Of a stretch of 64,000 nucleotides of DNA, positions 1 to 64,000 are shown one piece after another. A program made the position numbers and the translations under genes. This DNA comes from Escherichia coli. GTDB lineage: Bacteria; Pseudomonadota; Gammaproteobacteria; Enterobacterales; Enterobacteriaceae. Where the stretch lies: the NCBI RefSeq assembly GCF_024502345.1, contig NZ_JALDNN010000001.1, one strand, 5' to 3'. The notes below the pieces were generated by a model. The model searched no databases and was not told where the DNA came from. It saw nothing but the letters and a program-made list of their open reading frames with translations. Positions within the stretch are counted from its first letter, which is position 1; each line of letters starts with the position of its first letter.

Positions 1-932
<932 letters not shown>

Positions 933-1038
933 CTAATCAGATAGAACAGTCCCGGATAATATTCGGGACTCATACACTGACATACTGAGTTCTGAATTTA
1001 GTAGCAAGATTACTTATGATTATTTAAGGATAGTAACC

Positions 1039-2004
1039 ATGCCTTTAGATTTAAGTAACACCTTAGTTATTGGCATCAGCGCAACCGCGCTTTTCGACAT
1101 GAGTGAATCCGATCGCATGTTTCGCGAAACCTATGCGACCGATCCTGATAGCGCCATTGAAAAGTATCGCGCCTACATGCTGGAGCACGAAAACCAGCCT
1201 TTACAACCAGGAACAGGCTATCCCTTGGTCAAAGCGCTTTTGGGACTCAACCAGCACCGTCAACCCGATGATAAATCACCGCTGGTTGAAGTTGTCGTGA
1301 TGTCGCGTAACAGCCCTGATACCGGTATCCGTGTCCTAAATACCATTCGCCATGACAAACTCGATATTACACGTTCAGCCTTTACCGCAGGTGAAACTGT
1401 TGCCGATTACTTAGATGCTTTTGATGTGGATCTGTTTTTAACGACCAACGTTGAAGATGCGCAAAAGGTGATTGATTCCCGGTTCTGCGCCGCAGCAATC
1501 CTGAAAGATCCGCCTTCTGACGCATCTGATATCCCCGAAGGGCAAGTGCGCATTGCTTTTGACGGTGATGCAGTGCTTTTCTCTGATGAAAGTGAGTTAG
1601 TTTATAAAACTCAAGGGATGGCCGCTTTTCACGCCCAGGAGGATGCGCAGCAAGATATCCCGATGGCTGAGGGACCTTATGCCACTTTGCTAAAAAAAAT
1701 AGCCAAGCTTCAGGAGCGATTGCCAACACGAGTCGAGTATTCTCCCGTCCGTATTGCGCTGGTGACAGCCCGAAATAGCCCTTCGGAAATGCGCGTCATT
1801 AAAACGCTGAGAAGCTGGGGGGTATATGTCGATGAAGCTTTTTTTCTTGGCGGTGTAGAGAAAACAAAAGTTCTGAAGGCGTTTAAACCGCACATTTTCT
1901 TCGACGACCAGGATGTGCATTTGGTTGCTGCCGCAAAGGTTGTTCCTTCCGGTAAAGTACCTTATGCCAGTAATTCAGAGCTTTTTGAAAACGTAGCATC
2001 ATGA
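1039..2004 (+). CDS. Predicted HAD-like 5'-nucleotidase of the cytosolic cN-IA type (321 aa); islet cargo gene
   Basis: Translation contains an FDGDAVLF (DxDx[TV]) motif and overall resemblance to the bacterial 5'-nucleotidase family; family assignment is from memory, not a search. Confidence 0.6.
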   Translation: MPLDLSNTLVIGISATALFDMSESDRMFRETYATDPDSAIEKYRAYMLEHENQPLQPGTGYPLVKALLGLNQHRQPDDKSPLVEVVVMSRNSPDTGIRVLNTIRHDKLDITRSAFTAGETVADYLDAFDVDLFLTTNVEDAQKVIDSRFCAAAILKDPPSDASDIPEGQVRIAFDGDAVLFSDESELVYKTQGMAAFHAQEDAQQDIPMAEGPYATLLKKIAKLQERLPTRVEYSPVRIALVTARNSPSEMRVIKTLRSWGVYVDEAFFLGGVEKTKVLKAFKPHIFFDDQDVHLVAAAKVVPSGKVPYASNSELFENVAS

Positions 2005-2010
2005 AACTTT

Positions 2011-2049
2011 AAACAAATAGCCATCTTTACATCTAGATGGCTATTTGTT
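2011..2049. terminator. Hairpin with about 14-bp perfect stem between convergent genes; probable bidirectional terminator
   Basis: ACAAATAGCCATCT ... AGATGGCTATTTGT inverted repeat directly after the stop codons of the 321-aa gene and the integrase. Confidence 0.5.
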
Positions 2050-2052
2050 AAT

Positions 2053-3267
2053 TTATGCCGTCTTCCTAAATGCACCCTCTACCACACCCCCGCCTTTCCC
2101 CAGCTCACCAATGTAATCCGCATACCACTGCATCATTTGCCTACGCCCATCAAGATACTGCGCATGGTTATACGTGCCGCGAATCGCATTCTTATCGACA
2201 TGGGCAAGCTGCGTTTCAATCCACGCTGAGTTAAAGCCCTGCTCGTGCAGAATGGTACTCATCGTGTGGCGGAAACCATGTCCCGTCAGCCTGCCTTTAT
2301 ACCCTAATAACTCAATGACCTGATTGATGCTTTCCTTGCTGATCGGCTTGCGAGGATCATTCCTGCCGATAAAGACCAGCGCGTGATGTTTTGATATCGG
2401 CTCAAGTTGCTTGAACAGCGCAATAACCTGTTCTGAGAGCGGCACAATATGGGGCCGTTTCATCTTCATCACTTCTGCCGGGATCTCCCATAGTTTTGTC
2501 TCAAAATCGATATCCTCCCAGCGTGCGAAACGTAGTTCTTGCGTGCGTACACCGGTTAACATAATGATCTGAGTGGCGGTCTTCGTGATAACACTGCCGG
2601 TATAACCCGCCAGATCATTGAGAAAGTGAGGTAGTTCATTGGCAGTAAGGAAAGGAAAATGTACCTTTTTTGGCGTAGCTAAGGCGCTGGCAAGATCGGG
2701 GGCGGGGTTGTAATTCGCTCTGCCGGTAATAATTGCAAAACGGAATACTTCCCCGCAGCGCTGGCGAACTTTACGCATTTTCTCCAGCGCTCCGCGTTTC
2801 TCCATCTTACGTAGCGCTTCCAGTAGTTCCATTGGCTTAATATCAGCAATAGGGCGCTTACCGATGTAGGGGAAGATGTCCTTCTCAAAGGTGTCGATGA
2901 TTTCATCGCGGTAGCGCAATGACCAGCGATCGGCTTTAGTCTGATGCCACTCGCGAGCCACGGCTTCAAACGTGTTCTCTGCATTCAGTTTCTGCGCAAG
3001 TTTCTCGGATTTTTTAGTTTCTCCGGGGTCGCCACCTGCCGCCAGAATCTTCTTCGCCGCATCACGTTTTTCACGGGCGTCTGCCAGAGAAACATCGGGG
3101 TAGACGCCAAAAGCGAGACGCTTCTCTTTACCTGCAACGCGATATTTCATGCGCCAGTAGCGTGAGCCATTGGTTGCTACTTCAACGTACAACCCTCCTG
3201 CATCACCTAAGCGATACGTCTTTTCTCTGGGTTTTAACGCACGCACTTTTGCATCAGTTAATGGCAT
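2053..3267 (-). CDS. Tyrosine recombinase, P4-type integrase (404 aa), apparently intact
   Basis: N-terminal arm-binding region (MPLTDAKVRALKP...GLYVEV...YWRMKYR) and C-terminal catalytic residues (GHGFRHT ... RGTYNHAQY); lies next to the tRNA-Sec 3' end. Confidence 0.9.
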   Translation of the reverse strand: MPLTDAKVRALKPREKTYRLGDAGGLYVEVATNGSRYWRMKYRVAGKEKRLAFGVYPDVSLADAREKRDAAKKILAAGGDPGETKKSEKLAQKLNAENTFEAVAREWHQTKADRWSLRYRDEIIDTFEKDIFPYIGKRPIADIKPMELLEALRKMEKRGALEKMRKVRQRCGEVFRFAIITGRANYNPAPDLASALATPKKVHFPFLTANELPHFLNDLAGYTGSVITKTATQIIMLTGVRTQELRFARWEDIDFETKLWEIPAEVMKMKRPHIVPLSEQVIALFKQLEPISKHHALVFIGRNDPRKPISKESINQVIELLGYKGRLTGHGFRHTMSTILHEQGFNSAWIETQLAHVDKNAIRGTYNHAQYLDGRRQMMQWYADYIGELGKGGGVVEGAFRKTA

Positions 3268-3706
3268 CGTTGTTTCCTCCTGAAAGCAAGAATGCTTTGA
3301 CAGCCTGGGTTTGTTCGGGTGTCAGGGATAGGGTTTGTTTGGTTGTTTTGATGGTTAAGCCGTAATGCTCTGAGAGGGAAAGTTGAAAGGATTGTTTGGC
3401 CCGTTCCTGGCGACGTTGCTCTCTTTCGTGAGCCTTATCGATTGCAGGATCGTAGCCCTCTTTGATTTTTACTCTGGCTTTATCCCTTAGCACAATGGCT
3501 TCTTTAATCGTGACGTCCGGCCATGCTCCAAATGTGAGGCTTTTCTCCTTCCCCTCTATCCGGTACTTCATCCGCCAGCACTTTGACCCCGTTGGATTCA
3601 CCAACAAAAAGAGCCCTCTGCCGATAGAAAATTTGTAAGGTTTACTACGGGCATCAAGTGACTTTATTATTTGATTATTAATGATTTTTTGTTCTTTTGG
3701 TGGCAT
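3254..3706 (-). pseudogene. Integrase N-terminal fragment (150 codons, arm-binding domain only), stops 14 bp inside the start of the intact integrase
   Basis: Translation MPPKEQKIINNQIIKSLDARSKPYKFSIGRGLFLLVNPTGSKCWRMKYR... resembles P4-type integrase N-termini but lacks the catalytic domain. Confidence 0.6.
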
Positions 3707-3862
3707 GTCATTTTACCTCCAATGGTTGGTATGCCCAATTGTGCCCCCAAAGGCGTATTGATACCAGTAGACTCCGGTTGACCTCAGAATACAAGGAAGG
3801 CTTGATATATAAGGGATGAGAAGAGATTTTGTTGACGTCAGAAGAGTTCAGGAGAGGCTAAT

Positions 3863-3957
3863 TGGCGGAAGATCACAGGAGTCGAACCTGCCCGGGACCG
3901 CTGGCGGCCCCAACTGGATTTGAAGTCCAGCCGCCTCACCGGAGACGACGATCTTCC
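3863..3957 (-). tRNA. selC: tRNA-Sec (selenocysteine tRNA), 95 nt
   Basis: Reverse complement reads GGAAGATCGTCGTCTCCGGTGAGGCGGCTGGACTTCAAATCCAGTTGGGGCCGCCAGCGGTCCCGGGCAGGTTCGACTCCTGTGATCTTCCGCCA, the E. coli selC sequence. Confidence 0.95.
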
Positions 3958-4249
3958 GCGCCTCGATTGCTACATGGAGGCGGGGCGCATTATAGCTACT
4001 TCCTTGAGTTTCTACATCCCCCAGATCAGTTTTTTCCGCCTAATACACGCAGCGTATTATCACGAAAGCATTATAGTTCATATAAAACCCATATTTTACA
4101 ATGATATATGAGCGGAATTAACGCTACCACGATCACATAAAACAAGAATCATAAATTAATAACCAGATATCGGAATATTCGCTCTCACAGGGATGGTTTA
4201 CAAAATGCGTTATCGGTCTCAGCACCCCTATAGCATCAAGGAAAAGCAG

Positions 4250-5632
4250 ATGAAGAGTGAAGTGTTGTCCGTTAAAGAGAAAATTGGTTATGGCATGGGA
4301 GACGCCGCCAGCCACATTATTTTCGATAACGTAATGTTATATATGATGTTCTTTTATACCGATATTTTTGGCATTCCTGCCGGTTTTGTCGGAACCATGT
4401 TTTTGGTCGCTCGTGCACTGGATGCGATTTCCGATCCTTGCATGGGGTTGTTGGCCGATCGAACGCGCTCTCGCTGGGGTAAATTTCGTCCGTGGGTACT
4501 GTTTGGCGCACTGCCATTCGGGATCGTCTGTGTACTGGCCTATAGCACGCCAGATCTCAGTATGAACGGCAAAATGATCTATGCAGCAATTACTTACACC
4601 CTACTTACCTTACTTTATACCGTCGTCAATATCCCTTACTGCGCATTGGGTGGTGTAATCACCAATGACCCGACTCAGCGTATCTCGCTGCAATCCTGGC
4701 GTTTTGTGCTGGCGACCGCGGGAGGCATGCTTTCTACTGTTCTGATGATGCCACTGGTTAATTTAATTGGCGGTGATAATAAACCACTCGGTTTCCAGGG
4801 CGGTATCGCGGTCCTTTCCGTGGTGGCATTCATGATGCTGGCATTTTGTTTCTTCACCACTAAAGAACGCGTTGAAGCACCACCTACAACAACGTCTATG
4901 CGGGAAGATTTACGTGATATCTGGCAAAACGACCAGTGGCGGATTGTCGGTTTACTAACCATTTTCAATATCCTGGCGGTGTGCGTACGCGGTGGGGCGA
5001 TGATGTATTACGTCACATGGATTTTGGGTACGCCGGAAGTGTTTGTCGCTTTTCTCACCACTTATTGCGTGGGTAACCTGATTGGTTCCGCACTGGCAAA
5101 ACCGCTGACCGACTGGAAATGTAAAGTCACTATCTTCTGGTGGACGAACGCCCTGCTGGCAGTGATTAGCCTCGCAATGTTCTTTGTTCCCATGCAGGCC
5201 AGCATCACTATGTTTGTCTTCATCTTCGTGATTGGTGTGTTGCATCAACTGGTGACACCTATCCAGTGGGTAATGATGTCCGATACCGTCGATTACGGCG
5301 AGTGGTGCAATGGTAAACGCCTGACCGGGATCAGTTTTGCTGGCACGCTGTTTGTGCTCAAACTGGGGTTGGCCTTCGGCGGCGCTCTTATCGGCTGGAT
5401 GCTGGCTTATGGCGGATATGATGCGGCAGAAAAAGCTCAGAACAGCGCCACGATTAGCATCATTATCGCGCTATTCACGATTGTTCCGGCGATCTGTTAT
5501 TTGCTGAGCGCGATTATCGCTAAACGCTACTACTCACTCACGACGCACAATCTGAAAACCGTTATGGAACAGCTGGCTCAGGGCAAACGCCGTTGCCAGC
5601 AACAATTCACCTCTCAAGAAGTGCAGAACTAA
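4250..5632 (+). CDS. yicJ: GPH-family sugar:cation symporter (460 aa)
   Basis: Translation matches YicJ; start set at the MKSEVLSV methionine inside the longer ORF. Confidence 0.9.
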   Translation: MKSEVLSVKEKIGYGMGDAASHIIFDNVMLYMMFFYTDIFGIPAGFVGTMFLVARALDAISDPCMGLLADRTRSRWGKFRPWVLFGALPFGIVCVLAYSTPDLSMNGKMIYAAITYTLLTLLYTVVNIPYCALGGVITNDPTQRISLQSWRFVLATAGGMLSTVLMMPLVNLIGGDNKPLGFQGGIAVLSVVAFMMLAFCFFTTKERVEAPPTTTSMREDLRDIWQNDQWRIVGLLTIFNILAVCVRGGAMMYYVTWILGTPEVFVAFLTTYCVGNLIGSALAKPLTDWKCKVTIFWWTNALLAVISLAMFFVPMQASITMFVFIFVIGVLHQLVTPIQWVMMSDTVDYGEWCNGKRLTGISFAGTLFVLKLGLAFGGALIGWMLAYGGYDAAEKAQNSATISIIIALFTIVPAICYLLSAIIAKRYYSLTTHNLKTVMEQLAQGKRRCQQQFTSQEVQN

Positions 5633-5641
5633 GGAACGGCA

Positions 5642-7960
5642 ATGAAAATTAGCGATGGAAACTGGTTGATTCAACCTGGCCTCAATTTGATTCACCCGCT
5701 TCAGGTGTTCGAGGTTGAACAGCAGGGTAATGAAATGGTGGTCTATGCTGCCCCCCGTGATGTACGTGAACGTACATGGCAGCTTGACACGCCTTTATTT
5801 ACGCTGCGCTTTTTCTCCCCACAGGAAGGTATTGTCGGGGTGCGGATTGAGCATTTTCAGGGGGCGCTGAATAACGGCCCTCATTATCCGCTCAATATTT
5901 TGCAGGACGTGAAGGTCACAATCGAAAACACAGAACGTTATGCTGAGTTTAAAAGTGGCAACTTAAGCGCGCGTGTCAGCAAAGGTGAGTTCTGGTCACT
6001 GGATTTTCTGCGCAACGGCGAACGTATTACCGGTAGTCAGGTGAAAAATAATGGCTACGTGCAGGACACGAATAATCAACGCAATTATATGTTTGAGCGG
6101 CTTGATCTTGGCGTTGGCGAAACAGTTTACGGTCTGGGAGAGCGCTTTACTGCCCTGGTGCGCAATGGCCAGACGGTAGAGACCTGGAACCGGGACGGCG
6201 GCACAAGTACTGAACAGGCGTATAAAAATATCCCGTTCTACATGACTAACCGTGGTTATGGGGTACTGGTCAATCATCCCCAGTGTGTCTCTTTTGAAGT
6301 GGGATCGGAGAAAGTCTCCAAAGTGCAGTTCAGCGTTGAGAGTGAATATCTCGAATACTTTGTTATCGACGGCCCGACGTCGAAAGCGGTACTTGATCGT
6401 TATACCCGCTTTACTGGTCGTCCGGCGCTGCCGCCCGCGTGGTCCTTCGGCCTGTGGCTAACCACTTCATTTACCACCAACTACGACGAAGCGACGGTAA
6501 ACAGCTTTATCGATGGTATGGCGGAACGCAATCTGCCGCTGCATGTTTTCCACTTTGACTGTTTCTGGATGAAAGCCTTCCAGTGGTGCGATTTTGAGTG
6601 GGACCCGCTGACTTTCCCTGACCCGGAAGGGATGATCCGCCGCCTGAAAGCGAAAGGGCTGAAAATCTGCGTCTGGATTAACCCCTATATCGGTCAAAAA
6701 TCCCCCGTCTTTAAAGAGTTACAAGAGAAAGGCTATTTACTCAAACGCCCGGACGGTTCGCTATGGCAGTGGGATAAATGGCAGCCAGGTCTGGCGATTT
6801 ATGACTTTACCAATCCGGATGCCTGCAAATGGTACGCCGACAAACTGAAAGGTCTGGTCGCGATGGGCGTTGATTGCTTTAAGACCGACTTTGGCGAACG
6901 TATCCCAACTGATGTTCAGTGGTTTGACGGTTCCGAACCGCAGAAAATGCATAACCATTATGCGTACATCTACAACGAACTGGTGTGGAACGTGCTCAAG
7001 GACACCGTTGGTGAGGAAGAAGCTGTCTTGTTTGCCCGCTCGGCCTCCGTCGGTGCGCAGAAATTCCCGGTACACTGGGGTGGCGATTGTTACGCTAACT
7101 ACGAATCAATGGCGGAAAGCCTGCGCGGTGGTTTGTCTATTGGCCTTTCAGGTTTTGGCTTCTGGAGCCACGATATCGGCGGCTTTGAAAATACCGCTCC
7201 GGCGCACGTTTACAAACGCTGGTGCGCGTTTGGTTTGCTCTCCAGCCATAGCCGTTTACACGGTAGCAAATCTTATCGTGTGCCGTGGGCCTACGATGAT
7301 GAGTCCTGTGATGTGGTGCGCTTCTTCACGCAACTGAAATGCCGCATGATGCCGTATCTGTATCGTGAAGCTGCGCGTGCGAACGCGCGGGGTACGCCGA
7401 TGATGCGGGCCATGATGATGGAGTTCCCGGACGATCCGGCTTGTGATTACCTTGACCGTCAATACATGTTAGGCGACAACGTGATGGTTGCGCCGGTGTT
7501 CACTGAAGCGGGCGATGTGCAGTTCTACCTGCCGGAAGGTCGCTGGACACACCTGTGGCACAACGATGAACTCGACGGTAGTCGCTGGCATAAACAGCAG
7601 CACGGCTTCCTGAGTCTGCCCGTTTATGTGCGTGATAACACTCTACTGGCGCTGGGCAACAACGATCAACGTCCCGATTACGCGTGGCACGAAGGTACGG
7701 CATTCCAGCTCTTTAAACTGCAAGACGGGCATGAAGCCGTCTGTGAAGTGCCCGCTGCTGACGGTTCGGTGATCTTTACTTTAAAAGCAGCACGTACTGG
7801 CAACACGATTACTGTGACTGGTGCGGGCGAGGCGAAGAACTGGACGCTGTGCTTGCGCAATGTTGTGAAAGTAAATGGTCTGCAAGGCGGTTCGCAGGCT
7901 GAAAGTGAGCAGGGGCTGGTGGTGACGCCTCAAGGGAATGCGCTGACAATTACGTTGTAA
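5642..7960 (+). CDS. yicI: Alpha-xylosidase, glycoside hydrolase family 31 (772 aa)
   Basis: Translation matches YicI; conserved synteny with yicJ. Confidence 0.9.
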
Positions 7961-8012
7961 TCTATTGACGGAATGCCGGGTACGTCTGAGTCGTACCCGG
8001 CGAGATTGATGT

Positions 8013-9722
8013 TTACCGCACCGGCTCCGTCGATGTAACTTCACCGCTGGAAACGATGCCAGCATTCATGGTTTGAGTCACTTGCTGCTTTGCGGCGTTC
8101 ACGGTATGCAATTGCCCGCTAACCGTAGGTTTCAGCGGGGCATTGGCCTGAATATCTCCACTGGCGGTAAGCTGAATATTGCCGTCGCCAGTCAACGGTA
8201 ATTCAGGCCATCCCCATTGTTGCAAAATATTCACCGGCACACCGCGTCCATTCAGGCTGATATGGGTCTGACGTTGTGGCGTTTGTGAAACACTGGCAGT
8301 GGCTTCCAGAATGCCTTTTTCAGTAAATGCACTCAGTTCGCTGATATTCACCGTGCTGCTGTTGGCGGTCAGCGCCAGCGACGGGCGACGAACATCAACA
8401 CGATTGAATGTCGCGGCGGCGGCATTCAGATTCGCCGAGCCACTCCAGACGCCCCATTTATGATCGGTAACCAGCGTCAGGTTGGCACCGTAACCATCGA
8501 GCGCGGTGAGCTGCCACGGGAAGTCAGGGTCGATATCAATGATCAGATTGCGGCTGGCGCTAAATCTCTTCAGTTGCAGGCTGTTTAACCAACCCGGTGT
8601 CGTTTCCATCCACAACTGTTGCCAGTTTTTCGGCAAGGTATATTCCAGCCCGGCAATTGCCGCATCATCAAGGAGTAACGTTTTCCCGTCACGCAGCCAG
8701 TTCCCTGACGTTCTGACCATACCCCCTTCCCAGCGGCTGGTGAACTGGCGCAGCGCTACGCCCTGCGGGGAAAATTCCGCGTTTATAATCGGGTCAAATA
8801 AATGCAGTGAACCATAAATGAACTCGCTGGCGTTCATCGACAGTTTGCCTTCCTGTGTCTGCCAGTCATCTTTACTGAAGGTCATGTTGCGCAAGCTGAG
8901 ATCGAGGTCGGTCACCGCCCAGTCCGGACCTTGCAGACGAGCATCGATCACTTCCAGGCGACCAATCTGCAACGACGGGACAGAGCGTAATGGCGCAAAG
9001 AAGTCGGTTAGCGATTTTTCGCTTTGTAGACGGATATCCGCCATGCGCAGATTTTCCACTTGCCAGCTGCCGTCGGCGTTACGCTGCGCGTTTCCGGTTA
9101 ATGTCCCGCGCGCGATGTCGGCACCCAGGTTAGTCAGCGTAACGCGATCGTTATCAATACTGCCTTCAATCAGTACATTGGTGGCAGGAACATCATTGAG
9201 CGAAAGCGATCCGGCACTAAACTGAATCTGCGCCTTCGTACCCAGCACTTTACCGGCTTCTGGTGACCACGGAACCACGCCGCCATTTACCCGCTGCGCG
9301 CTCAGTTTCCATTCGCTATTCGGGCTATTAAACGCCATATCACGCAGTTGCAGACGATCGGCTTTGAACGGTAGCGGCGCGGTCTGGCCGGTGAGATTCA
9401 GCGTCCCGTTTTCCAGCAGGATGGTATCGACATGGCGTGGTTCGGTCAGTTGCCGACTGCTTAGCGCAATGTCGACACTTTTTGCCACCAGGGTCGCGGG
9501 CTGACCATCACGACCAAACGTGACGTTCTCCAGCACGATATGAGATGGCGCGGAAAAACGGTGATCCATCGCCCCGAAGGCCAGATGATAGTCGCTATTC
9601 TCGGAAACCCATGCGCTGATATGTTCTGCTCCCCAGCGAGTTTGCAGAAGAAAATAGAGGCCAGCGATCACCACTAACAGAGCGATGAGAATGTAGAGAA
9701 GCAGCTTCCCAATAAATTTCAT
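8013..9722 (-). CDS. yicH: AsmA-family protein (569 aa)
   Basis: Translation matches YicH; start set at MKFIGKLLLY. Confidence 0.85.
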   Translation of the reverse strand: MKFIGKLLLYILIALLVVIAGLYFLLQTRWGAEHISAWVSENSDYHLAFGAMDHRFSAPSHIVLENVTFGRDGQPATLVAKSVDIALSSRQLTEPRHVDTILLENGTLNLTGQTAPLPFKADRLQLRDMAFNSPNSEWKLSAQRVNGGVVPWSPEAGKVLGTKAQIQFSAGSLSLNDVPATNVLIEGSIDNDRVTLTNLGADIARGTLTGNAQRNADGSWQVENLRMADIRLQSEKSLTDFFAPLRSVPSLQIGRLEVIDARLQGPDWAVTDLDLSLRNMTFSKDDWQTQEGKLSMNASEFIYGSLHLFDPIINAEFSPQGVALRQFTSRWEGGMVRTSGNWLRDGKTLLLDDAAIAGLEYTLPKNWQQLWMETTPGWLNSLQLKRFSASRNLIIDIDPDFPWQLTALDGYGANLTLVTDHKWGVWSGSANLNAAAATFNRVDVRRPSLALTANSSTVNISELSAFTEKGILEATASVSQTPQRQTHISLNGRGVPVNILQQWGWPELPLTGDGNIQLTASGDIQANAPLKPTVSGQLHTVNAAKQQVTQTMNAGIVSSGEVTSTEPVR

Positions 9723-9842
9723 GGTCTTCCATCCCGTGAAATGCACATAAGGGAGTTATGCACGATTTACGCGCAATCCTCAAGGCGGGAATGGTGAAAG
9801 AGGTGAGACTGCGGCGGTAATTATCTTACCGCCGCCAGTGAA

Positions 9843-11234
9843 TTACTGTTTTTCTGGTGGGAAAATCAGATTCAGCACGATGGCAGTAATACCGCCCGCG
9901 GCGATCCCGGAGGAGAGCAGGTTTTTCAGCCATTCAGGGGCAAACTGCAAAATCAGCGGCTGCTGAGACACGCCCAGACCAACCGCCAGCGACAGCGCGA
10001 TAATCAGAATCGCCCGACGGTTCAGCGGCTCACGAGAAACGATACGCACACCGGAGGCGGCGATGGTGCCAAACATTACAAGCGTTGCGCCGCCCAGAAC
10101 CGGTTCTGGAATGTGTTGTACAAAACCGCTCACTGCCGGGAACAGACCCAGCACGATCAACATCAGCGCGACGACAAAACCGACATAGCGGCTGGCAACA
10201 CCGGTCAACTGGATCACTCCGTTGTTCTGCCCGAAGCAGGAGTTCGGGAAGGTGTTAAACACCGCCGAAACAAACGAGTTCAGGCCGTTTGCCAGCACGC
10301 CGCCTTTCAGGCGTTTCATGTACAGCGGACCGGACACTGGCTGTTCGGAAACGTCAGAGGTCGCCGTGATATCGCCAATGGTTTCCAGCGAAGTGATCAT
10401 AAAGACCAGCATCAGCGGCAGCAGCAGACTCCATTCAATGCCAAGACCGTAATAGAGCGGCGTTGGCACCATAATCAGTTCTTGCGTCATCGGTTCGTTG
10501 CTTTCTGGCAACATGCCCATAAACCACGCCAGCGCATATCCGGCCGCCATCGCAATCACCAGTGAGGCCACGCGTAAGTAAGGGTTACGTTGACGGTTAA
10601 GCAGGATAATTAAGGCTAAGACCACGCCTGCCAGCAGCAGATTTTTCGGTGCGCCGAAGGTGTTATCGCTCATGGCTGCGTAACCGCCGCCAATTGAGGT
10701 CAGCCCCACCTGAATTAGCGACAGGCCGATAATCATCACCACAACGCCAGAAACCAGCGGCGTAATAATGCGGCGCGCCAGATGCAGAACACGGGAGATC
10801 ACCATCTCGGTGCAACTTGCCAGCATCAACGTGCCGAACAAAGCCGCCATCATGGTAGGAACATCAGCACCACCGGTTTTCAGCGCGGTACCGCCCATAA
10901 TCAGCGGGGCAACAAAGTTGAAGCTGGTGCCCTGAATAGACAACAGCCCGGAGCCAACCGGACCCCAGGCCTTAATTTGAATAATCGATGCCACACCGGA
11001 GGCAAACAGCGACATACTAATAATGTGTTGCGTGTCTTGTGCCGGTAAACCCAGCGCCTGGCAGATTAATAGCGCTGGCGTGATCACCGCAACGAACATT
11101 GCCAGCAAATGCTGACAGGCGGCAAACAGGGTTTGAGGAAGCGGCGGACGATCTTCAAGACGGTAAATCAGTTCGCTGTTTTGAGTCTGCGCAACCGGTT
11201 GCGCACTTTCTGACTCGAGGGTGGAAACAGACAT
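9843..11234 (-). CDS. xanP: Xanthine permease, NCS2 family (463 aa)
   Basis: Translation matches XanP (YicE); start at MSVSTLE. Confidence 0.9.
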
Positions 11235-11513
11235 CGAAAACAATCCCGTGGTAGCAAAGCGGGCATTTTAGCTGACCGAAAGAGAAAAGCAAACGTTTGC
11301 TACATCCTCATCTAAATATTTAAATGAGATAAATGCACTTTTTTATATAACTTTTGGTATTTTTCTGCTTAAAATCCATGCCATTTGTTCATTAACAGCT
11401 GAGAATTTGACCCAGGAAAGCATGACTCGATACCCGTCATATTTCATGAAGTTGCCACTGCGCGATGAAGTATGACGAGTATGAAAGAGTGATGCGGATA
11501 CAAAGGAGTAACT

Positions 11514-12719
11514 ATGTTTCATCTCGATACTTTAGCAACGCTTGTTGCCGCAACGCTGACGTTGCTGCTCGGGCGTAAGTTGGTCCATTCCGTCTCCTTT
11601 TTGAAGAAATACACCATACCGGAACCTGTTGCGGGTGGTTTGTTGGTGGCGCTGGCGCTACTGGTACTGAAAAAAAGCATGGGCTGGGAAGTCAACTTTG
11701 ATATGTCCCTGCGCGATCCGTTAATGCTGGCTTTCTTCGCCACCATTGGCCTGAACGCCAACATTGCCAGTTTGCGTGCCGGTGGGCGTGTGGTTGGCAT
11801 CTTCTTGATTGTGGTTGTTGGTCTGTTGGTGATGCAAAATGCCATTGGCATTGGGATGGCTAGCCTGTTAGGGCTTGATCCGCTGATGGGGCTGTTGGCC
11901 GGTTCTATTACGCTTTCCGGCGGTCACGGTACGGGAGCTGCATGGAGTAAATTGTTCATTGAACGTTATGGCTTCACCAATGCGACGGAAGTGGCGATGG
12001 CCTGTGCAACGTTCGGTTTGGTGCTGGGCGGCTTGATTGGCGGTCCGGTAGCGCGCTATCTGGTGAAACACTCCACCACGCCGAACGGTATTCCGGATGA
12101 CCAGGAAGTCCCGACGGCGTTTGAAAAGCCGGATGTGGGCCGCATGATCACCTCGTTGGTGCTGATTGAAACTATCGCGCTGATTGCTATCTGCCTGACG
12201 GTGGGGAAAATTGTTGCGCAACTTTTGGCTGGCACTGCTTTTGAACTGCCGACCTTCGTCTGTGTACTGTTTGTTGGCGTGATTCTGAGCAACGGTCTGT
12301 CAATAATGGGCTTTTACCGCGTCTTTGAGCGTGCGGTATCCGTGCTGGGTAACGTAAGCTTGTCGTTGTTCCTGGCGATGGCGTTGATGGGGCTGAAACT
12401 GTGGGAGCTGGCTTCGCTGGCGCTGCCGATGCTGGCGATTCTGGTGGTACAGACCATCTTCATGGCGTTGTATGCCATCTTCGTTACCTGGCGCATGATG
12501 GGCAAAAACTACGATGCGGCAGTGCTGGCTGCGGGTCACTGTGGTTTTGGCCTCGGTGCAACGCCAACGGCAATCGCCAACATGCAGGCGATCACTGAAC
12601 GTTTTGGCCCGTCGCACATGGCCTTCCTGGTAGTGCCGATGGTCGGTGCGTTCTTTATTGATATCGTTAACGCGCTGGTGATTAAGCTGTATTTGATGTT
12701 GCCGATTTTTGCGGGTTAA
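11514..12719 (+). CDS. gltS: Sodium/glutamate symporter (401 aa)
   Basis: Translation matches GltS. Confidence 0.9.
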   Translation: MFHLDTLATLVAATLTLLLGRKLVHSVSFLKKYTIPEPVAGGLLVALALLVLKKSMGWEVNFDMSLRDPLMLAFFATIGLNANIASLRAGGRVVGIFLIVVVGLLVMQNAIGIGMASLLGLDPLMGLLAGSITLSGGHGTGAAWSKLFIERYGFTNATEVAMACATFGLVLGGLIGGPVARYLVKHSTTPNGIPDDQEVPTAFEKPDVGRMITSLVLIETIALIAICLTVGKIVAQLLAGTAFELPTFVCVLFVGVILSNGLSIMGFYRVFERAVSVLGNVSLSLFLAMALMGLKLWELASLALPMLAILVVQTIFMALYAIFVTWRMMGKNYDAAVLAAGHCGFGLGATPTAIANMQAITERFGPSHMAFLVVPMVGAFFIDIVNALVIKLYLMLPIFAG

Positions 12720-12721
12720 AA

Positions 12722-13588
12722 ATGAAAAAGCGTCGGAAGGAACCGGAAACGCTACGTGAACACTGTCGCCACATTTTTGGTGATGAGCCGCCAGTGCTCT
12801 GTGTATGGGAAACGGAATTTGATTACGCAGATGCCGAACTCAAGGCGCTGGCGGCTAAAGAGTGGCAGCAGATCAGCGAATGGGATTTGAGTGCTTACTA
12901 TGTACTCAATCTCGTTTATAACGAACCGATGCAAATAGAGTTGTTTCGCTATCTGTTTCCGCTCTGCCTGGCGCAATGGCATGAAACCGTTTTAGCTGGC
13001 GGTTATGGTGATCACTTCGAAGAATCCTTAATGAAGGCATTGCGTCGGCCCTATCTCTGGCAGGAGATGATGAATGCTTCCCAACGCCAGCAGGTACGGC
13101 AATTTTTACTGGACACCGCGTTGCAGCGTATGGATAACGAGCGTGGTTTCAATAACGTTCTTTGCTGGCTGGCGGTGTTCAATACTCTGGGTGGGGCCGC
13201 GCCGTTAATTCGTTCTCTCTGGTCGCGCTGGTGGGCGCTGGATACGCCGGGAAAAGCGGTGTGTGCTATTCAGTATGCCGCGCATCTAATTTATCCCATA
13301 GAAGCCAATCCGTTATGGTCGCAAGAATGGATAGGCTGGGGGCATCCATTAGGCCATAAAGATGGCTGGTCCTCTGATAATCGCGCTTTTCTTCGCCAAA
13401 TGTTAACACCTGAAATGATTGTGGCTGGCGTACAGGCAGCGGCTGAAATTCTGCGTGGTGAACCGGAAGGCGCAATGGCGGCGCGAATTGCACAGGATGC
13501 GTATGAGGCAATGGATATCCTCACTATCCAGATTGAAGATTTACTGCGTGACTTGTCTCGTGATGAGTCTGGTCATGCGTTGGAGTAA
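12722..13588 (+). CDS. Hypothetical protein, 288 aa, no recognisable domain; ATG 2 bp after the gltS stop, 3' end overlaps the recG 3' end by 16 bp
   Basis: Long ORF with E. coli-typical codon choice in an intergenic position; not antisense to any known gene. Confidence 0.5.
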   Translation: MKKRRKEPETLREHCRHIFGDEPPVLCVWETEFDYADAELKALAAKEWQQISEWDLSAYYVLNLVYNEPMQIELFRYLFPLCLAQWHETVLAGGYGDHFEESLMKALRRPYLWQEMMNASQRQQVRQFLLDTALQRMDNERGFNNVLCWLAVFNTLGGAAPLIRSLWSRWWALDTPGKAVCAIQYAAHLIYPIEANPLWSQEWIGWGHPLGHKDGWSSDNRAFLRQMLTPEMIVAGVQAAAEILRGEPEGAMAARIAQDAYEAMDILTIQIEDLLRDLSRDESGHALE

Positions 13589-15654
13589 CGTTCCGTCTCC
13601 GGCATCCAGCGTTCTATCAAGGCTTTTGCCTGTTGTGGGTAACGTTCGTGAATATGTCGCGCCAGGCGCTGAACTTCCGGGATCATCGCCTGATCGCGCA
13701 GTAAATCCGCCACTTTAAATTCAGCATTACCCGTCTGACGCGTGCCTAACAATTCGCCAGGGCCGCGAATCTCCAGATCTTTTTGCGCAATCACAAAACC
13801 GTCGTTACTGTCGCGCAGCACTTGCAGGCGAATTTGCGCCGTTTTAGAAAGCGGCGTTTTGTAGAGCAGCACGCAGTGAGAAGCCACCGCGCCACGACCT
13901 ACGCGCCCGCGCAGCTGGTGTAACTGCGCCAGACCCAGACGCTCAGGGTTTTCGATAATCATCAGGCTGGCGTTAGGCACATCAACACCGACTTCAATAA
14001 CGGTAGTGGCAACCAGCAGATGTAGCTCACCTTGTTTAAACGACGCCATCACCGCCTGTTTCTCGGCTGGTTTCATCCGCCCGTGTACCAGGCCAACATT
14101 CAATTCTGGTAGCGCCAGTTTCAACTCTTCCCAGGTAGCTTCCGCCGCCTGCGCTTCCAGTAACTCTGACTCTTCAATCAACGTACAAACCCAGTACGCC
14201 TGACGACCTTCAGTTATGCAGGCGTGGCGCACGCGGTCAATGATGTCGGTACGGCGAGTATCAGGAATAGCGACCGTAGTCACTGGCGTGCGGCCTGGCG
14301 GCAGTTCATCAATGACCGAGGTGTCGAGATCGGCATACGCAGTCATCGCCAGCGTGCGGGGGATCGGCGTGGCGGTCATGATCAACTGATGCGGATGGAA
14401 GCCTTGCTGCTGGCCTTTCTCCCACAATGCCAGACGCTGATGCACGCCAAAGCGATGCTGTTCGTCGATAATCACCAGCGCCAGGCCGTTAAACTGCACC
14501 TGTTCCTGGAAGATGGCGTGTGTTCCGACAATCATCTGCACCTGACCGCTGGCGATGGCTTCCTGCTGTGCCAGCCGCGCTTTACCTTTCTGCTTACCGG
14601 CGAGCCAGCCCACTTCGATACCGAGCGGTGCAAACCAGTTACGGAAGTTATTGGCGTGCTGTTCGGCGAGTAATTCGGTTGGTGCCATCAATGCCACCTG
14701 TTTGCCGTGGGCAATCGCACGCAGCGCGGCGAGGGCAGCGACCAGCGTTTTACCGGAACCTACATCGCCCTGTACCAGGCGCATCATCGGCACATTCAGC
14801 GCCATATCGCGCTCGATCTCCGCCACCACGCGAGCCTGAGCGCCCGTTGGCTTGAACGGTAAGGCGGCAAGAAGTTTATTTTTCAGCGTGTCATTGGCGC
14901 TCAGCGGCTGGGCATGGAAACGTTGCGCTCCGGCGCGTAAGGCTAACATGCTGAGGTTATGCGCCAGCAGTTCTTCCAGAATCAGACGACGTTGCGTCGG
15001 ATGCTGCCCGGTTTCCAGATCGCTAAGTTGCAGCGTCGGCGGCGGGCGGTGCAAAGTGCGCAACGCTTCCGGTAGCGTCATCATTCCTTGTGACAGTTCC
15101 GGCGGCAGGAGTTCTTCAATGGCGCAGGTGTCGAGCAGATCCAGCGCCTGGTCGGTTAATTTACGCAGCGTGGCCTGCTTTACGCCTTCGGTTGTTGGAT
15201 AAACCGGCGTGAGCGTTTCCTGCAACTCTGGCGTACTGAGATCGCCCTGCACGCGGTATTCCGGGTGGATCATCTCCGCACCATATTTACCGCGCTTTGC
15301 TTCTCCATAGGCCAGCACGCGGCGGCCCGTCGCCAGGCTATTTTTCATTGCCGCGTTGAAGTTGAAAAAGCGCATGGTGAGAATGCCGGAACCGTCGCTG
15401 ATCTGGCAGGTCATCATCCGCCGACCGCCGAAGGAGATATTGCAGTTCAGCACTTCGCCTTCCACCGTGGCATAAACGCCCGGTAGTAGTTCTCCGATGG
15501 GGTAGAGATGGGTGCGATCTTCGTAGCGCAGGGGAAGGTGTAACAGTAGATCCTGCACGGTATGCAGGTTGATTTTCGCCAGTTTGTTACTAAGTGCTGC
15601 GCCAACGCCCGTTAGGGAACTGAGTGGGACAGCATCTAACAGGCGACCTTTCAT
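13573..15654 (-). CDS. recG: ATP-dependent DNA helicase RecG (693 aa)
   Basis: Translation matches RecG; start at MKGRLLDAVPL. Confidence 0.9.
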   Translation of the reverse strand: MKGRLLDAVPLSSLTGVGAALSNKLAKINLHTVQDLLLHLPLRYEDRTHLYPIGELLPGVYATVEGEVLNCNISFGGRRMMTCQISDGSGILTMRFFNFNAAMKNSLATGRRVLAYGEAKRGKYGAEMIHPEYRVQGDLSTPELQETLTPVYPTTEGVKQATLRKLTDQALDLLDTCAIEELLPPELSQGMMTLPEALRTLHRPPPTLQLSDLETGQHPTQRRLILEELLAHNLSMLALRAGAQRFHAQPLSANDTLKNKLLAALPFKPTGAQARVVAEIERDMALNVPMMRLVQGDVGSGKTLVAALAALRAIAHGKQVALMAPTELLAEQHANNFRNWFAPLGIEVGWLAGKQKGKARLAQQEAIASGQVQMIVGTHAIFQEQVQFNGLALVIIDEQHRFGVHQRLALWEKGQQQGFHPHQLIMTATPIPRTLAMTAYADLDTSVIDELPPGRTPVTTVAIPDTRRTDIIDRVRHACITEGRQAYWVCTLIEESELLEAQAAEATWEELKLALPELNVGLVHGRMKPAEKQAVMASFKQGELHLLVATTVIEVGVDVPNASLMIIENPERLGLAQLHQLRGRVGRGAVASHCVLLYKTPLSKTAQIRLQVLRDSNDGFVIAQKDLEIRGPGELLGTRQTGNAEFKVADLLRDQAMIPEVQRLARHIHERYPQQAKALIERWMPETERYSNA

Positions 15655-15659
15655 GGCAC

Positions 15660-16349
15660 TTACTCTGCAGCCTGCATAGTAGCCCACCAGTCGGCATCAG
15701 CTTCGATCTCGCCTTGCTGATTGACGTGGGGATAAGGCAGGCCTTTGCGTTTTGCGACTTTCGCCAGCACCGGATAGCCGCCTTCAAACAACAGGCGTTG
15801 TTGCTCTGCTTCCGGCAACATGCTGTTTTCACGCAGGTACATGCCCGCATTTTGCCGCTGGCGCTGGGCTTCGTAAAGAATGAGGGCTGAGGCAACGGAA
15901 ACATTCAGCGATTGCACCATGCCAATCATCGGAATGATGATGTCCCGATCCGCCAGGGCCAACGCTTCCTCAGTGATGCCCGTTTTCTCCTGACCCATCA
16001 AAATGCAGGTCGGGCGAGTGTAATCAATTTCGCGAAAATCGACAGCGTTATCAGAAAGATGGGTTGCCAGAATTTGCATGCCCTGGCCTTTGAGATGAGC
16101 GACGGCATCGCCAATGGTGCGGTGCGTTTTCACCTGCACCCAACTGTTGCTACCCGCCGCCGCAGAGGCCATGGTACGCATGCGGCTACCAGGCCAGACG
16201 GCGTGAACTTCATGTACGCCAACGGCATCTGCGGTACGAATAATCGCAGAAACGTTATGAGGTTTGTGGACCTGCTCCATGCAGACGGTCAGATCAGGCT
16301 GCCGCCTGGCGAGCATTTCGCAGATGCGTGCATAACGTGTTGGGTTCAT
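15660..16349 (-). CDS. trmH: tRNA (Gm18) 2'-O-methyltransferase (229 aa)
   Basis: Translation matches TrmH/SpoU. Confidence 0.9.
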   Translation of the reverse strand: MNPTRYARICEMLARRQPDLTVCMEQVHKPHNVSAIIRTADAVGVHEVHAVWPGSRMRTMASAAAGSNSWVQVKTHRTIGDAVAHLKGQGMQILATHLSDNAVDFREIDYTRPTCILMGQEKTGITEEALALADRDIIIPMIGMVQSLNVSVASALILYEAQRQRQNAGMYLRENSMLPEAEQQRLLFEGGYPVLAKVAKRKGLPYPHVNQQGEIEADADWWATMQAAE

Positions 16350-16355
16350 AAAACA

Positions 16356-18464
16356 TTAATTTCGGTTTCGGGTGACTTTAATCACGTCTGGCATCACGCG
16401 GATTTTGCGCATGATATTCGCCAGATGCACACGGTCACGAGCGGTCAGACGAATAAAGGCGCTGTAGACGCGACCATCTTTCTCTTCCGTATTCAAACTT
16501 TGAATATTCGAAGTCGTGGTGTTAATTGCCGCCGTCAGGTTTGCCAGCGCGCCCTGATGATTGAACATCTCCACCTTGATTTCGGTGATGAACTCCTGCG
16601 CCGTCTCTTTATCCCATTCCACAGCCATAAACTTCTCTGGCTCTTTCTGGTAGCCACGGATGTTACGGCAGGATTCATGGTGGATCACCAGACCTTTACC
16701 GGGGCTGACGTGGGCGATAATCGGGTCGCCAGGAATAGGGCGGCAGCATTTCGCAAAGGTGATCAGCACGCCATCGGCACCTTTAATGGGCAGATGTCCG
16801 TGACTTTGGGTTGCCGGTGGAATGGAGGCGTCCCCATGTTGCAGATTTTTCGCGACCACCACGCTCATTGCGTTACCAAGTCCGATTTCTGCCAGCAGAT
16901 CGTCAAGCGTTGCCAGCTTCATACGATCCAGCTCGCGCTGAATATTTTCCTGCGGGATTTCATTCAGCTTACGGCTACCACCCAAAGCATGGTTGAGCAG
17001 ACGACGGCCCAGGCTTACAGAATCATCACGCTTGAGGTTTTTCAGCAACTGACGAATTTTGGCGCGCGCTTTCGAGCTAACGACAAAGTTCAGCCACGCG
17101 GCATTCGGGCGAGCGCCGGGTGCGGTAATGATTTCAACGGTTTGACCGCTGGTAAGCGGCTGCGACAGCGGGTAAGGCTGACGGTCGACGCGTGCGCCCA
17201 CGCAGGCATGACCGATATCGGTATGCACTGCATAAGCGAAGTCGACAGGCGTTGCACCGGCAGGCAGTTCGACAATGCGCCCTTCCGGTGTGAAAACGTA
17301 AATCTCATCCGGGAAGAGATCGGATTTAACGCTCTCGATAAATTCAAACGAGCTACCGGCGCTTTGTTGCAGCTCCAGCAGGCTTTGCATCCAGCGCTGG
17401 GCGCGGATTTGTGCAGTCGTGCTGGTTTCGCCGTGCTCTTTATAAGCCCAGTGCGCGGCAACACCCATCTCCGCCATCTGATCCATATCTTCGGTACGGA
17501 TTTGGACCTCAACCGGCACGCCGTGCGGGCCAATCATCGAGGTGTGCAACGACTGATAGCCGTTCGCTTTTGGAATGGCGATGTAGTCTTTCACGCGACC
17601 CGGACGCGGCTTATACAGGCTATGCATCTGGCCGAGCACGCGATAACAGGTGTCGGAATCATTGACGATCACGCGGAAAGCGTAGATGTCCATGATCGAG
17701 TGAAAACGCTGCTCTTTGAGCACCATTTTGCAGTAAATCGAATAAAGATGCTTCTCGCGACCACTGACGCGGCACGGTATTCCCGCTTCCTGCAAACGCC
17801 CTTCGATTTCAGAGAGGATTTTTTGGATCATCTCTTTACGGTTGCCGCGCGCGGCTTTCACCACTTCTTTGATTACGCGATAACGGTTGGGATACAGCGC
17901 CTCAAAACCCAGCTCTTCGAGTTCGGTTTTAATGTGGTGGATACCTAAACGGTGCGCCAGCGGGCTATAAATTTCGAGAGTTTCACGGGCGATGCGGCGA
18001 CGTTTGTCCGGGCGAAGTGAGCCCAGCGTGCGCATGTTGTGGGTACGGTCGGCAAGTTTGATGAGGATGACGCGGATATCCTGCACCATCGCCATAATCA
18101 TCTTGCGAAAGTTTTCGGCCTGCGCCTCTTTCTTATCGCGGAACTTGAGCTTATCAAGTTTCGACACCCCCTCTACCAGCTCGGCGACGCTTTTACCAAA
18201 AAGCTGTTCCATGTCCTGGTAGGTGGCGGGAGTATCTTCAATCACGTCATGCAGCAGCGCTGCCATAAGCGTTTCATAGTCGAGTTTCATCTCGGCCAGA
18301 ATGCAGGCAACAGCTACCGGGTGCGTGATATAGGGTTCACCGCTTGAACGTGTTTGCCCCTCGTGAGCATCACGTGCAACGAGATACGCCTGCCGCAGAC
18401 GCTTGATTTGGTCTTCCGGCAGGTAGGTTTGAATCAGTTGATTCAGGCTTTCAAACAGATACAA
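16356..18464 (-). CDS. spoT: Bifunctional (p)ppGpp synthetase/hydrolase SpoT (702 aa)
   Basis: Translation matches SpoT. Confidence 0.95.
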   Translation of the reverse strand: MYLFESLNQLIQTYLPEDQIKRLRQAYLVARDAHEGQTRSSGEPYITHPVAVACILAEMKLDYETLMAALLHDVIEDTPATYQDMEQLFGKSVAELVEGVSKLDKLKFRDKKEAQAENFRKMIMAMVQDIRVILIKLADRTHNMRTLGSLRPDKRRRIARETLEIYSPLAHRLGIHHIKTELEELGFEALYPNRYRVIKEVVKAARGNRKEMIQKILSEIEGRLQEAGIPCRVSGREKHLYSIYCKMVLKEQRFHSIMDIYAFRVIVNDSDTCYRVLGQMHSLYKPRPGRVKDYIAIPKANGYQSLHTSMIGPHGVPVEVQIRTEDMDQMAEMGVAAHWAYKEHGETSTTAQIRAQRWMQSLLELQQSAGSSFEFIESVKSDLFPDEIYVFTPEGRIVELPAGATPVDFAYAVHTDIGHACVGARVDRQPYPLSQPLTSGQTVEIITAPGARPNAAWLNFVVSSKARAKIRQLLKNLKRDDSVSLGRRLLNHALGGSRKLNEIPQENIQRELDRMKLATLDDLLAEIGLGNAMSVVVAKNLQHGDASIPPATQSHGHLPIKGADGVLITFAKCCRPIPGDPIIAHVSPGKGLVIHHESCRNIRGYQKEPEKFMAVEWDKETAQEFITEIKVEMFNHQGALANLTAAINTTTSNIQSLNTEEKDGRVYSAFIRLTARDRVHLANIMRKIRVMPDVIKVTRNRN

Positions 18465-18482
18465 GGGCGACCCGCTTTGTGA

Positions 18483-18758
18483 TTAACGACGACCTTCAGC
18501 AATAGCGGTAACGGCTTGTAATTCAGCGGCTTCCTGCTCTTGCTGTTCCTGGCGTTCGCGAACGTCGAGGATCTGGTTGTTGATCAGACCTTCTTCGATT
18601 TCGCGCAGCGCGATTACAGTGGTTTTATCGTTTTCTTCCGGTACCAGCGGATCCTTTCCGCCTACCTGCATCTGACGAGCGCGACGCGCGGCGACCAGTA
18701 CCAGGTCAAAACGGTTACCAATTTTCTCTACAGCGTCCTGAACAGTTACGCGTGCCAT
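18483..18758 (-). CDS. rpoZ: RNA polymerase omega subunit (91 aa)
   Basis: Translation matches RpoZ. Confidence 0.95.
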
Positions 18759-18812
18759 ACTTAAAAAGCTCCACAGGTGAAGAAATGACTGGGCATAATA
18801 CTGAAATCAGGT

Positions 18813-19574
<762 letters not shown>

Positions 19575-19601
19575 AGTGATTCACTGCAATAAAGACGATT
19601 C

Positions 19602-21989
<2,388 letters not shown>

Positions 21990-22280
21990 GGTTCTCTCCC
22001 TAAAAATCTGTCTGGCAGGGTAGCGATTTGTGCGCATTGTCACGATTGAGATTTTTTAAGGTGAGGGGGAATTGATAACTTGTAGTTATGTGAAATCGCT
22101 ATTTTCTGTAGCGGAGATGCATTCTTCTGACTTCTTGTCTGAGAAAATGCATAAGAAAAAATAGGTTAAAACTGAGGGGTGGAAAAGAAAGGTGCAATGT
22201 TTAGCTATTGTATTCACCGCACCTGGACTTTGGCTTACGCATCGGGTGTCTCAATCAACAAAAAGAGTTTTTAGTTTCTG

Positions 22281-22478
22281 CTATTTTTTCTCTGTAATTT
22301 TTACACTGTTTTCCAACTGCTTAATGCTGACCTGCGGGGTCGGCAACTCCTCAGGCATGGTTCCGCCAAGTTCCTGAATGGTTTGCCTCACCTTGCGACC
22401 TACGTCAAAGTGTGTGGTGTTAGCTTGCTGTTTTGAATTCACGCCATCCCGCTTAAGTTTTTCTTCTGTTTGGGTAGC
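22281..22478 (-). pseudogene. dinD: 3'-terminal remnant (about 65 codons) of DNA-damage-inducible gene dinD; 5' two-thirds absent
   Basis: C-terminal part of ORF 22281..22592 (ATQTEEKLKRDGVNSKQQANTTHFDVGRKVRQTIQELGG...KITEKK) matches the recalled DinD C-terminus and sits at the K-12 dinD position between yicC and yicG; the ORF's first 38 residues look non-coding. Confidence 0.55.
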
Positions 22479-22814
22479 TACTTTGAACCGGATAACCTCG
22501 AATGGGTGACTGGTGAGATTGGTGCGCCGCCGTTCGATGTGTCGGGTGTGGCCTACCTGCTTCATGGCATGGTGTCGTTCGATAAGCGCCACCAGATCGA
22601 ATCAACCCGGCGCACACTGGAAAGCATGGTTGCTGGTGGACTGCTTGAGCGGGTGACAGTGTATGAATCGCGCCAGATACGGCGCGGCGGTGAGACTAAC
22701 GCAACGGTCGTGCGCTACGGTTTACCCGGTCAGTGCGCTGTTATGCGCGATACTGGCGGCGCTGATAGCCTGGCTGATTCCGGTAATACTGCGGAGTTAG
22801 GTCTACCGGCATAG
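22470..22814 (+). CDS. Hypothetical 114-aa ORF inside the dinD islet; possibly a 5'-truncated gene
   Basis: ORF only; protein-like composition; no recognisable family. Confidence 0.25.
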   Translation: MGSYFEPDNLEWVTGEIGAPPFDVSGVAYLLHGMVSFDKRHQIESTRRTLESMVAGGLLERVTVYESRQIRRGGETNATVVRYGLPGQCAVMRDTGGADSLADSGNTAELGLPA

Positions 22815-22858
22815 CTTACCCGTGGAGAAATGAATCATCGAATGAGTTTGGTCGGGAG

Positions 22859-23539
22859 TTATTCCACCAGCAAAAATGGCGTTGCCCGGTCTATGACGTT
22901 GATGCCAATTAACGAGCTAACATTTCGACCATTCACAATGCTATCCCGTTCAAGCAAATGCGCTATTTTTTCTACTTCATACCAGTATTGAGCCATGAGG
23001 GCTTTGGTCTTTTCAACGAGTTTAGAAAGCATTAACTCCCTGTTAATTTGCTTATTTGTAGCGCAGATTAAATCGAGCATGTCATTTACGTTAGCCATGT
23101 CATAGCGATGAGGTAGCGAATACTTTTTGTTGAAAATATCGTTGTTTTCGTAAAGGGCTTCGCTTACTGGTCCGGCGAGGGATACAAAAGCGGCCTTTTT
23201 TGCATCGCGCTTTATACCATCCGCATAGTAACGTATGAAAGGGATAACTTTACCATTCTGCCCAACTACACCAGATTTACTATCCCGCAAACGCCCGAGA
23301 TCGTGGCTGTGAATTATGCTGTGTTTAACAACGCCCAAACACTTGGCCTCATGTACATGTTCGCCAGCAACGTAACCGTATTCATCCATAACGGCGATAA
23401 CAATATTGGTTTCACGCCCACCGATATGACCAGGAATAACCGGGACAATTGTGGCAAATTCATTACCGTTAATTGTGCCCTGATAGGCGTTCAGATGAGG
23501 GGCGGCCTCAGAAATTAATCTGCTTTTTTCGATGTTCAT
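22859..23539 (-). CDS. Hypothetical protein (226 aa), cargo of the integrase islet in dinD; no family recognised
   Basis: Uninterrupted ORF with visibly lower GC than the flanking backbone, directly downstream of an intact integrase gene; contains a His cluster (GHIGG, EHVHE, HSIIHSHD). Confidence 0.6.
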   Translation of the reverse strand: MNIEKSRLISEAAPHLNAYQGTINGNEFATIVPVIPGHIGGRETNIVIAVMDEYGYVAGEHVHEAKCLGVVKHSIIHSHDLGRLRDSKSGVVGQNGKVIPFIRYYADGIKRDAKKAAFVSLAGPVSEALYENNDIFNKKYSLPHRYDMANVNDMLDLICATNKQINRELMLSKLVEKTKALMAQYWYEVEKIAHLLERDSIVNGRNVSSLIGINVIDRATPFLLVE

Positions 23540-23761
23540 TTTCAGTCTCCGTTAGGCGGCGGTGAGATTGTCCGGGTACCACATGGTTGACACTTAGATC
23601 CAACACGTAGTCGTACCTATCCAGTGAAAACCATTCCATCACATCGCCGTATTTAGCCCGTTTCATAACGCCACCTTTTACGCTGCGCCTTATTTTGTGA
23701 TTGAGCCAGGCGGTAAGGCTTCCCGCTTTTCGCCCCGTCGGGCTAGACTCAATCTATTCAG

Positions 23762-25021
23762 TTAGTTCGCCCTTCTGAGAGGCGTCACGTTGTAATCTTC
23801 GCCCTTCTCCAGAGCCACCAGCAAGCCCGCCCACTGTGTTAACGCAGCCCGTCGCTCGTCAAAGTATTGGTGACGGTTATAAATCCCCTCTACGCCCTTA
23901 ATGCGATGATTGAGGCATCGTTCCGCCACTACCGGATCAACGCCCAGCGCTGCTAAATGGGTGCGGGCCGTGCGTCGGAAGTCGTGAATCGTGAAATTAG
24001 GCACATCCGGCATTTCGGCGCGAACCTTAGCCAGTGCTACGGGCAGGGTGCTTTCCTGAATATGGGGGATCATGCGGTTTTGCATCTTTCTGGCTGGCAG
24101 TACCCATGCGCTGTTGCATGAGAACGTTTTAAGCTCTCTCAGCCATTCGACGGCTGGCGGTGCTAATGGGATGTCTATAGCGTCGCCGTTTTTGCTGCGT
24201 TCCTCTGGCAAGCGCCATACGGCTTTATCAAAATCGAACTCCTCCCAGCGGGCGGCGCATAACTCCATTTTGCGGACGCATAACGCTAACAGTAATTTGA
24301 ACGTGATTTCGTTCTGGCGACTGAATCCCTTAGCCGTGCGCATGGCTTTGAATAGCTGGATTAACTCATCGCGGGTTAACCAGCGGTCACGGGCAACTTC
24401 TTTCCCTCCGGCGTCTGCCACCTCAAAGGCTGAACAGGGGTTAATCTCCAGCGCGTGCCGTTTGATTCCGTAGTCGAATATGCGGCGCGTCCATCTCAGC
24501 ACGTCCGTTGCTATGGTCGGCGCTCCACGGTCAACAATACTTTTCAGCATGTCGTCGATATGGCGCGGCTTCACGTCCTCTACCTTCATGCTGCCAATGC
24601 AGGGGTTTATATCTTTGTCGATACGGCGGCGGAGTATATCTGGGTGCTTCCAGCGCGGCAGGATCTGACGCTCAAAGTATTCAGCGGCAAGCTCTGAAAC
24701 GCGCATGGCATTCTTCTCTGCTTCGATCTTCGCCAGTGCTTCGGCTTTCCGTTCCTGCTTCTCTCCTGCAACGTCATAGCCCAACGCAACGCGAGCCGAT
24801 AGCTCTTTGGCTGTCTCTCTGGCCTTTGATAGTGATAGCTCGGCATATGAGCCGATAACCATTGCTCGCTGCTTACCTGCGAATTTATAGCGAAAGCGCC
24901 AGAAAGGGACTGTGTAGTTTTTGGGGTAGCAAATATAAAGGCCGTTGCCATCGGCCCTTCCTTCAAATCTATCTCCGGCCTTTATCCATGCGCGGATCTG
25001 CATGTCTGTAATCTTTGGCAT
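23762..25021 (-). CDS. Tyrosine recombinase, phage-type integrase (about 419 aa), apparently intact
   Basis: N-terminal arm-binding region (GNGLYICY...FWRFRYKF) and catalytic residues (HDFRRT ... GIYNRHQY); start placed at MPKITD because the upstream ATG at 25057 lies inside a direct-repeat motif. Confidence 0.85.
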   Translation of the reverse strand: MPKITDMQIRAWIKAGDRFEGRADGNGLYICYPKNYTVPFWRFRYKFAGKQRAMVIGSYAELSLSKARETAKELSARVALGYDVAGEKQERKAEALAKIEAEKNAMRVSELAAEYFERQILPRWKHPDILRRRIDKDINPCIGSMKVEDVKPRHIDDMLKSIVDRGAPTIATDVLRWTRRIFDYGIKRHALEINPCSAFEVADAGGKEVARDRWLTRDELIQLFKAMRTAKGFSRQNEITFKLLLALCVRKMELCAARWEEFDFDKAVWRLPEERSKNGDAIDIPLAPPAVEWLRELKTFSCNSAWVLPARKMQNRMIPHIQESTLPVALAKVRAEMPDVPNFTIHDFRRTARTHLAALGVDPVVAERCLNHRIKGVEGIYNRHQYFDERRAALTQWAGLLVALEKGEDYNVTPLRRAN

Positions 25022-25144
25022 TGCGAATACCTGAACATTGAATGGGGGTGTGTACATAAACCGATGTACATAAAACCCATTATGTACACCACTATGTACA
25101 CGGCAATCGTGCGCTTTGTTGCTTCCTCATGATAGCCCATGATA

Positions 25145-25171
25145 ACAAAAAAGCCCGACAAAATGCGGGCT
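25145..25171 (-). terminator. Rho-independent terminator of yicC
   Basis: GCCCGCATTTTGTCGGGC hairpin followed by a T-run on the minus strand, about 40 bp after the yicC stop. Confidence 0.6.
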
Positions 25172-25210
25172 TTGCTGGTTTTGTGTATCTTTGTGATAGC
25201 TCTTAAATAT

Positions 25211-26074
25211 TTACTCGATATTCTGAATCTGCTCGCGCATCTGCTCAATCAACACTTTCAGCTCAATCGCGGAGTTTGTCACTTCGGCATTGATAGACTT
25301 CGACGCAAGAGTGTTCGACTCGCGGTTGAACTCCTGCATCATAAAGTCCAGACGACGACCAACGGCTTCTTTTTTCTTCAGAATGTTGTAGGTCTCTTTG
25401 ACATGCGCTTCGAGGCGGTCCAGCTCTTCGGCAACGTCAATTCGTTGTGCCAGCAGAACCAACTCCTGCTCCAGACGGTTGTTTTCCAACTGCACCTGAG
25501 CATCTTCCAGCTTCGCGACCAAGCGTTCACGCTGCCATTGCAGGATTTCCGGCATATGGGAGCGGACTTTGACCACTTCGGCGGTGACGCCTTCCAGACG
25601 CTGCTCGATCAATGCTTTCAGTGCCTGACCTTCGGTTTCGCGCGCGACAATAAAGTCGTCCAGGGTGCCATCCAACGCCGCGAGAATTTCAGCGGCAATG
25701 GCGTCAAGATCCTGCTCCTGGGCTGCCATCACGCCCGGCCAGCGCAGAATATCAACCGGGTTGATTTCCCCTTCGTCACTCTGCATTTTTACCCAGTTCG
25801 CGGCAGTTACCAGCTGTTTAGCCAGTTTTTCGTTGAGGATCAGCTCACCTTGCGCGCTAACATCTGGCTCATAGCGCAGGGTACATTCCACTTTACCGCG
25901 CGTCAGGCGAGAACGAATACGCTCACGAACGACAGGTTCAAGGCTACGGAACTGCTCCGGCAGACGAAAGTAAGTTTCCAGATAACGCTGGTTTACCGAG
26001 CGCATTTCCCAGGTTGCGCTCCCCCATTCACCCTTGATTTCACGCCGGGCGTAGGCGGTCATACTGCGGATCAT
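25211..26074 (-). CDS. yicC: YicC-family stress-induced protein (287 aa)
   Basis: Translation matches YicC. Confidence 0.9.
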   Translation of the reverse strand: MIRSMTAYARREIKGEWGSATWEMRSVNQRYLETYFRLPEQFRSLEPVVRERIRSRLTRGKVECTLRYEPDVSAQGELILNEKLAKQLVTAANWVKMQSDEGEINPVDILRWPGVMAAQEQDLDAIAAEILAALDGTLDDFIVARETEGQALKALIEQRLEGVTAEVVKVRSHMPEILQWQRERLVAKLEDAQVQLENNRLEQELVLLAQRIDVAEELDRLEAHVKETYNILKKKEAVGRRLDFMMQEFNRESNTLASKSINAEVTNSAIELKVLIEQMREQIQNIE

Positions 26075-26200
26075 AGACGTTCCTGTTTATAAAAGGAGAG
26101 GTGGAAGGATTATAGCCATCGATGCCTTGTCAGGATAGGAATAACCGCCGGAAGTCCGTATAATGCGCAGCCACATTTGTTTCAAGCCGGAGATTTCAAT

Positions 26201-26917
26201 ATGCGTCCAGCAGGCCGTAGCAATAATCAGGTGCGTCCCGTTACCCTGACTCGTAACTATACAAAACATGCAGAAGGCTCGGTGCTGGTCGAATTTGGCG
26301 ATACCAAAGTATTGTGTACCGCCTCTATTGAAGAAGGCGTGCCTCGCTTCCTGAAAGGTCAGGGCCAGGGCTGGATCACCGCAGAATACGGCATGCTGCC
26401 ACGTTCTACCCACACCCGTAACGCTCGTGAAGCAGCGAAAGGTAAGCAGGGTGGACGCACAATGGAAATCCAGCGTCTGATCGCCCGTGCTCTTCGTGCG
26501 GCAGTAGATTTGAAAGCGCTGGGTGAGTTCACCATTACGCTGGACTGCGACGTGCTTCAGGCTGATGGTGGCACGCGTACCGCTTCGATTACGGGTGCCT
26601 GTGTGGCGCTGGCAGATGCGCTACAGAAGCTGGTGGAAAACGGCAAGCTGAAAACCAATCCAATGAAAGGGATGGTAGCCGCGGTTTCTGTCGGGATTGT
26701 GAACGGCGAAGCGGTTTGCGATCTGGAATACGTTGAAGACTCAGCCGCAGAGACCGACATGAACGTAGTGATGACCGAAGACGGGCGCATCATTGAAGTG
26801 CAGGGGACGGCAGAAGGCGAGCCGTTCACCCATGAAGAGTTACTCACCTTGTTGGCGCTGGCCCGAGGGGGAATCGAATCCATTGTAGCGACGCAGAAGG
26901 CGGCGCTGGCAAACTGA
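26201..26917 (+). CDS. rph: Ribonuclease PH (238 aa), full length
   Basis: Translation matches RNase PH through the C-terminus; start at [10 protein letters not shown]. Confidence 0.9.
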
Positions 26918-26922
26918 TTTTT

Positions 26923-26950
26923 AAGGCGACTGATGAGTCGCCTTTTTTTT
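26923..26950 (+). terminator. rph-pyrE intergenic attenuator/terminator hairpin
   Basis: GGCGACTGATGAGTCGCC stem followed by TTTTTTTT. Confidence 0.75.
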
Positions 26951-26982
26951 GTCTGTAGAAAAGTAAGATGAGGAGCGAAGGC

Positions 26983-27624
26983 ATGAAACCATATCAGCGC
27001 CAGTTTATTGAATTTGCGCTTAGCAAACAGGTATTAAAGTTTGGTGAGTTTACGCTGAAATCCGGGCGCAAAAGCCCCTATTTCTTCAACGCCGGGCTGT
27101 TTAATACCGGGCGCGATCTGGCACTGTTAGGCCGTTTTTACGCTGAAGCATTGGTGGATTCCGGCATTGAGTTCGATCTGCTGTTTGGCCCTGCTTACAA
27201 AGGGATCCCGATTGCTACCACAACCGCCGTGGCGCTGGCGGAGCATCATGACCTGGACCTGCCGTACTGCTTTAACCGCAAAGAGGCAAAAGACCACGGT
27301 GAAGGCGGCAATCTGGTCGGTAGCGCGTTACAAGGACGCGTAATGCTGGTGGATGATGTGATCACCGCCGGAACGGCGATTCGCGAGTCGATGGAAATTA
27401 TTCAGGCCAATGGCGCGACGCTTGCTGGCGTATTGATTTCGCTTGATCGTCAGGAACGCGGGCGCGGCGAGATTTCGGCGATTCAGGAAGTTGAGCGTGA
27501 TTACAACTGCAAGGTGATCTCTATCATTACCCTGAAAGACTTGATTGCTTACCTGGAAGAGAAGCCAGAAATGGCGGAACATCTGGCGGCGGTTAAGGCC
27601 TATCGCGAAGAGTTCGGCGTTTAA
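26983..27624 (+). CDS. pyrE: Orotate phosphoribosyltransferase (213 aa)
   Basis: Translation matches PyrE; start at [11 protein letters not shown]. Confidence 0.9.
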
Positions 27625-27660
27625 AGAAACTCGCCGGATGAAAAGTCATCCGGCGTCATA

Positions 27661-28257
27661 TTACTGCAACTGCGCGGCAATTAGCGGCCAGCGGGCGTCA
27701 AAATCATCCGTCGGGCGGTATTTAAACTCGCTGCGGACAAAGCGTGACAGCATACCTTCACAGAAGGCCAGGATCTGGCTTGCCAGCAGGGTTTCATCGG
27801 TGGTGTAACCTTCACCCTCACGCATTCTCTTTTCACGCAATACCTGGCGCAGCTGCGCTTCAATACGCTCGAACAGCTGGTTGATGCGCCCTTGCAGGCG
27901 ATCCTGTTCAAACATCAGTGCATGACCAGTGAGGATGCGGGTCAGGCCAGGATTACGCTCACCAAAACCGAGAAGCAGCAACACAATCAGACGCAGGCGC
28001 GCTGTGGTGTCTTTCTCATCTTTCAGAATCAGGTTGATGCGAGTAATCAGGCTATCTTCGATAAACTCAATCAGGCTATCGAACATGCGGGTCTTACTGG
28101 GGAAGTGGCGATACAGTGCCGCTTCGGAAACGCCGACAGAGGCGGCCAGTTTTGCCGTCGTGATACGTTGGCTTCCATCGCTGGATTCCAGCATCAGCGC
28201 CAGAGACTGAAGTATTTCTTCGCGACGGTTCCTTTTCGCAGTTTGTTTTTCTGCCAT
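27661..28257 (-). CDS. slmA: Nucleoid occlusion factor SlmA, TetR family (198 aa)
   Basis: Translation matches SlmA; start at [10 protein letters not shown]. Confidence 0.9.
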
Positions 28258-28363
28258 GTTACAAAATACCCCTGAAAATAAGCACTTGCCAGGCGGCACC
28301 CACGCTATGACCGCAAACGAAATGTTTGCGGCTATGTTATGACGTTATTCGGATGCGTATGTG

Positions 28364-28819
28364 TTACTGACGACCAGAGTGACCAAAGCCGCCTTCACCG
28401 CGGTCGGTGGCGTCGAAATCTTCCACCAGATTAAATTCAGCCTGTACTACCGGAACAAAAATCATCTGGGCGATGCGTTCGCCAGGTTGAATGGTGAAGC
28501 TGTCCTGACCACGGTTCCACACGGAAATCATTAACTGGCCCTGATAGTCGGAATCGATCAATCCTACCAGGTTACCAAGCACGATACCGTGCTTATGTCC
28601 CAATCCGGAGCGCGGCAGCATCATTGCCGCCAGTGAAGGATCGGCAATATGAATCGCCAGCCCGGTCGGAACCAGAGTAGTGTCACCCGGAGCCAGTTCT
28701 ACGGCGTCGTCGAGACAGGCACGCAGGTCAAGTCCGGCAGAGCCAGAGGTGGCATAAGTCGGGAGCGGAAATACCTTCCCAACGCGCGGGTCCAGAATCT
28801 TAACGTCGATTTTTTTCAT
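28364..28819 (-). CDS. dut: dUTP diphosphatase (151 aa)
   Basis: Translation matches Dut. Confidence 0.9.
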
Positions 28820-30020
28820 CATAACGGGTCACGATCTCGTCGAGTAATAATTGGCCAAGGAGCTCTTTGCGCTCAAGCGGTAAGACTTTATCTCCGTCCT
28901 GCCAGAAAAGGTGTAATGCGTTGTTGTCGCTGTTAAATCCTTGAGTTGGCTGGGAAACATCGTTCGCGCAGATCATATCAAGGTTTTTACGGATACGTTT
29001 TTGCCGGGCGTATTCTTCCACATTATTTGTTTCGGCGGCAAATCCAACGACGTAGGGGCGATGGTCTTTTAGTGCGGCAACGCCTGCGACGATATCGGGG
29101 TTTTTAACCATTTTTATTGTTAATTCATCACCCTGCGTGGCCTGCTTTTTGATTTTTTCTGGGGCCACGGTAGCTGCGCGATAATCCGCCACGGCGGCGC
29201 AGCCGATAAAAATATTTTGCTGCTGTACAGAAGCATTCACGGTGGCTTCCATTTCCAGCGCGGTCATCACATCAACACGTTTAACAAACGGTGGCGTCGG
29301 TAGTGAAACCGGACCTGATATCAGCGTGACGTTCGCGCCACGACGGGCAGCGGCGGCGGCGATAGCAAAACCCATCTTGCCGGAGCTGTGATTAGAGATA
29401 TAACGCACCGGATCGAGCGGTTCACGCGTCGGGCCGGCGGTAATCATAATGTTCAGATGTTTCAGGTCGTTGACGGGCGAAAAATGCGCCACCGCCATAT
29501 CCACAATGGTTAACGGATCGAGCATTCGCCCAGGACCGATATCACCACAAGCCTGACTGCCACTGTCTGGCCCCCAGATGAGCAAACCACGGGAAGCAAG
29601 CACCTCTAAATTATGCTGCGTGGCAGCGGCACGGTACATCTGCTGGTTCATGGCGGGGATCACGGCTACAGGCGCAGGTGTAGCCAGACAAATCGTCGAT
29701 ACCAGGTCATTCGCCATTCCGGCAGCAACACGGGCAATCAAATCTGCCGTGGCAGGGGCGAGAATCACTAAATCAGCCCATTTACCCAGCTCAATATGGC
29801 CCATAGCGGCTTCGGCTGCCGGGTCCAGCAGACTGTCGGAAACGGGATAACCAGAAACCGCCTGCAAGCTAAGTGGGGTGATAAAGGCTTTTGCCGCTTC
29901 GGTCATGGCTACGCGGACGTCGGCCCCGCGATCGCGCAAACGACGCACCAGTTCAGGGGTTTTATAGGCAGCAATACCGCCGCTAACGCCGAGAACGATT
30001 TTTTTACCGGCCAGGCTCAT
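28800..30020 (-). CDS. coaBC: Bifunctional phosphopantothenoylcysteine decarboxylase/synthetase (406 aa)
   Basis: Translation matches CoaBC (Dfp); start at [15 protein letters not shown]. Confidence 0.9.
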
Positions 30021-30191
30021 GATGATTTTTCCTGTTGGGTGACACCAGAAGTTGGCGATTTTATCACAATACTTTTGTTGTCGTGCCTTCACCTGAGAAT
30101 CACTTTGCGAGGCGCTTTCCAGGATTGAAAACTGGCCGTCGATTTAACGGAACGGCTATGACAGGATGCGAGCACCACAAAGGAGGTGAAG

Positions 30192-30860
30192 GTGAAAAAC
30201 AATGCACAGCTGTTGATGCCGCGCGAAAAAATGCTGAAGTTTGGTATTAGCGCCTTAACGGATGTCGAGCTGCTGGCGCTATTTCTGCGTACCGGAACGC
30301 GCGGTAAAGATGTATTAACCCTGGCAAAAGAGATGCTGGAGAATTTCGGCTCTCTTTATGGCTTGTTAACCTCTGAATATGAACAATTTAGTGGTGTTCA
30401 TGGAATTGGCGTGGCGAAATTTGCCCAGTTAAAGGGGATTGCTGAACTGGCGCGGCGTTACTACAACGTGCGGATGCGTGAAGAAAGCCCTTTACTCAGC
30501 CCGGAGATGACGCGGGAATTTTTACAAAGCCAGCTCACGGGTGAGGAGCGGGAGATCTTTATGGTGATCTTTCTCGACTCACAACACCGGGTTATAACGC
30601 ATAGCCGTCTTTTTTCCGGCACGCTAAACCATGTTGAAGTCCATCCTCGGGAAATTATCCGCGAAGCGATAAAAATAAACGCCTCGGCGCTGATCCTTGC
30701 ACATAATCACCCTTCGGGTTGTGCTGAACCCAGTAAAGCGGATAAACTCATTACTGAACGGATAATAAAGAGTTGTCAGTTCATGGATTTACGCGTGCTC
30801 GACCATATCGTGATTGGGCGTGGAGAGTATGTTTCTTTTGCCGAACGCGGCTGGATTTAA
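30192..30860 (+). CDS. yicR: UPF0758 JAB-domain protein RadC/YicR (222 aa), probable GTG start
   Basis: Translation matches YicR; the GTG at 30186 overlaps the AGGAGG ribosome-binding site, so the next GTG is chosen. Confidence 0.8.
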
Positions 30861-31055
30861 CCCGCTATGCGCGATCCTTCGGGATCTTTGTCTGTTCGGG
30901 ACTTGAGCACATCGCTGAGTCAGCGTATACTACGCCACCTTTGAGAATCTCGGGTTTGGCATTTGGGCCTGGCAATCGAGAGTTCACATAGAACTGCGAT
31001 GACCGGGCTGTAAAGCCTGACGAGGCGCCAATACCCCATACGAAGCTCGAGCTAA

Positions 31056-31313
<258 letters not shown>

Positions 31314-31330
31314 GTACTTAGAGGAAATAA

Positions 31331-31500
<170 letters not shown>

Positions 31501-31520
31501 ATTCTCGCTTTGATGTAACA

Positions 31521-31548
31521 AAAAACCTCGCTCCGGCGGGGTTTTTTG
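31521..31548 (+). terminator. Rho-independent terminator of the rpmBG operon
   Basis: ACCTCGCTCCGGCGGGGT hairpin followed by TTTTTT. Confidence 0.7.
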
Positions 31549-31598
31549 TTATCTGCTTGCCCCCATATTGACTGCATCTGTTCATTCCTGGAGATGCT

Positions 31599-32408
31599 AT
31601 GCCTGAATTACCCGAAGTTGAAACCAGCCGTCGCGGCATAGAACCGCATCTCGTTGGTGCAACCATTCTTCATGCGGTGGTGCGCAACGGACGCTTGCGC
31701 TGGCCGGTTTCAGAAGAGATCTACCGATTAAGCGATCAACCAGTGCTTAGCGTGCAGCGGCGGGCTAAATATCTGCTGCTGGAGCTGCCTGAGGGCTGGA
31801 TTATCATTCATTTGGGGATGTCTGGCAGCCTGCGCATCCTTCCAGAAGAACTTCCCCCTGAAAAGCATGACCATGTGGATTTGGTGATGAGCAACGGCAA
31901 AGTGCTGCGCTACACCGATCCGCGCCGCTTTGGTGCCTGGCTGTGGACCAAAGAGCTGGAAGGGCATAATGTGCTGGCCCATCTTGGACCGGAGCCGCTT
32001 AGCGACGATTTCAACGGTGAGTACCTGCATCAGAAGTGCGCGAAGAAAAAAACGGCGATCAAACCGTGGCTGATGGATAACAAGCTGGTGGTAGGCGTAG
32101 GGAATATCTATGCCAGCGAATCTCTGTTTGCGGCGGGGATCCATCCGGATCGGCTGGCGTCATCACTGTCGCTGGCGGAGTGCGAATTGCTGGCTCGGGT
32201 GATTAAAGCGGTGTTGCTGCGTTCGATTGAGCAGGGCGGTACAACGCTAAAAGATTTTCTGCAAAGTGATGGTAAACCGGGCTATTTCGCTCAGGAATTG
32301 CAGGTTTACGGGCGAAAAGGCGAGCCCTGTCGGGTGTGCGGTACGCCGATTGTGGCGACTAAACATGCGCAGCGGGCAACGTTTTATTGTCGGCAGTGCC
32401 AGAAGTAA
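31599..32408 (+). CDS. mutM: Formamidopyrimidine-DNA glycosylase (269 aa)
   Basis: Translation starts [17 protein letters not shown], matching MutM/Fpg. Confidence 0.95.
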
Positions 32409-32446
32409 TTCATGCGCGCCGGATGGCATACCATCCGGCATAAACG

Positions 32447-34211
<1,765 letters not shown>

Positions 34212-34562
34212 AGTAAATAGCTGACTTATGGATGTGCTGGGGATTCTATGTATTTAGCTGTGGCTTTACCATTACTTTTCCCGTTTTTGACTTAAATAGC
34301 AATTTACCCGCCAATTCTTGCTGAACATCTATACTTTTTTTGTATTTTTATGCGATTCATTGATTTCTGCTGTACATGCAGGAAGGAATCGCAGAGCAAC
34401 AGTGAAAGAATATGGTTGCTAATGATTATATTTGATTGATTTCTTTATTGAAAATCAACAATGTGCTTAAAAATCATTCGGGTCGGATTGCCGCGAAAGA
34501 AGTGATACACTAGCGCGTCAATATCAGTGCGGTATCAGTATTCAGGTAGCTGTTGAGCCTGG

Positions 34563-34574
34563 GGCGGTAGCGTG
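34563..34574 (+). promoter_or_regulatory. ops element (GGCGGTAGCGTG) within a JUMPStart-like leader upstream of waaQ; RfaH recruitment site
   Basis: Exact ops consensus GGCGGTAGnnTG about 50 bp upstream of waaQ. Confidence 0.8.
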
Positions 34575-34623
34575 CTTTTTCTGCTTCACCTTAATCGGAT
34601 AATCTCAACAAAAAGAGTTAATT

Positions 34624-35682
34624 GTGGATAAGCCATTTCGAAGAATTTTGCTCATTAAGATGCGTTTTCATGGGGATATGTTATTAACTACTCCCGTCAT
34701 TAGTTCGCTGAAAAAAAATTACCCTGACGCAAAAATCGATGTGCTGCTTTATCAGGACACCATCCCGATCCTGTCTGAAAATCCAGAGATTAACGCGCTC
34801 TACGGCATAAAAAATAAAAAAGCAAAAGCCTCAGAAAAAATTGCCAACTTTTTTCATCTCATCAAGGTATTACGTGCCAATAAGTATGACCTTATCGTCA
34901 ATCTTACCGATCAATGGATGGTTGCTATACTGGTTCGCTTATTAAATGCCCGTGTGAAAATTTCCCAGGATTATCATCATCGGCAGTCTGCTTTTTGGCG
35001 TAAAAGTTTCACCCATTTGGTGCCGTTGCAGGGTGGAAATGTGGTGGAAAGTAACTTATCCGTGCTGACACCATTGGGACTTGATTCGTTGGTGAAGCAG
35101 ACAACCATGAGTTACCCGCCTGCAAGCTGGAAACGTATGCGTCGCGAACTTGATCACGCTGGTGTTGGACAAAATTATGTGGTTATCCAACCTACGGCGC
35201 GGCAAATCTTCAAATGCTGGGACAACGCCAAGTTTTCCGCTGTGATTGATGCCTTACATGCTCGTGGTTATGAAGTCGTTCTGACGTCCGGCCCAGATAA
35301 AGACGATCTGGCCTGCGTCAATGAAATTGCGCAGGGATGCCAGACGCCACCAGTAACGGCGCTGGCTGGAAAGGTGACCTTCCCGGAACTTGGTGCGTTA
35401 ATCGATCATGCGCAGCTGTTTATTGGCGTTGATTCCGCACCGGCGCATATTGCCGCTGCAGTTAATACGCCGCTGATATCGCTGTTTGGTGCGACAGACC
35501 ATATTTTCTGGCGTCCCTGGTCAAATAACATGATTCAATTCTGGGCGGGAGATTACCGGGAAATGCCAACGCGCGATCAGCGTGACCGAAATGAGATGTA
35601 TCTTTCGGTTATTCCGGCGGCAGATGTCATTGCTGCTGTCGATAAATTACTGCCCTCCTCCACGACAGGTACGTCGTTATGA
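34624..35682 (+). CDS. waaQ: LPS core heptosyltransferase III
   Basis: Translation matches WaaQ; exact start uncertain (GTG at 34624 or downstream ATG). Confidence 0.85.
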   Translation: MDKPFRRILLIKMRFHGDMLLTTPVISSLKKNYPDAKIDVLLYQDTIPILSENPEINALYGIKNKKAKASEKIANFFHLIKVLRANKYDLIVNLTDQWMVAILVRLLNARVKISQDYHHRQSAFWRKSFTHLVPLQGGNVVESNLSVLTPLGLDSLVKQTTMSYPPASWKRMRRELDHAGVGQNYVVIQPTARQIFKCWDNAKFSAVIDALHARGYEVVLTSGPDKDDLACVNEIAQGCQTPPVTALAGKVTFPELGALIDHAQLFIGVDSAPAHIAAAVNTPLISLFGATDHIFWRPWSNNMIQFWAGDYREMPTRDQRDRNEMYLSVIPAADVIAAVDKLLPSSTTGTSL

Positions 35683-36803
35683 TCGTTGCTTTTTGTTTAT
35701 ATAAATATTTTCCCTTTGGCGGTTTGCAGCGCGATTTTATGCGTATTGCTCAGACAGTCGCCGCCCGAGGTCATCATGTTCGGGTTTATACCCAGTCGTG
35801 GGAAGGCGAATGCCCTGATGTATTTGAACTGATCAAAGTGCCGGTTAAATCGCATACCAATCACGGGCGCAATGCGGAGTATTTTGCCTGGGTGCAAAAA
35901 CATTTACGCGAACATCCCGTCGATAAAGTCGTTGGATTCAACAAAATGCCGGGGCTGGACGTTTATTATGCCGCTGATGTTTGTTATGCCGAGAAAGTAG
36001 CGCAGGAAAAAGGCTTTTTCTATCGCCTGACGTCACGTTATCGCCATTATGCCGCCTTTGAGCGGGCAACCTTCGAACAGGGCAAGCCGACACAGCTGCT
36101 GATGCTGACAGATAAGCAAATCGCCGATTTCCGGAAACATTATCAGACTGAAGCGGAGCGTTTTCATATTCTGCCACCGGGGATTTATCCTGATCGTAAA
36201 TATAGCCAGCAGCCAGCCAATAGCCGTGAAATCTTCCGTAAGAAGAATGGAATAACCGAACAACAATATTTATTGTTGCAGGTCGGTTCAGACTTCACGC
36301 GTAAAGGTGTCGATCGTTCCATTGAAGCACTTGCTTCGTTACCGGATTCGCTGCGCCACAACACATTGCTATATGTTGTTGGGCAGGATAAACCGCGAAA
36401 ATTTGAGGCACTGGCAGAAAAACGCGGCGTGCGCAGTAATGTTCACTTCTTCTCGGGGCGCAACGATGTCTCGGAATTAATGGCGGCGGCGGATTTATTA
36501 CTGCATCCTGCCTACCAGGAAGCGGCGGGAATTGTGCTGCTGGAAGCGATTACTGCAGGATTACCGGTACTAACAACTGCCGTTTGTGGCTATGCGCATT
36601 ATATTGTCGACGCTAATTGCGGCGAGGCTATTGCTGAGCCATTCCGCCAGGAAACATTGAATGAGATTTTACGCAAAGCGTTAACGCAATCTTCATTGCG
36701 CCAGGCTTGGGCGGAAAATGCGCGACATTATGCTGATACACAAGATTTATACAGTCTGCCAGAGAAAGCGGCGGATATCATAACGGGTGGTCTGGATGGT
36801 TGA
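35679..36803 (+). CDS. waaG: LPS core glucosyltransferase I, GT4 (374 aa)
   Basis: Translation matches WaaG. Confidence 0.9.
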
Positions 36804-37593
36804 ACTTAAAGAGCCGTTTGCCACGTTATGGCGCGGCAAAGATCCTTTTGAGGAAGTTAAAACCTTGCAGGGTGAGGTATTTCGTGAACTGGAAACTCGC
36901 CGTACTCTGCGCTTCGAAATGGCGGGCAAAAGCTATTTTCTCAAATGGCATCGCGGCACGACCCTGAAAGAGATAATCAAAAATTTACTCTCATTGCGGA
37001 TGCCAGTATTAGGCGCAGACCGCGAATGGGATGCGATTCATCGACTGCGGGATGTCGGCGTTGATACTATGTATGGGGTGGCATTCGGCGAAAAAGGCAT
37101 GAATCCGCTGACCAGAACCTCGTTTATTATTACCGAAGATCTGACACCAACCATCAGTCTGGAAGATTACTGTGCTGACTGGGCGACCAACCCACCAGAT
37201 GTTCGCGTAAAGCGTATGCTTATTAAGCGTGTCGCGACGATGGTGCGCGATATGCATGCTGCGGGCATTAACCATCGTGACTGTTATATCTGTCATTTCC
37301 TGCTGCACTTGCCTTTTTCCGGTAAGGAAGAGGAGTTAAAAATTTCGGTAATTGACCTACACCGGGCGCAGCTTCGCACGCGCGTTCCACGTCGTTGGCG
37401 CGATAAAGATCTTATAGGGCTTTATTTTTCTTCAATGAATATTGGCCTGACTCAGCGGGATATCTGGCGCTTTATGAAGGTGTATTTTGCCGCCCCGCTT
37501 AAAGACATTCTCAAGCAGGAACAAGGACTGCTGTCGCAAGCAGAAGCAAAAGCCACAAAAATCAGGGAAAGAACGATTCGAAAATCGTTGTAA
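36796..37593 (+). CDS. waaP: LPS core heptose(I) kinase (265 aa)
   Basis: Translation matches WaaP. Confidence 0.9.
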
Positions 37594-37635
37594 CCCGTAA
37601 CTTATTTTTGCCAAAATTTTGGATACAGAATAAAT

Positions 37636-38643
37636 ATGTCTCAACTCAATGATAGTGACATCATCCTTTTTGAGTATAATTTTCATTATCAAAATATAAG
37701 ATCTAAAAATACTCTTGATATAGCATTTGGTATTGACAGAAATTTTCTTTTTGGATGTGGTGTAGCCATCGCATCTATTCTATTAAACAATAGAGAAATC
37801 TCTTGTGAATTTCATGTTTTCACAGATTATATCAGTGATAAAGACAAATTATATTTTTCTGATTTAGCAAAACAATATAATTCAAGAATTAATATTTATG
37901 TTATCAATTGTGATAAGCTGAAGTCATTACCAAGCACGAAAAACTGGACTTACGCAACATATTTTCGATTTATAATTGCAGATTATTTCTATCATAAACA
38001 TGAAAAAATACTATATCTTGATGCAGATATTGCTTGCAAGGGTAGTATTAAAGAACTCTTAGATTATCAATTTTCTACTAATGAAATTGCCGCAGTTGTA
38101 GCTGAAAGAGATGTTGAATGGTGGCAAAATCGAGCCTCGGTATTAACTACACCACAGTTAGCTTCTGGATATTTCAATGCTGGTTTTTTACTGATAAATA
38201 TTGATGAGTGGAATCTAAATAACATTTCGTCAAAAGCTATTGAAATGTTGCGTGACCCAGATTGGGTAAGTAAAATCACCCACCTTGATCAAGATGTACT
38301 GAATGTATTATTGAATGGTAAAGTGAAGTTTATTTCGGAGAAATATAATACCCGATATAGTATTAACTATGAATTAAAAGACAAAGTTGATAATCCAGTC
38401 AATGATGACACCGTGTTTATACACTATGTGGGACCTACAAAACCCTGGCATGAGTGGGCTGACTATCCGGTGTCACGTAGTTTTTTGATCGCCAAAGCAG
38501 CTTCTCCGTGGAGTAAAGAAGATTTACTTAAACCTGTAAATAGCAATCAGTATCGGTATTGTGCAAAACATAAATTTAAACAAAAGCATTATATGGCAGG
38601 CATTTTTAATTATTTAAAGTATTATAAAGAAAAATGCTTCTAA
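37636..38643 (+). CDS. LPS core glycosyltransferase, family GT8 (335 aa); WaaI-like by position
   Basis: GT8-type sequence features; low-GC variable part of the waa cluster; specific name from gene order only. Confidence 0.7.
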   Translation: MSQLNDSDIILFEYNFHYQNIRSKNTLDIAFGIDRNFLFGCGVAIASILLNNREISCEFHVFTDYISDKDKLYFSDLAKQYNSRINIYVINCDKLKSLPSTKNWTYATYFRFIIADYFYHKHEKILYLDADIACKGSIKELLDYQFSTNEIAAVVAERDVEWWQNRASVLTTPQLASGYFNAGFLLINIDEWNLNNISSKAIEMLRDPDWVSKITHLDQDVLNVLLNGKVKFISEKYNTRYSINYELKDKVDNPVNDDTVFIHYVGPTKPWHEWADYPVSRSFLIAKAASPWSKEDLLKPVNSNQYRYCAKHKFKQKHYMAGIFNYLKYYKEKCF

Positions 38644-38668
38644 AGATTTAAGGTTAAAATAATTCATT

Positions 38669-39376
38669 ATGATATATAATAAAACGATAAATGGGTTGAA
38701 AGTTTTCATAAAAGATAATGATCCCTTTTATGAGCAAGTTCTAAATGACTTTTTAACTTGCAGGGTTAAAACATTAAAAGTTTTTCGTTCTATTGATGAT
38801 ACTAAAGTCATTCTTATTGACACTGCTCGTGGACCTCTTGTACTTAAAGTTTATGCACCAAAGCATAAAATGACCGAACGTTTCTTAAAATCTTGCATAA
38901 AAAAAGATTATTATGAAAATTTAATTTATCAAACCGATCGGGTACGTGGTGAAGGCATCCAATCAATTAATGACTATTTTTTGCTAGCTGAACGTAAAAC
39001 ATTAAATTTCGCTCATTATTATATTATGCTCATTGAGTATATTGAAGGTGTCGGGTTAAATGAGTATTTGGAAATTTCTGAAGATCTGAAGGATCAATTA
39101 TCAGAATCGATAAAAGAGTTGCATCAGCATGGAATGGTGTCTGGCGATCCTCATAAAGGAAATTTTATAGTATCCGAAAAAGGTTTAAGACTAATTGACC
39201 TTTCAGGTAAAAAAACAACCGCTGTTTTAAAAGCAAAAGATCGCATTGATCTTGAACGGCACTATAATATAAAAAATGAATTGAAAGACTTTGGCTATAC
39301 ATATCTTATATTCAAAAAGAAAATTAAAAAAGTAATCAGGGATGTAAAAGTCAAACTAGGATTGAAGAGCAAATAA
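38669..39376 (+). CDS. waaY: LPS core heptose(II) kinase (235 aa)
   Basis: Translation shares conserved blocks with WaaY (KVFRSIDDTKV, HQHGMVSGDPH.GNF, RIDLERHY). Confidence 0.8.
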   Translation: MIYNKTINGLKVFIKDNDPFYEQVLNDFLTCRVKTLKVFRSIDDTKVILIDTARGPLVLKVYAPKHKMTERFLKSCIKKDYYENLIYQTDRVRGEGIQSINDYFLLAERKTLNFAHYYIMLIEYIEGVGLNEYLEISEDLKDQLSESIKELHQHGMVSGDPHKGNFIVSEKGLRLIDLSGKKTTAVLKAKDRIDLERHYNIKNELKDFGYTYLIFKKKIKKVIRDVKVKLGLKSK

Positions 39377-39400
39377 TGATTATGATGAAGGGTAATTAAA

Positions 39401-40414
39401 TTGGATTTTAAACATCTTACTCAATTTAAAGATATAATTGAACTGGACAAGCGCCCCGTTAAACTTGATGAACGGGAAACGTTTAATGTCTCATGGGGTA
39501 TTGATGAGAACTACCAGGTTGGGGCTGCGATTTCAATTGCTTCAATTCTTGAAAATAATAAACAAAACAAATTTACCTTTCACATAATCGCTGATTACTT
39601 AGACAAAGAGTATATTGAATTATTATCACAATTAGCAACGAAGTATCAAACAGTAATTAAATTATATCATATTGATTCTGAGCCATTGAAGGCGCTACCT
39701 CAATCAAATATCTGGCCAGTATCTATTTATTATCGTTTGCTTTCATTTGATTATTTTTCTGCGCGATTGGATTCATTATTATATCTTGATGCTGATATCG
39801 TCTGTAAGGGTTCATTGAACGAGTTAATAGCATTAGAGTTTAAAGATGAATATGGGGCAGTGGTAATTGATGTAGATGCTATGCAAAGTAAAAGCGCTGA
39901 GCGTTTGTGTAATGAGGATTTTAACGGTAGCTATTTTAACTCTGGTGTAATGTATATTAATTTACGGGAATGGTTAAAACAAAGACTAACGGAAAAATTC
40001 TTTGATCTATTATCAGATGAGTCAATTATAAAAAAATTAAAGTACCCGGATCAAGATATTTTAAACTTAATGTTTCTACATCATGCTAAAATATTACCGA
40101 GAAAATATAATTGTATTTATACTATAAAGTCAGAATTTGAAGAAAAAAATAGTGAATATTACACCCGGTTTATTAATGATGACACTGTCTTCATACATTA
40201 TACTGGTATAACTAAGCCATGGCATGATTGGGCGAACTACGCCTCTGCAGATTATTTTCGTAATATTTATAATATATCACCATGGAGAAATATACCTTAT
40301 AAAAAAGCTGTTAAAAAACATGAGCACAAAGAAAAATATAAACACTTGCTTTACCAGAAAAAATTTCTCGATGGTGTTTTTACAGCAATTAAATATAATG
40401 TTATGAAAGGTTAA
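39401..40414 (+). CDS. LPS core glycosyltransferase, family GT8 (337 aa); WaaJ-like by position
   Basis: Paralogous to the GT8 at 37636; specific name from gene order only. Confidence 0.7.
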   Translation: MDFKHLTQFKDIIELDKRPVKLDERETFNVSWGIDENYQVGAAISIASILENNKQNKFTFHIIADYLDKEYIELLSQLATKYQTVIKLYHIDSEPLKALPQSNIWPVSIYYRLLSFDYFSARLDSLLYLDADIVCKGSLNELIALEFKDEYGAVVIDVDAMQSKSAERLCNEDFNGSYFNSGVMYINLREWLKQRLTEKFFDLLSDESIIKKLKYPDQDILNLMFLHHAKILPRKYNCIYTIKSEFEEKNSEYYTRFINDDTVFIHYTGITKPWHDWANYASADYFRNIYNISPWRNIPYKKAVKKHEHKEKYKHLLYQKKFLDGVFTAIKYNVMKG

Positions 40415-40422
40415 TATACGAG

Positions 40423-41565
40423 ATGGTTGATAAAATAATATTTACGGTTACTCCTATTTTTTCAATTCCTCCTCGCGGAGCGGCTGCTGTTGAAACGTGG
40501 ATGTATCAGGTTGCTCAGCGTACCAATTTTCCAAATCGTATTGTTTGTATCAAAAATCCAGGATACTCAAATTACACCTTTGTTAATGATAATTGTAGTA
40601 TTCATAGGGTTGGATTCAGTCGCATATATAAGCGGTTATTTCAAAAATGGACAAGACTTGATCCTCTTCCATATTCACAGAGAATATTGAATATTGCACA
40701 TGATTTTCCTATAACGAAAGAAAGTGTTATTGTAGTTCATAATAGCATGAAGCTATACACTCAAATTCGTAAGCGAGCTCCTCAGGCAAGAGTGGTTATA
40801 CATATGCATAATGCATTTGAACCAAAATTGCTTGAGCAAAATGTTAAAATGATAGTGCCTAGTTTATACTTGAAAAAGTATTACCAATCTTATTTAGCAA
40901 ATGCAGATATTGAGATTGTACCAAATGGAATTGATTTAGAAACCTATCAATCTAATTTTCAGCCGATCACTAGAAGCGAACTTAATATCTCCCCTGAAGA
41001 GAAAATTATTTTTTATGCTGGGCGTATCGTCCCTGACAAAGGCATATTGCTGTTGATGCAATCATTCGAAAAATTGGCCGCTGCTCACAAAAATTTAAAA
41101 TTAGTTGTGATTGGTGATTATACAGAAATGAGTAAAAGTGACAAAGGTGCATATCAACGCAATGTCAGGGAAATTGCAAAACGTTTGAAGGATCGTTGCA
41201 TTATGTTAGGAAGCATACCGCCTGAAAAGATGCATTGTTATTACCCACTGGCAGATTTAGTCGTCATTCCTTCCCAGTTCCAGGAACCATTTTGCATGGT
41301 GGCAATTGAAGCTATGGGTGCTGGTAAGCCTGTTTTAGTGAGTACGCGTGGGGGGATGACGGAATTTGTCAAAGAAAATACTACGGGATTCCATTTAAAA
41401 GAACCTATGACTGCAGACTCCATAAGCAGCGATATTTTAAAAACGTTAGCGAATCCTGAATTAACAGCAGTTGCAAAGCAAGGTCAGGACTTTGTGTTTA
41501 ATCACTACAGTTGGGATGGCGTAACTCAAAGATTCGAAGAGGTTATTCATAATTGGTTTGAATAA
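40423..41565 (+). CDS. LPS outer-core glycosyltransferase, family GT4 (380 aa); WaaD/WaaK-like by position
   Basis: GT4 C-terminal signature (PSQFQEPFCMVAIEAMGAGKPVLVS); last gene of the long waa operon. Confidence 0.7.
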   Translation: MVDKIIFTVTPIFSIPPRGAAAVETWMYQVAQRTNFPNRIVCIKNPGYSNYTFVNDNCSIHRVGFSRIYKRLFQKWTRLDPLPYSQRILNIAHDFPITKESVIVVHNSMKLYTQIRKRAPQARVVIHMHNAFEPKLLEQNVKMIVPSLYLKKYYQSYLANADIEIVPNGIDLETYQSNFQPITRSELNISPEEKIIFYAGRIVPDKGILLLMQSFEKLAAAHKNLKLVVIGDYTEMSKSDKGAYQRNVREIAKRLKDRCIMLGSIPPEKMHCYYPLADLVVIPSQFQEPFCMVAIEAMGAGKPVLVSTRGGMTEFVKENTTGFHLKEPMTADSISSDILKTLANPELTAVAKQGQDFVFNHYSWDGVTQRFEEVIHNWFE

Positions 41566-41600
41566 ATAAAAAGGCCGCATTATGCAGCCTTTTTTATTTT

Positions 41601-42809
41601 TTACTTGTTTTTCATCGCTAATAATAAGCCGGCGTAAACGCCTAATAAATTTGGTTCAATTTGTTCTACGTTTCCACGGATAACAAAATAACCTATAAAA
41701 GATAGTAAGATTATATAATATGCATTATATGGTGAGCGATATTTATTCTTGACACCATTTTTTATACACTCTTTCAATATTGCACAGTATAGCATCATAA
41801 GACTTACCAGCCCTAATAAACCAGTGCCAAACCAGATGAATAGCGCAAAATTATGTGGCCCTATTGATTGTCTAAAGGTCCATTCTGGATAATCAATGAC
41901 ACGTTTATTATAGACATCTTTATATGCAACGTTACCGTAACCATAACCAATAACAGGATTTTCTAATATTAGATCGAGTGCGCTGCCTTGAGTACCATTT
42001 GCATAGCGATAAGAACTATTAGTTTGTTGAAGTTTATACGTTAGCTTTGCGGTCATCTCCTTATGTGTGAAAATAACCGACAATGCAATGATGGCAACCA
42101 TTACTCCTACTAATAGTAACTTCCATTGTTTAAACATCAGAATCCATATTAATCCAATGACTAACACGGAAAGCCAGGCCCCTCTGGATAAAGTTCCTAA
42201 TATCAGAAAAATAAAAATAACGCTTAGAACCACAAAAGAAATGCGGTATTTTGCTGATTTGATAAGCCAGAGATTTAACAATGCAGGGAATAAAAAGACC
42301 ATCGAGTCAGAAATGCTACGGTGTCTATAATCTGCGAATGGCATTATCCCTTGTTGATAGTCCTTATAATAGGTAATCAATTCAGAAAAACAGCGTAAGC
42401 CCAACGCACTAATAAATGAGAAGAAAACGATTTTTTCGACATCTTCTCTTTTCTCGTCTCTCAATATGATCGGTATTGCTATTGTGCATAGTAAAGTATT
42501 CTCAATAATAGCTTTGAAAATTTCCTTCATGCTAGCACCTGCATCAGGGGATTGAAGAAGTGACAGCAATGCAGCAATAGTTAATATGGCAACACTACCA
42601 AAAAGAAATGTTTTAAATAGTGAGAGATAGTGTTTTGGCCGTTTGCAGAGATAGACGATTGTCGTTATTGTCATAAGAATAACAATAAGATGTTTATACC
42701 TTGTAATCCCACCCAAAAAATAGGTGGTAATGAATAAGAATACGAGAGCTCTGTTCCAGTACGCTATCCAGTTTTTTTTCTCGAGAGAGAAAAATAATGT
42801 TGAGGTCAT
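41601..42809 (-). CDS. waaL: O-antigen ligase (402 aa), polytopic membrane protein
   Basis: Highly hydrophobic, low-GC ORF convergent with the waaQ operon and upstream of waaC. Confidence 0.8.
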   Translation of the reverse strand: MTSTLFFSLEKKNWIAYWNRALVFLFITTYFLGGITRYKHLIVILMTITTIVYLCKRPKHYLSLFKTFLFGSVAILTIAALLSLLQSPDAGASMKEIFKAIIENTLLCTIAIPIILRDEKREDVEKIVFFSFISALGLRCFSELITYYKDYQQGIMPFADYRHRSISDSMVFLFPALLNLWLIKSAKYRISFVVLSVIFIFLILGTLSRGAWLSVLVIGLIWILMFKQWKLLLVGVMVAIIALSVIFTHKEMTAKLTYKLQQTNSSYRYANGTQGSALDLILENPVIGYGYGNVAYKDVYNKRVIDYPEWTFRQSIGPHNFALFIWFGTGLLGLVSLMMLYCAILKECIKNGVKNKYRSPYNAYYIILLSFIGYFVIRGNVEQIEPNLLGVYAGLLLAMKNK

Positions 42810-43798
42810 CTTATCTCCGATGTCAATTTATTGGTTATTATTTCAAGATTTAAATTTTGAAAAACGGTTTGAGCTGGCAAATCTGCAAGAGACATACTTG
42901 TAGAACGACACTCTACTTGATTCTTCCCATACCCACCAATTAATCCCGGATCGGTTGGTCCATAAACCGTGATATTGGGTCTATCCAGTGCCGCCGTTAA
43001 ATGGCTTAACCCCGTATCCACCGACACTACAAATTTAGCCCCGGCCAGCACGCGGGCAACGCCTTCCAGACTCATCTTCGGCAATACTTCAACATAAGCA
43101 AATCCTTCCGCCAGTCGTTTCGCCCGTTCTTCCTCATGCGGCGCGCCCCACGGAAGTTTAATCCGTATTCCTGAATCAGCCAGTAAACCAATCAATTCTC
43201 GCCAGTGTTCTTCCGGCCAGTGTTTATCATCACGGGTCGTCGCATGAAGAAATACGGCATATTCGCCAGCATCTGTAGGCAGGTTCGTCAGAAAATGCTG
43301 TGCGATAGCATAATCGCCCTGGGTTTGCGGTTTGCTATAGCCCAAACTTTTGGCAAACAGTTCGCGGGTGCGTTCTACGGCGTGCTGCTGTTTTGCAATA
43401 TGATGCTTACGATTGTAAAACAGGCTGGCTAAAGGTTCGCGAGCGGTTTGCCAGTCCATGCCATGCTTTACGCCATGCGCCAGACGCGTCACCAGCGCCG
43501 CGCTTTTTACCAGCCCCTGAGCGTCGATAACTGCGTCATAGTTCTCTGCTTGTAGCGCTTCACGAAACGCTTTGCGTTCAGCTTTTATAGGGGCCGAGAA
43601 CCAGGCTTTACGCCAGCGACGTATTGCCACAGGAATAACTCGCTCAACGGCAGCGTGCCAGGAAGGAATCTGTGCGAACCCTTCTTCCACCACCCAGTCA
43701 AACTTAATTTCTGGGATTGCCTGCTGGGCATCAGTGAGTGCGGGCAACGTATGGAGAACATCGCCCATCGACGATGTTTTAACGATCAAAACCCGCAT
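42806..43798 (-). CDS. waaC: LPS heptosyltransferase I (330 aa); C-terminus differs from the K-12 protein
   Basis: Translation matches WaaC over most of its length, then diverges (...GYGKNQVECRSTSMSLADLP...). Confidence 0.9.
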   Translation of the reverse strand: MRVLIVKTSSMGDVLHTLPALTDAQQAIPEIKFDWVVEEGFAQIPSWHAAVERVIPVAIRRWRKAWFSAPIKAERKAFREALQAENYDAVIDAQGLVKSAALVTRLAHGVKHGMDWQTAREPLASLFYNRKHHIAKQQHAVERTRELFAKSLGYSKPQTQGDYAIAQHFLTNLPTDAGEYAVFLHATTRDDKHWPEEHWRELIGLLADSGIRIKLPWGAPHEEERAKRLAEGFAYVEVLPKMSLEGVARVLAGAKFVVSVDTGLSHLTAALDRPNITVYGPTDPGLIGGYGKNQVECRSTSMSLADLPAQTVFQNLNLEIITNKLTSEIR

Positions 43799-43801
43799 CC
43801 G

Positions 43802-44848
43802 TCAGGCTTCCTCTTGTAACAATAGCGCGTTGAGTTCTTCCAGTACGCGCTGGGGAGTAATGTCGATCAAGCTCTGGTGATAACCCTCCGCAGCGTCACC
43901 TTTACGCACTTTGTGATAGCCGGTAATCAGGCGGATCACGCGCGCTTTATGGGATAGCGGCGGTGTGAAGTCCGGGCTACTCGGACCATACAGGGCAACC
44001 AGCGGACGATTGAGCGCCGCCGCAACGTGCATCAGGCCAGAATCGTTAGTGACAATGGCTTTACAGGCTGCAATCAGGATAACCGCTTGATCAAGCTGTG
44101 TTTCCCCCGCCAGGTTCCGACACCATGCCTGCTGCTCGGTATTCAAAGCGGCAAGAATCTCATTGCCTGCTTCATGATCTTTCGCCGAGCCAAACAGAAC
44201 CACCTGATAACCTTCATCAATCAGCTGCTTTGCCAGCTCCGCATAGTGGTAGTGTGGCCAGCGTTTTGCCGGACCAAACTCCGCACCCGGGCAAAAACCA
44301 ATCATCGGACGTTCTGATGAAAGCGAAAATTGATTACAGGTATATGATTTTTCACCTTCGCTCACCTGCAACTGCGGCCATAACAATGGCTGCGGCAGAT
44401 CTTGTGCTGTGCGCATAATGCCTTTGTCATAGGCCAGCGCGACATAGCGTTCCACCATTAGCGGCCAGGCTTCTTTATCGAGCACGCGTACATCGTTGAG
44501 TAAACCGTAGCGCATCTCGCCGCGCCAGCCGGTGCGATGAGGAATACCCGCGAAGAAAGGCACTAATGCGGATTTGAAGGAGTTGGGTAAGACGTAGGCG
44601 CGGTCGTAGCGCTTTTCACGCAGGCTATGACCCAGTTTGCGGCGTTCGCCGATTTCCAGCGCTCCGTGACCGAGAGGCATAGGGATAGCTTCGTTAACTT
44701 CCGGCATCCGCGATAATAATGGACGGCACCATGCCGGTGCCATCACATCGATTATCGCCTGGGGATAGCGCGCCTGGAGCGTGCGATAGAGACTTTGCGA
44801 CATCATCATGTCGCCAACCCAAGACGGGCCGATCACCAGTATTTTCAT
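43802..44848 (-). CDS. waaF: LPS heptosyltransferase II (348 aa)
   Basis: Translation matches WaaF. Confidence 0.9.
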   Translation of the reverse strand: MKILVIGPSWVGDMMMSQSLYRTLQARYPQAIIDVMAPAWCRPLLSRMPEVNEAIPMPLGHGALEIGERRKLGHSLREKRYDRAYVLPNSFKSALVPFFAGIPHRTGWRGEMRYGLLNDVRVLDKEAWPLMVERYVALAYDKGIMRTAQDLPQPLLWPQLQVSEGEKSYTCNQFSLSSERPMIGFCPGAEFGPAKRWPHYHYAELAKQLIDEGYQVVLFGSAKDHEAGNEILAALNTEQQAWCRNLAGETQLDQAVILIAACKAIVTNDSGLMHVAAALNRPLVALYGPSSPDFTPPLSHKARVIRLITGYHKVRKGDAAEGYHQSLIDITPQRVLEELNALLLQEEA

Positions 44849-44857
44849 GCAGAGCTC

Positions 44858-45790
44858 TTATGCGTCGCGATTCAGCCAGGCCATGTATTCCGTTACACCT
44901 TCAGCAACGGTTTTGAACGGTTTGTCGTAACCCGCCGCGCGCAGATTTGTCAGATCTGCCTGAGTGAACGCCTGGTAGCGGCCTTTCAGCTTATCCGGGA
45001 ACGGAATGTATTCGATCTGGCCTTTCTTGTGATAAGCCAGCGTAGCATCAGCTACAGCCTGGAAGGATTCCGCACGACCGGTGCCGAGGTTGAAGATGCC
45101 GGAAACGCCATTTTCCAGGAACCACAGGTTTACATCTGCCACATCGCCAACATAGACGAAGTCGCGTTTAAAGTTCTCGCTACCTTCGAACAGCTTCGGT
45201 GATTCACCGTTATTAAGCTGGGTGTTGAGATGGAAAGCGACGCTCGCCATGCTGCCTTTATGGCCTTCACGCGGTCCATAAACGTTGAAATAGCGGAAGC
45301 CAACAATCTGCGAGTTCGCTTCCGGCAGGATTTGGCGAACATATTCATCAAACAGGAATTTTGAGTAACCGTAGACGTTCAACGGTTTTTCGTACTCGCG
45401 GGATTCAATAAAGTCGGAGGTGCGTCCGCCGTAGGTGGCTGCGGAAGAAGCGTACAGGAACGGGATTTCACGCTCCAGGCAGTAGTGCAGCAGCTCCTTG
45501 GAGTATTGATAGTTGTTATCCATCATATACTTGCCGTCCCACTCGGTGGTGGAAGAGCACGCGCCTTCGTGGAAAATCGCTTCGACATCGCCGAACTCTT
45601 CGCCAGCCATAATCTGGATCAGGAAGTCTTCCTTATCCATATAGTCTGCGATATTCAGATCCACCAGGTTCACAAACTTGGTGCCGTCTTTCAGGTTGTC
45701 CACCACCAGAATATCGGTGATGCCTTTATCATTCAGGGCTTTAACGATGTTGCTGCCGATAAAGCCCGCGCCGCCGGTAACGATGATCAT
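44858..45790 (-). CDS. hldD: ADP-L-glycero-D-manno-heptose 6-epimerase (310 aa)
   Basis: Translation matches HldD/RfaD ([11 protein letters not shown]). Confidence 0.95.
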
Positions 45791-46093
45791 AACTGTAACC
45801 TTCGAATTATGGAGTCAGAGACAATCTCAGACACGAATGTCTGTAATCATACCATCACATCCGAATCCCTTCAGCCCTTTACATAGAGGTGCAAGGATGC
45901 TAATTGCAACAAACTAGTTTGGGATTTAGCTAGTCCTTCATGGCGGATGTTGGTTTTGCATGTGAATAGTGCTTTAGTATCAATATTCCGATGTATGATA
46001 AATAACGGAAGCATTTGAATGGATAATATACAGTATACATTCTGTTAATATTTATGATATAATTCTTTTTTTATATTAATGGTCTTATTAGTA

Positions 46094-46951
46094 ATGAAAT
46101 CATCCACCACAATTATCACTGCATATTTTGACATTGGTAGAGGGGATTGGACTGCTAATAAAGGGTTCCGTGAAAAACTAGCTCGTTCAGTTGATGTTTA
46201 TTTTAGTTACTTTGAGCGTCTGGCCGCACTTGAAAATGAGATGATTATTTTCACTTCTCCCGATTTGAAACCAAGGGTTGAAGCGATTCGCAACGGAAAA
46301 CCAACAACGGTTATCGTTATCGATATAAAAAAGAAATTTAGATATATCAGAAGTCGTATCGAAAAAATTCAAAAAGATGAGTCGTTTACAAATAGACTTG
46401 AGCCTCGACAATTAAAAAACCCAGAGTACTGGTCACCAGAGTATGTTTTGGTATGTAACCTTAAGGCCTATTTTGTAAATAAAGCTATCAACATGGGCTT
46501 AGTGAAAACGCCTCTTGTTGCGTGGATAGATTTTGGCTATTGCCGTAAGCCAAATGTAACTCGAGGATTGAAAATTTGGGATTTCCCATTTGATGAAAGT
46601 AAGATGCATCTTTTCACTATAAAAAAAGGGCTTACTGTCACATCTCAACAACAGGTTTTTGATTTCATGATTGGCAATCATGTATATATTATTGGGGGCG
46701 CAATTGTTGGTTCACAGCATAAATGGAAAGAATTCTATAAATTAGTTCTGGAAAGTCAAAAAATAACACTAAATAATAACATTGTGGATGATGACCAGGG
46801 CATTTTTGTCATGTGCTATTACAAACGCCCCGATCTCTTCAACCTAAACTATCTGGGGAGAGGAAAATGGTTCGATTTGTTTCGCTGCTTCAGGAGTAAC
46901 ACTTTAGGGGCAAAAATGCAGGCGCTGAGAATTTTCCTTTCAAGAAAATAG
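46094..46951 (+). CDS. htrL: HtrL/YibB-family protein (285 aa)
   Basis: Translation and position between hldD and kbl match htrL; low GC. Confidence 0.8.
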   Translation: MKSSTTIITAYFDIGRGDWTANKGFREKLARSVDVYFSYFERLAALENEMIIFTSPDLKPRVEAIRNGKPTTVIVIDIKKKFRYIRSRIEKIQKDESFTNRLEPRQLKNPEYWSPEYVLVCNLKAYFVNKAINMGLVKTPLVAWIDFGYCRKPNVTRGLKIWDFPFDESKMHLFTIKKGLTVTSQQQVFDFMIGNHVYIIGGAIVGSQHKWKEFYKLVLESQKITLNNNIVDDDQGIFVMCYYKRPDLFNLNYLGRGKWFDLFRCFRSNTLGAKMQALRIFLSRK

Positions 46952-47225
46952 GTTTCCCTCCATTAGTGGGTAGCGTTTTGATACCAACTGAGATAGGAAA
47001 AATGATGCTTTGGCATCATTTTTTCTTTTTATATCAATGCAGTAAAATCAATCATCATTATGCCCAGCCAAAACTGTACAGTTTTTCTACTATCTGTAGG
47101 TGTTGAGAGACATCAAGTTACACGTTATTTATCCTGAATTTTGCAGAAGTGTTAACGCGTCATCTCGTCGCGACGTATAAGTTTGGGTAATATGTGCTGG
47201 AATTTGCCCTGTCTGGAGAATCGCA

Positions 47226-48422
47226 ATGCGTGGAGAATTTTATCAGCAGTTAACCAACGATCTGGAAACCGCACGGGCGGAAGGGTTGTTTAAAGAAGAG
47301 CGCATTATTACGTCTGCGCAGCAAGCAGATATCACTGTGGCTGATGGAAGCCACGTCATTAACTTTTGTGCCAACAACTATCTCGGGCTGGCGAATCATC
47401 CGGATCTGATTGCGGCAGCAAAGGCGGGAATGGATTCTCACGGTTTCGGCATGGCTTCGGTGCGTTTTATTTGCGGCACTCAGGACAGCCATAAAGAGCT
47501 TGAACAAAAACTGGCGGCATTCCTGGGGATGGAAGATGCGATTCTCTACTCTTCCTGCTTTGATGCTAACGGTGGACTGTTTGAAACGCTGCTGGGTGCG
47601 GAAGACGCCATTATCTCCGACGCACTGAACCACGCGTCTATTATTGATGGTGTGCGTCTGTGCAAAGCTAAACGCTATCGCTATGCCAACAACGATATGC
47701 AGGAGCTGGAAGCACGTCTGAAAGAAGCGCGTGAAGCCGGTGCGCGTCATGTGCTGATTGCCACCGATGGTGTGTTCTCAATGGACGGCGTGATTGCCAA
47801 TCTGAAGGGCGTTTGCGATCTGGCAGATAAATACGATGCCCTGGTGATGGTAGACGACTCCCACGCGGTCGGTTTTGTCGGTGAAAATGGTCGTGGTTCC
47901 CATGAATACTGCGATGTGATGGGGCGTGTCGACATCATCACCGGCACGCTCGGTAAAGCCTTAGGCGGGGCTTCTGGTGGTTATACCGCGGCGCGCAAAG
48001 AAGTGGTTGAGTGGCTGCGCCAGCGTTCTCGTCCGTACCTGTTCTCCAACTCGCTGGCGCCGGCCATTGTTGCCGCTTCCATCAAAGTGCTGGAGATGGT
48101 TGAAGCGGGTAGCGAGCTGCGTGACCGTCTGTGGGCGAACGCGCGTCAGTTCCGTGAGCAAATGTCGGCAGCGGGCTTTACCCTGGCGGGAGCCGATCAC
48201 GCCATTATTCCGGTCATGCTTGGTGATGCGGTAGTGGCGCAGAAATTTGCTCGTGAGCTGCAAAAAGAGGGGATTTACGTCACCGGTTTCTTCTATCCGG
48301 TCGTTCCGAAAGGTCAGGCGCGTATTCGTACCCAGATGTCTGCGGCGCATACCCCTGAGCAAATTACGCGCGCAGTAGAAGCATTCACGCGTATTGGTAA
48401 ACAACTGGGCGTTATCGCCTGA
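47226..48422 (+). CDS. kbl: 2-amino-3-ketobutyrate CoA ligase (398 aa)
   Basis: Translation matches Kbl. Confidence 0.95.
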
Positions 48423-48431
48423 GGATGTGAA

Positions 48432-49457
48432 ATGAAAGCGTTATCCAAACTGAAAGCGGAAGAGGGCATCTGGATGACCGACGTTCCTGTACCGGAACTC
48501 GGGCATAACGATCTGCTGATTAAAATCCGTAAAACAGCCATCTGCGGGACTGACGTTCACATCTATAACTGGGATGAGTGGTCGCAAAAAACCATCCCGG
48601 TGCCGATGGTCGTAGGCCATGAATATGTCGGTGAAGTGGTAGGTATTGGTCAGGAAGTGAAAGGCTTCAAAATCGGCGATCGCGTTTCTGGCGAAGGCCA
48701 TATCACCTGCGGTCACTGTCGCAACTGTCGTGGCGGTCGTACCCATCTGTGCCGCAACACCATTGGTGTCGGTGTTAACCGTCCGGGCTGCTTCGCCGAA
48801 TATCTGGTGATTCCGGCGTTCAACGCTTTCAAAATCCCCGACAATATCTCCGACGACCTGGCTTCCATTTTTGATCCCTTCGGTAACGCCGTGCATACCG
48901 CGCTGTCGTTCGATCTGGTGGGCGAAGATGTGCTGGTTTCTGGTGCAGGTCCGATAGGTATTATGGCTGCGGCGGTGGCGAAACACGTTGGTGCACGCAA
49001 TGTGGTGATCACCGATGTTAACGAATACCGCCTTGAGCTGGCGCGCAAAATGGGTATCACCCGTGCGGTCAACGTCGCTAAAGAAAACCTTAATGATGTG
49101 ATGGCAGAACTGGGCATGACCGAAGGCTTTGATGTCGGTCTGGAAATGTCCGGTGCGCCGCCAGCGTTTCGTACCATGCTCGACACCATGAACCACGGCG
49201 GTCGTATTGCGATGCTGGGTATTCCACCTTCTGACATGTCGATAGACTGGACAAAAGTGATCTTTAAGGGCTTGTTCATTAAAGGCATTTACGGTCGTGA
49301 GATGTTTGAAACCTGGTACAAGATGGCGGCGCTGATTCAGTCTGGCCTCGATCTCTCGCCGATCATTACCCATCGTTTCTCTATCGATGATTTCCAGAAG
49401 GGCTTTGACGCTATGCGTTCGGGCCAGTCCGGGAAAGTTATTCTGAGCTGGGATTAA
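48432..49457 (+). CDS. tdh: L-threonine 3-dehydrogenase (341 aa)
   Basis: Translation matches Tdh. Confidence 0.95.
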
Positions 49458-49464
49458 CACGAAC

Positions 49465-49490
49465 AAGGGCTGGTATTCCAGCCCTTTTAT
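49465..49490 (+). terminator. Rho-independent terminator of kbl-tdh
   Basis: GGGCTGG ... CCAGCCC hairpin followed by TTTTAT. Confidence 0.7.
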
Positions 49491-49695
49491 CTGAGGATAA
49501 TCTGTTAAATATGTAAAATCCTGTCAGTGTAATAAAGAGTTCGTAATTGTGCTGATCTCTTATATAGCTGCTCTCATTATCTCTCTACCCTGAAGTGACT
49601 CTCTCACCTGTAAAAATAATATCTCACAGGCTTAATAGTTTCTTAATACAAAGCCTGTAAAATGTCAGGATAACTTCAGAGGTCGTCGGTAATTT

Positions 49696-50730
49696 ATGAT
49701 GAACAGCACCAATAAACTTAGTGTTATTATTCCGTTATATAATGCGGGCGATGATTTCCGCACTTGTATGGAATCTTTAATTACGCAAACCTGGACTGCT
49801 CTGGAAATCATTATTATTAACGATGGTTCAACGGATAATTCTGTTGAAATAGCAAAGCATTACGCAGAAAACTATCCGCACGTTCGTCTGTTGCATCAGG
49901 CGAATGCTGGCGCATCGGTGGCGCGTAATCGTGGGATTGAAGTGGCAACGGGCAAATATGTCGCTTTTGTCGATGCTGACGATGAAGTCTATCCCACCAT
50001 GTACGAAACGCTGATGACCGTGGCGTTAGAGGACGACCTCGACGTGGCGCAGTGCAACGCTGACTGGTGTTTTCGTGAAACGGGAGAAACCTGGCAATCC
50101 ATCCCCAGCGATCGCCTTCGCTCAACCGGTGTATTAACCGGCCCGGACTGGCTGCGGATGGGGCTTTCTTCGCGCCGTTGGACTCACGTTGTCTGGATGG
50201 GGGTTTATCGCCGCGATGTTATTGTTAAAAATAACATTAAATTTATTGCCGGATTACATCATCAGGATATTGTCTGGACAACAGAATTCATGTTTAATGC
50301 GCTGCGTGCGCGATATACCGAGCAATCATTATATAAATATTATCTGCATAATACGTCAGTGAGTCGGTTGCATAGACAAGGGAATAAAAACCTTAATTAT
50401 CAACGTCACTATATTAAGATTACCCGCCTGCTGGAGAAATTAAATCGAAATTATGCCGACAAAATTACGATTTATCCGGAATTTCATCAGCAAATAACTT
50501 ACGAAGCATTGCGTGTTTGCCATGCGGTGCGCAAAGAGCCGGATATTCTTACCCGCCAACGGATGATTGCCGAGATATTTACTTCCGGTATGTATAAGCG
50601 CCTGATTACCAATGTGCGCAGCGTGAAGGTGGGTTATCAGGCGTTACTGTGGTCTTTCCGCTTATGGCAATGGCGCGACAAAACGCGGTCGCACCATCGC
50701 ATTACGCGTAGCGCCTTTAATTTGCGCTAG
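49696..50730 (+). CDS. waaH: GT2-family glycosyltransferase WaaH/YibD (344 aa)
   Basis: Translation matches WaaH/YibD. Confidence 0.85.
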   Translation: MMNSTNKLSVIIPLYNAGDDFRTCMESLITQTWTALEIIIINDGSTDNSVEIAKHYAENYPHVRLLHQANAGASVARNRGIEVATGKYVAFVDADDEVYPTMYETLMTVALEDDLDVAQCNADWCFRETGETWQSIPSDRLRSTGVLTGPDWLRMGLSSRRWTHVVWMGVYRRDVIVKNNIKFIAGLHHQDIVWTTEFMFNALRARYTEQSLYKYYLHNTSVSRLHRQGNKNLNYQRHYIKITRLLEKLNRNYADKITIYPEFHQQITYEALRVCHAVRKEPDILTRQRMIAEIFTSGMYKRLITNVRSVKVGYQALLWSFRLWQWRDKTRSHHRITRSAFNLR

Positions 50731-51676
50731 CGTTAAGTTTCGCCGCTTCGGGCTGTTTGCCCCAGCCTTGCCACTGATGCTGGAAGTAAACGATCAGCGT
50801 GCTCTGGCTGATGCTTTCGCTTAATACTTCAAAGAAGCGATTAGCATAAACAGGTTCTATCGGTTTCTTCGGTTTGCACAGCTTCACGCCACGGAACGGA
50901 TTACGCGGTGTGTCGGGCACAGTGTTTTTCGGCGGTGTAGACGTATCAACCTGCGGTTCATTCAGCAAGCTGCTGGCTTTCACCAGCGTAATGTCTGGCG
51001 GCAGGTTATAAACCATCTGTTGTAGCACGCGTACCGTTGAAGGGTGAGGATGCCCAATGGCAATGGTTGAACCGTTGCGACGCGCCAGATCAATTGCGCG
51101 ATTGAACTGCACACGGATGTCCGCTTCGTTCTGTGAATCGTCGAGGAACACCTTCCGTTTAATAACCTTCACGCCAGTGCCTTGCGCGGCGCGCATCGCC
51201 TGGGTATTATCAATGGTTACGCTGTCGAGGAAGTAAAGATTGTAACGCTCCAGCGCCTGCATCACTTTCTGCATACCAAACAGGTTAGAGGTCATCTTGC
51301 TGCCCATGTGGTTGTTGATCCCCACGGCATAGGGCACGTTATTGACCGCACTACGAATAATGCGCTCAATTTCGTCGCTGCTCATCTCCGGGCGTAGCGT
51401 ATTTTTCTCCAGCGGCTGTTTACTCAACGGTGCCATCGGGAGATGAATCAACACTTCGTGACCGCTGTTATGCGCTTTGGTCGCCATCTCTCTGGCGTGC
51501 GGTGAATCGGGTAATACAGCGACGGAGATAGCGGAAGGCATCGCCAGCACCTGGTTTTCGTTGTGCGGGCGATACCCAAAATCATCAATGACGATGGCAA
51601 GTTTGCCAGCAAGTATGGGGGAGGAGAGCGCCAACAGAGCGGCAAATGCAAGAACGTTACGACGAAATGGAAACAA
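50717..51676 (-). CDS. yibQ: Divergent polysaccharide deacetylase family protein (319 aa)
   Basis: Translation matches YibQ. Confidence 0.85.
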   Translation of the reverse strand: MFPFRRNVLAFAALLALSSPILAGKLAIVIDDFGYRPHNENQVLAMPSAISVAVLPDSPHAREMATKAHNSGHEVLIHLPMAPLSKQPLEKNTLRPEMSSDEIERIIRSAVNNVPYAVGINNHMGSKMTSNLFGMQKVMQALERYNLYFLDSVTIDNTQAMRAAQGTGVKVIKRKVFLDDSQNEADIRVQFNRAIDLARRNGSTIAIGHPHPSTVRVLQQMVYNLPPDITLVKASSLLNEPQVDTSTPPKNTVPDTPRNPFRGVKLCKPKKPIEPVYANRFFEVLSESISQSTLIVYFQHQWQGWGKQPEAAKLNASAN

Positions 51677-51679
51677 AAC

Positions 51680-52939
51680 TTATCTTCCCAACCACGGCTG
51701 TGGATTGACCGCCTGACCCTGGCGGCGAATTTCGAAATAGAGTGAAGGCCGACCCTGACCGCCACTGCTGCCCACCAGTGCAATTGGCTGGCCCGCGCGA
51801 ACCTGCGAACCAACGCTCAGCAGTGCGCTCTGATTATAGCCGTAAAGACTCATGTCGCCTTTACCATGCTCAACCACCACCACCAGACCGTAGCCTTGCA
51901 GCCAGTCAGCCAGAATCACCCGACCGTCGGCAATCGCTTTAACTTCAGTACCTTCAGAGGCACCAATCACCATCCCTTTCCAGCGTAATTCACCCTGTAG
52001 CTGCTCGCCATAGCGATGCAGCGTCGGCCCGCGAACCGGCCAGAATGCCTGACCACGCGGCGCGCCCAGGCCACCAGTTCGGGACATCAGCGATTTTTCG
52101 CTTTCAGTCGGTTTGTAGGTGGTGCCTTTACGCGTCGCTTCTTTCTGGCGGTCGCGAACCGCCTGGGCCTCACGTGCTTCTCGTTCTGCACGCGCTTTCG
52201 CCGCGGCTTCCGCACGGGCAATGCTGTTACGCAGACGGGATTCGTTGGCGCGCAGCTCGCTCAACTGTTGCTGACCTTGCTGGATGGAAGACTCCAGCCC
52301 CGCCAGCGTCTTTTTACGCTCGTTCAGAGCCTGAGTCAGTTTCGCCTGTTGGGCGCGCTGTTCATATAACAGCGTTTGTTGCTCGCTTTGTTTCTCTTCC
52401 AGTTCAGCACGCTGCATGGCGACTTCTTCACGCGTTTGCTTCAACTGGGCAATGGTTTCTTGTCGCGCCTGGTTGAGATAGCCGAAATAAGCCTGTAAAC
52501 GCTGTCCACGCTGGCTTTCTTCACCGCTGAGAATTAGCTGAATACCGGTATGCTCGCCCTGACGGAATGCGGCATCCAGTTGTGCGGCGAGGCTGCGCTC
52601 CTGGGCGGCTTTTTGCTGCTCCAGTTTGGCAATCGACGCGTTCATCTCATCAATCTGTTTATTGAGTTGATTGAGCGTGTTTTGCGTTTCGCGCAGCTTA
52701 CGGGTGGCTTCAGAGATCGCTTCTTCCTGCTTTTTCAATTGTGCGAGCAGGCTTGCGCGTTGTTGTTGCTTTTGGCGAACCGCGCGCTCTTTTGCGGCGA
52801 TATCGGCCTGAATAGATTTGAGTTGGTCACGCTCATCCGCGTGGGCGGAAAAGGCGCACAACAATACGCCAGCGCTAAGAACGCTGGCGTAGATGATGGG
52901 CCTGATTGCAAACCTGCGCGGTTTCACGGCCCGTGTCAT
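51680..52939 (-). CDS. envC: Murein hydrolase activator EnvC (419 aa), coiled coil plus LytM domain
   Basis: Translation matches EnvC; start at MTRAVKPRRF. Confidence 0.9.
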   Translation of the reverse strand: MTRAVKPRRFAIRPIIYASVLSAGVLLCAFSAHADERDQLKSIQADIAAKERAVRQKQQQRASLLAQLKKQEEAISEATRKLRETQNTLNQLNKQIDEMNASIAKLEQQKAAQERSLAAQLDAAFRQGEHTGIQLILSGEESQRGQRLQAYFGYLNQARQETIAQLKQTREEVAMQRAELEEKQSEQQTLLYEQRAQQAKLTQALNERKKTLAGLESSIQQGQQQLSELRANESRLRNSIARAEAAAKARAEREAREAQAVRDRQKEATRKGTTYKPTESEKSLMSRTGGLGAPRGQAFWPVRGPTLHRYGEQLQGELRWKGMVIGASEGTEVKAIADGRVILADWLQGYGLVVVVEHGKGDMSLYGYNQSALLSVGSQVRAGQPIALVGSSGGQGRPSLYFEIRRQGQAVNPQPWLGR

Positions 52940-52972
52940 GGTATTAATCGCCTTTCCCCTCATGGGGAGGGA

Positions 52973-54517
52973 TTATTCCACGATGAACAGCGGCTTACCA
53001 GTCATCTCTTGCGGGATTTCCATACCCATCAGCGACAACATGGTCGGCGCGATGTCAGAAAGTTTGCCGCCTTCAACCGCTTTCACGTTCTTATCACCAA
53101 CATAAATCAGCGGAACTGGCAGGTTGGTGTGTGCCGTGTGTGCCTGACCCGTTGCCGGATCGCGCATCTGTTCAGCGTTACCGTGGTCAGCGGTGATCAG
53201 CAGTTGTCCACCCACGGACTCAACCGCTTTCGCGACTTCTTCCACGCAGTGATCCAGTGCTTCAACCGCTTTAACCGCCGCTTCCATCACCCCGGTGTGA
53301 CCTACCATGTCGCCGTTCGGATAGTTACAGATAATGGTGTCGTATTTGCCGCTCTTGATGGCCGCAACCAGTTTTTCGGTCAGCTCTGCGGAGCTCATTT
53401 CCGGTTGCAGATCGTAGGTAGCCACTTTCGGTGAGTTGATCAGAATGCGATCTTCGCCTTTGAACGACTCTTCTACGCCACCGTTGAAGAAGAAAGTAAC
53501 GTGGGCATATTTTTCGGTTTCGGAAATACGCAACTGAGTTTTGTCGTTTTTCGCCATCCACTCGCCGAAGGTGTTAACCAGGGAAGCGGGTGGGTAAGCA
53601 ACAGCAGTTTTGATGTCAGCGGCGTATTCGGTCAGCATCACGAAATCGACGTTAACCACTTTCTTACGCGCGAAGCCATCGAAATCAGCGTTCACGAATG
53701 CACGAGTGATTTCACGCGCGCGGTCAGCACGGAAGTTCATGAAAATCAGCGCATCGCCGTCTTCCATTGCCGCATCTGGCTGACCTTCTGCACGAATAAC
53801 GGTCGCTTTCACGAACTCGTCGTTTTCGTCGCGAGCATAAGCTGCCTGCAAACCAGCAACGGCAGTATCGGCCTGGAACTCACCCTGCGCCAGAGTCAGC
53901 AGGTCATAGGCTTTTTCAACGCGATCCCAACGGTTATCGCGGTCCATCGCGTAGTAACGACCAATGATGGACGCTACGCGGCCTTTACCCAGCGCAGCAA
54001 ATTTCTCTTCAAATTTTTTCAGCGAGGATTCAGCACTGCGCGGCGGGGTGTCGCGACCGTCAAGGAATGCGTGCAGGTAGATTTTTTCTGCGCCGCGTTC
54101 AGCTGCCAGTTCTACCATCGCCATGATGTGATCTTCGTGGCTGTGTACGCCGCCTGCGGAGAGCAGACCCATAATGTGTACTGCTTTACCTGCGTTTTTC
54201 GCTTTATCTACCGCGCCAGTCAGCACTGGATTAGCAAAGAAAGCGCGATCTTTGATTTCAACGTCCAGACGAGTCAGGTCCTGATACACGATGCGGCCGG
54301 CACCCAGGTTAACGTGGCCTACTTCGGAGTTACCCATCTGACGGTCAGGCAGACCGACTTCCAGACCGGAAGCGTCGATCAGGGTATGCGGACGATTGGC
54401 CCACAGTGCATCCATTACCGGGGTTTTAGCACTAAAAATGGCGTTATCCTGCTGTTCTTCACGATAGCCATAGCCATCCAGAATCACCAGTACCATAGGT
54501 TTTTTAGAAACCGACAT
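52973..54517 (-). CDS. gpmM: 2,3-bisphosphoglycerate-independent phosphoglycerate mutase (514 aa)
   Basis: Translation matches GpmM/GpmI; start at [18 protein letters not shown]. Confidence 0.9.
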
Positions 54518-54761
54518 TGCGACAACCTCATACTCAAGAGTCAAAATTTGCGTAATTTTACTACAGCTGAATCGATAAAATAGCCTCTGAAGATCAAAAT
54601 ATACGACCGCTCGCGGCAAGCCGATGCCAGATTTGCGCTTTTTTTTCGTCGTGCCCCGCAAAATTGCATTCCAGTTAACGCGCTGGCTGTATTTGCCGCA
54701 CCGCGCAGGTATACTCCTTTCCTGGTTTTTTTAATCACTACGTCGGGAGTTGTTACCCCCC

Positions 54762-55193
54762 ATGCAAGAAATTATGCAATTTGTTGGCCGTCATCCCATA
54801 CTGAGTATCGCCTGGATCGCGTTACTGGTGGCGGTTCTTGTGACTACGTTTAAGAGCCTGACCTCGAAAGTGAAGGTGATTACTCGTGGTGAAGCTACGC
54901 GTCTGATCAACAAAGAAGACGCTGTGGTTGTGGATTTACGTCAGCGTGATGACTTCCGTAAAGGCCATATCGCAGGTTCTATCAATCTGTTGCCGAGCGA
55001 AATCAAAGCCAACAATGTTGGTGAGCTTGAGAAGCACAAAGACAAACCGGTTATCGTGGTAGACGGTTCTGGCATGCAGTGCCAGGAGCCTGCAAACGCA
55101 CTGACGAAAGCTGGTTTTGCGCAAGTATTCGTGCTGAAAGAAGGCGTCGCTGGCTGGGCTGGCGAAAACTTGCCTTTGGTGCGCGGCAAATAA
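54762..55193 (+). CDS. yibN: Rhodanese-domain inner-membrane protein (143 aa)
   Basis: Translation matches YibN. Confidence 0.85.
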
Positions 55194-55334
55194 TTTACCT
55201 GTCGTCTTTCATGATGCAGGCCGTTAGCTGCAATTAGGCCCCCAGCGACTTATTGTTATAAGCTTCTGGGGACACTCCATTTTGCAGCCGCCCTGCAACA
55301 TGAAATTTCAGGGTAAAAAAACAGGAGCTAAATT

Positions 55335-55586
55335 ATGGCCAATGTTGAAATCTATACCAAAGAAACCTGCCCGTATTGCCATCGTGCAAAAGCACTGCTG
55401 AGCAGCAAGGGCGTGAGTTTCCAGGAGCTGCCGATCGATGGCAACGCCGCTAAGCGTGAAGAGATGATCAAACGCAGCGGTCGCACCACGGTTCCCCAGA
55501 TTTTTATTGACGCACAGCACATTGGCGGCTGTGATGACTTGTATGCATTGGATGCACGTGGTGGACTGGATCCCCTGCTGAAATAA
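55335..55586 (+). CDS. grxC: Glutaredoxin 3 (83 aa)
   Basis: Translation matches GrxC (CPYC active site). Confidence 0.95.
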
Positions 55587-55648
55587 CGTGTGAACGTTGG
55601 CATTACATTGCGCAGTATTTAAGGACAACACTTAAGGGTTTTCTACAC

Positions 55649-56116
55649 ATGTCAGAACAAAACAACACCGAAATGACTTTCCAGATCCAACGTATTTATA
55701 CCAAGGATATTTCTTTCGAAGCGCCGAACGCGCCGCACGTTTTCCAGAAAGATTGGCAGCCAGAAGTTAAACTTGATCTGGATACGGCATCTACTCAACT
55801 GGCAGATGACGTTTACGAAGTGGTACTGCGTGTTACCGTAACGGCCTCCCTGGGCGAAGAAACCGCGTTCCTGTGTGAAGTGCAGCAGGGCGGTATTTTC
55901 TCCATCGCGGGTATCGAAGGCACCCAGATGGCACATTGCCTGGGCGCATACTGCCCGAACATTCTGTTCCCGTATGCTCGTGAGTGCATCACCAGCATGG
56001 TATCCCGCGGTACATTCCCGCAACTGAACCTTGCGCCGGTTAACTTCGATGCGCTGTTCATGAACTATTTGCAGCAGCAGGCTGGCGAAGGTACTGAAGA
56101 ACATCAGGATGCCTGA
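55649..56116 (+). CDS. secB: Protein-export chaperone SecB (155 aa)
   Basis: Translation matches SecB. Confidence 0.95.
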
Positions 56117-57135
56117 TGAACCAACGTAATGCTTCAATGACTGTGATCGGTGCCGGCTCGTACGGCACCGCTCTTGCCATTACCCTGGCAAGAAATGGCC
56201 ACGAGGTTGTCCTCTGGGGCCATGACCCTGAACATATCGCAACGCTTGAACGCGACCGCTGTAACGCCGCGTTTCTCCCCGATGTGCCTTTTCCCGATAC
56301 GCTCCATCTTGAAAGCGATCTCGCCACTGCGCTGGCAGCCAGCCGTAATATTCTCGTCGTCGTACCCAGCCATGTCTTTGGTGAAGTGCTGCGCCAGATT
56401 AAACCGCTGATGCGTCCTGATGCGCGTCTGGTGTGGGCGACCAAAGGGCTGGAAGCGGAAACCGGGCGTCTGTTACAGGACGTGGCCCGCGAGGCGTTAG
56501 GCGATCAAATTCCGCTGGCGGTTATCTCTGGCCCAACGTTTGCGAAAGAACTGGCGGCAGGTTTACCGACAGCCATTTCGCTGGCCTCGACCGACCAAAC
56601 TTTTGCTGATGATCTTCAGCAGCTGCTGCACTGCGGCAAAAGTTTCCGCGTTTACAGCAATCCGGATTTCATTGGCGTGCAGCTTGGCGGCGCGGTGAAA
56701 AACGTCATTGCCATTGGTGCGGGGATGTCCGACGGTATCGGTTTTGGTGCGAATGCGCGTACGGCGCTGATCACCCGTGGGCTGGCTGAAATGTCGCGTC
56801 TTGGCGCGGCGCTGGGTGCCGATCCTGCCACCTTTATGGGCATGGCGGGGCTGGGGGATCTGGTGCTTACCTGTACCGACAACCAGTCGCGTAACCGCCG
56901 TTTTGGCATGATGCTCGGTCAGGGCATGGATGTACAAAGCGCGCAGGAGAAGATTGGTCAGGTGGTGGAAGGCTACCGCAATACGAAAGAAGTCCGCGAA
57001 CTGGCGCATCGCTTCGGCGTTGAAATGCCAATAACCGAGGAAATTTATCAAGTATTATATTGCGGAAAAAACGCGCGCGAAGCAGCATTGACGTTATTAG
57101 GTCGTGCACGCAAGGACGAGCGCAGCAGCCACTAA
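56116..57135 (+). CDS. gpsA: NAD(P)H-dependent glycerol-3-phosphate dehydrogenase (339 aa)
   Basis: Translation matches GpsA. Confidence 0.95.
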
Positions 57136-57214
57136 CCCCAGGGAACCTTTGTTACCGCTATGACCCGGCCCGCGCAGAACGGGCCGGTCATTATCTCATC
57201 GTGTGGAGTAAGCA

Positions 57215-58036
57215 ATGTCGTGTGAAGAACTGGAAATTGTCTGGAACAATATTAAAGCCGAAGCCAGAACGCTGGCGGACTGTGAGCCAATGCTGGCCAG
57301 TTTTTACCACGCGACGCTACTCAAGCACGAAAACCTTGGCAGTGCACTGAGCTACATGCTGGCGAACAAGCTGTCATCGCCAATTATGCCTGCTATTGCT
57401 ATCCGTGAAGTGGTGGAAGAAGCCTACGCCGCTGACCCGGAAATGATCGCCTCTGCGGCCTGTGATATTCAGGCGGTGCGTACCCGCGACCCGGCGGTGG
57501 ATAAATACTCAACGCCGTTGTTATACCTGAAGGGTTTTCATGCCTTGCAGGCGTATCGCATCGGTCACTGGTTGTGGAATCAGGGACGTCGCGCACTGGC
57601 AATCTTTCTGCAAAACCAGGTTTCTGTGACGTTCCAGGTTGATATTCACCCGGCAGCAAAAATTGGTCGCGGTATCATGCTTGACCACGCCACGGGTATC
57701 GTTGTGGGTGAAACGGCGGTGATTGAAAACGACGTGTCGATTCTGCAATCCGTCACCCTTGGCGGTACTGGGAAAACTAGCGGCGACCGTCACCCGAAAA
57801 TTCGTGAAGGCGTGATGATTGGCGCGGGCGCGAAGATTCTCGGCAATATTGAAGTTGGTCGCGGCGCGAAGATTGGCGCAGGTTCCGTGGTGCTGCAACC
57901 GGTGCCGCCGCATACCACCGCCGCCGGTGTTCCGGCACGCATTGTCGGTAAACCAGACAGCGATAAGCCATCAATGGATATGGACCAGCATTTCAACGGT
58001 ATTAACCATACATTTGAGTATGGGGATGGGATCTGA
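57215..58036 (+). CDS. cysE: Serine O-acetyltransferase (273 aa)
   Basis: Translation matches CysE. Confidence 0.95.
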   Translation: MSCEELEIVWNNIKAEARTLADCEPMLASFYHATLLKHENLGSALSYMLANKLSSPIMPAIAIREVVEEAYAADPEMIASAACDIQAVRTRDPAVDKYSTPLLYLKGFHALQAYRIGHWLWNQGRRALAIFLQNQVSVTFQVDIHPAAKIGRGIMLDHATGIVVGETAVIENDVSILQSVTLGGTGKTSGDRHPKIREGVMIGAGAKILGNIEVGRGAKIGAGSVVLQPVPPHTTAAGVPARIVGKPDSDKPSMDMDQHFNGINHTFEYGDGI

Positions 58037-58088
58037 TGTCCTGTGATCGTGCCGGATGCGATGTAATCATCTATCCGGCATGGCGTCA

Positions 58089-58562
58089 CTAATCTCTCAA
58101 CAACGCTCCCGGATATCCCAGCTGCCGCCAGGCTTCATACACCACTACCGACACCGCATTGGACAGGTTCATGCTGCGGCTGTCTGGCACCATCGGAATC
58201 CGAATTTTTTGTTCAGCGGGCAGGGCATCAAGAATGCTCGCTGGCAGGCCGCGTGTTTCCGGGCCGAACATCAGATAATCGCCATCCTGATAGCTTACGG
58301 CGCTGTGAGCAGGCGTACCTTTCGTGGTGAGGGCAAACAGGCGCTGGGGATTTTCTGCTTCGAGGAACGCGCTGTAGTCATGATGACGCGTAACGGCGGT
58401 AAACTCGTGATAGTCCAGCCCCGCGCGGCGCAGGCGCTTATCGTCCCAGGCAAATCCCATCGGTTCGATGATATGCAGACGAAAGCCGGTATTAGCGCAA
58501 AGACGGATGATGTTGCCAGTATTTGGCGGAATTTCTGGTTCGTAAAGTACGATGTTTAGCAT
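58089..58562 (-). CDS. trmL: tRNA (Cm34/Um34) 2'-O-methyltransferase (157 aa)
   Basis: Translation matches TrmL/YibK. Confidence 0.9.
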
Positions 58563-58607
58563 ACTGCCCCCTTAGTGCGGGGGCAGGATAGCAGAAAATT
58601 GGTGAAC

Positions 58608-58715
58608 CGTGCGGCCTTTTCCCCTCACCCCGGCCCTCCCCCTGTCTCTTGATCAGGAGATCTGATCAAGAGACAGCTCCCTGAGGGAGAGGGTTAGGGT
58701 GAGGGGGCTCAAACG
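58608..58715. repeat. GC-rich imperfect palindrome of about 100 bp with a central pair of inverted 15-bp repeats; one arm is a perfect 19-bp match to the Tn5/IS50 inside end
   Basis: CTGTCTCTTGATCAG-G-AGATCTGATCAAGAGACAG at 58642-58676 flanked by CCCCTCACCCC.../...GGGTGAGGGGG inverted arms; three GATC sites and one AGATCT site. Confidence 0.7.
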
Positions 58716-58716
58716 A

Positions 58717-59907
58717 CTATGCCGCATTCCCTTTCGCCATCGGAGCCAGTGCCGTAGGCAACTCTTTACCCAGCCCCTGCACCAGCGAATCTTGCGTAAT
58801 TTCACTGATCGATTTCGCGCCAGTCAGCGTCATTGCCACTTTCATCTCTTTCTCGATCAGATTTAGCAGGTTAGCTACACCCGCCTGGCCCGCTGTTGCC
58901 AGCGCATACAGGAAAGCACGACCCAGCAGTACGGTGTCGGCACCGAGCGCAATCATACGCACGACATCAAGCCCGTTACGAATTCCGCTATCCGCCAGAA
59001 TGGCGATATCACCTTTCACCGCATCTGCAATAGCGGGCAACGCACGAGCGGAAGAGAGTACACCGTCCAGCTGGCGGCCACCGTGGTTAGAAACCACAAT
59101 TCCATCAGCACCAAAACGTACTGCATCGCGCGCATCTTCCGGATCGAGGATCCCTTTGATCACCATCGGGCCATCCCAGAAATCGCGGATCCACTCAAGG
59201 TCTTTCCATGAGATGGACGGATCGAAGTTATTCCCCAGCCAGCCGATGTAATCTTCCAGTCCGGTCGGTTTGCCGAGATAAGCTGAGATATTACCTAAAT
59301 CATGTGGACGACCGTTCAGGCCCACATCCCACGTCCATTGCGGATGCGTCACCGCCTGCAAGTAGCGGCGCATTGCCGCATTTGGGCCGCTCATACCTGA
59401 ATGCGCATCACGGTAGCGTGCGCCCGGTGTCGGCATATCCACGGTGAAAACCAGCGTCGAACAACCCGCTGCTTTTGCTCGCTCCAGCGCGTTACGCATA
59501 AAGCCGCGATCGCGCAGTACATAAAGCTGGAACCACATTGGGCGCTTGATGGCTGGCGCGACTTCTTCAATCGGGCAAACGGAAACCGTCGAGAGAGTAA
59601 ACGGAATGCCATGCGCGTCCGCCGCTTTGGCTGCCTGAACTTCGCCACGACGCGCATACATGCCACACAAACCCACCGGTGCCAGTGCTACCGGCATCGA
59701 CAATTTCTCATTAAACAGCGTCGTTTCCAAGCTTAAGTCAGACATGTTTTTCAGAATACGCTGGCGCAGTGCCACTTCTGACAAATCTTCCACGTTGCGG
59801 CGCAGCGTGTATTCAGAATATGCACCACCATCCATATAGTGGAACAGGAACGGCGGCAGAATGCGTTGCGCTGCGGCGCGATAATCGCTGGCTGCGGAAA
59901 TAATCAT
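58717..59907 (-). CDS. lldD: L-lactate dehydrogenase, FMN-dependent (396 aa)
   Basis: Translation matches LldD. Confidence 0.95.
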
Positions 59908-60680
59908 GCGTTTTTCTCCCTCGAATGCTCATTATGCTCACCGGGCAGGTGGGTAATCCGTGCGTGGCGAGCCTGATCTTCATCGAATCGTTTCATGGTG
60001 GTGTGAACAAAACTAAGGTGCGCCATCATTGCTTTACGCGCCCCGTCGGCATCACCAGCAAAAATGGCGTCAATGACAGCCTGATGTTGTTCGGTCAGTT
60101 GTGAAAAAACCGGTGGCACCAGATACATCCGCTGACGGCTATGCTTCACTGAGGATTGCAGGACATCGAAGAAACCGCGCATGGTTTGCAGCAGCACGAT
60201 GTTATGTGAGGCTTCGGCAATCGCCAGATGAAAACGAACGTCCGCTTGTGAGGCGATATCCGGGTCTTCACTTAGCGTTGCTTCAAAGCAAAGCTGAATC
60301 TTTTCTTTGTCGCCAGGTGTGGCGCGCATTGCCGCATGCCATGCGGTGCTGGCTTCAATGGCGTAGCGGGCTTCCAGAATATCGAAACTGTAATCCGGAT
60401 CATCGGCCATCAGCGTTTTTAGCGGCTGGACGATGTTTTGCTCCGACCATGTGTCATGACGCCAGCGAATAAACGTCCCGCCGCCGCGTCGACTGAGCAG
60501 CACGCCTTCGCTCACCAGTTTTGCCAGCGCCTCGCGCAGTGAATTACGTGATACGCCGAGTTGCATCGCCAGTTGGCGCTCAGCGGGCAACTTCATGCCC
60601 GCTTCCAGGTTTTTTTCATCAATCAGCGCCCGCACACGATCGGCAACCTCGTCTGACAGGCGTCTGGGTAAAACAATCAT
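59904..60680 (-). CDS. lldR: GntR-family lactate regulator (258 aa)
   Basis: Translation matches LldR; start at [10 protein letters not shown]. Confidence 0.9.
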
Positions 60681-62335
60681 TAAGGAATCATCCACGTTAA
60701 GACATAGGCCTGAAGCGTGGTGATCACGCCCACCATACAGGTGAAGATCAGGCTGTGTTTGACAGTAAAGCGGAACAAATCAGACTCTTTGCCCACCAGG
60801 CCTACCGCCGCACAGGCGATAGCGATAGATTGCGGGGAGATCATCTTACCGGTGACGCCACCGGTGGTATTGGCGGCAACCAGCAACAGATCAGAGACGC
60901 CAATTTGTTGTGCTGCGGTGGCTTGCAGCGCGGCGAACAGGGCGTTAGATGAGGTATCCGACCCGGTCAGGAATACCCCCAGCCAGCCGAGGAACGGCGA
61001 GAAGAAGGTGAATGCATGACCGGTGTGCGCCAGTGCCAGCGCCAGTGTTGATGACAGTCCGGAATAGTTCGAAATAAAGGCGAATGCCAGCACCATACCG
61101 ATGGAGTAGATGGGCAGAGCCAGTTCTTTCAGCGTGCTGCCGAAGGTGCTGATAGCGTCAGACGGTTTCATCTTCAGCCAGACAACCGAGAGCAGCGCAG
61201 CAAACAGAATGGCGGTACCGGTGGCAGAGAACCAGTCAAACTTAAATACGGCGGCGTAAGCGGTAGCTTCGCTGACGACCGGCGGCATACGAGCAACCAG
61301 TTTGTCGAGATACGGCACCGGAATGTTGATCACCCATTCATAAAGCGCGCCACCCGATGCGAACAGGGCTTTAAACGGAGGGATACTCCACAGTGTTACA
61401 GTAGCTGTCAGGAACAGGAACGGTGTCCAGGCACGTAACACCTGACCCGCAGTGTAACCGGTGTGGGCCAGCGTCATATCAACCTGTGACGCCCCCAAAT
61501 CACCAAAACGGAATACGCGCACTGGCTGCCAGCGTTTGAGGAACAGCGTCAGGCAGAGCAGTGATACCAGCGAAGAGATAATGTCCGGCAGCTCCGGCCC
61601 AATGAAGTTAGAGCTAAGGTACTGAGCGATGGCAAACGAGCCGCCCGCAACCACGACCGCAGGCCACGTCTCTTTGATACCGCGCCAGCCGTCCATAATC
61701 GCCATGATCCAGAACAGCACGATAATGGTCATAAACGGTAGCTGACGCCCCACCATCTGGCCAATCTCAAAGCTGTCGATGCCTGTTACCTGTCCGGCAA
61801 CCAGAATTGGAATGCCCATCGCACCAAATGCCACTGGCGCGGTGTTAACAATCAGGCACAGCCCGGCGGCGTATAACGGTTTAAAGCCCAGACCGACCAG
61901 CAATGCGGCGGTAATTGCTACCGGTGCGCCAAAGCCTGCGGCTCCTTCAAGGAAAGCGCCGAAACAGAAACCGACGATCAGCATTTGCAGACGCTGGTCA
62001 GGGGTTATCGAAAGAATTGACGAGCGAATGATGTCAAACTGCCCGGTTTTCACCGAGATCTTATAGACGAACACCGCTGCAATAATGATCCACGCGATGG
62101 GCCACAAACCATAGAAGAAGCCATAAACCACCGAGGCCAGCGCGTTAGCGACCGGCATTTTATAGAACAGCAAAGCCACGGCAAGGGCGATTGCCACTGT
62201 CCATGAAGCGGCGACGTATCCTTTCAGTTTGAGCTTAATCAGCGCAAAGAAGAAAAACAGGATGGGAAGCGATGCTATCAGACTGGAAAGCCAGATATTC
62301 CCGGCGGGATCGTAGTTTTGTTGCCAGAGATTCAT
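60680..62335 (-). CDS. lldP: L-lactate permease (551 aa)
   Basis: Translation matches LldP; start at [10 protein letters not shown]. Confidence 0.9.
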
Positions 62336-62619
62336 TGCAGGTCTCCTGGAGTCCACGCACATCGTGTAATGAGTCTGTTGCTCATCTACTTGTCACACGT
62401 TGTGTAAAAGTGGCACTGCCAATTGTGTTGTGTAGGGATAATGACAATGAATGGTTAACTAAATGTTATGTATTGGCAACATTGATGTGAGTTTTAATTG
62501 GGGAATTGTGAACCAGAGGTCAGATAAGCGAAGAATTGGTAGGGCCAATTCTTGTGGGGGGAGATGTCTGGTAAAGAAAAGGGCAATCCTCATCAGAGAA
62601 TTGCCCTTAGATTGTTGAC

Positions 62620-62740
62620 CCGGAGCGCCTTATCTTGCCAGATGCGGCGTGAACACCTTACCCGGCCTATAGGAATGTGCAGAATCACCCTGTAGGCCTG
62701 ATAAGCGTAGCGCATCAGGCAATTTGGCGTTTGCCCTTAG
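62620..62740. repeat. REP/BIME-type repetitive extragenic palindromes
   Basis: GCCGGATGCGGCGTGAAC...CCGGCCTA and GTAGGCCTGATAAGCGTAGCGCATCAGGC match the REP consensus. Confidence 0.75.
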
Positions 62741-62761
62741 TCACACTAACTTAATGGATCA

Positions 62762-64000
62762 TTACCACTGAATACCGGCACCGAGTGCGGCGGAGTATTC
62801 ACCCTGGCTATTGGTACTACCTTGTAATTTGTAGACCCAACGACCATTGGCGCTCACCATCGATACACCTAAAGCAACTGCCGATTCACCGTTGTAAGTA
62901 CCGCCACCAATAGAAGCCATGCTGGCACCTGGAGTGTAAGCCTGCGGCAGACCGGTCATTGCCATTGCAGAAGCGATACCACCGCTCAACTTGCTTTCAG
63001 TTTTAGACAGTTTGTTATCCATCTCAACCATGCGCTGATCGGTGTATTGCTTTGTTTCCTGCACGCTTTGCTTCAACTGCGCGTAGTTCACCGCGTCGTT
63101 GTTGTTCACACCTGCGGAAACGTTGCTGATGCGAGTCGTACCTCCGTTGCCACCACCGAGAGTGATGTTGCTGTAGTCGATAGAGCCATCCGCTTTGGTG
63201 TCGTAGCGAACGCCGCCTGCTTCAGAAGATTTCAGCTGCGACACGTTAACCGCATCGGTGGCATTAACACCGGCAGCTACGTTGGTGATACGGCGCTGGT
63301 TGGTAGAAGAACCCACAGAGATCGTGTTTTCTTCGTTGGCCACGGAGCCTGTACCCAGAGCGACGCTGTTGTCAGCGGCAGCAATGGAACCAGAACCAAT
63401 CGCAACGCTATCTTTACCCTGGGCGTTGGCATCTACGCCATCGGTGTTGGTCTTGAAGTACTTGGTGCTACCGGTGGTCACGATATCGCCAATACCGTTT
63501 TCGATATTAGTAACGCGAGTATCCAGATTAGTGACCTGATTGTTCAGGTTAGTAATGCTCTGGGTATTTTGCGCTACGCGCTCATCAGTGACTTTCAACT
63601 GACCCACGTTAACCGCATCGGTATCCGCTGAACCAGCTGCGACGTTGGTGATCTGGCGTTGACCGTCTTCACTACCGACAGAAAACTCACCTACAGAGTT
63701 CTGCGGTGCGTCCATGTTGTAGGCGGTGTAGCCAGTCTGTGCACCACGGGTGGTCTGAGAACCGTTACCCATTGCAATACTGTTTGCATGGTTTGCGCGT
63801 GCGTTACTGCCGATAGCAATACCGTTGATCGCATCAGCCAGAACCAGAGTGTTCAAACCGATACCAATACCTGCATTACCATTAACGACAGTTTTCGCAC
63901 CCATTGCCAGCGAGTCTTCACCAACGGCCAGTGAGTCTTCTGCCGTTGAGTTGGCGTGATAGTACTTGGTTGGCGTAGTGGCGACCGCTCCAATAGCGTT
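62762..64000 (-). CDS. Trimeric autotransporter adhesin, C-terminal part with YadA-like membrane anchor (UpaG/EhaG-like); 5' end outside the window
   Basis: Repeated NVAAG...DAVNV.QLK neck motifs and a C-terminal anchor ending ...[10 protein letters not shown]; minus-strand frame stays open from 63904 to the window edge (checked by hand). Confidence 0.8.

Follow-up and report, generated by a model that had tools for sequence, protein, structure and literature searches.

A palindrome of 35 bp, here called P, lies between trmL and lldD in Escherichia coli and is probably the fossil footprint of an insertion sequence (IS) of the ISEc13 family. The IS would have landed in an inverted pair of BoxC repeats and then lost its body through a deletion that did not depend on transposase. 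P was studied in the window, which is the whole stretch of 64,000 nucleotides of contig NZ_JALDNN010000001.1 (NCBI RefSeq assembly GCF_024502345.1) that was analysed. The evidence comes from the match of P to the right terminus of the IS family, from its BoxC flanks, from copies of P at other loci and from the target preference of intact IS copies.

Organization of the trmL–lldD spacer

Both bordering genes are encoded on the minus strand. The spacer that separates them in the window is 154 bp long and holds three adjoining pieces, namely a left flank, P and a right flank, with the following features:

58089–58562, minus strand: trmL, the downstream gene (open reading frames and RefSeq annotation of a record identical over the spacer)
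58621–58641, plus strand: left flank piece CCCCTCACCCCGGCCCTCCCC, the remnant of BoxC/TMECO no. 18 in reverse orientation, CCCCTCACCC CGG CCCTCCCC (Table 1 of PMC4666352 and alignment to MG1655)
58642–58676, no strand: palindrome P, CTGTCTCTTGATCAG-GAGAT-CTGATCAAGAGACAG (direct reading of the sequence)
58642–58656, plus strand: left arm of P, CTGTCTCTTGATCAG, whose last 13 nt equal the inner arm of the IS (AAGTCTCTTGATCAG in the IS)
58657–58661, plus strand: spacer of P, GAGAT, the loop of the palindrome
58658–58676, minus strand: 19-mer CTGTCTCTTGATCAGATCT, shared with the inside end of IS50 and the right end of the ISEc13 family
58651–58654, 58659–58662 and 58664–58667: three Dam sites (GATC) within 17 bp, read from the sequence
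58677–58707, plus strand: right flank piece CTCCCTGAGGGAGAGGGTTAGGGTGAGGGGG, which is BoxC/TMECO no. 17 minus its first 4 nt, CTCCC TGA GGGAGAGGG TTA GGGTGAGGGGG
58677–58685, plus strand: CTCCCTGAG, the presumed surviving 9-bp target copy, followed by a G-rich block
58717–59907, minus strand: lldD, the upstream gene and the last of lldPRD (open reading frames and RefSeq annotation)

The initial annotation, made from the letters of the window, had described two inverted 15-bp repeats facing each other across 5 bp at 58642–58676, and these are directly visible: the right arm (58662–58676) is the reverse complement of the left arm without a single mismatch. The window of 64 kb holds the 15-mer at these two places and nowhere else, even when up to two mismatches are allowed, against a chance expectation of 0.09, and 0 of 100 shuffles reached two occurrences. 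The annotation had also noted the absence of a 9-bp target duplication, which holds, as a direct 9-bp comparison around P matches at 2 of 9 positions. Its outer flanks, described as GC-rich inverted repeats, are supported by folding. As single-stranded DNA, 58608–58715 is predicted to form one long hairpin of −34.2 kcal/mol (z = −5.9), and for the spacer RNA, transcribed from the minus strand, a single hairpin is predicted as well (−86.4 kcal/mol, z = −6.6).

The flanking pieces belong to the BoxC/PIT/TMECO repeats, which have the consensus CCCTCNCCC-N3-6-GGGNGAGGG-N3-GGGNGAGGG (PMC4666352). TMECO no. 17 (3,781,061–3,781,028) and no. 18 (3,781,121–3,781,156) form an inverted pair in this spacer of MG1655 (Table 1 of PMC4666352), where no. 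17 reads CCCTCTCCCTGAGGGAGAGGGTTAGGGTGAGGGG and both motifs are complete. In the window the same two motifs are truncated, no. 18 being reduced to its two outer blocks, and the core between them is foreign to BoxC. The suggestion that the element is a native palindromic repeat family is therefore correct for the flanks and wrong for P itself. TMECO motifs were reported never to be found with transposons or transposase remnants, and their loci to be unusually variable (PMC4666352). Within the searched literature, no link was found between intrastrand-triplex or BoxC motifs and insertion sequences, nor any occurrence of the palindrome core.

Alleles of the spacer in Escherichia coli

The spacer exists in several forms. 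In MG1655 (NC_000913.3) it is 197 bp long, with about 45 bp between the two BoxC motifs and no P, and alignment to the window places P where MG1655 has 76 bp. An identical element at this locus in K-12, which would have told against the initial annotation, is ruled out, as MG1655 holds a different allele. Of 5,426 complete E. coli genomes, 792 carry the P allele with identical junctions, E. coli B among them, and the allele is also found in gut metagenomes; further alleles measure 185, 72 and 47 bp. A simple ancestral "empty" allele, consisting of a single five-block palindrome, occurs in none of the 5,426 genomes, nor was any genome found to carry a full IS precisely at the junction seen in the window.

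Three other records touch on this spacer. NZ_CP026085.1 (L010, 97187–137340; L numbers denote sequence records) is titled "DH5alpha" and carries the P allele, with a 100% match over the spacer of the window. This genome is unlike K-12 in size (4.83 Mb) and in gene content, as ehaG is intact and the LPS core cluster is of a non-K-12 type; its strain label looks wrong. In a metagenome contig (ERZ1673739; L049, 22–54) an ISEc13-family element, within which the contig starts, is joined at its right end to CACCCCGGAGGGGCGAGGGAGAAAAAAAGAGTGCGGTGTC. This is BoxC no. 18 of the E. coli lldD–trmL spacer, and the junction marks an independent insertion into the same spacer. In MG1655 (L009, 1519–1715, reverse strand), 69 bp between the BoxC motifs have a perfect 9-bp direct repeat, CCCTCTCCC, at either end, as though they were an old insertion that had duplicated its target; the empty allele expected in that case is absent from the 5,426 genomes.

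Relation to IS50 and to the ISEc13 family

The initial annotation had matched the right-hand 19-mer to the inside end of IS50 in Tn5, and this match is correct. In the Tn5 record used for comparison (NC_009980.1, L117), the outside end CTGACTCTTATACACAAGT lies at 59–77 and the inside end CTGTCTCTTGATCAGATCT lies where expected, at 1574–1592 on the reverse strand, at the transposase stop and beside aph(3')-IIa. Window positions 58658–58676, read from the right, agree with this inside end at 19 of 19 positions, two of the GATC sites included. A Tn5 transposase sequence, used as a query, gave a 100% match to IS50R in plasmids. Dam methylation of the GATC sites in the IS50 inside end lowers the use of that end. 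The likeness to IS50 ends with the 19-mer. IS50 reads ...GGGGATCAAGATCTGATCAAGAGACAG; internal to the 19-mer it continues ...GGGGATCAAG, encodes the transposase C-terminus GIKI* and has no inner arm (NC_009980.1). The window reads CTGTCTCTTGATCAGG where IS50 reads ggggatcaag. The window also lacks an adjoining IS50 body, a transposase gene and the 9-bp duplication, and the next 14 nt inward match ISEc13-family elements, not IS50.

Megablast of the spacer led to the 3′ ends of pseudogenes annotated as "IS4 family transposase". Over 33 contiguous nucleotides, 58644–58676 is identical to the right terminus of ISEc13-family elements (33/33 in L001, L002 and L007). The family bears the PGAP name "IS4-like element ISEc13 family transposase" and belongs to the IS50/Tn5 group of the IS4 family; in the searched literature ISEc13 appears in resistome surveys only. 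An intact copy on an E. fergusonii plasmid (L007), annotated under that name, has the right end ...AGATCTGATCAAGAGACAG, the left end CTGTCTCTTATACACAAGT and a flanking direct repeat of 8 bp. Its transposase matches the solved Tn5 transposase with E = 5e-83 and 40.9% identity. The left end of this copy (L007, 401–419) is the IS50 outside end (L117, 59–77) with T for A at position 4, a base also present there in the engineered hyperactive mosaic end of Tn5.

The right end of the family has the form ...AAGTCTCTTGATCAG GAGAT CTGATCAAGAGACAG, a native 13-bp inverted repeat with a 5-nt spacer, the outer arm of which is the terminus. In the IS it reads ...GTG ATG AAG TCT CTT GAT CAG GAG ATC TGA TCAAGAGACAG; the inner arm encodes the transposase C-terminus ..VMKSLDQEI*, and GAGAT is part of the last transposase codons (GAG ATC TGA). 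Given the 33-nt match and the lack of an inner arm in IS50, P holds the inverted repeat native to the right end of ISEc13-family elements, and IS50 is rejected as its parent. Thus, the proposal of a transposon-end scar is supported as far as the scar is concerned, with the ISEc13 family and not IS50/Tn5 as the source.

P differs from the IS at the two bases ahead of the inverted repeat, which are CT in P and AA in the IS. Before GTCTCTT, full IS copies read ..GATGAA (rarely ..GATGGA, ..GGCGAA or ..GGCGAT), whereas every copy of P reads CT, and CT at the start of the left arm creates a second, outward-facing terminus. The IS body of about 1.5 kb is gone. A tblastn search with an ISEc13-family transposase found no homologue in the window, and the ISEc13-family left end CTGTCTCTTATACACAA is absent at P, where only CTG could derive from it.

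The 5-nt spacer varies in orientation. It is GAGAT or ATCTC in copies of P (L013, L015–L017, L020, L022 and L023), and ATCTC or ATCCC is also found inside full IS copies (L031, 10936–10968; L074, 6886–6918), so both orientations occur in the full IS. The flip changes the transposase C-terminus there from ..DQEI* to ..DQIS*, and the hairpin loop apparently flips. In L094, L098, L114, L039, L065 and L086 the last 300 bp are only about 70% identical to L007 (72% for the transposase), yet the 33-nt palindrome arms are identical. Since such diverged relatives keep identical arms, the inner arm seems to be conserved at the DNA level, although the search demanded exact arms and is biased in this respect.

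Copies of P at other loci

A scan of one genome per species for exact arms found 13 loci. Five are in Serratia silvae, two each in a soil Proteobacteria metagenome-assembled genome (MAG) and in Escherichia sp. MOD1-EC7003, and one each in Serratia proteamaculans, Budvicia aquatica, Salmonella enterica subsp. diarizonae and Rahnella woolbedingensis. Together with a plasmid copy in Rahnella aceris and metagenome matches, these give 19 unique site sequences at about 17 independent sites. Most of the sites lie inside BoxC-like palindromes, at their centre, and these identical fossils in the BoxC-like repeats of other enterobacteria indicate that the ISEc13 family targets such repeats.

The flanks of P take two forms. 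They are perfectly inverted in L011 (16 nt) and L021 (13 nt), and near-direct 9-mers surround P in L100 (7/9) and L080 (6/9), the best of the 19; a perfect 9-mer direct repeat is found at 0 of the 19 unique site sequences. Unique right ends that lack a transposase gene comprise 17 sites with exact P and one other (L097), a uniformity that is partly due to search design, as exact arms were required and other decayed remnants were invisible.

The spacer between a dipeptidase gene and fhuE in Rahnella provides a second locus with alternative alleles. P is present only in R. aceris Y9602. In R. aceris ZF458 and R. victoriana, whose alleles were read, an inverted BoxC-like pair plus a spacer is present. 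For seven more plasmids under the names R. aceris or R. aquatilis, the two-piece match of 613 bp is the same as for ZF458. The left half of the ZF458 allele reads CTCCCTCCCC TGCGAA GGGGAGGG TTG GGGTGGGG and is followed by about 55 bp and the right half, CCCCCTCCC AAC CTCCCCC TTCGCA GGGGGAGGAG. The P allele reads CTCCCTCCCC TGCGA|P|TTCGCA GGGGGAGGAG, with P in place of 97 bp that run from one loop to the mirror position in the other. This comparison identifies P as the derived state. E. coli and Rahnella share the same architecture, in which P replaces the interior of an inverted BoxC pair.

Empty sites were also sought for other copies. For the two copies in Escherichia sp. none was recovered, the E. 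coli spacers being too diverged at megablast sensitivity, and an exact-protein look-up for the copy near cheW in Serratia silvae returned the same allele again and one short unrelated contig. In a second Serratia assembly (L122, GCA_965138905.1) a contig breaks inside P at the cheW–mcp spacer, and P appears to disrupt short-read assembly. The dipeptidase–fhuE spacer of a plasmid of R. aquatilis H145 (L120, 76–860) is about 780 bp long and has an unrelated insert where the BoxC pair or P would be.

Target preference of the IS family

Metagenomes were scanned for the 33-nt terminus with its spacer left free. The 91 loci recovered comprise P-type ends and right ends that are contiguous with a transposase gene, the latter with 31 unique flanks. 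Six full copies have perfect 8–9-bp duplications, and such duplications in full-length copies with both flanks include CTGCAAGAA, CTGTAAGAC, CCTTATAG and CTATCAGG. L094 and L098, both intact, lie within BoxC hairpins and have perfect 9-bp duplications centred on the loop, CCCACAGGG and CCCTGTGGG. They measure 1,495–1,498 bp, have open reading frames of 459–460 aa and encode transposases 72% identical to that of L007; their insertion sites read CCCTCTCCCACAGGG|IS|CCCACAGGGAGAGGG and CTCCCTCTCCCTGTGGG|IS|CCCTGTGGGAGAGGGTTGGGGTGAG. A plasmid-borne IS fragment adjoins BoxC as well (GAGACAG|CCCTCAGGGAGAGGGCCAGGATGAGGG).

Read outward, the flanks of the family are C/T-rich at positions 1–4, A/T-rich at 5–6 and G-rich at 7–14. 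GGG lies within +9 to +15 in 20/31 unique IS flanks and 27/36 P flanks, against a background of 4.8%. A BoxC G-block lies within 18 nt in 5/31 IS flanks (16%) and 21/36 P flanks (58%), against a background of 0.7%. The ISEc13 family thus has a strong preference for targets in which 9 bp separate a C-run from a G-run, an arrangement that BoxC hairpins supply in abundance. Targeting of the loop of a dispersed chromosomal palindrome family is also seen in IS1397 and ISKpn1, which insert into the loop of REP/BIME palindromes; these belong to the IS3 family, have REP as their target and make a shorter duplication.

The right junction of the window, |CTCCCTGAG-GGAGAGGG, fits the profile of the family, with a 9-bp target followed by a G-run. 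The left outward flank does not fit, as it starts with GGGG where the profile has C/T at positions 1–4, and the junction of the no. 18 remnant with P is not a native insertion junction.

A second recurrent target follows a terminator T-run at unrelated loci: ...GAAAACCCCCAGC(C/T)AGGCT, the element, and GGCTATG(C/T)CGGAGGATATTTATT. It is found in L020 (2286–2320), L080, L031, L043, L057, L068, L070, L079, L082 and L084, and it is occupied by an IS of 1,551 bp, by internally deleted IS copies of 954–957 bp or by P. About 25 bp of flank are conserved on each side, which looks like another small repeat family. The arrangement ...CCCCCAGCTAGGCT|X|GGCTATGCCGGAGG was considered as one orthologous locus in three states of decay; this was rejected because the outer flanks differ, and it is a second repeated target instead of a single locus.

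Origin of the palindrome

The favoured account begins with one IS copy that would have inserted into BoxC no. 17 of the inverted pair, leaving the right junction still native. The IS body would then have been lost in a deletion driven by inverted repeats, for which transposase need not have been present, and the inner 76 bp of the BoxC pair would have gone with it. Two recA-independent routes can be envisaged, each of which would give exactly CTG followed by the 33 nt. In fold-back, the nascent strand would pair with itself through the terminal 13-bp repeat, copy the terminus and its flank in inverted orientation and re-anneal to the template at the partner BoxC, with deletion of the IS body and of the interior of the BoxC pair. 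In slippage, replication would slip between GTCTCTT of the left terminus (CTGTCTCTTATAC...) and GTCTCTT of the inner arm, which would be an analogue of the nearly precise excision of Tn10 and Tn5. Overlapping ends that are too close to pair and the lack of a transposase gene make P most likely immobile and functionless. According to the folding predictions, P lengthens the hairpin that is possible in the spacer DNA and in the lldD–trmL RNA, and this hairpin could affect lldD–trmL read-through or RNA stability.

Fold-back would account for CT in place of AA, for inverted flanks and for the loss of host DNA at mirror positions, and also for the enrichment of P over full IS copies in BoxC sites described above. 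The Rahnella allele fits it within 1 nt, and L011 and L021 fit exactly, while the near-direct flanks of L100 and L080 fit slippage. Some observations speak against the footprint account. The left junction in the window is CCCTCCCC|CTG, whereas slippage predicts ...CTCCCTGAG|P and fold-back predicts ...CTCAGGGAG|P, and under either route an extra loss of 8–9 nt on the left, ending exactly at the terminus, would have to be assumed. The lack of a 9-bp duplication around P, of a full IS at the junction seen in the window and of the predicted empty allele also count against it. A self-copying element would likewise account for the strict uniformity of the 35-mer and for its presence five times in a single Serratia silvae genome.

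The nearly precise excision of Tn10 and Tn5 reportedly depends neither on recA nor on transposase, and is said to involve deletions between short repeats inside inverted repeats that leave a short palindromic remnant of the two ends. P resembles such remnants in being a short palindrome formed from element ends. The Tn10 and Tn5 cases arose in the laboratory, in composite transposons whose IS copies are long and inverted, and the Tn10 remnant is about 50 bp long. P, in contrast, would stem from a single IS in natural populations, is 35 bp long and is accompanied by loss of neighbouring host DNA, and its flanks are often inverted and not direct. Hairpin ends made by transposase were discarded on reasoning as the source of the palindrome; they would join the termini tip to tip, whereas those of P face outward.

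Alternative explanations

P could be an active non-autonomous element of 35 bp with two inside-type ends, moved in trans by an ISEc13-family transposase with a preference for BoxC-like hairpins. Such a miniature element, which the initial annotation had also proposed, is an unlikely reading. It would explain why the same 35-mer is found at about 17 independent sites in at least six genera and in several copies in Serratia silvae, the soil MAG and Escherichia sp., why the flanks of P share the profile of IS flanks, and why L100 has a near-direct 9-mer; the terminal CTG, which transposase would need, is present on both arms. Bacterial MITEs likewise end in the inverted repeats of a known IS, lack a transposase gene and may be present in several copies per genome. 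Against this, most copies have no direct duplication, and at both loci with a known alternative allele P replaces sequence (76 bp in E. coli, 97 bp in Rahnella) instead of being added to it, so that the filled site is not the empty site plus element and duplication. In addition, the left end agrees with the 19-mer at only 15 of 19 positions and the two 19-bp ends overlap by 3 bp. P is far below the usual size of MITEs, evidence of movement is lacking, and, given the architecture of the Tn5 synaptic complex, ends that lie 35 bp from each other on the same duplex would not be expected to pair.

Two further explanations carry still less weight. A very improbable reading is that P is a native palindrome under selection (such as an RNA hairpin, a binding site for a protein or a signal for replication or segregation) that resides with BoxC and was captured by the IS as its end. 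The long hairpin predicted for the spacer RNA, the near-constant location of P within BoxC-like palindromes and the three clustered Dam sites would suit such a role. However, P is absent from most E. coli genomes, MG1655 among them, and in Rahnella it is derived and strain-specific. A search of Rfam matched no family, with a best score of 32 bits against a threshold of 80 and hits to generic miRNA-hairpin models only. A role as terminator or promoter was rejected, as the hairpin is not followed by a U-tract and promoter-like sites are absent; the sole terminator-like site nearby is a small BoxC stem. The conservation of the bases is sufficiently explained by the IS, where the same bases encode the transposase C-terminus and stop and form the terminus. 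A scar of IS50 or Tn5 itself, whether natural or left by laboratory mutagenesis or engineering with Tn5 inside ends, has almost nothing to recommend it beyond the identical 19-mer. The inner arm assigns all 33 nt to the ISEc13 family, and the carriers of the P allele include complete genomes from animals, humans and the environment as well as E. coli B and gut metagenomes.

Implications for BoxC repeats and the ISEc13 family

The window itself is ordinary, as it holds an inert fossil in a hypervariable spacer, and P is no evidence of Tn5 engineering there. The 35-mer may, however, pass for Tn5 vector or mutagenesis sequence in contamination screens and in the trimming of Tn-seq reads. Of wider interest is a natural relative of Tn5 with a strong structural target preference, the C-run, 9 bp and G-run exemplified by BoxC loops, whose decay repeatedly leads to one exact palindrome of 35 bp. 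In the searched literature, neither this uniform, recurring footprint nor the targeting of BoxC appears to have been described, and P sites offer a natural system in which to study palindrome-driven excision of insertion sequences.

The marked local variability of BoxC/PIT/TMECO hairpins has been put down to triplex DNA (PMC4666352), and the present data form a testable alternative to that account. A broader proposal, tentative and rather doubtful as it stands, is that BoxC hairpins are favoured landing pads of Tn5-like IS elements across Enterobacterales, and that P is either a uniform 35-bp footprint left by template switching or the smallest known mobile element. If the template-switch version were true, hairpin-driven switching would delete the interior of inverted BoxC pairs. 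If either version were true, part of the genomic instability ascribed to BoxC triplexes would be the traffic of insertion sequences.

Follow-up and report, generated by a model that had tools for sequence, protein, structure and literature searches.

The stretch of Escherichia coli DNA analyzed here, 64,000 nucleotides in length and referred to below as the window, ends inside an open reading frame, which raises the question of which gene this frame belongs to and whether that gene is intact in the strain from which the DNA came. A preliminary description of the sequence had placed a YadA-type adhesin gene next to lldP, with its frame still open at the window boundary, and both points were borne out. 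The minus strand can be translated without a stop from the window edge at position 64000 to a TAA codon at positions 62762 to 62764 (412 codons), Pfam recognizes head, stalk, and anchor modules in the translation, and 426 nt separate the stop codon from lldP, which follows on the same strand. The region from 62762 to 64000 very probably belongs to the chromosomal adhesin gene that goes by the names upaG (uropathogenic E. coli), ehaG (EHEC), and sadA (Salmonella). This is a known gene at a known locus, and there is nothing new in the gene identity; the value of the finding lies mainly in correct annotation, and in showing that the UpaG/EhaG/SadA adhesin locus lost by K-12 is present in an E. 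coli of commensal type.

Reading frame and modules of the adhesin 3′ end

Since the adhesin is encoded on the minus strand, the window holds the 3′ (C-terminal) end of the gene, and the gene start lies beyond position 64000. The portion bounded by an ATG in the mechanical list of open reading frames (ORFs) covers only 62762 to 63904. The 412 codons (62765 to 64000, minus strand) correspond to residues 1287 to 1698 of a 1698-aa allele and, as part of the last 1239 nt of the window, are 100% identical to those of FDAARGOS_943 and FDAARGOS_944. They make up the 3′ quarter of the adhesin gene and encode the part of the stalk nearest the membrane together with the outer-membrane anchor. All Pfam matches in this part were far over the curated cut-offs: three stretches of YadA_stalk (E = 3e-33), three stretches of YadA_head (E = 1e-13), and YadA_anchor (PF03895), which aligned to residues 352 to 412 over 60 of 60 model positions (E = 9e-20; 71 bits versus a cut-off of 22.7). 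Passenger modules, both neck/stalk and head repeats, are thus present in the window, as also seen from solved fiber fragments with more than 90% identity, and the PDB search additionally matched the anchor structures of Hia (3emo and 2gr7) and YadA.

The modules, all on the minus strand, are described here from the window edge toward the C terminus. The KYYHANS connector, then YadA-head-type beta-roll repeats, occupy residues 12 to 112 (63665 to 63967), where YadA_head matches and the PDB entry 2yo0 is more than 90% identical. They are followed by neck 1, which comprises 23 residues (63596 to 63664) and was located both by Pfam and by a DNA repeat search, and by a coiled-coil stalk (63491 to 63595) that joins neck 1 to the second head block and was delimited by alignment to 2yo0 and 2yo3 and by its sequence pattern. 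The second head block consists of the connector KYFKTNT, then head-type repeats (residues 180 to 233; 63302 to 63463), with the best YadA_head stretch at residues 193 to 219 and matches to both 2yo0 and 2yo3. Neck 2, of 24 residues (63230 to 63301), holds the best YadA_stalk stretch (residues 237 to 260) and belongs to DNA repeat families D1 and D2, while neck 3, the “Him” motif of 21 residues (63074 to 63136), corresponds to residues 1655 to 1675 of UpaG. The beta-domain segment, with a linker helix and four beta-strands per subunit, extends from 62765 to 63034 and equals UpaG residues 1689 to 1778 (PMC5670179); the YadA_anchor match lies within it at 62765 to 62947. Mapping to UpaG places the conserved tyrosine (Y1735 in UpaG) at 62894 to 62896 and the C-terminal tryptophan of the beta-signal (W1778 in UpaG) at 62765 to 62767, directly before the TAA. 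The C terminus reads ...GAGIQW, so the aromatic residue for recognition by BAM is present, and in UpaG the W1778 beta-signal matters for assembly (PMC5670179).

Two other readings of the frame have to be weighed. Plus-strand ORFs of 91 to 194 aa in the mechanical list overlap the region, and one of them, such as the 194-aa ORF at 63047 to 63631, might be the true feature, which would make the minus-strand frame a chance or antisense artifact. The probability of this is negligible, given that the minus frame matches Pfam models with E values down to 3e-33 and solved structures at E = 3e-136, and that RefSeq annotates the minus-frame coding sequence in thousands of genomes. In addition, 77 of the 91 differences from UpaG are synonymous in this frame (dS of 0.315 and dN of 0.015, giving a dN/dS of 0.048), and the comparison with EhaG of strain TR01 gives a dN/dS of 0.08. 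A dN/dS of 0.05 to 0.08 against UpaG and EhaG shows the frame to be a coding sequence under selection; the open minus-strand frame cannot be chance, and the antisense reading is ruled out by the Pfam and PDB scores together with the pattern of synonymous substitutions. Alternatively, the product could be Eib, Saa, or a YadA-like mobile-element adhesin, trimeric autotransporters of E. coli that would resemble UpaG and EhaG only in the shared anchor. A YadA_anchor and neck motifs are common to all trimeric autotransporters, and NCBIfam returned sub-threshold matches of the adhesin part to the YadA, Ata, EmaA, and BimA models. However, each of these matches was far under its cut-off, no UpaG, EhaG, or SadB model exceeded its cut-off either, and the identity of 97.6 to 98% to UpaG and EhaG spans all 412 residues rather than the anchor alone. 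Moreover, the chromosomal position equals that of the UpaG/EhaG locus, and none of the 4157 matching places in complete genomes was on a plasmid. Eib and Saa measure 392 to 535 aa (PMC12525524), against at least 906 codons on the contig LLYC01000117.1 (see below), so that neither the small size nor the prophage or plasmid carriage of Eib and Saa was found here, all places being chromosomal. Identity, size, and location thus rule out an adhesin of the Eib, Saa, or YadA type, to which we assign hardly any probability, and we continue with the identification as upaG/ehaG/sadA.

The lld locus and its state in K-12

The locus is defined by its conserved downstream neighbor lldP, the first gene of lldPRD, which appears in the ORF list at 60680 to 62335 on the minus strand. 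The order yibL, a DUF3251 (sadB-like) gene, the adhesin gene, and lldP-lldR-lldD is kept in every relative examined, namely, CFT073, O157:H7 TR01 (with ehaG), FDAARGOS_943, FDAARGOS_944, 14EC033, O145:H28 RM13514, and GCA_050022275.1, and the yibL side of the locus is present in seven of seven fully assembled relatives. The sadB-like gene, which lies outside the window, encodes 227 aa and ends 44 nt before the adhesin start in GCA_050022275.1, FDAARGOS_943, FDAARGOS_944, CFT073, and O157; its exact protein sequence is widespread (2964 index blocks). This arrangement agrees with earlier work, in which sadA of Escherichia, Salmonella, and Shigella was placed in the interval flanked by the mtl and lld operons, sadB, a lipoprotein gene upstream of it, was assigned to the same operon, and a 5-kb deletion that removes both genes from K-12 was described (Grin et al., 2014, PMC3953254). 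The preliminary description had considered genes of this type absent or degenerate in K-12. They are absent, since in MG1655 yibL is followed directly by lldP and both the adhesin gene and the upstream sadB-like gene are gone, but the K-12 state is a clean deletion and not a degenerate remnant.

One end of this deletion can be placed in the window. Two REP-like palindromic units (62620 to 62740) lie between the adhesin stop codon and a terminator-like hairpin, and an alignment with K-12 and CFT073 shows the K-12 sequence becoming homologous again at about 62692, inside the REP-like pair. The deletion junction therefore falls in a REP cluster, which suggests that this end of the deletion is associated with the REP-like repeats. 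These units also affect searches: a query that included the REP-like stretch matched a median of 17 places per genome, versus 1 place per genome for the coding part by itself. The intrinsic-terminator-like hairpin (62579 to 62608, minus strand) is a strong one, with a 13-bp stem followed by a T tract, and is kept in K-12, where it stands 3′ of yibL. Judging from these elements 3′ of the stop codon, transcription of the adhesin gene probably stops at the hairpin, before the lldP promoter region is reached, and thus the adhesin operon and lldPRD are probably separate transcription units. A sigma-70 promoter scan of 62250 to 62900 found nothing.

Several small differences surround the locus. Compared to an FDAARGOS_944-like sister group, lldP carries 5 differences per 55 bp at 61352 to 61406, and a further 14 differences per 210 bp occur at 56571 to 56781, while the adhesin 3′ end is identical; these clusters look like small recombination patches around the locus. 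The LldR encoded in the window carries a rare R244H, and a search with its exact sequence led to the identical contig described below. On the other side of the gene, an ISEc60 (IS4-like) transposase gene separates yibL from the sadB-like gene in FDAARGOS_944 and its sister assemblies (18849 to 20039 of the FDAARGOS_944 locus); it is present neither in FDAARGOS_943 nor in GCA_050022275.1, the nearest relative of the window. Close to this insertion site, immediately 5′ of the sadB-like gene, several draft contigs come to an end.

A few features elsewhere in the window and its relatives are recorded here. A small integrase islet (22859 to 25057) sits between yicG and yicC, where dinD is found in other strains. 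All of its features are on the minus strand and comprise a tyrosine integrase ORF (23762 to 25057), an int-alpA RNA (23687 to 23753), and a 226-aa ORF (22859 to 23539) with no credible Pfam match. None of 5426 complete E. coli genomes covered at least 80% of 21900 to 25300, and 21900 to 23394 was unmatched among the best-matching genomes listed. At 19688 to 21375, ligB appears to be interrupted within the OB-fold domain, which leaves a 347-aa and a 215-aa ORF that overlap; this reflects either a frameshift pseudogene or an error of the draft assembly. The window further contains the tRNA-Sec gene selC (3867 to 3957, minus strand), a common island integration site, and a JUMPstart element (34536 to 34574) upstream of waaQ (rfaQ) of the LPS-core operon. 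In FDAARGOS_944, the closest complete genome, slmA and pyrE flank a gene of the reverse transcriptase family, possibly a retron (15772 to 16731 of the locus compared).

Repeats, intactness, and allele diversity

The adhesin gene had been expected to be repetitive, with internal neck-motif repeats prone to assembly collapse. Within the window the only direct repeats are three copies of the neck-coding motif of about 70 nt, which are diverged from one another (63 to 87% identical), and Tandem Repeats Finder detected no tandem repeat in the adhesin part of the window. Copies of this length and divergence pose no problem for an assembler. The long repeats of the gene are located outside the window: a tandem array with a 255-nt unit, encoding 85-aa repeats, comprises about 3 to 4 copies that are up to 92 to 93% identical (14987 to 16180 of the FDAARGOS_944 locus) and lies 1.0 to 2.2 kb past the window edge. 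The draft contig LLYC01000117.1 (GCA_001484085.1; 65,704 bp) illustrates their effect. It is identical to the window at 14,000 of 14,000 nt and belongs to LLYC00000000, E. coli ccpm3961 (AN61), which was isolated from a healthy preschooler (PMC7133007). The contig extends 1482 nt past the window without a stop or frameshift, bringing the open frame to 906 codons in total, and then ends at the equivalent of residue 793, at the junction between ...TETVTNLGE and DALKWDK..., inside the array of 85-aa repeats. The in-frame stop or frameshift close to the window edge that would have contradicted the preliminary description is therefore absent. Two further draft contigs break at the same place in the array. 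We attribute the contig breaks in the adhesin gene to the 255-nt tandem repeats and not to the necks in the window. The warning about assembly is therefore justified with respect to the gene, but the problem takes the form of a break rather than a collapse, and it arises at the 255-nt repeats rather than at the neck motifs. As short-read assemblies break in these repeats, calls of presence, absence, or “truncation” of upaG/ehaG that are made from drafts may be artifacts.

Given that the matching contig stops inside the 255-nt repeats, the case for an intact gene rests on the near-identical assembly GCA_050022275.1, which has a single mismatch to the window over 14 kb and agrees at all 2721 shared bases of the gene. 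Its adhesin gene is intact, with 1698 aa and an ESPR signal peptide; no insertion sequence (IS) separates yibL from the sadB-like gene, and the yibL stop codon is 6.8 kb away from the lldP start. The ESPR domain (PF13018) was also found in the adhesins of FDAARGOS_943 and FDAARGOS_944, at an N terminus that lies outside both the window and LLYC01000117.1. The protein of GCA_050022275.1 differs at 4 residues from that of FDAARGOS_944, the latter being present as an exact match on at least 24 contigs. From these sequence comparisons, the gene appears most likely to be intact in the window's strain, as the 1698-aa allele.

Alternatively, the gene might be a pseudogene in this strain, with a whole 3′ end and a 5′ part that is disrupted by a frameshift, an inter-repeat deletion, or an IS. 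After all, LLYC01000117.1 ends at the residue-793 equivalent and leaves 47% of the gene (the 5′ 2.4 kb) beyond it, and disrupted versions exist among relatives: in strain 2018-05-2CC, which is 99.8% identical in the 3′ end, the adhesin and sadB-like genes are both annotated as frameshifted; in a common allele lineage, an internal deletion of 1.85 kb leaves split ORFs of 234 and 788 aa; and FDAARGOS_944 has ISEc60 upstream of the adhesin operon. However, the degenerate lineage represents a different allele whose 3′ part shows no more than 93.8% identity, and the frameshifts of two adjacent genes in 2018-05-2CC suggest an assembly error. Together with the intact 1698-aa gene of GCA_050022275.1, at 1 base of difference in 14 kb and none of 2721 in the gene, and with at least 24 contigs and two complete genomes in which the same or nearly the same protein is called intact, this makes a pseudogene improbable, and an intact 1698-aa adhesin remains the preferred reading. 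The degenerate allele itself is widespread. It has lost about 1.85 kb (gene nt ~1510 to 3363), including the tandem array; the deletion ends near neck-coding motifs on both sides, and the remaining ORFs of 234 and 788 aa were located at positions 6728 to 9945 in seven of the loci compared. Since it is present in complete long-read genomes, we consider it real and not the result of assembly collapse.

Of 5426 complete E. coli genomes, 4154, or about three quarters, contain the 1239-nt coding part of the adhesin, which is essentially single-copy, with all 4157 matching places on the chromosome at the lld locus. Its DNA identity to most of these genomes is only 80 to 95%, while the encoded protein is 95 to 100% identical among six alleles compared. 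This combination of low dN/dS and high synonymous divergence suggests that the anchor and the proximal stalk are under strong purifying selection and that the allele lineages are old or recombinant. The expected variation between strains does exist, although all of it lies outside the window: full-length alleles share 63 to 74% identity and range in length from 1539 to 1778 aa, and the head region (residues 100 to 560) is only 43 to 80% identical among alleles, including the characterized UpaG and EhaG. Alleles differ in length through their arrays of 85-aa repeats; the O145 allele, for instance, is without exactly 170 aa, or two units. As the window part comprises the conserved anchor and stalk, it is of no use for allele typing or for inferring the pathotype.

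Among the 5426 complete genomes, the best match of the window region reaches 99.5% over 24.5 kb, and a search with the exact 1698-aa protein identified a sister group with 7 to 74 mismatches. Between allele lineages, the flanks of the locus differ by about 1.5%, while dS in the adhesin is about 0.3. The 1698-aa allele occurs in STEC-related strains and most likely also in the commensal from a healthy child. Because its head is only 43 to 80% identical to those of the characterized UpaG and EhaG and its hosts are mixed, it is tempting to speculate that this allele is a functionally distinct adhesin with its own receptor or aggregation specificity and that the dS of about 0.3 stems from long-term balancing or diversifying selection together with recombination; at present we consider this rather unlikely.

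Proposed assembly and comparison with UpaG, EhaG, and SadA

How the adhesin might reach the cell surface can be outlined from the literature on UpaG, SadA, and other trimeric autotransporters. The complete polypeptide, about 1700 aa in length, would be exported by Sec via its extended signal peptide, after which the C-terminal segments of three subunits would preassemble in the periplasm. BAM would then insert a 12-stranded barrel with four strands contributed by each subunit, the homotrimer being presumed from the UpaG-delta2 construct, and the passenger would be threaded out to fold into a fiber of alternating head, neck, and coiled-coil segments. In line with this sequence of events, the C-terminal segment of UpaG forms a trimeric beta-barrel precursor in the periplasm that is subsequently inserted by BAM, followed by translocation of the passenger (Sikdar et al., PMC5670179). 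The upstream SadB-like inner-membrane lipoprotein may improve surface display, as SadB, a trimeric inner-membrane lipoprotein, raises both the surface display and the protease resistance of SadA (PMC3953254). The fiber would mediate binding to the extracellular matrix, autoaggregation, and biofilm formation, activities reported for UpaG and EhaG, which differ in cell tropism (PMC7247748; PMC12525524). Expression is possibly silenced by H-NS, considering that deletion of hns derepresses upaG (PMC7247748; PMC12525524). In GCA_050022275.1, the G+C content is 37% in the sadB-like gene and 33% in the region upstream of it, versus 50% for the window, and in our own reading this AT-rich composition fits silencing by H-NS.

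UpaG of CFT073 (c4424), EhaG of EHEC O157:H7, and SadA of Salmonella enterica were reportedly described by Valle et al. in 2008, Totsika et al. in 2012, and Hartmann et al. in 2012, respectively. The window part is identical to UpaG at 402 of 412 residues (97.6%), corresponding to UpaG residues 1367 to 1778, and window residues 287 to 412, which span the Him motif and the entire beta-domain with Y1735 and W1778, show no difference at all. Relative to the UpaG-delta2 construct, window residues 243 to 412 differ at one position. CFT073 has the same locus order (yibL, sadB-like gene, adhesin, lldP), and RefSeq uses the name upaG. Full-length identity between UpaG (1778 aa) and the probable allele of the window (1698 aa) is, however, only 69%, as the UpaG head (residues 100 to 560) is 49 to 69% identical to that of the 1698-aa allele and the number of 85-aa repeats differs, all outside the window. 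The divergent head region is also reflected in the NCBI name of the 1698-aa allele, which is just “YadA-like family protein” and not UpaG or EhaG.

The relationship to EhaG is similar. EhaG of O157:H7 TR01 is 98% identical in the window part and is a positional orthologue with the same operon structure, whereas its full length of 1579 aa is 74% identical to the 1698-aa allele. At the DNA level, the 3′ ends of typical O157 ehaG genes share only about 88% identity with the window, which indicates that the divergence is mostly synonymous and that the allele lineages are old or recombinant. As for SadA, the entries 2yo0 (E = 3e-136) and 2yo3 (E = 1e-90), which we take to be fragments of Salmonella SadA (the molecule name in the PDB is just “putative inner membrane protein”), align without gaps over window residues 1 to 338 at more than 90% identity. 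The SadA/SadB system of Salmonella occupies the same chromosomal position between mtl and lld, and there too a lipoprotein gene precedes the adhesin gene in a two-gene operon (PMC3953254), but SadA is shorter, at 147 kDa, and differs in its head and repeat make-up (PMC7247748).
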